DNA of 64,000 nucleotides, taken from the NCBI RefSeq assembly GCF_006345805.1, contig NC_043003.1, positions 48,608,001-48,672,000 on the forward strand. Direction: 5' to 3'. Numbering within the stretch: position 1 is the stretch's first letter; each line of letters starts with the position of its first letter. Both the position numbers and the translations under genes were made by a program. This DNA is from Octopus sinensis (Eukaryota). The notes beneath the pieces are model-generated. The model had not been told where the DNA came from, ran no database searches, and worked only from the letters and a program-made list of their open reading frames with translations. Shown here piece after piece: positions 1-64,000 of this stretch.

Positions 1-1578
1 TTTTTTCTTTTTTATCTTTTTTATAAAGTATGAAGAGTCAGTTTGAGGGAAATAATTTTCAGAAACCTTATGTTATTCATTCATTCATTCATTCATTCAT
101 TCATACATAAATACATACATGCATGCGTACATACATACATACATACATACATACATACATACAGCCATTCATATACACACATACATAAACTCAGAGATAC
201 ATGCATACATACACGTGGCTCCAGCAGAAGGTAATGGCGAACTTCTGCTGACTCTTTCACCACAACTTTCTCTCACTCTTTCCTCCTGCATCTTGCAGCT
301 CATCTGTGACAGACCAGTGTCCCATCCAGGTGGGGAGCCTATATGCCAAGGAAACCGGGAAACCAGCCCTTATGAGCCAGGCATGACTCGAGAAGGAACA
401 TACAACAACAAAACATATACTGCATGTACTTCTGAGTTACAGAGCTGGATTAACCAATAATACAAATAAGCACATGCTTAGGGCATCAAAGGGAGGTGGG
501 GTACCACACAAATGGTAAATAGTTTACAGCATAAAAGGGATCACTCTAAACTTACTAAAATAATATCTGGGATACCTTATTTCTACTAAGTATAGAAACA
601 GATGGTGTTATGTAAGATTAATTTTGAGGATGTGATCAAAGACACTGCAATTAAAAAAAAGTAGGAGAAAACTTTTCAAATATAAATAAAGTAGAAGTAT
701 ACAAAAATAAACATTATTTCCCATCTTAGTGTTAGTTTTGTTTCATTTTTAAAAATAAAAAAAATTATTTTATGGTTTATAATAGTTTATATTTTGAATT
801 ACATATCTTCGGGGTCACCAAAATCTTTGTGCTTAGGGACCTCTATGGGTCTTAATCTAGTGCTCGTTACAAATACTGGATCATGTTAATGTTACCTAAG
901 AAAGGAAAAAAATCTTGTTTGTATTTAAATTTGTAATTTGACAAGAAAGGATCCTTGTTAATCCGGAATGACTGAGATAGAGAGATTCAAAGAGTCAACT
1001 AACATGACATAAAAAAAAGCTATAGAACGATATAAGGACAGTTGAAATAATTCCTGAAATCAATAATTTCTTCATACATGCATGCTTAAACTAAAAGAAA
1101 ATTAGGAAAACAGTAAAAAGAAAACTAAAACAAAACAACAAAAATTACATATACAATGAAAAACACTTCTTTTATCTATATATGATTCATATTATTGAAG
1201 AAACTGTACGAGACACCCATTTGGTAAAATACTGGTTAAACCAGTCATATATGGTAACATAGAGATACATGACTCAGTTGTGAGTGGTTTAAGCAAGGGA
1301 TTGATTATAAATATTATATCAAATAGCTATAAATTGTATGCATGCTTGCATGCATGAGTGAACAGTATTATTTTCCAGTAGATATAATTGTTAGTTTAAG
1401 AAAAGAGGTAACACAAGTGGTGACCAACACCTGCACTTGCAGAATGTTGCATCACAAGTCATTGAATAATAGCTGGTCATGGTGTATAACAGATAACTGT
1501 GTGCTGTGACCCTGGTAAAAAGATCTCATTTCATAGGTGTGTGTGCGTGTGTGTGTGTGCATGTACGTATGTATATTT

Positions 1579-2001
1579 ATATATTTTAATTTAGAGATAG
1601 TATACCCATACTTCTCACCAAATAAAAAGAATTTTTATTTTTATTTTAAATACCTACTGTATTATTACTTGGCAACACGTATTTCATGAGGTACATCCTT
1701 GGGTTCCTAAACCACTCCATGTTTCCATGGAACCCCTCTCAAGATGCCACCCCAATCATCAGGCCCTTATAACTTTATCAACGTTCAATACAATAAACTA
1801 TATTTTAATTTTTAAATCCCATAAATATTTGCAAAATAAGTATGTTTAAATTAGGGAAACACGGAGCAGTTTAGGAACCCAAGGATGTACCTCATGAAAC
1901 ACGTGTAGCCAAGGAATAAAACAGTAGGTATTTAGAATAAAAATAAAATTTTTTTTTATTTGGTGAGAAGTAGGGGTATACTATCTCTAAATTAAAATAT
2001 A
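1579..2001. mobile_element. Foldback/MITE with ~148-bp terminal inverted repeats and ~128-bp spacer
   Basis: 1579-1726 is the reverse complement of 1855-2001 (e.g. aatttagagatagtatacc / gtatactatctctaaatt; catccttgggttcctaaa / tttaggaacccaaggatg). Confidence 0.8.
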
Positions 2002-2046
2002 TTTCTTCATTGAGAATAATTTGAACCTCTTTTATGCCGGAATTGT

Positions 2047-2080
<34 letters not shown>

Positions 2081-2186
2081 AATGTGTGTAAACATAATTA
2101 AAGGATAAAATCATTAAATTTAATTAATTTTATCAGTGGCCAGCATATAAAAAAACATTTATGGTAAAATACATATCTAGAGATAA

Positions 2187-2452
2187 ATAATTGTATAGGA
2201 TACAATTATACTTGAAGGACAGAAACTACCATACCAATATGCTGAAAGTAGACGCCAATTATGTCTCATTCCATGTGTATACACATGTTGAAAGCGGGAA
2301 AGCAGACTGACTAAAAATTCATAAAATAATTCAACCTGTGTATATATGTGGAGTGAATATCTGAAGTGGTTGGATGTATTCAGCATCTACTTTCAGCATA
2401 TAAGCATGGTAGCTTCCATGCCATTAAGTATAATTGTACCATATACAATTAT
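2187..2452. mobile_element. Old MITE with ~65-bp imperfect TIRs
   Basis: tacaattatacttg..ctaccata..tatgctgaaagtagacgc mirrors gcatctactttcagcata..tggtag..aagtataattgta. Confidence 0.7.
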
Positions 2453-2460
2453 ATATCACA

Positions 2461-2815
2461 ATAAATGTTTGTATGCTGGAACACCACCTTGAAGGGTTTT
2501 AGTCAAACAAATCAACCCCAGGACTTATTCTTTGTAAGCCTAGTACTTATTCTATCAGTCTCTATTGCCAAACTGCTAAGTTATGAGGATGTAAACACAC
2601 CAATGCCAGTTGTCAAGTACTGATAGGGGGACAAACACAGACACAAAGGCAACGCTGGGCTTCTTTCAGTTTCCATCAGCCAAATTCACTCACAAGGCTT
2701 TGGTGAGCCTGAGGCTATAGTAGAAGATACTTACCCAAGGTGCAATGCAGTGGGACTGAACCTGCAACCATGTGGTTGGGAAGCAAGCTTCTTACCACAC
2801 AGTCATGCCTGCACC
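2461..2815 (-). mobile_element. SINE family A, CpG-decayed copy
   Basis: Same family; consensus CpGs appear as TpG/CpA (gtcaaac, atcaacc, atcagtc, gccaaactgc, gatgtaaac). Confidence 0.8.
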
Positions 2816-3010
2816 TATTCTTTTATTCTTTATTCTTCTACTTATTTCAGTCATTTGACTGCAGTCATACTGGAGCACTGCTTTTAGTTGAAGAAATCGA
2901 CCCCAGGAATTCATTGTAAGCCTAGTGCTTATTCTATTGCACTCTTTGGGGACATAAACACACCAACATTGGTTGTCAAGCAATGGTGGGGGGACAAACA
3001 CAGACAAACA

Positions 3011-3055
<45 letters not shown>

Positions 3056-3344
3056 ACACATATATACATATACATATATATAAACATATACATATATATA
3101 TACATATACATATATGTATGCATATACATAGATTATATACATATACATATACATATATATATTTGTTTTGCAAGATTCTAGATGTGAAATCGTGTGTTGA
3201 AACGGATGTTGTTGCATTTAGGAATGGACATTTTGCCAGTTTAGCCAATAAAAACACATACACTATATATTTGGTGTTAATTTACTTCAGCTTATTTATT
3301 TTTTACATAAAGCGCAAAGAATAATCTGTTGTAAGAACACACAA

Positions 3345-3507
3345 GGCGTAGGAGTGGCTGCGTGGTAAGTAGCTTGCTTACCAACCACATGGTTCTGGGT
3401 TCAGTCCCACTGCATGGCACCTCGGGCAAGTATCTTCTACTATAGTCTTGAGCCGACCAAAGCCTTGTGAGTGGATTTGGTAGATGGAAACTGAAAGAAG
3501 CCCATTG

Positions 3508-3538
<31 letters not shown>

Positions 3539-3760
3539 ATATGTTTGTGTGTCTGTGTTTGTCCCCCCCCCAACATCGCTTGACAGCTGATGCTGATGTG
3601 TTTACGTCCCCGTAACTTAGCAGTTCGGCAAAAGAGGCCGATAGAATAAGTACTAGGCTTACAAAGAATAAGTCCCGGGGTCGATTTGCTCGACTAAAGG
3701 CAGTGCTCCAGCATGGCCACATTCACATGACAGAAACAAGTAAAAGAGTAAAGAGTAAGA
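3345..3760 (+). mobile_element. tRNA-derived SINE family A (near full length)
   Basis: A box tggctgcgtgg, B-box-like ggttcagtccc, caccttgggcaag-like core, internal TA/GT microsatellite, tail gtaaaagagtaa. Confidence 0.85.
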
Positions 3761-4339
3761 GTAAGGAATGAATTCCTTCAAGTGCTTATCTTGCTAGAAG
3801 TAGTTAATAGTTGTGTAGGTGAGTGTATTGGAGGAACTGTAGTAAGAGTAAGAACTAAAAATGGAAACCTTCAGAGAGTGACTACCTCTGTTGATAACAA
3901 AGGATTTATCTCTGTCTAAGAGAAGGGAGCAGATTATATGCTACTTGGTGCTGCATAGTAATGTGTCTTGGTCCTCGCATGTAGTATTCCCTTTCTACTA
4001 CTGTAAGAATCTCCACGACAGTAACACACTTTTTTACATAGGCAAAGAGGAAGACAATGAAGCAACATGATTCTGATTAGCCACATATGCATGTGTATGT
4101 GTGTGTGTATGTGTGTGTGTGTGTGTGTGCGTGTGTGTGTTTGTGTGTCTGTGTTTGTTCACCCACCATCGCTTGACAACCGGTGTTATTGTGTTTATGT
4201 CCCCGTAACTTAGCGGTTCAGCAAAAGAGACCGATAGAATAAGTACTAGGCTTACAAAGAATAAATCCTGACATTGATTTGTTCAACTAAAGGCAGTGCT
4301 CCAGCATGGCTGTAGTCAAATGACTGAAACAAATGAATG

Positions 4340-4377
4340 AATAAAAGAAATATATCATATACTATATTATATATATA

Positions 4378-4417
<40 letters not shown>

Positions 4418-4569
4418 TATATATATTATGTATTATATATATGTATATATGTGTGTGTATATAATATGTATATATATATATATTATATAACATATATGAT
4501 ATACATATATATATACCATATATATATATATATATATATATCATATATATATATACATATATATACATC

Positions 4570-4603
<34 letters not shown>

Positions 4604-4871
4604 ATCTATATTATAATATATACATATATATATACCTATATATATACATATTATATATATAGATCTTATACCTATATATATATACATATTATATAATATA
4701 TATATCTACTACATATATATATATATATATATATAATACCTATATATATATATATCATATATATACATATCTATATATATACCTATATATACTATATATA
4801 TCTATAATATTATATATACCTATATATATATACATATATATACATATATATATATACAGATATATATATAC

Positions 4872-4905
<34 letters not shown>

Positions 4906-4943
4906 CTATATATGTATATCTATATATATATGTATATAATATA

Positions 4944-4992
<49 letters not shown>

Positions 4993-5042
4993 TATATGTA
5001 TATATATTATATATATATATAGATATATATATATATATAATA

Positions 5043-5096
<54 letters not shown>

Positions 5097-5379
5097 ATAT
5101 ATAGTAATCTATGTATATTCTATATATATATATGTATAATATATATATATAGTATATATAGTATGCATTTAGATATATATATATAATAATGTATAACATA
5201 TATATAATGTATGTATATATGTATATGTGGCATATATATATATATATACACATATATATAGGTATGTATATATATATATGGTGTGTATATATATATATAT
5301 ATATACATACGTACACATACACACATATATACATATATATATACATATGCAAGTGTGTATGCATGTATGTGTGTATGTA

Positions 5380-5422
<43 letters not shown>

Positions 5423-5425
5423 TTG
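4340..5425. repeat. ~1.1-kb degenerate (TA)n array
   Basis: Almost pure TA with scattered C/G interruptions; source of many spurious IY-repeat ORFs. Similar shorter arrays at ~17050-17260, 44530-44620 and 57810-57935. Confidence 0.95.
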
Positions 5426-5944
5426 CAGATTAGTAACGCAAATAGATAAGAATATTCATTTTTTTTTCTCTTTTGTTATAAATAAACATTAACCTATTCA
5501 TGTTTCACTTCTCAAATTTCCATTTCCCAAACAAGACGCAAATAAGCATAAGCGGTAAATAAATAACGATTCAGACGAAAAGCATGTGGTTTTAATGTCA
5601 TTCTGTCTTTGGTTGACAAATAAGGATAGTAACCACTATTTTTAGACTACTGTATGGTTTAGCTTTTGGAAGAATCCCATTGGAGATAAAAAAAAAAACT
5701 GCTAAGATGTATTATGTTTTGTTGTTAAATGTTATAAAAGAAACAGAGGCTGACAGTTGAAGCATGATTGTCCATCAGCTGTTATTCAGTTAGAGTGCTG
5801 CTCAGATTACCTGTCTTTAGCTCATCTCAAAACAAAAAGATCTGTCTGTGTATATGCGTGTGTGTGTATTATACACACACACACATGTATGCACACACAC
5901 TATATGCATATATATATATATATATATTATATATAATTATATAA

Positions 5945-6155
5945 TATATCACCATCAAACAAGCTCTACATGAACTTTCTAAATACACTATATATACATA
6001 TATACACACATATATATATATATATAATATCACCATCAAACAAGCTCTACATGAACTTTCTAAATACACATATATATACATATATACATCTATATATATA
6101 TATATATCACCATCAAACAAGCTCTACATGAACTTTCTAAATACACATATATATA
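5945..6155. repeat. Three copies of a ~42-bp unit separated by TA-rich spacers (~80-bp period)
   Basis: tatcaccatcaaacaagctctacatgaactttctaaatacac at ~5947, 6028 and 6106. Confidence 0.9.
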
Positions 6156-6190
6156 CATATATACATATATATATATATATACATATGATT

Positions 6191-6227
<37 letters not shown>

Positions 6228-6627
6228 CTATATATATATATATATATATATATCATCATCATCATCTTCCTCATCCTTTAATGTCTGTTTTCCATGCTGG
6301 CATGGGTTGGACAGTTGAACCAGAGCTGGCTGGCTGGCAAGCTGAAAAGCTGCACCACATTCCAATCCAATTTCACTTGGCTTAGGGGTTGTGAATCCAA
6401 CCCACTAAGGGATAATATGTATCCAATATACTGCTGGTAGAATACCCAATTATTAATACACAAGTGTTTTTTATTGCTTTGCAATTACATTACCTAGTGT
6501 ACTAAATGGGTGAAGGTAAAGAGATAGTTTACCATTAATTTATATAGCAAATAAGAAATATTGATATATTGATTGTAAAATTACTATCCCTATAACTTTC
6601 ATAAATATCTGTTTATATATTATATTA

Positions 6628-7021
6628 CTAGCAGTATCGCCCGGCGTTACTCGGGTTTGTAAGGGAAATAATTATATAAGCATTTTTAGAGATGTAAAGT
6701 ATAATAGCCATCTCAATATGGCTAACCACAAAGGGGGAGGGGTGTTACTGTAGCTTTTTACGTTCTGAGATTTAATAATAAATTTTAGAGAGTTACTTCC
6801 TTTATATATGTCAAAAATGGATTAAAAATGGGAAAAATTGATGGTAATTTTTTTTTTAATCGTAGACTCATCGTAGACGCGCGCTAATACCCAGACGGTC
6901 TGGATATGAATCACGACTATAAGATACCCGGTTTTGGTTAAACTGCACCGCAAAATGTGGGAGTAGTTAGGAATCTAAATCGTAGGAGAAAGACGCACAA
7001 CCTCACTTTTATATATAAAGA
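6628..7021 (-). mobile_element. Non-autonomous Helitron
   Basis: Minus strand begins TC(TTTATATATAAAAG), ends with hairpin cccgagtaacgccggg then CTAG, inserted between A and T. Confidence 0.8.
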
Positions 7022-7115
7022 TTTCCTCTATTTACATAATATTGAGGTCTCTTTCTTTCTTTTGTTATCTTACTGTTTTTACCAATATACATATATATAT
7101 ATAAATATATATATA

Positions 7116-7432
7116 GTTACAGAGATGTACTTGCATAGCAAGTGACTTGATCTGAGATCGTGTGCTGGGCGAAAACAGTTGCAGCGTTGAAGGTGTTTAA
7201 GCCATTTAAGAAACACACAAAAACCGTTAGATTCACTTCACATTTAAATTTAATTTGCCAAAATATTTTCTCGCTTTGAGACCGCGACCTGTTAGCACGA
7301 TATTTTTGTCAGTGAACAGGTCGCGGTCTCAAAGCGAGGAAAATTTTGGCAAATTAAATTTAAATGTTGAAGTGAATGTAACGGTTTTTGTGTGTTTCTT
7401 AAATGGCTTACAAACACCTTCCACGCTGCAAT
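7116..7432. mobile_element. Palindromic (foldback) repeat, copy 1
   Basis: ~115-bp arms (7180-7295 / 7316-7430) around a short loop, preceded by a ~65-bp unpaired leader shared with the copy at 22460. Confidence 0.75.
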
Positions 7433-7794
7433 ATGTATATACACACATATATATATATATATATGTATGTATGTATGTGTGTATATGTGTATGCATGTAT
7501 GTGTATGTGTGTGCGTGTCTGTGCTTGTGATTGTCCTCCACCACTGCTTGACAACGAATGTTGGTTTGTTTACATCCCTGTCACCTAGTGGTTTGACAAA
7601 GGAAACAGATAGAATAAGTACAATGCTTACAAAAATAAAACTGGAGTTGATTCATTAAACTACAATTCTTCAAGGCATTGCCCCAGCATGGCCACAGACC
7701 AATGGCTGGAAAAAGCAGAAGAATAAAAGAATACATTCTCTGCTTTGGTCTTATGTTCAAGGCATGAGAAAGCTTGAGTTTACATGATGAAAGG

Positions 7795-8480
7795 CCTAAC
7801 AGACCTGGTAGAAATAGCAGCCAAATCTCCCTCAAATCACACCTCATTGTCTTATGTATGTATATATATATGAGCCAATGAGGGGACCTCTACATGAGCT
7901 AGACCTGGTAGAAATAGCAGCCAAATTCCCCAAATCACACCTTACTGTCTTATCTATGTATATATGTATGTATGAGCCTATGAGGGAGACCCCTACATGG
8001 CAGCTAGACCTGGTAGAAATAGCAGCCAAATTTCCCCAAATCACACCTTACTGTCTTATCTATGTATATATGTATGTATGAGCCTATGAGGAAGACCCCT
8101 ACATGGCAGCTAGACCTGGTAGAAATAGCAGCCAATTTCCCCCAATCACACCTTACTGTCTTACCTATGTATATATGTATGTATGAGCCTATGATGGAGA
8201 CCCCTACATGGCAGCTAGACCTGGTAGAAATAGCAGCCAAATTTCCCCCAATCACACCTTACTGTCTTATCTATGTATATATGTATGTATGAGCCTATGA
8301 GGGAGACCCCTACATGGCAGCTAGACCTGGTAGAAATAGCAGCCAAATTTCCCCCAAATCACATCTTACTGTCTTATCTATGTATATATGTATGTATGAG
8401 CCTATGAGGGAGACCCCTACATGGCAGCTAGACATGGTAGAAATAGCAGCCAAATCTCCCTCAAATCACACCTTACTGTC
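7795..8480. repeat. ~106-bp tandem minisatellite, ~6.5 copies
   Basis: agacctggtagaaatagcagccaa starts at 7801, 7901, 8006, 8112, 8217, 8323 and 8430. Confidence 0.95.
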
Positions 8481-9242
8481 TTATCTTTCTGCTACTTGGA
8501 TATAGGTGTTATATTCGTTGTAAAAAACTTTCCTGTCACACACTCACGCACACGCACACACACACACACCCTCACACACACACCCACGCGCACACCCACA
8601 CACACCCACTCACACACACGCACGTTAGCTTACAATTTTATTTATATATTTGCGTGTCTATGTGTTGAAAGAGGAAGTGGGAGGCAGAGTGAAAGAATCA
8701 CTCACTACAGTAAGTCAATTACTTTCATTTTATTCGTTGCCCACTGTGTGTGTGCGTTTGCGTGTGCTGTAAACCAGACTAAGAAAAGCATTTGACACAC
8801 ACACCAGAATGTGAGTTTTCTGTAAATTTTGCTTAATTGGAGTTTAAATTTTAAAAAGTGGACCTGGCATGACGCGATGCATTGTACTCTTAAAAATGCA
8901 AGGTAAATTGTAATTGAAGAAATCCTATATTGTAGATTTGTATAACTCCCAAAGGGAGGCAGATAAAATCTGCCTTTTATAATAAGAGATATTCTGCATT
9001 CTATGTACTATCTATTGTGAATAACAGAATACATCTAATATTAATAATATTAGTAGTAACTGAATATTATATATGCTTATGGATGTAAATGTGTATGTAT
9101 AGTTCAGTATATATATATAAGTAATGTATATCTATATATATGTGTATATTTATATCTATATATATATATTCAAATGTGTGTGTATTTTGTTTATTTTATA
9201 TTTATATTTATATTTATTATTATAACTTAACATTTGTACTTT

Positions 9243-9372
9243 ATAATCTCTGATGAAGCCTAGAGATATATACAAGTACCTCATGTTCATCTACCTATTA
9301 CCTCAATCCACTTGAGTTATATAGGTAGAATGAGGTACATTTATCTATTGGCTGAAACAGCTGTAAGTTATT
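9243..9372 (+). ncRNA. Hammerhead-ribozyme-like motif with ~95-nt extended stem II (probably Penelope-derived)
   Basis: CUGAUGA (9250-9256), AGCC..GGCU closing stem, GAAA (9354-9357), palindromic stem III CAGCUG, GUA cleavage triplet. Internal pairings gtacctcat/atgaggtac, ctacctat/ataggtag, ctcaa/ttgag. Confidence 0.55.
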
Positions 9373-10456
9373 TTACCAATTTATATTCATGTTTTTTTAT
9401 AATAGTTACTGGTATCTTTATATATTACTATATTTTATATCTTATATGTAAAGAATAATATGCTACATGTATGTATATTATTATAATTATCACTTTAATA
9501 AATAAATAAGTTAACATAATTTAATGTCCAAAAGTTGATGAATCACCTATTGTTCTCCTCCATTTTCTTATTTGCTATATATATATATATATATCTATAT
9601 ATATATAAGAGTGGCTGTGTGGTAAGAAGCTTGCTTCCCAACCACATAGTTCTGGGTTCAGTCCCACTGCATAGCACCTTGGGCAAGTGTCTTCTACTGT
9701 AACATCGGGCTGACCAAAATCTTGTGCGTGGATTTGGTAGACAGAAACTGTAAGAAGTATATATATATACGTTGGCGTGTTTATGTCCCTGTAACTTACC
9801 AGTTTGACAAAACCAGTCAAATAACTGAAATTAGTAAAAGAGTAAAAGGGTATTTGTATGTATTGAGCAGGATCCCTGACCCCAATTTTGGTGGCTCTTG
9901 AGGTGGAAGGCAGTTACATATATGCACATATACACACACACATAAATATATATGTATATATGTATGAACAAAAACATGACTGTTGAAACAGACAGTGTTT
10001 TTTTGACATGTCTTAAGATGTTGTGCAAAATCTGTAAAACAAAAGGTTCATTTAAACAGTGTTATTTGTTTCCAGTTCTCTGCATAATCATGTCCAGCCT
10101 GTTCATTGTTCACCTGGAAACAGGTATAGGTTGGTTCCAGGAAGAGCATCCAACTATCCCCAAAACTTTGTGCCAGTGCATTCTCTTCCGACCTATGCAA
10201 GCATGGAAAAGCATTTCAAAATGATGACGATGATGACAATGATGATGTCTAATGTTATTCAGAGTAGCAATGATTTTTTTTTCTAGTTGAGGCATTCATT
10301 GTGTAACTGATATTTCATTCAACAGTTTTTTATGGATCCTCTCCTTAAAAAAAATGTGTTCTGCTTTTCCCACAACCCTTTGTGATCTACTGCATTCAAT
10401 TTGTGATTTGACAGTTAAACTGGGTGAAATTAACTACAAATATCTGCATCAGTTGA

Positions 10457-11095
10457 ATCATCATCATCATCGTTTAACATCTGCTTTCCATGCTAGCATG
10501 GGTTGGATGATTTGACTGAGGACTGGCGAACCAGATGGCTGCACCAGGCTCCAATCTCATTTGGCAGAGTTTCTACAGCTGGATGCCCTTCTTAACGCCA
10601 ACCACTCCAAGAGTGTAGTGGGTGCTTTTACGTACCACTGGCTTCAGGGCCAGTCAGGCGATACTGGCAACAGCCATGCTCAAATGGTGTTTTTTACGTG
10701 CCACCTGCACAGGAGCCATTCTAGCAGTACTGGCAACAACTTTACTTGAATGTTTTTTCACATGCCACCAGCACAAGTGCCAGTAAGGTGATTCTGGTAA
10801 CAATCATGCTCGAATGGTGATTTTTACATGCCACCAGCACAGAAGCCAGTTTGCTGCTCTGGCAACGATCACGCTTAGATGGTGCTCTTAGTGTCCCACT
10901 AGCACGGATGGTAGTCATTGAATTTGATTTTGATTTCATCGAATTTGATTTCGATTTCACTTGCCTCAACAGGTCTTTTCAAGCAGAGTTTAGTGTCCAA
11001 TGAAGGAAAGGTATGCATAAGTGGGCTGGTTACACACCTGGCATAGGCCACAAGGTTATGGTCTTACTTGGCTTGCCGGGTCGAATGATGTTAGA
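10457..11095 (-). mobile_element. RTE-tail-type interspersed repeat ending in (GAT)n; related shorter copies at ~6250-6380, 11340-11460 and 13870-13990
   Basis: catcatcatcgtttaacatc..ttccatgc..ggttgg and ttctacagctggatgcccttc..gccaacc, the characteristic RTE 3' UTR motif. Confidence 0.65.
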
Positions 11096-13459
11096 TAATT
11101 CAACATTTGTGTCAGTTTTAGGCAGAGCTTTCCTAATCATCTCAGTCCTTACATTCATGTCAGGTTTGTATGGGCCTGATAATTTTCACCTAAATTTATG
11201 AGCAGATGAGAAATTAACATTATTATATACCAATCGGCTTGACTACATGAAGATATATCCTCAACATGCTTGTGTCTGAGCTGGTATGGACATATAATGT
11301 GAATGAAGATGAAGACATGAGTTCAAATATATATCATCATAAACATCATCATTATCTTCATCCACTTTTTGATGGGTCAGATGGAATTGGCTGAAATAAA
11401 TTTTCTATAGTCAGATGCTCTTCCTGTTGCCAACCCTCACCTGTCTGCAAGCAAAATAATAATCTCTAAGTCTATCAAAAGTGAATAATTTTGACATAGT
11501 TACACAGTTGACTGCATGCGAAGGATAGCACTTGTATTGTCATTTACAGTCAGCAAACACGCATGAAGACAGGGAAATATGAATTCACCCATTAACACAC
11601 ATGCAACAGGTTTCTTCAATTTCCATTTATCAATTTCACTCGTAAGGTATTTGTTGACCTATTCGTGGCTGTAGTACAGCATGACAATGTTCATGCTGTA
11701 AGACTGAACCTGTAATCATGTAGTTTTGAAGCAAACTTCTTAACCACACAGCTATGTCTGTGCTTATCAGTGTATAATATATAAATTATAGTTGGCAGGC
11801 AAAAAAAGACAGAACTCTACTGCTTAAGTGATCATGTTCAATATGTACGAAAGGAGTGTGTAGTTAGGAATGCCTTATACATTACCCGATGTAAACTATA
11901 GGAGCAAAAATGATGCAGTGGAATTACATGTGGGCTTAGAGGGTGAGAAGAATTTGTGTGTTGTAGATGCACAGGAGCGGTTAACTGTAGGAATTGAATT
12001 ACAGGATTAGTAGCTGTGAATTCCACAGATATGTGCACCTCTAACATAATGGCATACTGCACTACAGACTAAATCTATACATTTTAGCATACACTATATG
12101 TAACAGACAAATATCTTGTTGTGGACAGAAAGAGATAACACTCCACTGATTTATCAATTGAACTATTTATGAAAAATGAATCTATTATGCATTTTCATCT
12201 GATTTACTTAAACCTCAGAGAAACAAACAGCGGCTTCTAATAGAATGAAAGGATTGGGTGAAGCTGTTTGGATACTGGCAATTTGGCAAGGCTGACTGGA
12301 CATTGAACCTGTTTTGGTAACAGTACTTTCTGGCACTGGGGGCCAACACACAAACACACACATGTGCATGCATATGCACATATATATTCATAGAGGAAGA
12401 GAGAAAGAGAGAGAGAGAGGGGGTGGTTAGGGGAGAGAATTACAGAAACATTAAAACATCTGATGTCAATTAATTCAGTGATAAACCAGTGATGCCAAAT
12501 AGGTGGTGCCAAAACAGCTGTACCAAAACATCTCATACATATTTATAAGTAGTGTCTCTGTTGATATAATCACAATATAAGAGTTGAATTAACCTGGGTG
12601 ATCCTTCATTTAATATTCATGAATATACTGTGTATAGAGATGAAGTATTTACACATGTTCATCACTCACAGTGTTGGATTAAAACCTATAGCTGTATTCT
12701 GTAATATAGAACAGTTCATTACATTGGTATTTCTATGCTGGCATGGGTTAGATGAATACTTGTTATTGAGGAATTACTTTACAGCCAGGCAACCTTACTG
12801 TCACTAACCCTTATCTGTCTTACAAATAAGGGATTTTTTTTTTATTCCACATGCCTTCTAAAGTGCAGAACTGCCAGATGATTATTAACAGCAACTGTTA
12901 ATTTAAAATTACCATTTTATTTCAAGAAATTTCAAATAAAGGCATGGAACATAAATATCTACACAAACACATTTTGAACATAATTTTGAAACAAAAGCAC
13001 TAAGAGCACATGTCTAGATTCTCTGAAATACCCTGGTGGCTCTCAATAAGTAGTCATTAGTTTCTATAACCAGGTAACCTAATTAACAGTAGAGACGAGT
13101 GTTCTTAAAGAATAACAGCCAGAGTAAAAATGGGTTGTGTGTTGCTTGTGCAAGAACTGTGATGCTGCAGGTTAATGAGACACAGGCTTTGAATGCAGAG
13201 GCAAAACATGTTAAAAGCTTTGAAAACTTGTAACAATGACAGATGTTGGGGACCATCTACAGTTGGGTTTCTAACCTAACAGTTCCAGTTAAGCCTACAG
13301 GTACTGGCATGGCTGTGTAGTTAAGAAGCTTGTTTTGCATCCACATGTTTTCAAGTTCAATATCACTACATGTCACCTTGGGAATTTATTATAAGCCCTA
13401 TGCCTTGTGGGTGAATTTAGTAAACAGAAACTAAGTGGAAGCCCATAATGCATATATAT

Positions 13460-13496
<37 letters not shown>

Positions 13497-13499
<3 letters not shown>

Positions 13500-13692
13500 A
13501 CAACAATATGTTACATTACTCGATAGTCAAGATAAAACTCTGAGTTTCAGATGCCGAAGTGGAAATCCACAACACCATCTCTTCGGTTATCTGGCCAGAT
13601 AACCGAAGAGATGGTGTTGTGGATTTCCACTTCGGCATCAGAAACTCAGAGTTTTATCTTGACTATTGAGTAATGTAACATATTATTGTATA
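13497..13692. repeat. Spacer-less ~195-bp palindrome
   Basis: Centre tctgg|ccaga at 13594/13595; ~97-bp arms with about 3-4 mismatches. Confidence 0.95.
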
Positions 13693-13757
13693 GATAAATT
13701 TCCTGTATTTACATAATATTGAGGTCTCTTTCTTTCTTTTGTTATCTTACCGTTTTA

Positions 13758-13848
<91 letters not shown>

Positions 13849-14094
13849 ATATATGCCAGTGTCAGGTCAATGCCAGTGATGCCTGTTCGATTTTTTATGG
13901 TAGCATGGGGCAAACGGAATTCCTTGAGGCAGATTTTACTATAGAGAGATGCCCTTCCTCTCACCAATCCTCTCTGGTTTCCATGTAAAGTAGTATTTTA
14001 TAATGGCCTGACAGGGTTTCCCCAAAAGATCAAAACTGAAACATGATAGTTTATAACCATTAAGATCGTCGTTATATATGTATATATATATATT

Positions 14095-14475
14095 CTTTTA
14101 TTCTTTTACTTGTTTCAGTCATGTGATTGGAGCCATGCTGGAGCACTGCCTTTAGTCGAGCAAATCGACCCCAGGACTCATTCTTTGGAAGCCTAGTACC
14201 TATCCTATCAGTCTCTTTTGCCGAACCGCTAAGTTACAGGGACATAAACACACCAGCATCGGTTGTCAAGCGATGTTGGGGAGGGGGGACAAACACACAC
14301 ACATATATATATACATATATACGACGAGCTTCTTTCAGTTTCCGTCTACCAAATCCACTCACAAGGCTTTGGTCGACCCGAGGCTATAGTAGAAGACAGT
14401 TGCCCAAGGTACCACGCAGTGGGACTGAACCCGGAACCATGTGGTTCGTAAGCAATCTACTTACCACACAACCAT
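14095..14475 (-). mobile_element. SINE family A
   Basis: Collinear with the 21600 and 3345 copies. Confidence 0.85.
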
Positions 14476-14806
14476 ATATATATATATATATGTATATATC
14501 ACATATGTATCACACGTACATATGTGTATGTGTGATACATATGTGATATATGCATGTATGTATGTATATATGTATGTATGTATGTATGTATGCATCCATG
14601 TAAGTATGTATGCGTGTATGTGTATGAGTTATATGTATATCATACATATAAATCAGCAGATAACGTTCAAATAATGTACACACACACGTTTTATTGATGT
14701 TTAGAAAGATCGCCGATGTTTATATCATACATCTTACAAAAAACATATCACACGGTACAGCATATATTTTATCGAACCAGTTTCAATAAATGAATGTTGG
14801 ACTTAC

Positions 14807-14873
14807 AAAGATACTCCTTCTGACCCTATCTTCAGGATACCTGAACTTGTAAATTGACATCTTATTTTATCCG
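14807..14873 (-). CDS. Putative second coding exon of the same unidentified gene: (A)DKIRCQFTSSGILKIGSEGVS(F/L), phase 1-2
   Basis: Long pyrimidine tract ttttttgtttcatcgttccaaag and donor TTT|gtaagt. Only the phase-1 frame is open, matching the upstream phase-1 donor at 16170. Confidence 0.55.
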
Positions 14874-16169
14874 CTTTGGAACGATGAAACAAAAAAAGTA
14901 AATACTATGGATACTCATGTGGAGGATCTTTTCCTTTTGAAACGATCCCATGTGGAATTTTAATCAAAATGGAATACAATGGTTTTGGGCTCAGGCCAAT
15001 AACCGAAGTTTTTGTAGAGAAAACCCGAACAAAAATTATGAAAGCAACACATCCACTCTGACGAAAACAAAGAGAAATCGAATTGCTCATCTGTTGAATG
15101 TATGTCATATGAGACGTTATTCAACAGGATGTGCCAGGCACAAAAAAAAATCATGGAGAGAAATGCTTCAGATTAATGATTAACTCCCTCTTTAGTAGGG
15201 GCCGTACTATTTTCCAGCAAGAGAAATAGTCTTTTGATTAGAATGGCCAATTCAATGAGAGATAAAGGATACAGGTTCAGTCTCTGGCCCAGCCAAGGAA
15301 CATGCCCGAAGATCATTGTATAGAATGCTGCTCGAAATGTTGTCATCATACAGCAAACATACAAAGGTAGATTGATAAAATTACAACATACACATACACA
15401 CGCGAACACAAGGGGCTATTTTTTTAAAAATACAAACTTTATTTTGAGGGCTCCAAAACATTTAGTACATAGTGGTCAGTTATGTAATCATGTAGTGTTT
15501 GTGTGTGTGTGTGTGTGTGTGAACTATTGTATTAAAGATTGGTGAGTGCGTTTATTTGTATAGCATTATTTGTTGGATGAACAAACTGAAGAAACGACTG
15601 TTTTGGAAATATATACACAAATACACACACACACACACGACTCAGCTTGCATGAGAAAGTGAAGAAATGAACTTGTGAAATTTAAAATTTTAAATATTCA
15701 AAATATCTTTTCCGTATGTACGTACACATATAATAAATACATTTGGCATTCTATCAGGAATGCCACATTAAAATGTATCTCAAAATATTTAACAATTGTT
15801 AAATATTTTATTGTCATCGTTAACAATGTTAAAATGTATAATTGCTATCAACAGTTTGTTTTGATTTATTCAAAAGCAGGTATTAACGTATTCATTTGTT
15901 ACATTTACACAAGGTTAGGTATTTTAAAAACACATTGATAATTAACTTTGTTAGTTTTAACAAAATTAAAAAAAGGGTCATTCATAAAATTTCCGCACAT
16001 TATTTCTACTTTTAACTTTCTTTCTTTCTTTCATTCCTCCCCCGCCTTTTTTTTAGGCGCCCTCCACTCTCTGATTATTTTTCTCTTTCTCTCCTGCCCT
16101 CACAGTCATTCAAACCTATTTTTTTTTCTTTTGGTAAGAAACAAAAGTTGACAAATACATCTTTCTTAC

Positions 16170-16200
16170 CTGTGAATTGTACATGTGTAGGATTCCACAT
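16170..16200 (-). CDS. Putative first coding segment of an unidentified gene (within exon 16170-16236): MWNPTHVQFT, phase 1
   Basis: Acceptor tcatattacag at 16237, in-frame TAA upstream of the ATG, aaaacATG context, strong donor CAG|gtaaga. Confidence 0.55.
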
Positions 16201-16339
16201 GTTTTAATCCCTTTTTTTTGTTTATCGCCAAATCGGCTGTAATATGATAATAATCCGTCCACTGGTTTTGAAAGTTTTAACAACAATGTAAAATAAAAAG
16301 TCTTTAAAATAATTTAAATTTATATAAATATGTATAAAT

Positions 16340-17030
16340 GTTATAATAGTAGCTCAGTGGCGGGCTTGCCTGCTGATGAGCTGTAATATTATTTTCTCAA
16401 AGCCAACTTTGCTCAATGTTAGTAATCCTTCTTCCGTTTTCTATACCGTCCTCTCTTACACCTTGAATATGTCAACCCCCCGTGATGGCTCTCCACCTTT
16501 ACCCCACTCTTTCTCGCGCGCTCGCTATTTCTCTCACAAGGGGCACCCAACCGCTGTCCCAGACTGGCCTACTTTCTGCGCTAAGTCGTAGTGTATATGC
16601 AGTTTTTACAGATCGCACGTAGCGAATGTATACCTCTATTTACCTAGGTATGTAGGTGTGCGCTATGTGTCTATGAAATCAGTAACGTGTGTATGTGGAA
16701 TACATCAACTCTGTCTAGTCGTCCTAACAGTGTGTATTTCTACGCTCGCTTTCTCGCACACACTAACTTACCGATATACCTTTATTTGTTATATACTTCT
16801 CGCAGTTAATTTTTTTTTCACCTGAAGGCAACCTTGTACTTTTACCGCTGTTGAGTGGCGTTGTTTTTATTTCATTTATACTTCCCCAATTAAAAGAAAT
16901 AAAACAAAACAAAGTTACTTTCATCAGACTTTCACGATTATTTATTTTTACAGTTTAACCAAACACTTCGTAACTTAAGAAAACTACATCTTCACTCTTA
17001 GATGAATAAACACGATGTATGTAAGTTACT
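16340..17030 (-). promoter_or_regulatory. Putative promoter and non-coding first exon region (CpG-retaining), donor G|gtaagt at ~16771
   Basis: Repeat-free, CpG-rich relative to 1-16 kb (e.g. ttctcgcgcgctcgc). Lies directly upstream of the two putative coding exons and has consensus minus-strand donors at ~16771 and ~16821. Confidence 0.45.
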
Positions 17031-17092
17031 AAAATAACTATGTTTACATATACACACATAAAGTATATATATATAATATATATATATAATAT

Positions 17093-17178
<86 letters not shown>

Positions 17179-17184
17179 ATATAT

Positions 17185-17246
<62 letters not shown>

Positions 17247-18299
17247 ATATATATATATGGGTGACTGGTTCTCAGTCGTTCAACGATGAGGATTTCTTTG
17301 GTCCATCAATTTACATTACCTGTTCATTAAATTAAAGTGGAAGTAGCAGAGCGTTCCACAGAAAAACTGTATTCCTAAGGTAACTCTCGGGCAAAATGAG
17401 CAGGACTTAGTGTGCGATGATGCTGTCCGTTGGAATTAACGGTATAATCTATCTGTACAGTTTCGATCTATCCAATTTCTCTTCCAAGTGATCGAACACG
17501 TGATCTAACGGTTGTAAAGCGAACTTCTTACCTTCAGTATTAGTATGTCTACATAAGTGTCTGTGTGTGTATACAATCACTTTGTAACTTTTGCCAAGTA
17601 TGTATGTATGTATGTGCTTGTGTGTGTATGTATGTGTTTGTATATATTGATATATATATATATATATATATATATGCATACATACATACATACATACATA
17701 CATACATACATACATACATACATACATACATACATACATGCACGTGTGTGTATCTATATCAACTTGTGTTTATATTACGATATAAAAACAAAAAGCTGCT
17801 TATATACAACTTTTTGCTGGAAGAGGGTAAAGTCTTTAAAATGTTAATTTATGTGAAATAAACAGTAGGGCATTCTTGTGTGTTTGTGCATATATATTGT
17901 ATAAGCATACACACACTCATTCACTCACACACACGAGATACATTTGTATGTTTAACATACACAACACGTGCCTACATAAAGAATATATATATATATATTC
18001 TTTTATTCGTTTCAGCCATTTGACTGCGGCTATGCTGGAGCACCGTCTTTGTAATCCTAGTACTTATTGTATCGGATCCTTTTGCCGAACCGTTAAGTTA
18101 CGGGCGACGTAAATATACCAACACCGATTGAAAAACACAGACATAAACACACACACATACACACATGTTTGGTAGGCCCAAAGCTATAGCAGAAGACACT
18201 TGCCCAAGTTGGGACTGAACACAGAACCATGTGGGTGGGAAGCAAGCTTCTTACCACACTGCCACACCTGCGCCTATATATACACACACACACATATAT

Positions 18300-18341
<42 letters not shown>

Positions 18342-18673
18342 ATATACACACACACACATATACATAACGTATACGTAACATATGTAGACAGGTATGATAT
18401 TTTGAACTGCCTATAAAAAGTGGAAGCAAGTTTATTTTGTCTTGCCGTGCCGTGTTTATGTTTGCTGCTGAGTGAATGTAACTCGGTTATTAAGTTTCAC
18501 ATTACAATATATATTTTTTAGAGTTTTTCTTCATTCATGACAAAATGCGTAGGCTTGACAGATGTTGCTGAGGTTGAAGTTGCAAATACAGAGAGAGAGA
18601 GAGAGGAAGCAGTGGGGATGTTATCAGATTATCAGCAAAGAAGTACGAATGCGTGTGTGTGTGTGTGTGTGTG

Positions 18674-18733
<60 letters not shown>

Positions 18734-19315
18734 GTGTGTCGGGTGGAGCGAAATGTTGAGTTAGATAATCAATGAGATTGGCTTCCTTGAAACGTTAAAA
18801 AGACCTTTCCAAGAGCGTTTTAGAATCCAGCATCCTTCATACGCGGCACATGAAATTAATTATCTTATTTTTACGAAATTTATCAATTAGAACATTAATG
18901 GCTGTGAAAGCTGAGAGTCAGACGGCGATAACTGCGTTCTAAACGAACACCTGAGTTGATAGAACTGGGAGTTGGAGAGATTCTTGTGAACACACGCTGC
19001 TGCCGAAGTATATCCTGAAAGATGCAACTGATTCAGTTGTTATAATTATCGTGTTTTTAGACGGACAAAATGCTGAGCGGCATTCCTTCCAGCTCATTAC
19101 TTTCATGAAGCCGAGTGTCCTAGTGGTTAATCTGTTACACTCACCGTCTCCAGATCGTGGGTTCGATTTCCGAACCGGGCAGCGTGTTGTGGTCTTGAGC
19201 AAAAAAAAAAAAAAACTTCGTTTCACGTTGGGCCAGCGCTGTGTGGAGAGACCAGCACGTCAAAGAATGGACACAACGACTACATAGTATGTGTGTGTGT
19301 GTGTGTGTGTGTGTG

Positions 19316-19358
<43 letters not shown>

Positions 19359-19489
19359 GTGTGTGTGTATGTATGTGTGTATGTGCGTGTGCATGCTTCT
19401 TTCTCTTTTTAATTTAGTGTAAACTTTGACCAGCTGTCTACTTGGAAGTAAGGTTGTGAAGGAAATCATCTTTAAATGGTCTTGCAGAA

Positions 19490-20330
19490 TTTTATAGTCC
19501 CAGATATCGCGATCATTTGTAGCGTATAGATTAAGGGTTTACGTTCTCTCCCCAAGATCCCAAGCTCAGCCATACTTTGCCCCAGACGGGTTGGTATGTA
19601 TCTCGTTGCTCTAATAATAACAGGCATGAAACTGAAAGTGTATTTGCAAGCCTCTTATCAATGGTCCATAGATATCCTCTTTCTCTTGCATTTTTCGGAC
19701 CACATTGGTGCCCAGGAGGCAGCTGATTTCCACAGCAGAACACATATTTTTCTTTGTGGTCCAACACAACAATATCTAGGAGGTTGTGTTGTTACTTGGT
19801 GGCTGTTTTAATTTTTAAGTTTCACTTATATTCTTTTCACGCATCGATTTATCTCTGTAGGTGCTTTCGTTTCTGTTATCCTGCTCCAGACTGTTCTGCC
19901 ACCGCATCATGTCTCATAGGAAAATATCCGGAAGACATTCTCTCACAGTTGGCAATAATGTTCTTGAAATCTTCAACCTTGGTCTTGTACAGCCTACATT
20001 TGTTATGTGTCGGTGTTTACTGCCTTTTATGCATTAAATACTTGGTTGGGGAGTATCTCTTGTTCCTGGGTTGTATCGATGTAGCCTTCGAAGGGGTGTG
20101 TCATAAATTTTTGGGTACTCCATGCCAAGCTTTTTACATGATCAGTCAATTCTATGGTTTGTGTTTTACGTGCCAAGTAGCCATGTACTATCTTTTCAGT
20201 GAACTGGTCTATTTTTCATTCTATTGTTCTGATACATTGATGTTACCAATGCTCCTTGAGGAAAGATCTGAATGAGCTCTTATTTCGTGCCTCCTCTCAA
20301 ATTCATTAACTATCCTAATTATGTTGTTTA
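19490..20330 (-). mobile_element. Degenerate RLE-type (R2/R4/NeSL group) LINE 3' fragment
   Basis: Frameshifted QEQEI, zinc-knuckle-like region and YTFSFMPVIIRAT.YIP (PVIIGALG-like); GC-richer block between microsatellites. Confidence 0.55.
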
Positions 20331-20494
20331 TTTCATGGTCACATACTTGGTAATATAGTTACTGGTTTCTTTCTTATGTATGTATGTATGTATGTATGTA
20401 TGTATGTATGTATGTATGTATGTATGTACGTACGTACGTACGTACGTACGTACGTACGTACGTATGTATGTATGCATGTATGTATGTATGTATG

Positions 20495-20525
<31 letters not shown>

Positions 20526-21599
20526 GTAAACTATACCTTTAATATTTATAAATAGCCAATATCGGAACCAAAATGATGGTATTAGCAGTGAAAGCACAAT
20601 TATAATCCAAGGAAGGCGCCGAGCTGGCATAATCATTAGCACACCGGGCAAAATGCTTAGCGGTATCTTGTCCATTCACGTTCTGAGTCCAAATTCTGCC
20701 GTGGTTGACTTTGTCTTTCATCCTTTCGGAGTCAGTAAAATAAGTACCAGTTTTGCTGCAGGATCGATGTAATCGACTAGTCCCCTCCTCACAAAATTTC
20801 AGGCTTTGTGCTTGTAAGTAGAAAGGATTATAATCCTAAGATTAGATCAAGAAGGGATTCGAGGGGAAATACTTTAACAAATTGACGCAAAATACTGTCC
20901 CTATGATAGTAAGGGCAAACTGCCAATCACGAAGCGAATTCTAAAACTCTTCGGAATAAGCAGTCACGGGTTCATCTTCTCGGTACTGTGAAGTTATCTT
21001 AGAATTCACTGTCGTGAATATTGCATTTAAAATCTTTGTTATATTAGTGTTTTTTCTTCTTTTGTAATGAGCCATTGTTTTCCAAAATGTAATGCACGGT
21101 TTGAACTGAAACACATTATAGTCGCATCTTTTCTTTCTATGGTGAATTCATTAAGGTTATATTTGAATAATTGAAGTTGGCCTCAGAGATTCAGTGTTCG
21201 TGTAACATTTTTTTTAACTGTACAGGCTGAATATTTTTCTCCACAAACTAAAGTTTTAGGGTTTTTGTTTGAGAGATTTACTTTTTTTTGCCATTCCTTA
21301 TTTATTTAATTGTTTTATTCGAGATCGGAGATTAAGGCACAGTTTTAAACATTTATAGCACTTACAGACTTTTGGTCTTTCATCCGTTAATTAACACGAT
21401 ACAATTTTCCTAGATATTTTTCCATTGGAATGCTAAAAGCCTACAACAGGAAACAACATTATTTTTTCCCAATCGGAAATTCTCAAAATTAATTATTAGA
21501 CTATTTCATTATTATATCAGTTTACCCTCAGTTAAAGATAAAAAAAAGTGCTACTTTTAGAAAAAAAAAAGATAAAAAGAAAAGTGAAAAGGCTCTCTC

Positions 21600-21835
21600 T
21601 CTCTCTTTTACTCTTTTACTTGTTTCAGTCATTTGACTGCGGCCATGCTGGAGCACCGCCTTTGGTCGAGCAAATCGACCCCGGACTTATTCTTTGTAAG
21701 CCCAGTACTTATTCTATCGGTCTCTTTTGCCGAACCCGCTAATGACGGGGACGTAAACACACCAGCATCGTTGTCAAGCAATGCTAGAGGGACAAACACA
21801 GACACACAAACATATACACACACATACATACATAT

Positions 21836-21906
<71 letters not shown>

Positions 21907-22068
21907 TACGACAGGCTTCTTTCAGTTACCGTCTACCAAATCCACTCACAAGGCTTTGGTCGGCCCGAGGCTATAGCAGAAGACACTTGCCCGAGATGCC
22001 ACGCAGTGGGACTGAACCCGGAGCCATGTAGTTGGTTAGCAAGCTACTTACCACACAGCCACTCCTGT
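21600..22068 (-). mobile_element. SINE family A, young full-length copy; further copies at ~4080-4335, 7490-7720, 9605-9830, 11560-11765, 13283-13445, 18000-18275, 23525-23900, 41470-41620, 46810-46955, 49835-50410, 52070-52390, 60740-60930, 61540-61660
   Basis: All CpGs retained; head, core, microsatellite and tail present. Confidence 0.88.
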
Positions 22069-22099
22069 CGAAGTCATGAAAATTTGTGACTATCGAACA

Positions 22100-22455
22100 T
22101 GAAGCAATTCCCAATTCCAAAAGCCAACATCAGATTAATGTGATTATTCAGTTCAAACATTTCTTCAGTCACCAGTGATTTAGAGCGCGACATAGAAAAA
22201 ATATCAGATCGTGGACTTAAAAGTTGATCAATGGCCAAGTAAAATTAACACTGACACACATATCTTGTTATTCTGTGTTTCAACATTTAGATTCTGACTT
22301 TGGAAAAGTGTTATCTCAAGGAACACCAAGAAAAGTAACACGAGTGTAGAATTTTTCGAACTCTGCCAAATGGTTAAAAAAAACCCCCTGTTGAGATCAT
22401 TGCTGGCGTAGTCTTTTTCCAACAAATCTCTTTACTGTTTTTCATGTAGACTACT
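22100..22455 (+). mobile_element. Very old L2/CR1-group RT fragment
   Basis: SDLERDIEKISD.GLK resembles LQxDLxxIxxW; otherwise heavily decayed. Confidence 0.35.
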
Positions 22456-22459
22456 TTCA

Positions 22460-22690
22460 TACAAAGATGTACTTGCATAGCGAGTGACTTGATCTGAGAT
22501 CGTGTGCTGGAACGAAAACAATTGCAGCGTGGAAGGTGTTTATAAGCCATTTAAGAAACACACAAAACCGTTAGATTCACTTCAACATTTAAATTTAACT
22601 TTGACAAATTAAATTTAAATGTTGAAGTGAATCTAACGGTTTTGTGTTTTACTTAAATGGCTTATAAACACATTCCATGCTGCAATTATT
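22460..22690. mobile_element. Palindromic (foldback) repeat, copy 2, centre deleted
   Basis: Same leader gatgtacttgcatagc..gatctgagatcgtgtgctgg and same arms as the 7116 copy, but lacking the inner arm segment. Confidence 0.75.
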
Positions 22691-24124
22691 TTCATACAGA
22701 AGTCACTAAAAGTTTAATTAGAGTATTCGATCGTGAATCCAGTTTAGCTCATGTTTGGAATTGTACACAATAGAAAGAGTTCAAAATTAGGACTGCTCAT
22801 GGAGACAAAAATAAAAGAACAAGAAGCTATTGAAATGAAGAAGTGGAAAGATTTCTTTCAGGAATATTTGACATCATTAGATTGTCAGTTAAATAGAATC
22901 TGGCTTTTCGCGGTCACTATGAAATTAATAATGAGATCGACCCGAAACAACGGAAAATAAAAAAAAATTTTTAGAGTTAGGCCATTTGTTGTCAAAATAT
23001 GACCCAGTATTGCGTGATCATCTTCTAAGAATCAAGCTGGGAAAAAAGTGTATTATTTCCTGTGTTACCTACTTGTCGGAACGAGTTTATAGAAATTTTG
23101 AGCTTGAAGAAGTAAAGAAGCAAAGCCGTCGAGCGAGTAAAACAAGCTAGTATTTTTCCAATATTTCATACGAAGACCAAACGAGTCGTGTTTTACGTCA
23201 CGTTATGATCCATAGAAATACAGCAAAGATTGTGGGTCATTTTTGGATTAAGTTGAATCAAAAGGTTAACCACCGAGACAAAGATGATAATGCTGTTGTG
23301 ATGGCTTGTTAGTATTACTAGTCATTTATGATGCAACAAATGAATTAATCGAAAAGTAGAATATACTGTGTGTACAATAGTAAAAACAGAATTTGTCGCT
23401 CATACAATCGTAAAATAGAATTTGTCGTTTTTACAAACCATACACTTAACTTGATATGTGTACACGCAGTTTCCGGTCCTGTAAATACTGTTACCTCTCT
23501 TGGAACTGTAGAATGTTTCTATCTTTTGTCTTTTACTAGTTTCAGTCATTAAACTGCGGCCATACTGGAACGCCTCCTTGAATTTTGTCGAATGAATCGG
23601 CCCCCAGGACTTAGTTTTTTTAAACCTGATATTTATTATGTCGGGCTCTTTTACTGAACTGCTCAGTTATGGGGACGCAAACATACCTATCCCGGTTGTC
23701 AAGCGGTGGTGGGTGTACAAACGCAGACACACACACACACATGACCGGGCTTCTTTCAGTTTCCATATATCAAATCCACTCACACGGCTTTAGTCGGCCT
23801 GAGGTTTTAGGAGAAGACACTTGCCCAGGGTGCCATGTAACGGGACTGAACCCGGAGCCATGTGTATGGGAAGCAAGCTTCTTACCACACAGCCACGCCT
23901 CACGTTTTTTCTTCATCAACCCAATGTTGGGATGTTCTGATACCAAACACTAGTCAATGCGTCTACACTGTGGAGTACAAGGAAAGAAGCTGTGGGTGTT
24001 GTGAAAAAAAACCTTTCTCGGTAGAATTTGACCTGAAGAAACAGCTAAAATTTCCAGCTCTTATCATCCAGACAGTACTGAGACTAGATATCATCTTTAT
24101 TTCCGAGACAAGTTAGTTAATCCT

Positions 24125-24560
24125 ATTGGAGTTAACTGTGTTCTGGGAAAAGAGGATGGAAGAGGCGCAAGAAAAGAAAAGAATTAAATATCAGAAATTG
24201 GTGGAGGACTACTGCAAGAATGGATGGAAAAACAAGCTGTTTGCCAATGGAGGTTAGCAGACATATTTTCACAGGTCGTATCCTGAGTAAAGCCTGTGAA
24301 ACTCCCGACATAATAGGAATGAAGAAAAGTAGAACCAGCAAGAACAACGTAGATACTGCTGAAAAAGTATCACGTTGGCTCTGGCTGAAAAGAGATATCG
24401 GTAGGGTTAGTAGAATGACTCTGGGACACAGGCCTGGTCTTGATCATGCTTGGTCATGTCGCTAGTGTGAGGTTGTATGTTGTAAGACTCGAAACATCCA
24501 GTAACCCTGACATACATGACTGACTGTGTATCTGAATATTGCACCCGCTGATGTATGCTG
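24125..24560 (+). mobile_element. HERO-like RLE LINE 3' fragment
   Basis: LTVFWEKRMEEAQEKKRIKYQKLVED..GWK..CLPMEV..AEKVSRWLWLKR matches the ELTVPWE..K..KY..L..GW..EV..A..ASRWLW.KR pattern. Confidence 0.75.
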
Positions 24561-24784
24561 AATAGAGCAGCTAATTGGCGAAGAGGAAAATACAGATACC
24601 AGGTGAGGTATGCTGTTTGGTGCGTTGCCGTTTCTTTTCTTTCCGTGCTTTTTTTGACGATGGAGATCCATCTTTCTAGAAATTATAAATACTCAGGCTT
24701 CGTTCCAAACTAAAGGAATTAACACACAGCAAAATATCAATTTATTCTTGTCTATTAAATCACGTGATACTTGTCATTGCTATA

Positions 24785-25030
24785 TCTATTATATAAAATC
24801 CGTTCTGTCTGTGTGTGTGTGTGTCTTCTAGGATCTCGGGCATCCTCCATCCGATTGCACTCAAATTTGATATGTAGATACCGACGGTATCAAGGCGTGT
24901 ATAAGTCTTGAAAAAAATTACAAAAATCGATTCCAGGTGAGAATGCGATCGATAAAGCCGTGGGAACGTGCATTTGTACGCGCATCGGACAAATTGTTTT
25001 GAGAAAATTTGGTTTAATGTTTGACAACTC
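24785..25030 (+). mobile_element. Helitron/DINE-like non-autonomous element, 5' part
   Basis: Starts atctattatataaaatccgttctgtctg followed by a (GT)n tract and ccgattgcactcaaatttg, the usual layout of Helitron-derived interspersed elements. Confidence 0.5.
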
Positions 25031-26313
25031 AGCACCGTCCATTGGACGGGGGGCGGGACGTTTTACTCGTGTATTAATTTAGGTATCGTTTGTGAAATCG
25101 TATGCACTATAATTCTTTCTACTATAGGCACAAGGCCTGGAAATTTGGGAAAGGGGCTTTAGTCTGTTGTGTCTGCTTATACATTTCTTTTCGTCTCAGT
25201 GGAATTTTATGTAAATTTATTTTCCTTTGAGATCAACAAATACGTGAATTAAAAATAATAAAAGTTGAAATAAAGCTGTCCCCTACTTCAGTGTTTCATG
25301 TATTATTATTATTATTGATTTGACTAAAGTACGTTGTTATTCCTAGCAGAATTTATGTGGGTAGCAGGTTACTACCTGTAATCTTACGTATCCACAAGCT
25401 TTCAATAGTCTTTCAAGTGCTTAAAACCCTCCTGATAATCTTTCCTATCCCAAAGACGCAAAATTTCTGTAGAAGTTCTACAGGAATTTTATTCTTATTT
25501 CCTTCAACCATTTGTTTACGTCTTTAATCACAATTCCCAATGAACAATATTATTACTGTTGTTATTGTTGTTGCTGTTGTTGTCTTCTTCTTCTTAATTC
25601 TTCTTCTTCTTCTTCTTCTTCTTCTTCTTCACACTCATTAGCCACAAAGTATAATCTCTAATTCGAACCTACTTTAAGCTACTAAGAATGCGTGTGCTTT
25701 CAGTTCAAGTCCCGCCGAGTTCGCCTTCTTTGCCTTTTATCTTTTCGGAGTCGATAAAATGAGTGCCATTTGGAAACGGGGTCAATGTAACCGACCATCT
25801 CTCGCTCTTTAACATTCCTGGCCTTATGCCAAAATTTGGAATCATTATTATTGTGTTCGTAAGAGGAAGATATCGTCTTGGAGCTCGTAAGTTGTTGTTA
25901 GATTTTGTTTCGAAGAATTTTATTTTGATTTTCGCTGAACGAATTTTGTCATGAAGCCAATCTCAATCCTGTGAGGCCAGTTGGCTTTTTGAACATTTCG
26001 CCATCTCGGTGCGAATTTTGTAACTTCTAATAGCAAAGTTGTAACTTTTGGAAGTAAAGTGATTTTTTTCCCTTCATTTTTCAAGATAAAAGGAAAACAA
26101 AAGCAGCCATATATCTTCTTAAAATGGAAGGAAGAGATGGCGTTTGGATAAGCCATTATGAAAAATAGTTTCTCACCACTGTCTGCTACAATTAACAGAG
26201 AATCTATGAATAACAAAAGCAATGACGACAACAACAAAAGCACAAAGGAAATAAAGCTTGAAAACAACACAGCCATCACACCTCACACCACTACAAATAT
26301 TAGTAACAAGAAG

Positions 26314-26366
<53 letters not shown>

Positions 26367-26482
26367 ATGAATAAGACAGATGAATATGGAAACAAATCTT
26401 TGCTAATACTCTTGAATCAGAGCCTAACAAGTATTCTAAAACAGAATCTATGCATAGTTCACATACTGCTACTTTGCTTCTG

Positions 26483-26513
<31 letters not shown>

Positions 26514-26819
26514 TTAATTCTCCATTGTACTAATTCTGTTTAGTGTTAGTTCATGTAAACAATAATCATTGCAATATCTATTTATCATGTCGCTTCAAGC
26601 TATATTTTATTGAGAGAACAGCTCTAAGTGTTTGAAGTTATATCGTATTTCTCAACTTTATTTTGATAGCATTCATGCTGCTTTTGAATTAGATAACATT
26701 TCAATTAGATAATATTAAACATTTGAATTACACAATATCAAGAGATTAAAAGCAAGTATTGGCAACATCCTCCTGAGGAATTTCTTCCAATAGCATCTTT
26801 GTAATAATAATGATCTTTC

Positions 26820-27142
26820 TATTATAGGCACAAGATCTGAACATTTGGGGAAGGGAGCTAGTCAGCTACATCAACCCCAGTGATCAATTTGTAATTATTT
26901 AATCGACCCCGAAAGGATAAAAGGCAAAGTTGACCTCGGCGGAATTTGAACTCAAAATGTAGCAACGGGTGAAATACCTATTTCTTTACTACCCACAACG
27001 GGCTAAACACAGAGAGGACAAACAAGGACAGACAAGAGGATTAAGTCGATTATACCGACCCCAGTGCGTAACTGGTACTTATTTAATCGACCCCGAAAGG
27101 ATAAAATGCAAAGTTGACCTCGGCGGAATTTGAACTCAGAAC
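26820..27142 (-). mobile_element. SINE family B, tandem dimer
   Basis: Two successive atcgaccccgaaaggat..gacctcggcggaatttgaactc units. Confidence 0.85.
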
Positions 27143-28337
27143 AATAACAGTAATGGTTATGACAACGTTTTTCAAAAAATCAAGTAACAAAGTTACCACC
27201 AGCAACAACAATATAAGAGACAACAACAATAACAACAGCAACAACAACAACAGCAACAGCAGTAGCAACAAGAATAATAACCACAAAAGTATCGGTGCGA
27301 CTCCGCAAGCCGAAAAGTTTTACTGGAATGGCTGGGAAATGAGCATAATACTTCGCGCTCTTCCGAAACGGCAAGGAGGCACACATGATACAGGTGAAAC
27401 GGATTGTGAAGGTGAGTAGGGGAGGCTAGAAGTTGCCATTCTAGCTGAGGTATTAGCGACAACTGTCTAAAAGAAGGTGATATATATACTAAAATGCGAC
27501 TCTGAAGCAGCGACACACATCTTGTTGGAAAAACCCCTGAAAAATATGGGTTGATATAAATAATTTGGTGGGTGTTTGCCTGTGTTATTCTGGAAGACAG
27601 TGACATCCTCCTCGGCGTGAAAGGAAAGGGTTGGGGGTTTTGGCTTGGGACCACAGAGGAGACCCACCTCTAGATCAAAACAAAGGACATGTAAAAGATC
27701 CCAGAGTGTATCTGTCTGCCTCAATACAATGAAGCTGTGTGTTGTAATTGAGGGCTGAAGGCCAGGATGTTACTTGTGTGTGGTGAAAGGCCACTGCTTT
27801 TTTGTCGTCAAAAAAAAAAAAAAAACACACAGAGAAGGCTCCCACTACTGCCAACACTACAGCCCCCAAAACAGTAGCAGCTAAGTGAACAAGAACAACA
27901 TTAGCAGCACCGACATTAACAACAACAGCAACAGCAAGAACGACGCCATAGCAACTGAGCGAAAACCAACCATACAGGAAAATTACCAACCTAATTCCCT
28001 CTCTCCCTCATCTTTCAAATAAACACACTCGTGGACACACGGAAACATACTTCTAACCTCACACGCAGGGGATATTTCTGGCTTTGAAATATCATGTTGC
28101 GAGGAGAGACAACAGAGTAATGAAAAAAAAAAAAAAAAAGGCAACGGAGGGGCGATGCATACTTTGCTCGCATATTATTTTCGCGAAAACGATAAAATAC
28201 GGGTTGGCAAAGAAACTTGAATGTTATTTTAGAGAGTTTGGAATTAAAATTAAGAAAGAATAACATAAAATGAAGATTCTTCTCCAATTTTTCACTGAGA
28301 AATCATGCATGCTAAAAAAAAACCCAACAATAAAAAC

Positions 28338-28760
28338 ATAGGCGTAGGCGTGGCTGTGTGGTAAGAAGCTTGCTTCCCAACCACATGGTTCCGGATTCAG
28401 AACCTTGGGTAAGTGACTTCTACTATAGCCTCGGGCCGATCAAAGCCTTGTGAGTGGATTTGGTAGACGGTAACTGAAAGAAGCCCATCCTATATATACA
28501 TACACACACACATACACACACACACACACACACGCGCGCGCGCACATATATATATATATGCACATACATATATACGTGTGTATATTTGTGTGTCCCTCCA
28601 CCATTGCTTGACAACCGCTGTTGGTGTGCTTTCGTCCGTCCCCGTAACTTAGCAGTTCAGTAAAAGAGACCGATAGAATAAGTACTAAGTTTACAAAGAA
28701 TAAGTCTTGGGGTCAATTTTTTCGATTAAAGGCGGTGCTCCAGCATGGACGCAGTCAAAT
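28338..28760 (+). mobile_element. SINE family A
   Basis: ataggcgtaggcgtggctgtgtggtaagaagcttgc head through ggcggtgctccagcatgg tail. Confidence 0.85.
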
Positions 28761-29379
28761 GCCTGAAGAATTTAAATAGTTTTACAGTGAAATGCTAAAA
28801 TACGAGTTGACGGAAAGTTCAGCATACATTTTGCATATGACTAAATAAATGAGTATTCAAATAATAATCATAACTATGAATAATCATGACCATGAATAAT
28901 CATAATTATGAAAAAAAAAAAGTGAACAAAATGAAATCATTATAGAAAATTTTACAACGTCATTCAATGATGGCCAGTGAATCAAACGTACTGTGTAGTT
29001 CGTTGTAGAATATAAATAGTATGATCACTTGCTTATCGGGAAACTTGTAAGTTCGGTTAAAATTTCTTTTTTAAAGTATTACCATTAAAGCTATTTATAC
29101 TCTACTCTTTTACTTGTTTCATGCCATCCAACTGCTTTGAAGGGACCTAGATAGACAGACATTGTTCAATGTTTTGTTTGGTTTAGACCACTAGATGAAC
29201 TAGTCTCACCCAGAAATGGGCTGAGAGAAACTACTTCTGAAGGGCAAGCCGAGGTGACGAACGCTTACATTACATCCGACATTTATTATCGCTTGACCTC
29301 GTTTCATTGCTGACCATAGTGAAGCATTTACTCTTCTGTTTTCTGTGGAGGTGTGTGCTTTTCTGGTCAGACGGTCTAT

Positions 29380-29950
29380 CTGCTCTCATCAACCGCTGCA
29401 TGGAGGAATGGGTTTGTGACTGGTGATGCGCAGAGACTACGGCATTGCCAGCGTTACTTTGACGGCAAGCAGGTGAGATGAGCGTTTGTTAGACGTGCTT
29501 TTCCGCAGCTCGTCTTATTGACAGAGCTGCAGTCCTGGATAGATGTAGGCCGAGGCAGGGCTGCTGGTACCTAGAGTGCTATCAAGTGCTCCCAGCTCTG
29601 CCAGTCAGATAACGCAGTCGGTAGATGTTCCACTTTGGCGTTCTATTGAGGATTTTTGGTAGGCAAATGTGACAACGTCCTCTGGGAAACTCTGGACGTC
29701 GATGAAAATCAATTGGCTGGTTTTTTTCCGGAGGACTTGGATAAGCCTAGCTTACGGTAAATTTGTGAAAAGCTGGATGTATGAAGCGAGAAATTGAGTG
29801 AAAGGAACTCCCCTGAGTATGTGCCGATACGCTGAATTGTAGGAGGAGAGAAGACCACTTGCCTTGGTACTCTTGGGGAGCAGAGTGACTTGGAATCTAT
29901 AGGGTTTCTTGGTGGCTTCTGGGTGGCGCTCCTCCATTGAGGAATTCTGT
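29380..29950 (+). mobile_element. Second, older L1/Tx1-type ORF2 fragment
   Basis: Aligns by eye to 33335-32960 in opposite orientation (shared gagctgcagtcctggat, ggtacctagagtg, tggcgttctat, ttccggag). Confidence 0.7.
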
Positions 29951-30046
29951 GTTTTTAATGTTTACATGAATTTATGTGATTCTCCACTGTCCTTTGTCTT
30001 TGAATTTTTCCAAATGATTTTTTGCGGACCTTGTGGCCAGTAAAGG

Positions 30047-30113
<67 letters not shown>

Positions 30114-30116
<3 letters not shown>

Positions 30117-30490
30117 TAGTCTTATTTTTATCACGTCCTTTCATTGCACTACTCTGTGTGCCTTGGGTATGTACTGTGGTTTGTTGTAATGCTCTTATTG
30201 TTACTGTATTGAAAGTGTTCTATGCAGGATGTGTGCGGTGCCTAGTAGTGCTGTTTTCTGTATGTTATAAATATTTGTTAGTCCTGGTGTTTGTGTTATG
30301 TATTTGTCTAAATATTTTTTATCATACCTAATGCACCTGTTATGATAGTAATTGTTTCTGCTTTTAGACTCCACATCTGTGTTACCTCTATTTCCAGGTC
30401 TTTGTATTTTGAAAGTTTCTCCATTTATTTTAGAGAACCGTTGTCAACTGTTGGTATTGACACATCAATTAGGGAGCAGAGTTACTTGGA
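30114..30490 (-). mobile_element. R4/Dong-type LINE 3' fragment
   Basis: LIDVSIP..KLSKYKDLEIEVTQMW..ITGALGMI..GTAHILHRTLSI; flanked by (AAT)n on both sides. Confidence 0.85.
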
Positions 30491-30554
<64 letters not shown>

Positions 30555-30557
30555 ATT

Positions 30558-30962
30558 ACTTTTTTTCTTCTTCTTTCAAATTTTCTTCCATTTCTTGCCG
30601 AGTGTCTTCCCGACTCCTAGGGCAAAGAAACTCATAGTGTATATTGGTAGGCCATTAAACCAACTCAGTAGTTCGTTCATTTTTTATTTTTTTATTTTTA
30701 AAGTTAAATTAAAATGCATGAGCAGCAACAGTTCTCACATCGACAATGCTCTTCTCAATACGTGTGATGTACCAGTTAAGACAATCTTTTGCACTTCTTG
30801 CAGGGATGGTAAGCCAGGGATCATTCTCATATAATTTTCGGTTCCCTTCTTGATCATTCCTAGTGCTCCTACGATCACTGGTATTGTAACCGCCTTGAGA
30901 TGCAACATTTTCTCAATTTCAATGAGTAGGTCTTTATATTTTCTATTAGGTCTCTATATTTT
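30558..30962 (-). mobile_element. R4/Dong-type LINE 3' fragment (different subfamily)
   Basis: KYKDLLIEIEKM..IPVIVGALGMIKKG..GTSHVLRRALSM*; flanked by (AAT)n. Confidence 0.85.
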
Positions 30963-30963
30963 C

Positions 30964-31006
<43 letters not shown>

Positions 31007-31014
31007 TACTTTTA

Positions 31015-31360
31015 ATCTGCATATTTCTTACAATCACTTGCTGAGACACACCCAGTGTTCTAGGACGAGTGAAGGAAAAGAGATGTTTCGGTATGATTGA
31101 AAGCTTGGGGAAGGGAAGTGGTAATGGCAGTAGCAAACAATCTTCATGTAATACAACATAGACGTTTAAATTGATAGGGTTTTTCTAAGGATGTGGGCAG
31201 TACTTGTCAGCACAATCTTTTGTATTTCTCTGAGACATGGTTCTCCTGGGATATTATCTAGATGTTTCTGACATCCCTCTCTTATCATACCTAGGGCACC
31301 CACAATAACAGGAACAGTTCTCGCTTTAAGATGCCAATCTTTTGTATTTCAATTATAATT
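31015..31360 (-). mobile_element. R4/Dong-type LINE 3' fragment (third variant)
   Basis: ARTVPVIVGALGMI..EIQKIVLTSTAHILRKTLSI; AAT-rich flanks. Confidence 0.8.
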
Positions 31361-31544
31361 ATAATAATTACTATTATTGAGTGAGAGAGCAATGCAAGCC
31401 ATCAGAGTGATGACCACCAGGCAAAGAAAAGACCATCAGGCAAACCAGCCTGCCCTTCCTGGCCGCGAAATTTTTTTGCCCCGCGAGAGTTCCGGACCCT
31501 AGTAATGAACTCATTTGCATATAGCCAATCAGAGCTCACCTTGA

Positions 31545-32405
31545 CCTTGTTGTACATAAACGACTACGCAGAGGTAGAGCCATGTAAATAACGAAGGATC
31601 AGATCTATTCAGCTCTCAGATAATGCCTAGACACAAAGCCCAATATAACACTCGCGAATGTGTTAAAAACAACCAATCTCTTGGTAAAACACACTAAGTA
31701 AACTCATGACGAAGAACGGTCACCAAGATAATACCTGATTTTAGAAGGAAACAAGTAATTAGACAGGGTGTCATCATACCACTTTTTTCCTCCTTTGTAC
31801 GGCCACACCTTGAATACTGCTCTCCACTGTGGTCTCCTCACACAAGACAAAACATCTCCAGAATTGAGTCACCCCAGAGGGCACTCACTAAACAAATTGA
31901 AGGCATGGCTGCTCTCGATTATTGGGATCGCCTTAAAGCCTTGAAACTTTACTCCCTCCAGCGTCGCCGTGAGCGGTACATCATTTGTACGATGTGGAAA
32001 ATATACCGCCAACTTTGCCCAAACGACCTAAACATTAGCTTCAAGGTTCATCCAAGACTTGGACCACGGGCTATACGTCCCCTGCCCAATTCAAGATCAC
32101 AACATACATGTACACTGCAACATAATTTCTTTTCCTCAACAGGCCCTGCCTATTTAACATTGTCCCGAGGGAGATCAAAGAGGAAAATGATCCCATCAAC
32201 TTTAAACAGAGTCTGGATAGATTCCTTCAAAGAATACCAGATAAGCCACCCATAATTGGATACAACTCACCCAACAAGAACTCACTACTTGAACAAAACT
32301 TGACTTAAACAGGATTCGAATAATCCTATCAGGTGGTGCTATTAAGTTAGACATGGCCTGGACCAATCTTTGGTCGAAACATATCTAAGTTTATCTAAGT
32401 TTACC
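31545..32405 (+). mobile_element. CR1-group LINE 3' fragment
   Basis: RPHLEYCSPLWSPH, LDYWDRLKALKLYSLQRRRERY and FKQSLDRFL motifs with frameshifts; short tandem tail atctaagttt. Confidence 0.88.
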
Positions 32406-32744
32406 TATTATCGGATTTTGTTAAGGTCCCATTCGGTAAAGATGCGGATGAGAAAAGTGTCGGTAGAGGGTGATGTACGAGCAACCCTCTCCCCTTACTG
32501 TTTTACAAAGTAAACAACGACACAAATAATTACGCAGAGGCAGCCATGGTGGAAACACGAACACAAGCATTATCAAAAGAGAAAAGAAGCATGGTCATTC
32601 CTTACCCAAGTGACCTTAGTTTTTTCCTCATCACTTGTCTGCTCATAAATTAGCTTGATAGTTGAGCTCTGACTGGCTGTATGCAAATGAGTTCATAACT
32701 AGGGTCCAAAACTCTCGTGGGAAAAATTTCACTTCCCGGCCTAA

Positions 32745-33335
32745 GGAAGGCGGCAGGACTATCCTCACAATGGATTCAGACGATAGCTGGATTCGACAGC
32801 GGATGTTCGACATAAACCCACAACTTAGAAACATTCGGGCACTGGAAGAGAGCGTGCAGAACGGTGTCGTCGCTCTGCGCGTACCTCGGACAAGCCCGGC
32901 TGACTTCACTTCAGTGTCTGTAGAGTTTATCTTGAACAGGTAGTGCCCCCCCCCCTGTAGCACTGCCAGGTCAAGGATAGTTCTCCGGAACAGACTAGCC
33001 AACTCGTTCTTGTCGACGACCAGAGACTCCCCGAGAACGTCGTCGCACTCACCCACTATTAACCCTCTATAGAACGCCATAGTAGAATTTCCCCCTACCG
33101 CATTGCCCGACAAGTGTAAGCGTCTGACGACACTCTAGGTGCCAGGCGTCCTTCCTTGGTCTACGCTTGATCCAGGACTGCAGCTCAGTCAAAGAGACAA
33201 ACTGCGGGTAATCGCAGCTGACAAACGATGACCACACTTGCTCACTGTCTAGGAAGCGCTGGAGATGCTGCAGCCTCGACGCATGTCTGCGCATCAATAG
33301 CCACGGCATGTCCAGCCCTCCATTTAGCGGGTGTT
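32745..33335 (-). mobile_element. L1/Tx1-type ORF2 C-terminal fragment with zinc-binding region
   Basis: GGLDMPWLLMRRHASRLQHLQRFL..., then frameshifted LTWQCYRG.ALPVQDKLYRH..ACPR..DTVLHALFQCP..LW. Confidence 0.8.
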
Positions 33336-33349
33336 GGCTATTATTATTA

Positions 33350-33970
33350 TTATTCTATGTTTGAGTTTTGCTTTATATTTGTACAAGTTGGCTCCAAGTC
33401 TCACCCAGAGACCTCAAGAGATAACAGGTTGGAAGTTCATGTTGTTGTTATGCCTAGTGTGCCATATATTGGGGGGGGGAGTTTTTGGTGTTGTACTAAT
33501 GAATGTCTAAAAAAAAATTTTTTTTTTTTTTAAAACCGAAAATTATGTTTGTTTTAAACCTTGAGATTACATAGAAAGTATTTTGCGTAGGATATGAGCA
33601 GTTCCCATGAGCACTATCTTTTGAATTTCTGCCATTTTTGGGTTTCCTGGTATCTGAGTTAGGTAGCTATCAGCCCCTTTTGCTATCATTCCCAGGGCAC
33701 CTATGACAACAGGTATTGTTTTAGTCTTCAGGTTCCACATTTTGCTGATTTCTATTTCAAGATCTTTATATTTGCTCAGTTTTTGGTAGGTCTTGACAGA
33801 TACGTTTATATCGATTGGGATAGTCATATCAATGAGGAGGCATGTTCTTTGTTTGAAGTCTTTCAATATGATGTCTGGCCTATTTGCATCTATCTTTCTG
33901 TCAGTTTGAATGGTGAAGTTCCAGAGGAGTGAGATGTGGTCATTTTCAAGCACTGGGGGTGGTTTGTGTT
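33350..33970 (-). mobile_element. R4/Dong-type LINE 3' end with intact restriction-like endonuclease frame (33567-33970)
   Basis: LLWNFTIQTDRKIDANRPDIIL...LIDMTIP...KLSKYKDLEIEISKMW...PVVIGALG...GTAHILRKILSM*; both ends lie in (AAT)n. Confidence 0.9.
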
Positions 33971-33972
33971 CC

Positions 33973-33973
33973 C

Positions 33974-34037
<64 letters not shown>

Positions 34038-34115
34038 TCCTTCTTTCTTCAAATTTTCTTCCGTTTCTCGCCGCCGCCGCCGCCGCCGCCGCCGTTGTTG
34101 TTGTTGTTGTTGTTG

Positions 34116-34146
<31 letters not shown>

Positions 34147-34181
34147 TGTTGTTGTTGTTGTTGTTATTATTATTGTTGTTA

Positions 34182-34246
<65 letters not shown>

Positions 34247-34248
34247 TA
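33973..34248. repeat. Compound trinucleotide tract (ATT)n-(GCC)n-(GTT)n-(GCT)n-(ATT)n containing a Dong-type 3' stub at ~34035-34070
   Basis: Directly visible; the stub matches the terminus of the 30558 element. Confidence 0.9.
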
Positions 34249-35389
34249 TGCGTCCAACAGGTTTATACAAATTCGTACTCTATCAGCAAGCACACACCTC
34301 CGTGCTCCTGGCGTGTATGCAGCATTCATTTTCCGAGGTGTAAACCTGTGTTAGTATACTCGGTCATATTTGCGCTGTTATGTGTTGACTTGTTCTACTT
34401 GTTATTTTAGTGTTTCTTCTGTTACGTGGGTGATTTGTGTGAGTTCTTGGTGCTATAGTGTCAGGCATCGGTTGAGCAGAAGTGTGTGTTGTGTTATTTT
34501 ATTAGGTGTTGTTCGTGTGGAGTATGTTGTTTCAACTGTTATTTTATTGGGTGGTTAACGCATGGGGTGTGTTGCACGCAGTCAGTGTACTGTTGTGCTA
34601 TTTGAATTTAGTTGAAGGCGCCTGGCTCTTCTGTTATATTTTTCCAAAATTTCCACCTACACTTCGTGTGTTATATTTTCTCATTTTTATCAACTATAAG
34701 GTAACTGTATGGGTGGTTCTGGACTAATTCTTTGATTTCGATGGCTATGTCTAATTTAATATCCCTAGTTTCAGTTACTCTCCTCTACCTCTTCTTTCAG
34801 TAGTTTTAAAACGATAAACGTCGCCCTTTTCAAGCCTAGTCACGCTCATGGGCCCGATTTCCCGGTTTCTGTGGCGTGTGTGTTTCCCCCCAGCTGGACG
34901 GAACGCCAGTCCATCGCAGCGTTACTCATGAAACAGGAAGAGAGAGTGAGAGAAAGTTGTGGCGAAAGAGTACAACAGGGCTCGCCCCCCCCCCCTCCTG
35001 CCGGAGCATCGTGGAGCTTTTAGGTGTTTTCGCTCAATAAACACACACAGCGCCCAGTCCGCTGCCCTAACCACTGGGCCATTGCGCCTCCACTTCAGTA
35101 GTTTTTGCACATTTTTTTTTTAATCCCTGACTCATTTTTATATCCTGGTTGAATATACGAACAATTTTTAATAGTTTTTTTTTCTTTTTTGACTGCAATA
35201 TTATCCCTCTTAATTATTGTAAAGTCATCCCTGTAAGTTTTATTTGTCCGTAGCATCTGTACATTTGGGTCGTTTCATTCAATAGATTTTTTTGTCAAGT
35301 CAGGACTCAGTAAAAGATTAGAGAGGATCATGAGTCTTCTTTTTAAATGACTCCTTTTTTAACGAATCTTTCTTAATGTATCTTTTTAA

Positions 35390-35670
35390 TGCCTACTTTT
35401 TTTTTTTACTGATGTAGGACTGTTTTGATAATTTTCTCCTGGCTGGCTTTGTAATGATATTTTTGTAATGGTACTGTTTCAAATTTTGACATGTTGGGGC
35501 TACTTTATTTATGTAGAGGGTTTCCATTACATAAGATTGTACGATGCTAACAAATATCTCCCGGTAGTCAATCGAAGCCATACTTTGTTTTTTACTACCC
35601 ATTTTCCTATCTTCCATTATCGCTCGGTTCACTTGTAGCTGCTTTTTACGGTTATACATTCACTTCCGAC
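35390..35670 (-). mobile_element. Old R4/Dong-type RT fragment
   Basis: KKQLQVNRAIMED..QSMASIDYREIFVSIVQSYVME resembles the DQLLINKAI..WIDYxKAFDSVPHSWI region of these RTs. Confidence 0.65.
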
Positions 35671-36834
35671 ACCGTTTCTCCTCCTCTGGAAATGAAGTAC
35701 AAGAAGTCCATAAATTACCTACGCATTACGGAAGTTTCAAAGTTAATTTACGAACACTCTGTATTGCTCTCAAAATGTGTAATCATCCTGTTGTACACCA
35801 CGGACATAATGATTTTTATAGGTCTTTAGCTTTCTAGGTCTCTGGTATCATTATCACCCGACTACTAGTCGGATGTTGATTCTACTTAACACTATTGAAT
35901 GCTGCTGCCATATACTCATGAGTATTTGTTAGACGTTTGTTAATTTCAGGAACTTACCAATTACTTCAGTTCTGAACATATTTATGAGTTCCTTACCGGC
36001 TTTGGTGGTTAATACTTGTGGTGCTATTCTGTATTTTTCTTTTCACTTTTCTCTTTTAAACCGATTTTCATTTTTGATTCTATTGATTGTCTTTGCCTCA
36101 TATTTTGTTTTCTCAGTGGCCATGAATTTTCGTTGTTATCGTCGTCTTCTAGTATTAGAAGACAATTGAACACGTCGGTGCAAAGTCCACAGACGCGATC
36201 GAATTAACAGATTGGTCTATTGAGCAATATGCCAACACTTCCACATAAAACAAATAAAAAGTAAAATAACTCTTTTTTTTTTTAGAACGGTGAAATTTGA
36301 AGCAGATAAAGCTATCAATAATACCGTGTGAATATTGTATTTAAAATCTTTTGAATAGAAAAAGTCGAAGGCTAACCGTGGGACTCAAACCCACAACTTC
36401 TGTAAACTTCTATCTCTGGATCAAAGCAACAACAAACAATTCTCGCTGGCAAAAATTCTTTCTGCTATAGGCACAAGGCCTAAAATTTGAGGGAGGGGGA
36501 TAGTCGATTACATCGTCCCCAGTACTCAGCTGGTACTTATTTTATTGACTCCGAAAGGATGAAAGGCAAAGTCGACCTCAGCGGAATTTGAACTGAGAAA
36601 GTGAAGACAGACGAGAAATACCCGGCGTGCTAACGATTCTGCCAGCTCACTGCCTTTCTTGCTGGTAAGAATAAAGTTTCTAAAATGGATAAGGAAATTC
36701 GAAGGGATGCTTTGGTCCAATGTGATAATGTTTGTCATGTTTGCAGGAGACGTGGATTCAGGAGAAACTTTCAGATTTTTCTATCCAGAGGGATTTTTAA
36801 CCTAATATTTACGTTATTATTTATAACTTTATAA

Positions 36835-37200
36835 AGGCGACGAGCTGGCAGAAACGTTAGCGCGCCGGGCGAAATACTTTGCGGTATTTCGTCTACCGCT
36901 ACGTTCTGAGTTCAAATTCCGCCGAGGTCAACTTTGCCTTTCATCCTTTCGGGGTCGATTAAATAAGTACCAGTTACACACTAGGATCGATATAATCGAC
37001 TTAATCCGTTTGTCTGTCCTTGTTTGTTCCCACTGTGTGTAGCCCCTTGTGGGCAGTAAAGAAATAGGTATTTCGCCCGTCGCTACGTTCTGAGTTCAAA
37101 TTCTGCCGAGCTCGACTTTACCTTTCATCTTTTCGGGGTCGATAAATTAAATGTAATCGACTCATCCCCTCTCTCAAAATTGCTGCCGTTGTGGCAAAAT
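36835..37200 (+). mobile_element. tRNA-derived SINE family B, tandem partial duplication; other copies at ~20615-20830, 25690-25850, 36470-36655, 42790-42940, 49310-49508, 51260-51445, 56040-56350, 59565-59760, 60420-60560
   Basis: Head ggcgagctggcagaaacgttagc, B box gagttcaaattcc, conserved central domain gcctttcatcctttcggggtcgataaaataagtaccag (resembles widely shared SINE central domains; superfamily not assigned). Confidence 0.88.
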
Positions 37201-37602
37201 TGGAAACCATTATTTATAGCTTTATCTGCCTGGATAAATACCACCGTTCAAAAAATAAAGAAAGAAAATAAAGAATTATTTCTCGTTTCTAAATTTTTAT
37301 GACGTCAAAAATATAAAAGGTAGTATACACATGTACCAGACATTGTATGACAAAAACTAGACGAAGTAAAGACCAATCTGGAAACAAAATCTATCTTCTA
37401 GATGAAGTTTATCTAAACGCTAGAAATATAACTTGCCAGTTAAGGATTAGGACAATCCTTTAGTTAATACGAAAGAGTTCATAAAAAGCCTAATAGGTGT
37501 GATCTATTAATTGTTCAATGGACTAATAATTGCCGACGCAAATTACCACCAATCTCTCTGTAATATAGTTTGGGTCTACAGGTACAGGTAGAAATGTGGA
37601 TG

Positions 37603-37968
37603 CGCAATGGCCCAGTGGTCAGGGCAGCGTACTCGCGGTCGTAGGGTCACCGTTTCGATTCCCAGACCGGGCTTTGTGAGTGTTTATTGAGCGAAAACAC
37701 CTAAAGCTCCACGAGGCTCCGGTAGGGGGTGGTGGCGAACCCTGTTGTACTCTTTCACAACTTTCTCTCACTCTATGTTTCTGTTGTACCTGTATTTCAA
37801 AAGGCCAGCCTTGTCACACTCTGTGTCACGCTGAATCTTCCTGAGAACTACGTTAAGGGTACTCGTGTGTGTGGAGTGCTCAGCCACTAGCACATTAATT
37901 TCACGAGCAGGCTGTTCCGTTGATCGGATCAACTGGAACCCTCGTCGTCGTAACCGACGGAGTGCCAC
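37603..37968 (+). mobile_element. tRNA-derived SINE family C; related copies at ~212-410, 19125-19270, 34810-35092 (-), 40245-40450, 43030-43270 (-), 48378-48690, 57490-57793 (-), 57945-58180
   Basis: A box tggcccagtgg, B box gtttcgattcc, body aaaacacctaaagctccacgagg..caactttctctcactc, tail ggaaccctcgtcgtcgtaacc. Confidence 0.85.
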
Positions 37969-38598
37969 TACAGGTAGAAATACTGAGAACATTAGGAGTG
38001 GAGATCCACAAAATAACAATCAGAATCTGATAGAAAATTTTCAGACGTTAGTTTGATAGACACGTCGAGCCTTCAAAGTGATTACTCCTAATTTTAGTTG
38101 GTTATTTACTCCGAGAGGAAATTAGTTCTTTAGTGTCTTTCCACTCTATCCATATCTTAACCTCGGTCTTTACAAATACTTGGCTGCATTTGATAGAAAT
38201 TGCGCTCATTCTCACAATTACGAAGACAAAGGCGAAAACAAATTAAAACAATAAAAAAATTACTAGACTGATTTTTATGTTAAATTTGAAATGTATTTTT
38301 TATTTTATTTTATTGTATAATTCTTTATTTACATCAACAAATTTCTAGTTCAGTTTTCACCCTTACATGCACAGATATACAACTAATACATACACATACA
38401 CTAACATCCACATACACTCATACGTTCTATACAAATGTAATTGAGTGCATGCAATAGCATTTATTTACATCATATACATAACATCAAGTTATGACAGTTG
38501 GTCCCTGTAACCACCCACGTTTATATACACTCATCTATAGATGACCGGTACTTCTGCATACAAAAATTATACGCATATTTTCAGACATGATATATAAG

Positions 38599-39395
38599 TG
38601 TTGGGTCATCCCATAAATAATGCGGGTTTTTTAGTACTTCTTTTATATTTCAAAATTAAGATAAACAAAGTTATTTTTTAATCTAAAATATACTCTCCTT
38701 CATTTTCTACAATGCTCTTCTATCTATCTGGTAGACTTGCAAGGCCCCTCTTCCAAAGTTCATTTGTTCGTGAGGAAAAAATACTCCTCCAGTACTGTTC
38801 TGACCTCGTCTACAGAATTCATATTTTCCCGTCCAAATGATTTTGAAGACTGCAGAATAAATGATAATCACATGGGGCAGTATCCGGCGAAGATGGAAAT
38901 CGTTTCTCATTCAAACTGCTCATTCAAACTTTGGAATGTCATCCTCGCTGTATGTGGCCGAGCATTATCCTGATGGAAGAACACCAGTTACGATGGTATT
39001 TTGTTCCACCAGGATTTGCAGGACGTCCTCGTCGAGCTCTACAGATCTTCCAAGGCGAGGCTCATCTTCTAGGCTGTAGTTTCTGGCTTACACTTATTGT
39101 CCGAACCCATATACTGCAATAATATTCCTCGCACTTTCCGCTGCGTTGTTGCTTTCATTGAATTCATAAAGCAAAATATGCCGAATATGCTCCTTTGTAA
39201 CTTCCATTACAGCTTTGAAAAAAATAACTGTTAAAATCGAACTGCACTCTTTAAACTTGCACTAAGAATAAGGAGAAGGTAAAATTACTACCTGCTTTTA
39301 TAGCATGTTGATGCAGATAGTTTATCTCGCCCCCCTCTGACTTTTAGTTCATGCAATTGAAAAAAAAATCACATTATTTATGGGATGACCCAATA
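38599..39395 (-). mobile_element. Internally deleted mariner (Tc1/mariner) element
   Basis: TIRs ttgggtcatcccataaataatg at both ends. Remnant N-terminus MEVTKEHIRHILLYEFNESNNAAESARNI and C-terminal (S)PDTAPCDYHLF...WKRGLASLPDR*; ~800 bp, so the catalytic core is largely missing. Confidence 0.9.
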
Positions 39396-39545
39396 TCTTT
39401 ATGACAACATATAGAGAGAGAGAGAGATAACATGCAGGAAAGATTACATGCAACCGTTGCACCAACTGAATTTATGCTTTGCTGCATCAACAGAAGTGTT
39501 TTTACAATATCTTCTTCACACAGAAAAACAGAGTAAACAAAAACG

Positions 39546-40084
39546 TCACAGAGCATTTTGAAGACTGGTGTTGGAAGCTGCATTTGTAATTGGATGTGTC
39601 TCTTCTTCATTTTCGGCCTCGGCTCGCTTTTTGTCCTGGTTCCACGCCCATAACCAAACGATGAAGAATATCACACAAACTCCCAACAACAAAGCCACTG
39701 TAATGCCAATTGCTAGAGGTGTGTAATTTTCTTTAGCTTTCTCTTTAAAAGAATCCTTTTGAGAAGGTGCTGAATTAATTTCGCCAATTGTGTTACTAGA
39801 ACCGTGTCCATTGCTTGTTACACTTGCTATCGTTTTTATTTCAATGGACATTTTCGCCTCACTAGATGCTGTTACTCCATCTGTTGCCTTTGAAACAGGT
39901 TCTTTTAATTTTGAGATAAATTCTGATCTACCAGAATTATTTTCTACATCTGACGTAGTAAGCTTGTCTGGAGAAAAGGATGAAGATGGACGGATAACGG
40001 AAGTAGTTGCGGAATATGAGGCACTTGTAGATGTTGAAATTTTTTGAGTTTTAGTTGAACTTGGAATCCATTCCTTTGAAGTAT
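39546..40084 (-). CDS. SR-C-like receptor, last coding exon: Ser/Thr-rich stalk, transmembrane helix, ~33-aa cytoplasmic tail, stop
   Basis: Acceptor cttcttatcttttag (phase 1), 539 nt open to TGA. DTSKEWIPSSTKTQKISTSTSASYSATTS...ENYTPLAIGITVALLLGVCVIFFIVWLWAWNQDKKRAEAENEEETHPITNAASNTSLQNAL*; the hydrophobic helix is followed by KKR. Confidence 0.9.
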
Positions 40085-40709
40085 CTAAAAGATAAGAAGT
40101 AGGAAAGAATTGACATTTGTATTACCATAATATATATACACATATGTATGTACTTACGTACGCACACCCACACACGTTCACATACGTGCACGCGCGCGCG
40201 CACACACATACACACACACATAAACATGTGTAAGCGGATGGCTTTGTGGTTAGAGTGTTGGACTCATGATCTTAAGATTGCTGTTTCGACTCCTGGACCG
40301 GTCAATACGTTGTGTTCATGAGGAAAGCTCTTCATTTCACCTTGCTACAGTCCACTCAGCCGGCAAACATGACAGACCAGCGTCCCGTCCAGAGGGGAAT
40401 ATATGCGTCACGGAAACAGGGAAACTAACCCTATGAGTCGATATGAGTCATGAAGGATCTTTACCCTTTTTTATAGACAAACATCTCTCTCTCTCTCTCT
40501 CTGTATATATATATGTATATAAACAGACACACATACACATATTTATTTAAATTTAAATTTAAAATGAGGGTGAAAAATTGGATATTAATTTGATTAACAC
40601 CAGTTTAAAACCAGTGGTCTAGCATATTCAAATTTAAAGGTTCAGAAAATTGTATTACATACATATGAGTAAGAGGGAGAAAGAGAACGAGAAAGGAAGA
40701 GAGAGAGGG

Positions 40710-40752
<43 letters not shown>

Positions 40753-41002
40753 GAAAGAGAGAGACAGAGAGAGAGAAGACGTAACTTCTGCTGTGGGTAG
40801 TTGAATAATGATAAAGAGTAGTGATGAAGGGTAGGATGACTGCAGGAGCCGGAGGTGTAAAGCGGGCCCGAAATCCAGTTTAAGACTATTCTATACTGAC
40901 AAATTAATGATTCAGACACTAACCTCACAAATATTCAGTCAACTGAATCAATGACACAAAAATGTGCAAGTAAATCTGCACATGGGTTGTTGTTTTACTT
41001 AC

Positions 41003-41087
41003 CATTGCAACCAACACGCCACAGTCGAATGTCATCAATTGCAATGTCGTTTTGGTAATTCTTTTTGCGTACCCCTTGTATCACAAT
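41003..41087 (-). CDS. SR-C-like receptor, MAM domain exon 4 (phase 0-1)
   Basis: Acceptor gtcttgttaatag, donor G|gtaagt, 85 nt. IVIQGVRKKNYQNDIAIDDIRLWRVGCN contains the terminal DIAIDDI MAM signature and closing Cys. Confidence 0.93.
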
Positions 41088-41684
41088 CTATTAACAAGAC
41101 AAAATATCATAAAGGCATGAGCGATTAATACATACGTATATGCATAAATCCATACATACACATATAATACATATCAACATTATATATACGAACAGAAAGA
41201 CAGCCCTCCGGGCGGTATTCTGCTAGCCACTCGATAATATTTCCACATTTGATTCCCAATTCTAATAATTTTTATGATATTTTAAGTCTAATTATTTTCT
41301 TGTATCATAGTGCACACTTGCTTAGTAAATATTGCTTTCATTATTTTATCACAGTCATAATCTCTCTTTTTAAGCAAACATCAAAGTAATCCAACTACGT
41401 TTAATGTGCAAAAAAAAATAGCAGCGATCACATAACGATATTTTAATACTTATAGCGTATTAGTTTATTTACGTCCCCGTAACTTAGCGATTCGGTAAAA
41501 GAGACCGACAGGATGAGTAGCAGACATTAAAAAGTAAGTACTGGGGTCAATTTGCTGGAGTAAGACCCTTCAAAGGCAGTGCCCTCAATATGGTCACTAA
41601 CTGGAACAATTAAAATATTAAAAAAAAAAAAGAGAAATAGAAAAAGATACAGCGCCAAAAAGAGCATAGATATTTTTATATTAC

Positions 41685-41827
41685 CTGAAACGATTCTGTT
41701 ATGTTTTCCAGTTGAATCTTTACCTGGTGCCACTTATTTCCATGATCACCAGTCTCATTAAACAGAATATTGGATTCATTCAAGTATTTACTTACTGGAC
41801 GCAAATACATCTGTAGAAAACCAGGTT
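41685..41827 (-). CDS. SR-C-like receptor, MAM domain exon 3 (phase 1-0)
   Basis: Acceptor caatttattccag, donor CAG|gtaata, 143 nt. EPGFLQMYLRPVSKYLNESNILFNETGDHGNKWHQVKIQLENITESFQ has the G-x-x-G-x-x-W MAM motif. Confidence 0.9.
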
Positions 41828-42491
41828 CTGGAATAAATTGCAAAGTGTTAAGAAGAAGAAAATGAGCAAAAATATAAATCTTGAAACTAATGTCTTATAA
41901 TCTAATGTAATTTGATGGATCACAAAGGGCCGAGTCGATGGAATACCGAACCTTTGACTGAAAAGCTAACATTTAGTATTCAATAACTTGATAAAACCCG
42001 TCAGTATCAAATAGCTGTATACGTAGTTATTCAACCGTAGGCAACTTTGAACGAGCAAACCTCTTATCAAAAACATTCTGGCTGCAACCATTTCAGTTTA
42101 CTCTTTTTTTCACCATGTTTACGATTTCAAGTATGATATCAGAGAATTTGACTCCTATATCTAACAAGTCGAACGATCACATAGGGTCTCCCTCTTTAGC
42201 ACGTATAACTTTATACTTCACATATGCATTAGATATATAAGTTGGTGCTAAGTGAGTTGCGTTTACATGCTACATACAATATATTTATATAATTGCCTTG
42301 TGTATAACTCACAACAACTGTATAATTAACCAATATATCATCGACTTGCTGCAGCACCATATTAAGAAACATCCCTTGAGCATCATGTGGCGTATATTTC
42401 GATGCATTTGGTTTACATTTTGATACACTGTGTATTAAGGACAATTACTCAAGAGGTGAACTTTCACTCCGTGGATCACAAAGCTTAGTTT

Positions 42492-42527
<36 letters not shown>

Positions 42528-43274
42528 ATGCGAGAATAAAAGGAAATAATTTTGCAAGAACACGAGCAACTATTATTTAAATCTTGTTTTAAATATTTAT
42601 CGTTGTTCCACGTAAAATTACTTTAATAATTCATAAAGTGTATTTTCGATTACTATATTTAACGGTTTGTCAATTAAATGTGTTACTTCGTCTGTAATAT
42701 CTTCATTGACGTTCATGAACGTGGAGTCAGTAGCAGATATCTAACGAACATGGTTTATTTCTAACATAAACACAAGGTCTCATATTTTCAGGGAAGATAT
42801 ATTCGATTTAGATCAACCCCCAGAAGGATGAAAGGCAAAGTTGATCTTCCCAGGATTCGAAATCTGAAGATAACGAGGCGTAAATAATATCCGTTGGTTA
42901 TTTTGTCCGATGTTCTATCAAATCTGCCAGTCCTTTGTCATATACAGCATACAGGAGGAGACCTCCTTCCCATGAAGGACAATGGGATTGCACCTAGAAA
43001 GTTACCCTCCGAGACCCAAGTCCGAGCAAGGTTGTTTATGGAAGACCAGCAATCGCCCATGCATACCATACCCCACTCTCCACGCCACAGATGTTTTCCA
43101 AGGGAAAGGCAAAGGCCTATACGGCTTGGCACCAGTGACGTCGCAACTCAATTCTACAGCTGAGTGAACTGGAGCAACGTGAAATAAAGTGTCTTGCTCA
43201 AGAACATAACACGCAGCCCAACCTCACGATCGTAAGCTCGACGCTCTAACCACTGAGCCATGCACCTTCACACA

Positions 43275-43326
<52 letters not shown>

Positions 43327-43589
43327 CATGTGTCCGTCGCTCAGCGTTGTCCATGCATCTACACTTGTATGTGCATTCTTAGGCAAGTCATTTCTTTGGA
43401 GAAGGCTGGCAATTGTCGATGCAGACAAATTTCCCCTCTTCGCGTCACCAGTGTCATTGTAAGCATTGCTGACAGAAGGCGAAAAAAGCCAGGACGAATA
43501 TCGCAAGACACACCACCTGACACTCTAGCAGGTCCCGCCAATCTACTCACCAAATATTACAAGTTATTACAAAGAAAGTAAATATGTAC

Positions 43590-43724
43590 CGTTTGTTCCT
43601 TGGCACCACATGTGGTACCAAAATTCAAAACACATTGTAGAGTTGGTTCCTACAAATAAAGGAGACAATAGTCTCGCTTTGCTGTCGAATTTCCGATTAG
43701 AGGCTTCCATGTACATGTAGTAAC
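43590..43724 (-). CDS. SR-C-like receptor, MAM domain exon 2 (phase 1-1)
   Basis: Acceptor ttttatttcacag, donor G|gtacat, 135 nt. GYYMYMEASNRKFDSKARLLSPLFVGTNSTMCFEFWYHMWCQGTN has the YMYxEAS, ARLLSP and CFxFWYHM motifs. Confidence 0.93.
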
Positions 43725-44240
43725 CTGTGAAATAAAATTTTACTTAAATTGATATACTTTCAGAAACAGTGGCATATACTATGTGAATTGGTGCAATACA
43801 TAAATACATACATACATACATACATACATACATAAATTCTCATGCACGCACACAAATCACACAAATAACATGAGTAAAACTTGAGACAAAGAGCTAACAA
43901 ACAAACAAAAACATTTTACGCAATGTTATACAAACAAAAGTACGTGCCTGAATAGTGGTACCCCCCCACCACCACCACACACACACACACATATATATAT
44001 TGGTAAAAATGGGCGCACGTTAGCAGATCGTATTACTGAATATTTGAGTGACATCCGGCTACACACCATCACAACACTCATTAGGTACCACTTCAGCTCA
44101 CTTGCACATGCTATTTCTCATCCCCTGCATCTTGCTAATAAAAAGAACGAAGCCTCATCTTTCGCCTCGTCTACTTCGACCTTCGAATGTACATACATAC
44201 ATACATACATACATACATACATACATACATACATACATAG

Positions 44241-44315
<75 letters not shown>

Positions 44316-44525
44316 ACACACAAGTGAAAACAAGGGAGACAGAGAAAGGCAGAATGCCACTTATATTTGAACACTATACAAATATTCCTTAAAAAAAACT
44401 TCTCTTTTAATTTTTCTAAATTTAATTATTTAATCGTTACAGTTGAAAAGATCTCAAAATGACCAAAACCGGTACTGAAATGTTCTTTATAAAATTATTT
44501 TAGCATTTTTTATTTTGACTTGTTT

Positions 44526-44604
<79 letters not shown>

Positions 44605-44778
44605 ATATGTTATACATTCTAATAATTACTGATATCTTTATATATTATATATGTAAAGCATAATATGTTATACATGTATATATATTGCTATAATTGTCCG
44701 TTTAGTAAATAAATAAATAAATTGACATAATATAAAGTTGATGAATACCACTTATTGATCCCGTCCATTTTCTTATTG

Positions 44779-44829
<51 letters not shown>

Positions 44830-44851
<22 letters not shown>

Positions 44852-45600
44852 GGAGACCATAGACCTGACATTTAAGATAGAAAATAACGAAGTTTTCGAT
44901 TTTTCGATGCAGGCGAAATAGTCTGACATAAAAGCAACGATTGGTTTGGTTGAAGAAGCGGAGTTTTGTTCTGGACGTAAAAGTTTGTGCTACACCAGGC
45001 TCAGGAGCAGGGGTATGATCCGGGTTGGGTATAGGAGGCTTTGAAGAACTGTAAAGCAAGAAGTCCCGCAAATAAGGGGCTCGTTTGAAGCAAAGGAAGC
45101 GTCGTTCACGAATAGTGGGGAGGTGACAGGGTGTAAACGGAGTAGGCGGAAAGAGATAGGGTATTGAGGTAAAGGGTGATGGAGGAAATGGGAAAATGGT
45201 CAAGGGAATGGCAGATACAGGGTGTAATTTCAGAGGTACGATCAACGCTATGGGTGTGGAGAAGAGCATTATTAACAATAGTTTGGGGATAATCTCGATG
45301 CATAAATTAGAGAGTACTGTGTAAAACTGGGTTTGAAAATAGTGACCATAAATACAAAGACGATGAAGTCATAGAAACATCGAGTAGAAAGAGTTAGAAT
45401 TATAAGAGTGGGAAGAGGGAAGTCGAGGTAAGAGCGCAAGTCTATAGGTTGCGTATAAATTTTACAAGAAGAGAACTTATGTTTGAGACAAATGTCGAAG
45501 CTGATGAAATCGGCGTAGACTGAAATCGCGATTTTGGTTGTCGATCCGCGACGTTATTTCTGTTTTAACCAACACAGTGTACAGCAGCATTAGATAAACA
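44830..45600 (-). mobile_element. Penelope-like retroelement fragment (RT C-terminus and GIY-YIG region) in an intron of the receptor gene
   Basis: Degenerate HRDYPQTIVNNA (RGYP motif), FKRAPYLRDFL and VIFYLKCQVYGLLYI (CxxCG..YIG-like); ends in a TA microsatellite. Confidence 0.7.
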
Positions 45601-45659
45601 GTACAATCATTTTTTTTTATAAGTTGTATTACATAATTAAAATTTAAGGTCATATTTAC

Positions 45660-45815
45660 CTTTTCCTAAATCTCCATATGTGTGGTCACTTGAAGGTCCT
45701 GTGTACTTGGTGCCAGTATCCAGTGAATGTCTTGTCCAGTCAAACTCCTCTGTGTGGTCTTGCAGCCAACCACACCTTCCCTCTTCAAAATTGCAATGAT
45801 TTTCTAATGCAGTTT
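45660..45815 (-). CDS. SR-C-like receptor, MAM domain exon 1 (phase 1-1)
   Basis: Acceptor ttccgattgcag, donor G|gtaaat, 156 nt. TALENHCNFEEGRCGWLQDHTEEFDWTRHSLDTGTKYTGPSSDHTYGDLGK has the MAM CxFE..CGW, FDW and TGP..DHT motifs. Confidence 0.93.
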
Positions 45816-45831
45816 CTGCAATCGGAAATTG

Positions 45832-45903
<72 letters not shown>

Positions 45904-46395
45904 GAGTGAGAGAGCAGTGCATGCCATCAAAGTGACACTGGGGTAAAATATACGAAGCCCAGTATACCCATCATGACTACCCGCCTGATAAGGGTACACC
46001 AGGCACATGCACCACAACCATATTTGCGCGACATGCTGATCTCACATCAAGATAAACAGCACATGACCTTGCAGGTGGGGCCCAGTTAGAATTTTCTTCT
46101 GGTCGAGTAACCCATCTCGCTCAAAAGGTCCCTGAATAAGGGTTGTTTAAGGATGTTGCACGAAACACCCATGTTTGCAGAGGTGAATTATTCAAACCCC
46201 AAAGAATCCCTCTCAACACATGGCTATGATGCTCCCCCCACTACTTCTGCTCGTGATCAGAGATGCACATATCGTCAGCTACTAAGGGACATGCTCAACT
46301 GGTTAAGGTCAAACAACTAACCAGCAGATCTGTGGTATTGAGCAGAATATTTGCTGTAGCCCATCTTTTATACCAAGACAAAACAATGTACATGA
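45904..46395 (-). mobile_element. Interspersed retro-repeat with (AAT)n tail abutting the MAM exon 1 acceptor
   Basis: 3' end gcatgcactgctctctcactc-(AAT)n; the same terminus recurs at ~31378-31410. Confidence 0.6.
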
Positions 46396-46746
46396 TAACA
46401 CTTAAGTTGAGGCATCAGAGTTTAGTACGATATTATCCATACAATTTCAAAATAAGGTGATTAAAAAAAAATCAGTTACAGGCTGTGCCTTCTTGAAAAT
46501 TTTAGTTAAGGCTATGCTGTTGTAGGTACAACCTGTTCTTTGACTATCTCCTTAACTTCTTGGAGATTTTATGTATAATTATACTAATGTGTTTATCTGT
46601 TCTAATTTAATTAAATTCTATGTCTTTGTGCTACTGAAGATTTCTCTACATTTTAAATTGATGTAATGATTGCATTGTTCAATTAAATGGAGTTAGATGA
46701 AACGATCGTACTGCATTACCTCTGTATATCCTTGTTGCTTATTTTG

Positions 46747-46812
<66 letters not shown>

Positions 46813-47599
46813 CGACGGGCTTCCATACATATTCCGTCGATCAAATTCACCCACAAGGCGATGTCACTTGCTCAAGGTGGTATGCAGTGGCACTGAACTC
46901 GAAACTACGTGGTTACAAAGCGAGCTTCATAACTACGCAGCCATGCCTGCGCCTATTACCAAGTGTCAATATAATAAATATATATTTAAAAAAAGCTACT
47001 CATAATAACATAAATTTGGTAACTTTCAGTTATCATGCTACTTGGCAACTTTAAAGGGAATGCGTAAACAAGAGAGGTATTTCCACGAGATTTGTGGAAT
47101 GTTTATCAACATTGTTTGAATGACAACAATAGAACAAACAGTCAGTAGTAGTTTTACTAATTTTCTCCTTCAGTTTATATTTATTATATCTGATCAGTTT
47201 CATCCGCATCAAACATAGGTGGGTCTGTATTAATTCTCTGGTTTCCGTGGTTTAATCTAATTTATATTTTCATTACGAATTAATTAGCCTCTTGTCAGAT
47301 TAGATTTGTTGCGTTTGTCTGATACCGGACTAATTTTCATGTACCAGCCATATCCATATACAAAACTTAGAAGGTTCTTCAGCAGGGAAATTTGGCTGCT
47401 ATTCTGATCAGGTCGAGCGATCAAGTAGTCGATACCATCAAACGCTGTACTTGTCTGGTACTCGATATAACCGATACCAAACGGATAAAAGATGAAGTTA
47501 ACCTCTGCGTGGTCAGAACTTAGAACGTAAAGATGCGAAAAAAAATACTACAGTGTATTTTGTTCGTTCTAACGACGATTCGGTCAATCTGCTGCCCTT

Positions 47600-48155
47600 G
47601 ACAGTAACACTGATAGTTCTTTTTAATTTTGACACTAGGCCAGCAGTTTAAAGAGAAGATTATATCAACCTCAGTACTTGAATGGTATTTTATTTTATCG
47701 ACACCGAAAGGATGAATGACATTTGTGACTCAGAACGTAAAGCCGAAAGAAATGATGCTAAGCATTTTCCCGGTGTGCTTATGATTCAACCACCACGCCT
47801 TGACAATGATACTAACAGTCCTTTCTACTCAGTTGGTACTTATTTTATAGACTCCAAAAGGATGAAAAGCAAAATCGACCGCAGCTGAATTTGAACTCAG
47901 AACGTGGAGAGGGATGAAATACCTATTTCTTTACTACCCACAAGGGGCTACACACAGAGGGGACAAACAAGGACAGACAAACGGATTAAGCCGATTATAT
48001 CGACCCCAGTGCATAACTGGTACTTATTTAATCGACCCCGAAAGGATGAAAGGCAAAGTTGACCTTGGCGGAATTTGAACTCAAAACGTAACGGCAGACG
48101 AAATACGGCTACGCATTTTGCCCGGAGTGCTAACGATTCTGCCAACTCGCCTTGA
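47600..48155 (-). mobile_element. SINE family B cluster (three partial or complete units)
   Basis: Repeated central domain at ~47690, 47840 and 48030. Confidence 0.8.
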
Positions 48156-48919
48156 CAATAACGCTAATAATAACAGCAATGACAATAGCAGCAGCTAGAT
48201 CTATATAAGTTCAACAACGGCGGCTGTATTAGCATCAGTCAGTTCTGTATAATAAATGTAAGTTGACACATTGATCCTCTACTTCCAAATAAGAATATAC
48301 TGAAAAATATTTTGAATCTGTATTTTTATAGTAAGTAAAATGCTTGCGCTTAGCGTACAAGTCGCATATCAACGAGGGTGCGTGGCTTAGTGGTTAGGAA
48401 TTTTCGGTTCACGATTTTTAAGTCGTGAGTTCAATTCCTGGCAGCGCATTGTGCCCTTGAGCAAGATACTTTCTTTCGTAATGTTCCAATCTAGACAAAA
48501 ATGAGTAATACATGTATTTGAAAGGACCAACCTTATAACATTCCGTGTCATGCTGAATCCCTCTGACAACTAAGTTAAGGTACGAGTATCTGTGGAGTGC
48601 TCGACCACTTGTACATTAATTTCACAAGCAGGTTGTTCCGTTGATCAGATCACCTGGAACCCTCGTCGTCGTAACCGATGGCGTGCCAGAAATAAAAAAA
48701 AGAATAATTCCATCCATCCATCCACCCACCCACCAAAAATGTCTCCGAGGAAACTAGTGGCCGTCAGACTAATATTGATAACGATCATAGAAGGAAGTTT
48801 GTGAGTTTGGATACGTTTGTGTGCCTTGGTCGAGGAGATGCTGACGTTTCGGACTAACCGTTCATCTTCGCGGGATAAAATAACAGAAAAGAAATTTGTG
48901 TTATTAAATTAGTACTCAC

Positions 48920-49090
48920 TTAAACATGTTGGAGGCAGTTTATTCCAATTAAATCTGTTACAGAATACTCTGTTCTCCTTTTTTTCCATTGCATAGCCGG
49001 GTTTGCACTGAAAGGTGGCTAACGCCCCACGATGAGTGTATGTAACATCAAGAATACTATGATTGAATTGCATTGGACGGCAACCACTTG
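48920..49090 (-). CDS. SR-C-like receptor, CCP/sushi domain 2 exon (phase 1-1)
   Basis: Acceptor ttttctttcattgcag, donor A|gtgagt, 171 nt. ASGCRPMQFNHSILDVTYTHRGALATFQCKPGYAMEKKENRVFCNRFNWNKLPPTCL contains FxCxxGY and W-x4-P-x-C motifs. Confidence 0.92.
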
Positions 49091-49505
49091 CTGCAATGAA
49101 AGAAAAAATGCATAAAATGTTAATTTCTGAATTTTGTGACGTATATAACCACCCAACTTCCACTTAAGTAATTGAACACCAAGAATAATTAAACCCCAAT
49201 ATATTTCTGGTATATATTATTGTTTTTCATTGGCTTTGAATAAATGAGAAGTATAGCATGTATTTTCCAGTCAAATAATAATAATAATAATAATCTTTTC
49301 TACTGGAAGCACAAGGCCTCAAATTTGGGGGAAGGGATTAAGTCAATTACATCGACTCCAGTGCGTAACTGTTACTTAATTTATCGACCCCGAAAGAATG
49401 AAAGGCAAGTTGACCTCGGCGGAATTTGAACTCAGAACGTAGCGACGGGCGAACAACCGCTAAGCATTTCGTCCAGTGTGCTAATGATTCTGCCAGCTGG
49501 CTGCC

Positions 49506-49570
<65 letters not shown>

Positions 49571-50096
49571 TGGCTGAACCCGTGAAAACTTCACCGAAAA
49601 TATAAAATATGTAAGCATCTGTAAATTATGTGCTGGTGCCATGAAAAATGTTTCTATATTGTGACAGTTACAGAATATAGAAAGAAGTGTAAAACCGATA
49701 ACTATATAATCCAACCAAAATATCTCAGTTAAGCAAACGTAAACACAATTACTATTTAGCCTTAAAATACATCGTACATATTCAAAGAACCTTCTTGGTT
49801 TAGTGGTACGGAACGTTCTTCTGGAATTCTTTTATTCTTTTACTTGTTTCAATCATTTGCCTGTGGCCATGCTGGAGCACCGCTCTTTCGTCGAAGAAAT
49901 CGACCCCTGAACTTATTCCCTGTAAGCCTGGTGCTTATTGCATCCGTTTCTTATGCCGAGCCGCTAAGTTACGGGGACGCAAACGCACCAACATCGGTTG
50001 TCAGGCGATGTTGATGAGGGACAAACACAGACCCATCCCCACAGACCTACCCCCCACACACACGCAGGCACACATGCGCACACACACACGCACACA

Positions 50097-50130
<34 letters not shown>

Positions 50131-50287
50131 ATTAAAATAAGCAACAGGATATCCAGAGGTGATGCTGTACAACATCTGGATATCCTGTTGCTTATTTTGA
50201 TTTTATTCACCGTATTTTTGAGTTGTACGGATAATACCGCACTAATTTTTGGTGCTTCAACTTAGGTACCTAATTCAACTGAATATC

Positions 50288-50333
<46 letters not shown>

Positions 50334-53268
50334 CGGGCTTCTTTCAGTTTCCGTCTACCAAATCCACCCATAAAGCTTTGTTCGGCCCTAGGCTATAATA
50401 GAAGATACTCTATAAAGTATAGAGTTGAATTTCGTGTAGCCATGTTTTGGTAACTTTTCTACCCTGTACTACCCATTTTTCTGGGTTCTTTTCACAGCTA
50501 CACCCCATTCGAAATTTGCATTAGTTTTTGTATGGAGAAAAAAAAAAAAAAAGAAGGAAGGGAGCGGGGCTTGTCTGTAGTTTGTAGAGAAAGCGTTAAA
50601 CGTGCCTGAAAAAAAAAAACATGGTCTTTTCCCCCAAACTAAAAGACATGCAGAACTATCAAACAAGACCCGGGGTGGGGGGAAGAAGAGAGAACTAACA
50701 CTCGATCATCCTAGAATTCCTAGAATGAAAACCTAAACACCTGAAAGACTTTCCCTCTATTCATTACTAAATCTCTTTCCTTCTTCTTCATTGTTAAAAG
50801 TAAAGAAGCTACAAAAGATCGGTCGTATTTCATTCTAATTGTCATTTTAAATGACTGAGACTTTCCTTTCCCCGTCTCTATCGCTTCACTCCTTTTCTTT
50901 ACGGTTAAGAGAGTGAAATTGCGTGACTCAGTGGTTAGGAGTGTTGGGCCCACCTTCCTTTCAGTCATCACTCTCTGTTTGTTTCTCTCTCTCTAACTCA
51001 CTCTCTCACTCTTTCTCTCTTTTTTTCTCTCTCACTTCACTTCTGTCCCACCTCTCTCTCGCGTTGCCACTCACTTCAACTATACCTCCTCTATTTAACA
51101 CCTTTTATCTCTCTTTTTCTTTGTACCTCTCCCTTCAACTTTTTTATGTTTTCCTTTTTACGTAACATACACCACTGGTACGTACGTACAAAAGCAAGCG
51201 TATGAACATTTTTGATAATGATAATAATAATAACAATCCTATCTACTATAGACACAAAGCTTGTAATTTCACCGACCCCAGTGTTTCACTGGTACTTAAT
51301 TTATCGACCCCGAAAGGATAAAAAGACAAAGTCGACCTCTGTGGTACTTGAAATCAGAACGTAGCGACAGGCGTAATATCGCGCGTTGGACGAAGTACTT
51401 AGCATTTCATCCAGTGATCTAACGATTCTGCCAGCTCGCCGCCTTAATAATAATAATGATGATGATCATGTTGATAATCATGATAATTTCTTCTATTAAA
51501 GGCAGAAGGTCTGAAATTTTGAGGGGAAGCAAACGTGGTGTAGAGACAGCGTGCCATTGATGAGGTCGCGATGGCAGCAAAAAGACTTTGACAAACTTAG
51601 CCGATTAATTGATTTATCGATCAAAAGATTAATTAAATAATCGATTAGTTAACAGTTAAATGTTAACGAATGGACTAAAAGTAATAAAAGAAATGAAATT
51701 GAACCAGTGCATGTGCTTATTGTTAGCAAAATGACCCTCCCGAGACACAACACAAATATGGTTCAATACATGAGTTCACATCATGAAAGTTGCGAGCCGA
51801 ATACAAAAGCCAATTAATAATAATGAATAAATATGTGCTAACCAAATGAAAGTAATGAGAATGGTATATCATTTTACAGAGATTGTGATGATAAATAGGA
51901 CGAAAGCTATAACGACAACGACAATGGGAATGACATCGACGACAATGACGACGTCGATGACGACGACGATGATGATGACGACAACTACGACGATGCCGAT
52001 GATGACAATGATGATAAGGAGTGGGAGGAAGTAAGGAAAATGTGGGACAGAAGAGGATTAATGGAGCACTGCCTTAAGGGGTTTTAGTCGAACAAATGGA
52101 TCTCAGGACTTACTTTTTAAACCTAGTACTTATTCTATCAGTCACTTTTACTGAACCGCTATGTTAGGTGGATGTACACACACCAACATCGGTTGTCAAG
52201 CGGGACAAACACAGACACAAAGTCACAAACACATAGATATACACATATATGTACGACAGGGTTCTTTCAGTTTCTGGCTACCAAATCCACTTACGAGCAT
52301 ATAGTAAGAGATACTTGCTCAAACTTTCACGCAATGGGACCATGTGATTAGGAAGCAAGCTTCTTACCACACAGCTACGCCTGCGCCTATATAGGTGTGT
52401 GTGTGTATGTGAGTGAGTGAGGGTGTGTGTGTATACATGTGTTTGTGTATATTTGTTTATATAAGTATCAATGAACGTGCACCTTTATTAAATACTTGCA
52501 ATTATGTATACATACATACATACACACGTGCGAGCGCCACGTATATTTATTATTACGTGTGTGCTCACGCGTGTGTATGCATTTCATTGTCTCTTAGGTT
52601 TAGCCTCTATTCAAATGGCAGAATTTCACAAATCTCTAATCTTCACGTGAATCTCCAATATTAGTTTTATTCTAATACAATATATATTAGGAACGTGCTT
52701 CTGATTCTAAGCCAATTCGTTAAGCCACAAACGAAACTGCAGGCTCTTGAGTCACTTTTGTAACTTTGTTCTTTTATTAGGGTTGGCTTGATGTTAAAGA
52801 CTAATACTAACAATACCACGACTGCTACGTTGCTATATTCGTTGTTTAAAAATCCCTCTCACATGCCAACAGGCATGGTTTATCTTGCGTTATCTTACGA
52901 GCTTTCCTTTCTTTATTAAATCAGTAGAGCATATTTGAAGGAAGTCTGACTGCTATTTGTAGAAGCCCCAGGCTCAGAAACTGCTCGGGGGCGTGCTCAT
53001 TGACTCACTTCGTGTTGTTGTTTGGCACCAGATAATCCTCTATGTTCGAAGGCATTGATGCCTTGGTAATTCGGCATTTTCCCTTTTTATACATGGAATC
53101 CAGGATAGTATCATATAACGCGTCTTTTTCTAAGATGATAGCGTGGAATTCGAGGGAATTCAGTTGCTTATTCTAGCAAATCAAACGACAGTGTTTAGGC
53201 TCCTTTGCTGGTTTGCATTAATTCGGCAAAGATAACACCAATTGCACACGCACGCACGCACACACACA

Positions 53269-53322
<54 letters not shown>

Positions 53323-53669
53323 ACACACACACAAGCACACACACACAAGCACACACGTACGCATATACATGTACACATGCAAATACATGCACACATATGA
53401 GCCACGTGAAAGGAAGCTCTGATTAATAACGCTCTTCACACGTACAACTGTGTGTTGAAACACTTGACTTGTGCCAACACTATTAATATGTTATTTTGGG
53501 AAATAAGGGAAAGAAATTCGAAAAAAAAAGCAAAACGCTTGGGGAATAAGAATATTGTTGGTTTTCTTGTTTTCAAATTAGCGATCTTGTGTGTGTATGG
53601 GTGCGTGTGTGTGTGTGTGTGTGTATGTGTGTGAGACCATGTATTTGTGGATATAATATCACTGTATAG

Positions 53670-53682
53670 ATATAAATGAACA

Positions 53683-53755
<73 letters not shown>

Positions 53756-53871
53756 GTCTGTCTGTCTGTCTGTCTGTCTGCCTGCCTGCCTGCCTGCCTG
53801 CCTGTCTGTCTGTCTGTCTGTCTGCCTGTCTGCCTGTCTGTCTGTTTGCCTGTCTGTCTGTTAAATGAACA

Positions 53872-53925
<54 letters not shown>

Positions 53926-53937
53926 CCTATCTATCTA

Positions 53938-53972
<35 letters not shown>

Positions 53973-53999
53973 TTCTGTCTGTCTGTCTGTCTGTCTGTC

Positions 54000-54033
<34 letters not shown>

Positions 54034-54066
54034 TTGTCTTTCTGCCTATCTGTTTGTCTGTCTGTC
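53670..54066. repeat. Duplicated compound microsatellite [taaatgaacat-(ATCT)n-(GTCT/GCCT)n] x2
   Basis: The unique leader taaatgaacatatctatc occurs at ~53672 and ~53862. Confidence 0.9.
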
Positions 54067-54439
54067 TTTATCTGTACTGTCACAAATTTACACAGATATG
54101 CAAAAAAATACTTTTATATATACTTTCATATATATATATTTGTACACACAGAGACACGCACGCACGCAAACACATACACACATGCACACACACGCACACG
54201 CACATACACATACGCACATACATACATGCACATGTATATGTATATATACGGAGGATATATAACGTAGATAAATCTACTGTTTATTTGAAAGGCTTAACTA
54301 TGGAGGTAGATTTGCTATAAAAACATTCTATTGTTATCCTAAGTAATCAGAAAAATATTTGGGAATCTTCTGGTAGATCTGTTTACAAATCTCTATATAG
54401 CTACTGTTCAAGGGAAAACCCATAAGAGAAATAGAAATT

Positions 54440-54595
54440 AATGTTGGTATTTTATTTACATTATTTATATTCGACGGATATTTGTCATCTTGTTTGTTGT
54501 TAACACAACGTTTCGGCTGATATACCCTCCGGCCTTCTTCAGGTGCCTTGGGGGAAATTTCGAACCTGGGTTCTCATTCCTAAGGTATCTTTCGA

Positions 54596-54626
<31 letters not shown>

Positions 54627-54630
54627 ATTA

Positions 54631-54682
<52 letters not shown>

Positions 54683-54788
54683 CATTATTATTATTATTAT
54701 TATTGTTATTGTTCAGGTCACTGCTTGGAATCGAACTCGGAATCTTGGGGTTAGTAGCTCGCGCTCTTAACCACTACGCCATATGCCC
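54440..54788 (-). mobile_element. tRNA-headed element with (AAT/AAC)n linker and Penelope-type hammerhead tail
   Basis: A box TGGCGTAGTGG, B box GTTCGATTCC, microsatellite, then GGCAC-CUGAAGA-A-GGCCG..CAGCC-GAAACGUU-GUGUU. Confidence 0.75.
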
Positions 54789-54791
54789 ACA

Positions 54792-54995
54792 GGCATATGG
54801 CGTAGTGGTTAATAACATCGAAAAATACCTTAGGAATGAGAACTCAGGTTCGAAAGACACCTGAAGAAGGCTGGAAAGTATATCAGCCGAAACGTTGCGT
54901 TAACAACAAACAAGATGAGGAGAAATATCCGTCGAATGTAAATAATGTAAATAATGTAAATGATGTGCATAATTCCTCATCTCTTAAATATAGGA
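54792..54995 (+). mobile_element. Inverted, internally deleted second copy of the tRNA/hammerhead element
   Basis: First 21 nt of the head fused to taacatcgaaaaatacc..., then GACAC-CUGAAGA-A-GGCUG..CAGCC-GAAACGUU-GCGUU and the same AT-rich tail. Confidence 0.75.
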
Positions 54996-55199
54996 ATGTT
55001 GGTATTATCCAATTCTTATTTCTTCTGCCAATGCTTTGCTGTAGGGTTAATCTGTTGCTGTTTGTACTCATTTTCAACTGAGAAAACTAGAATAACATAA
55101 AATGAAGTGTTTTTCTCAAAAACACAACGCATCGCCTGGCTATCGGAACTACTATATCAAGTAATCTTTAGACTGCAATATATAATTTGGGAAGGGCAC

Positions 55200-55612
55200 G
55201 GCTGCGAATATATGTAGCCAAATACGGTTCCTCAAAAAAGGCTTCTGGTGTAACATTATTCGACAGGGTGTCTAACTCGGCGATCAGGGAATCTCTTTGA
55301 GTCCAGCCGCTATTTGTCTGCATTGAGAAGTCACAGATCCGGTACAACGAATGCGTGATCAGAATGTCGCAGGAAAGAATTGCAAGACGGATTTCACAAG
55401 CCGTGCCAACCGGCAGGAAATCTAAGGGCAGACCAAGAACGAGATTGTTTGGTAATATTCATAGTCTCAGTTGGTCATGCTTGGGAATCCAGCCAAAAAG
55501 TCTACTGATGGTTGCTTCTGATAGAATCCTACGAAGATGTCTTTAGATTCTACTCCCACGACCCTTCTAGGGATAAAATATGGAAAAGATGGATGAATGG
55601 ATGGATGATTAT
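55200..55612 (+). mobile_element. RTE-clade LINE 3' fragment
   Basis: VIRMSQERIARRI..TGRKSKGRPRTR, the GHV.RM..R....G.R..GRP motif; ends in a (GGAT)-like tail. Confidence 0.7.
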
Positions 55613-55677
55613 TCAAAAAATTATTTAACAAAATGGAAATTTTGAAGAAATATGGTGGAAAGAAAATCAAAACTCAC

Positions 55678-55842
55678 CGACACACATAGGAGGGTCTTTG
55701 GACCAAGTATCCCGGTTGCATTCAGCAAAACGCTGACCGACCAATGCAAATTTTCGCTTGCAGCTGAAGAATACATATCTCCTCGAATCTCTGTATTTTA
55801 CTTTCAGGTTTGGTACTTTTCGAATGTGAGGACATCTACCCT
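55678..55842 (-). CDS. SR-C-like receptor, CCP/sushi domain 1 exon (phase 1-1)
   Basis: Acceptor ttcattcttttag, donor G|gtgagt, 165 nt. Translates GRCPHIRKVPNLKVKYRDSRRYVFFSCKRKFALVGQRFAECNRDTWSKDPPMCV with the 4-Cys + W-x4-P-x-C sushi pattern. Not in the ORF track. Confidence 0.9.
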
Positions 55843-56359
55843 CTAAAAGAATGAAAGAAAGAGCAACAATATTAAAAATGTTAACTGAAATTCTTCACTT
55901 AGTTGCGAGGCTAAATTTTTATTGAGAAGGAAATCAAGATTGTGTAACTTCATTCTGTTTTAATTATTATTATCCTTTAACCAGTTGGTTTCAGTCATTG
56001 GACTACGGCCACCCGAAGAATGCAGAACATTGACTTCGAAGAGTATCGTTGATCATATCGACACCCAGTACTTGCATTTATTTCGGTGTGGTACTTACCT
56101 TTTTTTTTATCGTTCTCTATTTTCCGAATCGATTAATTACCTATTTAACCAGAGTGGACAAACAAGGACAGACAAACGGATTAAGTCGATTATATCTACC
56201 CCAGTGCGTAACTGGTACTTATTTAATCGACCCCGAAAGGATGAAAGGCAAAGTCGACCTCGGCGGAATTTGAACTCAGAACGTAGCGACAGACGAAATA
56301 CTGCTAAGCATTTCGCCCGGCGTGCAAACGTTTCTGCCAGCTCGCCGCCTTGATGGCTA

Positions 56360-56860
56360 CTTGCTCGTTCTCTAGTATAGCCATCACTTGATGTATTTCA
56401 GAATCGGTCTCATGTGTGAGCAGCACGGGTGTGACTTTTTACGTCAGCAAGAGACCTACACTCTTTGGCTCAAATGTTACATACATAATTGCCCTCCAAC
56501 AAACACGAGTGACTTGTTAGTCATCATGCACTTTCATGTGTCGTTTCAAGCTCCCAGTTGATAAAGCAACCCTTGCCATATTCATGGCATGTTGTTATAC
56601 AGCATATGGTGCAATCCAAGTTCAGCTCTCTGTACATGGCTTCCTTTGTGACTTTTCAGTCCCGCTCTGCTGAAGTAGACTCTCCCGCATGAATTGCATG
56701 TCAGCTCACGCTGATCATCTACATTTCCTGGAATTATCACATCTATATCCTTTCAAACATCCATCTTCAACTTTTCACAATTCGAGCTACTACCAACTTC
56801 TCGACTCTATCATCTACTGCTTTCCTCCATCTTGCCCGATTACTTGCAGTTTCTGCCCAT
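56360..56860 (-). mobile_element. RTE-clade LINE C-terminal fragment
   Basis: EWAETASNRARWRKAV (W..LA.DR..WR..V motif) and degenerate downstream sequence. Confidence 0.55.
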
Positions 56861-57807
56861 TCATTTAGTGTATGTATGTATGTATGTATGTATGTATGTA
56901 TGTATGTATGTATGTATGTATGTGTATGTATGTATGTTAATTTGTAAGACATTGTCAATTCGGGAATACAGTAAAAGAAAATCAAAATGCTGTACAATGG
57001 GATCGAAACCAGAACACCAAACGTACAAAGCGAGAAATTTTTGATCGCATAGACATATTTCTTTCTTACCAAGTCCTTTGAGTTTGTTGCAATGGTTAAT
57101 ACTTACTACAGAGAATGTCTTCATGTTATGATAGAGAGAAAAAATGTTTTTTTATCAAAGGTATCTCACTACTATTGATAATTCCTTGGGTAAAGGACGT
57201 TTTCAGCAAGATATTTTCTGTAGAGGCTGTTAGTAGAAGGTAAATAATTCTTGGAAACAGTTTTGGTTTCTGTCAATATAATCTTTAAAAACGACAAATA
57301 AATCAGTCAAAAGCAGCGATTTGTTAAAGGACGAGTGATTATCGCTTGCATGTCTTGTTTATCATATGTGATGCATAATACACGCATCGTACGTAATATA
57401 TATTCTCATTTTTTTAAACCACCAGAGTAACTTAGGACTTACGATAAAAAAGTTTTATATATCTCAGAACATGCATAAATACATACATAAATATCACCGT
57501 GATCACTGTGACCGACCAGGCTATCAGATGTTGTTACACATCGCTGGTCACAATGCGCTTCGCATTGTTTTAGCCTTCAAATGACGCCACCCCGCTGGCT
57601 AAGCGAGCAGGCCAACAGAAGAAAAAGTGAGAGAAAGTTGTGGCGAAAGAGTACAGCAGGGCTCGCCACCACCCCCTGCCGGAGCCTCCTGGAGGTTTTA
57701 GGTCTTTTCGCTCGATAAACACTCACAATGCCCGGTCTGGAAATCGAAACCGTGATCTTACGACTGCGAGTCCGATGGGCCATTGCGCCTCCACACATCA
57801 TACATAA

Positions 57808-57937
<130 letters not shown>

Positions 57938-58203
57938 TGTGAAGGCGTGTGGCTTAATGGTTACCAGCTCAAGATCTTAAAGTCGTGAGTTCGATACTCG
58001 GCAGCGCGTTGTGTTCTTGAGCAAGACACTTTATTTCACGTAGCTCCAGTAATCTCAGCTGGCAAAAAATGTGTAGCACTTGCGTTTCAAAGTGACAACT
58101 CTGTCACATTTTGTGTCACACGGAATCTTTCTGAGAAGGGTATGCGTATCTGTGAAGCGCTTGAACGGAATGCTAGTGAATCACACACACACACACACTC
58201 ACA

Positions 58204-58244
<41 letters not shown>

Positions 58245-58384
58245 ATATGCATTATTTATCTATTACTTATTTCAGTTATATATTATATGATCTATATGTG
58301 TGTGAGTGTATATATTTCTGTTTTATGTATATGTTTGTATTTATAAATATATATATATATGATTTTATATGTATATAAAATGAT

Positions 58385-58418
<34 letters not shown>

Positions 58419-58724
58419 CGTATGTAAATACACGCACACACACACACGCACACACATACATAAACGGTGGTGCCCCAGCATGGCCGCAGTCCTTGGACTG
58501 AAACTAATATATATATATTGTAAATCCCCCCCCCCCAAAAAAAAACAAACACAAAAAAACAACAACGTGAGAACGTAGTACATGTAAAGTATTAGCAGAT
58601 GCTCAGGGAAAGAAAGATGGTTTAACGTTTCGAGCAGACGCTCTTCTTTGGAAAGAGAGGAAAGTCCAATAGAAAGGAAGACGGAGGAAAAAAATCGCCA
58701 ACTATTCACACACACACACATCTT

Positions 58725-58960
58725 CGGGGTTGGCCATAAGTCACCCGACAGTAAATCAAAATTCCACAAATACTATTTGTAATTCTGTATTGACTCGAAT
58801 GGGAAAATGTGTCGCTCAAGAAGGAGTTCAGTTTGAACGCTTTTCATGAGGTTTCATATTTAGAATGCTTTTATTAAATTCATTCAGTTGTTAAACATAA
58901 ATAAATCTTGGAATTAAATGGATTTGATTTACTGTCAGGTGACATTTGGCCAACCCAGTA
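58725..58960. mobile_element. Mariner-type MITE (~235 bp)
   Basis: ~35-bp imperfect TIRs gggttggccataagtcacccgacagtaaatcaaa / tttgatttactgtcaggtgacatttggccaaccc; right end followed by agta. Confidence 0.75.
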
Positions 58961-61406
58961 TATTTACGCAAATACAAATGTGCAAATATATATACAAATG
59001 TGCATTTAGTTAAAATGCGTAGACTGATACTGAAATACAGGCTTACACTCATAGTCAATCGTTCACTGTTATACACATTAACATACATATCTTGGTTTCA
59101 AATTCTGGCTCAAGGCTAGCAGGTTTGGGGTAGAGAGTAATTCCATTAAATCGGTCCCAGTGTTCAACTGCTACTTAACATACATATATTGCCCCTCAAA
59201 CACATTTTATACAGTTACGTGAATATACATCAACAGCATATATACAGTTAACGCATGCATGTGTACAATATACGTTCAAGGGTTTGCACTGACCGACATG
59301 CAATCTAAAACGGTGATGTATATACACCCCAGTGTATTTAGCTACTTATTTCTCTTCGCTTCTCTTTACTCACACAATGACACACAAGCATTACCTCTAG
59401 AAACGTCACAACGACAACTAAACTAGTTTATAATATACTGTATATTCAGTTATATCATGCCACTTGACATCTATCTCTACCAACGATTCTCTGTGTTAAT
59501 GACGAAGTAACATCAATTCATAAATATTGTATTTTAAAGAAGTGTTGTGATAATTTATTCCCTGAAAGCGGCGAGCTGGCAGAATCGTTAGCGCACTGGA
59601 TAAAATGCTTAGCGGCATTTCTTCTGGCCTTACGTTCCGAGTTCAAATGCCGTTGATATCAACTATTGCCTTTCATCCTTTCGGGGTTGATAAAATAAGT
59701 ACCAGTGGAGCACTGGAGTCGATAGATAATCGACTAACCCATCCTTTCCTAATTTCAAACCTTAGATTAGAATCGATAAGGAATCGATAGAGCGTCGTTT
59801 TCGCTTCGTGGCCGTTGTTGCAACTCTTTATGTTCTGAGTTCAAATCTCGCTGTGGTCATCAGAAATCGTTATTGTTTAGCTTCCAGCCAATCATGACTG
59901 GACAGGCCTTTAATCAAAAGTATTCCAACTCTGATCATCTTAACCTTTTATATTAGTACAAGGGACAGTGCATATGACTACATTATCCGATTTGTCTTTG
60001 TAAAGGTACGATACAATTGTACTGTACCACGGGCATGTGCCTTTTTTTATAATTTCATATACCGAGGGAGATGAATGATCATATAAGAATATTTCAAATA
60101 TTACACATATATCCTCGTTTATCACTGGTGTTTGGTTAAAAAAAAACCTACCATATTGAATGAGTGATAAATGGATAATAAATCATGTGGAAAAAAATGG
60201 TTTCGTTTCTCAGACCCCCAAGTTAACATGAGCATTGTGGGCAGTCGCTGGGGGGCGCTTTTGCTGTCGAAGCAAATCTTTGACTAATTACAGATCCGTG
60301 TTATGACAAATCAATTCGTGATAAGCATAACTCGGTCCACAATTGAGCATACGGCTTTATCCCGGATCAGTTATAACTGATTCAGTCATAAAGGTGGATA
60401 GATGTATTCAAATGATTAGTGCTCATCTGGTACTTATTTTATCGTCCCCGAAAAGATGAAAGGCAAAGTCGATCTCGACGGAATTCGAACGCTGAATATA
60501 AAGACTGATCATATACCTCTAAGCATTTCGCCCGTAGTGCTAACTATTCTGCCAGCTGACCACATTAAACAGACCGTTCATACACAGGGCATGCGTTTTG
60601 TTTATAAGCCGAATTTGGTGGATCTGAGATGTGCTTTTAATTCATAATATATAATATAATATAATATAATATAATATATATATATATATATATGGTTATA
60701 TTAATAACCATATTGACATACACGCAAATATTTAATACAGTTCCATAAATATACGTTAACATATATAATAGGGACAAACATAGCTGCCAGGTTAACCAGC
60801 TTGTTCTGTAACCACATGGTTTCAGATTCACTCCTACTGCACGCCACTTTCGCCAGGTGTCTTCCACTATAGTCTCGGATCGAGCGAGTCTGGAAAACAG
60901 AAACTGTGCGGAAGCCCGTCGTGCACACGCACATATACGCATAATGCCCAGTTGTATGTGAAATAAGAATGTAAACATTTTTTTTTCATGCTATTGATGT
61001 ACAGAAAAGAGGGGTGGTCTCCTGGCAGACCGTTTTTTTAGAGAAAACGTACCCAGTTTCCTTCTCCTGTCAAAAGTACATCATAATATTCAGCTGCTAT
61101 ATAAAGCAGTTACTAATAGAGGATAACTTAATTTAATTCTATGTGCGTTTCATAGTTCGTCACCAATTAAACAGTATATTTTTTTTTACACACGATACAA
61201 TTTAAATCAGAAAAACTGAGATAAAATTGAATATTACTAAACAATCCACTACAGTGCAAACTAAATTTAGGACTGTTTTATAATTCAGTTGAAAGTTCTG
61301 TGCTATTGATTGGGAACAAAAACTGAGTACAAACTGTGAAAATATCCGCAGGAAGCTCCTCACGATTTTTCCTCCGAATATTAAAAACATCAAAGGAATG
61401 TGTTTA

Positions 61407-61439
<33 letters not shown>

Positions 61440-62011
61440 TATTATTATTATTATTATTATTATTATTGACCAACAGTTTAACTTTATAATACATGAATTT
61501 ATTTCAGTTCTGATTCATGCTGTATTGTGATTCCAGGTGGTTTCCGTCTGCCAAACTTACAATGCACAGGTCGGCCTGGGACTATAGTAGAAGACGTTTG
61601 CACAAGGTGCGGCGTAGTGAAACTGAAACCAAAACCTTGTAGTTGCAAAGCAAGCTTCTTAAGCATGGTCCGTTATAAATGTAATTTATAAATTACATTT
61701 GTAACGGACCATGCTGATGATGGCTGCAGTTTTCCTTGCGGAAAATAACAGCTGAAACTAATTTAGTACATGGGTAATTATTTTATTTCGTATATTTTTC
61801 ACTTGTTTATTGCTATGGTTTTGTGTTGAGTTTGATCTGAGAACATAATCTTTTGTGGTGAATGGCGATTTGACGTCTATATCTAGCATGTTGACTGTCC
61901 ACTTTTCGTGTTCAGTCCTTAATTGGTATATATAAATATTTTAATCTTCGGATTCTTTTTTAATATGCTAGACCACTGGTCTTAATTGATAAATATCAAT
62001 TTCTACCCTTA

Positions 62012-62050
<39 letters not shown>

Positions 62051-62278
62051 GTATACACGTATAATATATTCAAAGATATGTGTGTATGTATGTGTATGTA
62101 TGTCTATCCATCTCCCTCTCTCTCTCCCTCTCTCCCTCTCGCTCTCTTTCTATATATATATATATATATACATACACACACATACATACACAAATACATA
62201 CATATGTCTGAATATATGAATATATGAATATATATATACATACATACATACACATGTATGTATCTGTGTATACATACA

Positions 62279-62327
<49 letters not shown>

Positions 62328-63406
62328 TAGTCTAGCTCTCCTTAATTATTGCTGATTTCCCCTCTTTCGTTCCACTCCCATAGCATACATTCTCTAACTT
62401 ATTGTTTACTCCTTTCAAATGACTTGTATTCGCTATAGACTATCCAATACAACCTACCATTACTATTGTCTCCTGTAATAATAATTCATTCATTTAGTTC
62501 TTCCATTTTTAAATCCAAATCAAAATTCTTCTTCATTCTATTAGATTATTCTTACCAATTTTTCCATTTTTTTCATTTCACATAATATTTCATCAGTTTT
62601 GTGTACATGTATTTATTACATATTGTTTCCGCCCACAAATTTCTTAGCTCTCCTTGATATATCTTTAGCTTCGATAAATAAGCTTCTCTTTCATAAGCAA
62701 TAACCCTTTTTTTCCCCCTTTTTCTTTCGCAATATGGTGTCTTTTACCTTCTGACGCAAATCACAGAGAGAAATGGCGCCTAGAGAAAGAGCTTTGACCT
62801 AGTTATATCCACAGTTGCATTGTCACGAGATATATATCGAGGGCAGGCACTTCCAATAAATAACTACAATGGATAATATTCGACATATTTCGCATTTTAT
62901 ACTCCAAAGTAGGTAAGGATATCCCGCCTTTAGGAAGTGAAGCTCTTAAACGTACAATACAATGAAAAGTAACTTTCGGAAATGGAATACTTGAAACAAA
63001 TGGCATTACATACGTATATACGCACATATATTAAAGAACAGTTACCGGCAAGCACAAATACTTGTACACAAACGCACACACTCACACACGCATGAAGACA
63101 GACAGACACACACACAAACACACACATGCACGTACACAGGCACACATATACATACACACATAGAAAGATATATGTGTTTATTTTATATGTACATATGTGT
63201 ACGTGTGTACGTATGTGTGTGCGTTTAGGTAATGGTTTATACACACACACACAACGGAGTACATCTTTTACACTTATGCGAGAGTAGGCGTGTTAACATA
63301 CGCACACATACATAATACATACATACATACATACATACATTCATACATACATACATACATACATACATAACATAAAACAAAAAAGAAGCAGCATCAGCTT
63401 CAATAC

Positions 63407-63442
<36 letters not shown>

Positions 63443-63699
63443 GCATATGCATATGTCATATGTGTATATATGTATGACTACGTGTATGTGCGTTTTTGTA
63501 AAATATTATATTGCACACATACACAAATTTAAATAAAAGTATACACTTCCATACATAAATACACACACACACACATACACACATATATACATATAGATGT
63601 ATATATATATTTGTATGTATATATATGTGTGTGTGTATATACACACACGTACATAAACACAGGAATATATATATATATATTATATATATATACACATAT

Positions 63700-64000
63700 C
63701 CTGGAAGCACAAGGCCTCAAATTTAGGGGATGGGATTAAGTTGATTACATCGACCCCAGTGCGTAACTGGTACTTACTTAATCGACCCCGAAATAATGAA
63801 ACGCAAAGTCGACCTCGGCGGAATTTGAACTCACAACGTAACGACGGGCGAAATATTCCGCCGAGGTCGACTTTGCCTTTCATCCTTTCGGGGTCGATAA
63901 ATTAAGTACCAGTTACGCAGTGGGGTCGATGTAATCGACTTAATCCGTTTGTCCGTCCTTGTTTGTCCTCTCTGTGTTTAGCCCCTTGTCGATAGTAAAG
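63700..64000. mobile_element. Head-to-head SINE family B pair
   Basis: 63733-63824 is the near reverse complement of 63855-63946. Confidence 0.85.

What the first reader, a model, noticed from the sequence alone, without database searches (positions are those of the whole stretch)
39546..55842. Class C scavenger-receptor-like gene (CCP-CCP-MAM-mucin-TM) in an apparently cephalopod genome
Seen: seven minus-strand exons with GT-AG ends and matching phases (1-1,1-1,1-1,1-1,1-0,0-1,1-stop) join into 1394 nt of open frame encoding two sushi domains, a complete MAM domain, a Ser/Thr stalk, one TM helix and a short tail. Four of the seven exons are invisible in the ORF track. Known: this domain order defines insect and crustacean SR-C (Drosophila SR-CI binds bacteria and polyanions and mediates dsRNA uptake); the Drosophila protein also has a somatomedin-B domain, for which no exon fits here. 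Inference: a molluscan SR-C-like pattern-recognition receptor, a class usually described as arthropod-restricted. I cannot verify whether it is already annotated.
Basis: partly seen in the sequence, partly recalled or inferred. Interest (0 to 1): 0.85.

Follow-up and report, generated by a model that had tools for sequence, protein, structure and literature searches.

The report
Octopus SR-C-like scavenger receptor gene
The window holds a real, already annotated Octopus sinensis gene for a membrane receptor built like the class C scavenger receptors of insects and shrimps, which extends that immune-receptor family to molluscs, although its function in octopus is untested.

Summary
Seven minus-strand exons (55842-39546), all AG/GT with the stated phases, join into 1394 nt. 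They encode CCP-CCP-MAM, a Ser/Thr stalk, one TM helix and a short tail.

The window is Octopus sinensis chromosome CM016865.1. [quoted passage not shown] It has no LDLa repeat and only one MAM.

The signal-peptide exon seen in O. vulgaris and O. bimaculoides lies outside the window. NCBI's model uses a proximal exon at 57124-57070 that encodes no signal peptide.

Orthologues with the same seven introns and phases occur in abalone and a nemertean; the same domain order is also found in a snail, an oyster and a cuttlefish.

Support for kinship with arthropod SR-C:
- An arthropod SR-C profile matches these proteins end to end, as its best non-arthropod hits.
- The closest solved MAM structure is Spodoptera SR-C.
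- CCP1 is unusually basic in both groups.

A MAM-only tree is unresolved. The somatomedin-B domain is absent, as in shrimp SRC. A 2026 preprint already lists a snail Sr-CI orthologue. Verdict: a new member of a known kind, of moderate interest; the pattern-recognition role is inferred only.

The parts
57070..57124 (-). Proximal alternative first coding exon used by the NCBI model XP_029639456.1 (MKTFSVVSINHCNKLKGL plus 1 nt, phase 1, donor GTAAG). It encodes no signal peptide.
   Evidence: Exact spliced mapping of P0001 on L001 and the sequence itself. Maximum Kyte-Doolittle 9-mer is 1.27, against 2.6-2.7 for the O. vulgaris and O. bimaculoides signal peptides. The ATG, frame and donor are also present in O. 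bimaculoides intron 1 at 93% identity.
55678..55842 (-). Exon for CCP (sushi) domain 1, phase 1-1. Strongly basic: net charge +10 over 54 residues.
48920..49090 (-). Exon for CCP (sushi) domain 2, phase 1-1, net charge +5.
45660..45815 (-). MAM exon 1 of 4, phase 1-1.
43590..43724 (-). MAM exon 2 of 4, phase 1-1. The intron after it is shared only with the lophotrochozoan homologues.
41685..41827 (-). MAM exon 3 of 4, phase 1-0.
41003..41087 (-). MAM exon 4 of 4, phase 0-1.
39546..40084 (-). Last exon. It encodes a Ser/Thr-rich stalk of about 116 residues (36% S+T), the TM helix AIGITVALLLGVCVIFFIV, a cytoplasmic tail of about 36 residues by that 19-residue TM window (WLWAWNQDKKRAEAENEEETHPITNAASNTSLQNAL), and the stop codon.
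   Evidence: dN/dS of TM plus tail is 0.05, of the stalk 2.1.
20941..21008 (-). Possible alternative terminal exon (acceptor AG at 21010-21009; encodes V-NSKITSQYREDEPVTAYSEEF-stop). Spliced to MAM exon 4, it would give a secreted CCP-CCP-MAM form without stalk or TM.
   Evidence: The C-terminus of O. vulgaris isoform CAI9725707.1 (P0353, 327 aa) is found exactly in the window. The only support is an annotation in a sister species.

Best explanation
This is the Octopus sinensis member of a conserved lophotrochozoan gene family that is the counterpart of arthropod class C scavenger receptors (SR-C).

The product is a type I membrane glycoprotein. A signal peptide (its exon lies upstream of the window) is followed by a very basic CCP1, CCP2, one acidic MAM domain carrying five of the protein's N-glycosylation sequons, a fast-evolving Ser/Thr stalk of about 116 residues that is probably O-glycosylated, one TM helix, and a short acidic tail under strong constraint.

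Shown: the gene structure, the domain order, the orthologues, the collinear similarity to arthropod SR-C, and the pattern of constraint.

Inferred by analogy with Drosophila SR-CI, shrimp MjSRC and Spodoptera SR-C: the stalk holds the CCP-CCP-MAM head above the cell surface. The basic CCP pair, together with MAM, binds polyanionic ligands such as microbial surfaces, modified lipoproteins and nucleic acids. MAM also mediates oligomerisation or protein ligands. The conserved tail recruits adaptors for clathrin-dependent endocytosis or phagocytosis, most likely in haemocytes.
For: - Gene model: exact and annotated independently in two species.
- Architecture: verified by Pfam in octopus, cuttlefish, abalone, pond snail, oyster and nemertean. 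These proteins have no LDLa repeat and no further domains.
- Lophotrochozoan orthology: Octopus sinensis, O. bimaculoides, Haliotis and Tubulanus share all 7 introns with identical phases, including one MAM intron absent from arthropod SR-C and from multi-MAM genes.
- Profile test: an HMM of 29 arthropod SR-C ectodomains hits all 12 lophotrochozoan proteins end to end (model 2-285 of 291) at 227-269 bits, as the best non-arthropod hits. The next best proteins reach at most 161 bits, over the MAM part only.
- CCP1 test: the arthropod CCP1 model scores their CCP1 at 38-63 bits, their CCP2 at 11-32, and any other sushi domain at 33 or less.
- Pairwise: 39% identity over 290 collinear residues with a beetle SR-C, E 1e-59.
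- Solved structures: the closest MAM by sequence (126 bits, against 96 for MDGA1, 75 for enteropeptidase and 57 or less for the rest) and by fold (8YT7, TM 0.79, rmsd 2.1 A, 39% identity; model pLDDT 86) is Spodoptera frugiperda SR-C.
- Charge: CCP1 net charge is +4 to +13 in every SR-C and SR-C-like protein (octopus +10). For 455 generic CCP domains the mean is -0.8, sd 2.7, and 0.2% reach +6.
- Selection: dN/dS between O. sinensis and O. bimaculoides is 0.39 for the head, 2.1 for the stalk and 0.05 for TM plus tail.
- Naming of the insect relatives: they are called 'Scavenger receptor class C' in UniRef and NCBI.
- Literature: shrimp MjSRC has the same SO-less architecture, binds a viral envelope protein through MAM, trimerises, and signals through beta-arrestin and clathrin (PMC5222524).
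Against: - The MAM-only NJ tree puts all 27 SR-C and SR-C-like MAMs in one 28-tip clade, but bootstrap support is absent: 3 or fewer interlopers in only 7% of 500 replicates.
- With a MAM-only arthropod profile, the margin over other MAM domains is a few bits (164 against 158).
- The intron positions shared with arthropod SR-C also occur in multi-MAM genes, so they do not discriminate.
- All modules are phase 1-1, so the same cassette could have been assembled twice by exon shuffling.
- No somatomedin-B domain is present.
- No expression, localisation or binding data exist for any lophotrochozoan member. The protein was not found by accession in the held text of two octopus skin-mucus proteomes.
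- The signal-peptide exon was not seen in O. sinensis DNA itself.
Confidence: 0.6

Rival explanations
1. Convergent architecture. The protein is a CCP-MAM membrane mucin assembled independently in Lophotrochozoa by shuffling of phase 1-1 exons. It serves cell adhesion or epithelial-barrier functions rather than scavenging or immunity.
For: All domain exons are symmetric phase 1-1. The MAM-only tree is unresolved. The margin of the MAM-only profile is small. MAM domains elsewhere mediate homophilic adhesion (RPTPmu, MDGA and meprin appear among the structural hits). Some homologues are auto-named mucin-like or zonadhesin-like.
Against: CCP1-to-CCP1 similarity is position-specific and exceeds that to any other sushi domain tested. 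The unusual basic charge of CCP1 is shared by both groups. The best solved MAM is insect SR-C by a 30-bit margin. Similarity to a beetle SR-C is collinear at 39% identity. An acidic cluster followed by a hydrophobic-[L/I]-[T/S] motif appears in both tails (noticed after the fact).
Confidence: 0.2
2. A true SR-C homologue whose main role is not immune recognition, for example endocytic clearance of endogenous polyanions or lipoproteins, or uptake of extracellular dsRNA.
For: Drosophila SR-CI was first defined by acetylated-LDL uptake and later implicated in dsRNA uptake (established knowledge). The snail RNAi preprint lists it as an RNA-uptake effector. The tail is strongly conserved.
Against: Nothing here distinguishes this from the immune reading. 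The fast-evolving stalk (dN/dS 2.1) fits either reading.
Confidence: 0.15
3. The seven exons are a fragment of a much larger multi-domain MAM/LDLa (MALRD-type) or zonadhesin-like gene, as the NCBI name suggests.
For: The NCBI name. Multi-MAM proteins dominate whole-protein score rankings.
Against: No LDLa repeat or second MAM is found by Pfam. No further MAM or CCP exon exists in the 64 kb. Orthologues in O. vulgaris, O. bimaculoides, Argonauta, Haliotis and Tubulanus all run from a signal peptide directly into CCP1 and stop after the TM and tail.
Confidence: 0.02
4. In O. sinensis the gene has lost its signal-peptide exon and is non-functional or cytosolic, as NCBI's N-terminus (MKTFSVVSINHCNKLKGL) would imply.
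For: No signal-peptide exon is found in the window or in the 3.1 kb beyond it. NCBI's model starts at a proximal exon without a hydrophobic core.
Against: The mature protein differs by one residue from that of O. vulgaris, which has the signal peptide. In O. bimaculoides the signal-peptide exon lies 30 kb upstream of CCP1, far beyond the DNA available here. All frames are intact and under purifying selection. The proximal exon is equally present in O. bimaculoides, where the annotators did not use it.
Confidence: 0.03

Closest known systems
Crustacean class C scavenger receptor (Marsupenaeus japonicus MjSRC, GenBank KU213605; PMC5222524)
   Same: Same domain order: two CCP, one MAM, one TM, a cytoplasmic region, and no somatomedin-B domain.
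   Different: MjSRC is longer (692 aa). Its sequence could not be fetched here, so no direct alignment was made. Its MAM-VP19 binding, trimerisation and beta-arrestin2/clathrin pathway have no tested counterpart in octopus.
Insect SR-C (Drosophila SR-CI/CG4099, Spodoptera frugiperda SR-C with MAM structure PDB 8YT7, mosquito SCRC, Tenebrio and Bombyx SR-C)
   Same: CCP-CCP-MAM head, mucin-like stalk, single TM and short tail. Identity is 28-39% over about 290 collinear residues. CCP1 is basic. Introns at SP|CCP1, CCP1|CCP2 and CCP2|MAM and two inside MAM are shared. The best structural match is 8YT7.
   Different: Insects carry a somatomedin-B domain between MAM and stalk (Pfam PF01033); octopus has none. 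The insect tail motif [ED]-V-R-[FY]-L-[TSA] has only a loose counterpart (PIT) in cephalopods. One MAM intron is specific to the lophotrochozoan genes.
Lophotrochozoan CCP-CCP-MAM-mucin-TM proteins (Haliotis 'zonadhesin-like', Lymnaea, Saccostrea 'mucin-5AC-like', nemertean Tubulanus LOC141908954, Sepia pharaonis CAE1261841.1)
   Same: Orthologous family. In the two non-cephalopod genes examined, Haliotis and Tubulanus, all seven introns have identical phases. The TM and juxtamembrane region is conserved (PL-IG...W-W-NQ-KK) and followed by an acidic cluster plus [PMI]-[IL]-T.
   Different: Stalk length and sequence vary widely, giving proteins of 479-788 aa. None has been studied experimentally. 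The only literature mention found is a snail 'SR-CI' entry in an RNAi-effector screen.
[quoted passage not shown]
   Same: Contains a MAM domain.
   Different: Has no LDLa repeat, only one MAM, and two CCPs. It is a small type I membrane protein rather than a giant multi-repeat protein. The name is a best-hit artefact.

Membership tests
Class C scavenger receptor (SR-C) | Two N-terminal complement control protein (CCP/sushi) domains | tested here: met
   Pfam Sushi with two stretches. Four Cys and the Trp are invariant in each CCP across 15 aligned homologues. The AlphaFold model is confident over both, pLDDT 83-93.
Class C scavenger receptor (SR-C) | A single MAM domain directly after CCP2 | tested here: met
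   Pfam MAM, E 1.6e-40, full length. The best solved relative is the S. frugiperda SR-C MAM, PDB 8YT7.
Class C scavenger receptor (SR-C) | Somatomedin-B domain between MAM and stalk (insect SR-CI type only) | tested here: not met
   No PF01033 hit. A tblastn with a beetle SR-C that carries the domain finds no such exon in the window. The domain is absent from all lophotrochozoan homologues. It is also absent from shrimp MjSRC, which is accepted as SRC (PMC5222524), so it is not defining for the class as a whole.
Class C scavenger receptor (SR-C) | Ser/Thr-rich mucin-like stalk, one TM helix and a cytoplasmic tail (type I topology) | tested here: met
   The stalk of about 116 residues is 36% S+T. 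The TM has a KD19 of 2.97. The tail is about 36 residues.
Class C scavenger receptor (SR-C) | N-terminal signal peptide | tested here: inconclusive
   Present in O. vulgaris CAI9725708.1 (mature part differs by 1 residue), O. bimaculoides and Argonauta. The exon is not in the window or in the adjoining 3.1 kb. In O. bimaculoides it lies 30 kb upstream.
Class C scavenger receptor (SR-C) | Whole-cassette sequence kinship with arthropod SR-C, above that to other CCP or MAM proteins | tested here: met
   The arthropod SR-C HMM hits end to end at 246 bits for octopus. All 12 lophotrochozoan proteins rank directly after the arthropods, with a gap of more than 65 bits to the rest. CCP1 similarity is position-specific. 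CCP1 charge is shared.
   The NJ point estimate gives one clade with a single interloper among 111 MAM domains, but bootstrap support is essentially nil. No ML program was available.
Class C scavenger receptor (SR-C) | Binds polyanionic ligands or microbes and mediates their uptake; expressed on phagocytes | not testable with these tools
   No RNA-seq or biochemical data are reachable. The only indirect support is the basic CCP1 (+10) and the constrained tail.
[quoted passage not shown] | LDL-receptor class A repeats alternating with multiple MAM domains | tested here: not met
   No PF00057 hit and a single MAM. There are no other MAM exons in the window.

The most novel reading that the evidence does not exclude
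SR-C is not an arthropod invention but an ancient protostome receptor. Its core (basic CCP1, CCP2, MAM, mucin stalk, TM, and an acidic tail with a hydrophobic-[L/I]-[T/S] motif) predates the split of Ecdysozoa and Lophotrochozoa. The somatomedin-B domain is a later insect insertion. In octopus the gene additionally makes a secreted CCP-CCP-MAM form through a distal terminal exon 18.5 kb downstream, giving both a cell-bound receptor and a soluble opsonin or decoy. If the receptor also takes up dsRNA as in Drosophila, it would be a handle for delivering RNAi to cephalopod cells.
Probability: 0.3. Interest if true: 0.5.

Novelty: new member of a known kind. Interest (0 to 1): 0.35.

Why it matters
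Cephalopod innate immunity is poorly mapped, and no phagocytic receptor of octopus haemocytes has been characterised. A clear SR-C counterpart gives a concrete candidate to test.

It also corrects a misleading automatic gene name, and it moves the origin of class C scavenger receptors back to the protostome ancestor, with the somatomedin-B domain as an insect-side addition.

Two features found here are directly testable hypotheses about how the class binds polyanions and signals: the universally basic CCP1 and the strongly constrained short tail.

The gain is incremental rather than surprising. The gene family is already in databases for several molluscs, and one preprint has listed a snail orthologue.

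Tried and rejected
1. Search for the signal-peptide exon in the window and in L001, using tblastn with the O. bimaculoides and Argonauta N-termini and exact peptide search with the O. vulgaris N-terminus. Not found. The in-frame hydrophobic stretch just upstream of the CCP1 acceptor (RISVNIFNIVALSFILLEG) is the polypyrimidine tract of the intron. It is preceded by a stop and has no ATG, so it was rejected as an exon.

2. Exhaustive HMMER search of 1.84 billion representatives with the ectodomain. The top 150 were swamped by multi-MAM and multi-sushi giants whose scores add up. It added only the Sepia orthologue.

3. Reverse word-index search with a mosquito SR-C. It named the arthropod family but did not return the mollusc proteins. 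I attribute this to the index and to multi-domain score summing, not to real absence.

4. Profile search with a mixed alignment. It found no further phyla. Absence cannot be claimed.

5. Intron positions as a test of orthology with arthropod SR-C. The shared MAM introns also occur in multi-MAM genes of the same species, so the test does not discriminate. It does firmly tie the octopus, abalone and nemertean genes together.

6. MAM-only NJ tree with bootstrap. Unresolved.

7. Looking for the protein by accession in the supplements of two Octopus vulgaris skin-mucus proteome papers. Absent from the held text.

8. Pfam on six long ORFs elsewhere in the window, plus Rfam and tRNA scans. Nothing significant.

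Full report
**Observation.** On the minus strand I located the seven exons by their splice sites and joined them. Their coordinates are 55842-55678, 49090-48920, 45815-45660, 43724-43590, 41827-41685, 41087-41003 and 40084-39546. Every exon is preceded by AG, and every one except the last is followed by GT. The 463-codon frame is open. Pfam finds a full-length MAM domain (E 1.6e-40) that spans four exons, plus two Sushi repeats.

[quoted passage not shown] The gene sits on chromosome CM016865.1 at 48.64-48.68 Mb. So the genome is indeed cephalopod, and the gene is already annotated, but under a best-hit name that does not fit. It has no LDLa repeat and only one MAM.

**Completeness of the model.**
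- The NCBI protein is 19 residues longer. It adds a first exon at 57124-57070 encoding MKTFSVVSINHCNKLKGL. That peptide has no hydrophobic core.
- The O. vulgaris orthologue CAI9725708.1 has a mature part that differs by a single residue. It begins instead with a typical signal peptide, MVAVKFFSIILFLEFFAELC. O. bimaculoides and Argonauta do likewise.
- In O. bimaculoides that exon lies 30 kb upstream of the CCP1 exon. In O. sinensis it is found neither in the window nor in the 3.1 kb beyond it. The true first coding exon is therefore almost certainly outside the window.
- The proximal exon is also intact in O. bimaculoides intron 1, so it may be an alternative start or an annotation artefact.
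- No other MAM or CCP exon exists in the 64 kb, and all orthologues run from signal peptide straight into CCP1.
- An O. vulgaris isoform (CAI9725707.1) replaces the stalk/TM exon with 22 residues. These are encoded exactly at window 21008-20941, behind a good acceptor. That would give a secreted head; the only support is that annotation.

**Relatives.**
- Proteins with the same order (signal peptide, two CCP, one MAM, Ser/Thr-rich stalk, one TM, short tail) occur in Argonauta, Sepia pharaonis, three Haliotis species, Lymnaea, Saccostrea and the nemertean Tubulanus.
- I mapped exons exactly onto genomic DNA for six genes. O. sinensis, O. bimaculoides, Haliotis and Tubulanus share all seven introns with phases 1,1,1,1,1,0,1. 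One of these is an intron inside MAM that is missing from two insect SR-C genes and from multi-MAM genes of Haliotis and Tubulanus. These are orthologues of one lophotrochozoan gene.

**Is the family SR-C?** The insect hits carry two CCP, MAM and a somatomedin-B domain, and their relatives are named 'Scavenger receptor class C'. I ran seven tests.
They align end to end at 227-269 bits. The next proteins reach at most 161 bits, on MAM alone.
2. The arthropod CCP1 model prefers their CCP1 (38-63 bits) to their CCP2 (11-32) and to every other sushi domain (33 or less). For CCP2 the preference is weaker.
3. Octopus against a beetle SR-C: 39% identity over 290 collinear residues, E 1e-59. Against a Drosophila SR-C-type protein (same CCP-CCP-MAM-somatomedin-B architecture): 28%, E 1e-24.
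4. Among all solved structures, the octopus MAM is closest to the MAM of Spodoptera frugiperda SR-C (8YT7). By sequence it scores 126 bits, against 96 for MDGA1 and 75 or less for the rest. By fold, using an AlphaFold model with pLDDT 86, TM-score is 0.79, rmsd 2.1 A and identity 39%.
5. CCP1 is strongly basic in every SR-C and SR-C-like protein (+4 to +13; octopus +10). For 455 generic CCP domains the mean is -0.8 (sd 2.7), and only 0.2% reach +6.
6. A MAM-only NJ tree of 111 domains puts all 27 SR-C and SR-C-like MAMs in one clade with one interloper, but bootstrap support is nil. A MAM-only profile separates them from other MAMs by only a few bits.
7. The introns shared with insects (SP|CCP1, CCP1|CCP2, CCP2|MAM and two in MAM) are also present in multi-MAM genes or are generic to CCP modules, so they are compatible with kinship but not diagnostic.

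Taken together, cassette-level homology with arthropod SR-C is well supported. The missing somatomedin-B domain does not exclude membership, because shrimp MjSRC, an accepted SRC, lacks it too (PMC5222524).

**Constraint and mechanism.** Between O. sinensis and O. bimaculoides, dN/dS is 0.39 for the CCP-CCP-MAM head, 2.1 for the stalk and 0.05 for TM plus tail. The TM and juxtamembrane region and an acidic cluster followed by [P/M/I]-[I/L]-T recur in all lophotrochozoan tails. Insect tails have an acidic cluster followed by R-[F/Y]-L-[T/S/A]. I noticed this resemblance after the fact, and it should be treated as a lead.

The protein therefore looks like a head held on a variable, probably O-glycosylated stalk, with a tail that must bind something. 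By analogy with the following, I infer an endocytic or phagocytic multi-ligand receptor whose basic CCP pair supplies polyanion binding:
- Drosophila SR-CI, where polyanions and bacteria bind and CCP plus MAM are sufficient (cited in PMC5222524).
- MjSRC, where MAM binds a viral envelope protein, the receptor trimerises, and beta-arrestin2 and clathrin act downstream.
- Spodoptera SR-C, which mediates endocytosis of a bound protein (PMC6191154).

None of this function is shown for any mollusc.

**Novelty.** Reviews state that SR-C has been found only in 'a few invertebrates', in practice insects and crustaceans. Searches of the open literature found no study of a molluscan SR-C. The exception is a 2026 preprint on snail RNAi genes, which lists Sr-CI orthologues. 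Its supplementary 'SR-CI' sequence is the MAM domain of the Lymnaea-type member of this very family (compare P0030). The octopus gene is thus a new, uncharacterised member of a known kind. What this analysis adds:
- the family's reach (three mollusc classes plus Nemertea);
- its conserved gene structure;
- the basic CCP1 signature;
- the constrained tail;
- the correction of the gene name and of the 5' end.

**Limits.**
- There is no RNA-seq.
- Only NJ trees were possible.
- The word-indexed searches miss distant relatives, so absence from annelids, brachiopods, chelicerates or deuterostomes cannot be claimed.
- No crustacean sequence could be retrieved.

Noticed in passing
window 57070-57124 (-): NCBI's O. 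sinensis model starts at a proximal exon without a signal peptide, while the O. vulgaris and O. bimaculoides models start at a distal signal-peptide exon. The proximal ATG, frame and GTAAG donor are conserved in O. bimaculoides intron 1. This is either an alternative promoter or a 5' annotation error in XP_029639456.1.
   Followed up: partly
window 20941-21008 (-): An exon 18.5 kb downstream of the stop codon encodes exactly the C-terminus of a 327-aa O. vulgaris isoform that skips the stalk/TM exon. It may give a secreted CCP-CCP-MAM form, or it may be a chimeric annotation.
   Followed up: partly
window 39546-40084 (-), stalk part: The O. sinensis and O. vulgaris stalk is about 50 residues shorter than that of O. 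bimaculoides (482-484 against 532 aa) within one continuous exon. Stalk dN/dS is about 2, so the spacer evolves fast in length and sequence.
   Followed up: partly
window 26879-27211, 36521-36669, 47829-48156, 49359-49507, 56024-56351, 60418-60566, 63758-63906; also 2634-2805, 14303-14474, 21890-22061, 23724-23895, 50312-50483: Two dispersed families of short (about 150-260 nt) interspersed repeats, 60-91% alike, lie in both orientations inside and around the gene's introns. They look like SINEs but give no tRNA or Rfam match.
   Followed up: partly
whole window, e.g. 4337-5475, 53562-54280, 34039-34276, 45820-45900: Microsatellites and low-complexity tracts (TA/CA/ATAC-type, AAT/ATT runs) are very dense. 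They create many long spurious ORFs rich in Y/I/C/V or N/I/L. GC is 21-43% per 2 kb.
   Followed up: no
window 31710-32252 (+), 32646-33134 (-), 33570-34163 (-): Three ORFs of 160-200 codons downstream of the gene resemble, from memory, remnants of non-LTR retroelements. Pfam gave no hit, so this is unverified.
   Followed up: partly
P0031 (Saccostrea homologue) residues 741-779: There is a sub-threshold Pfam match (17 bits against a cut-off of 27) of the TM/tail region to Hemotin, a Drosophila phagosome-maturation peptide. It is probably only TM-helix composition.
   Followed up: no
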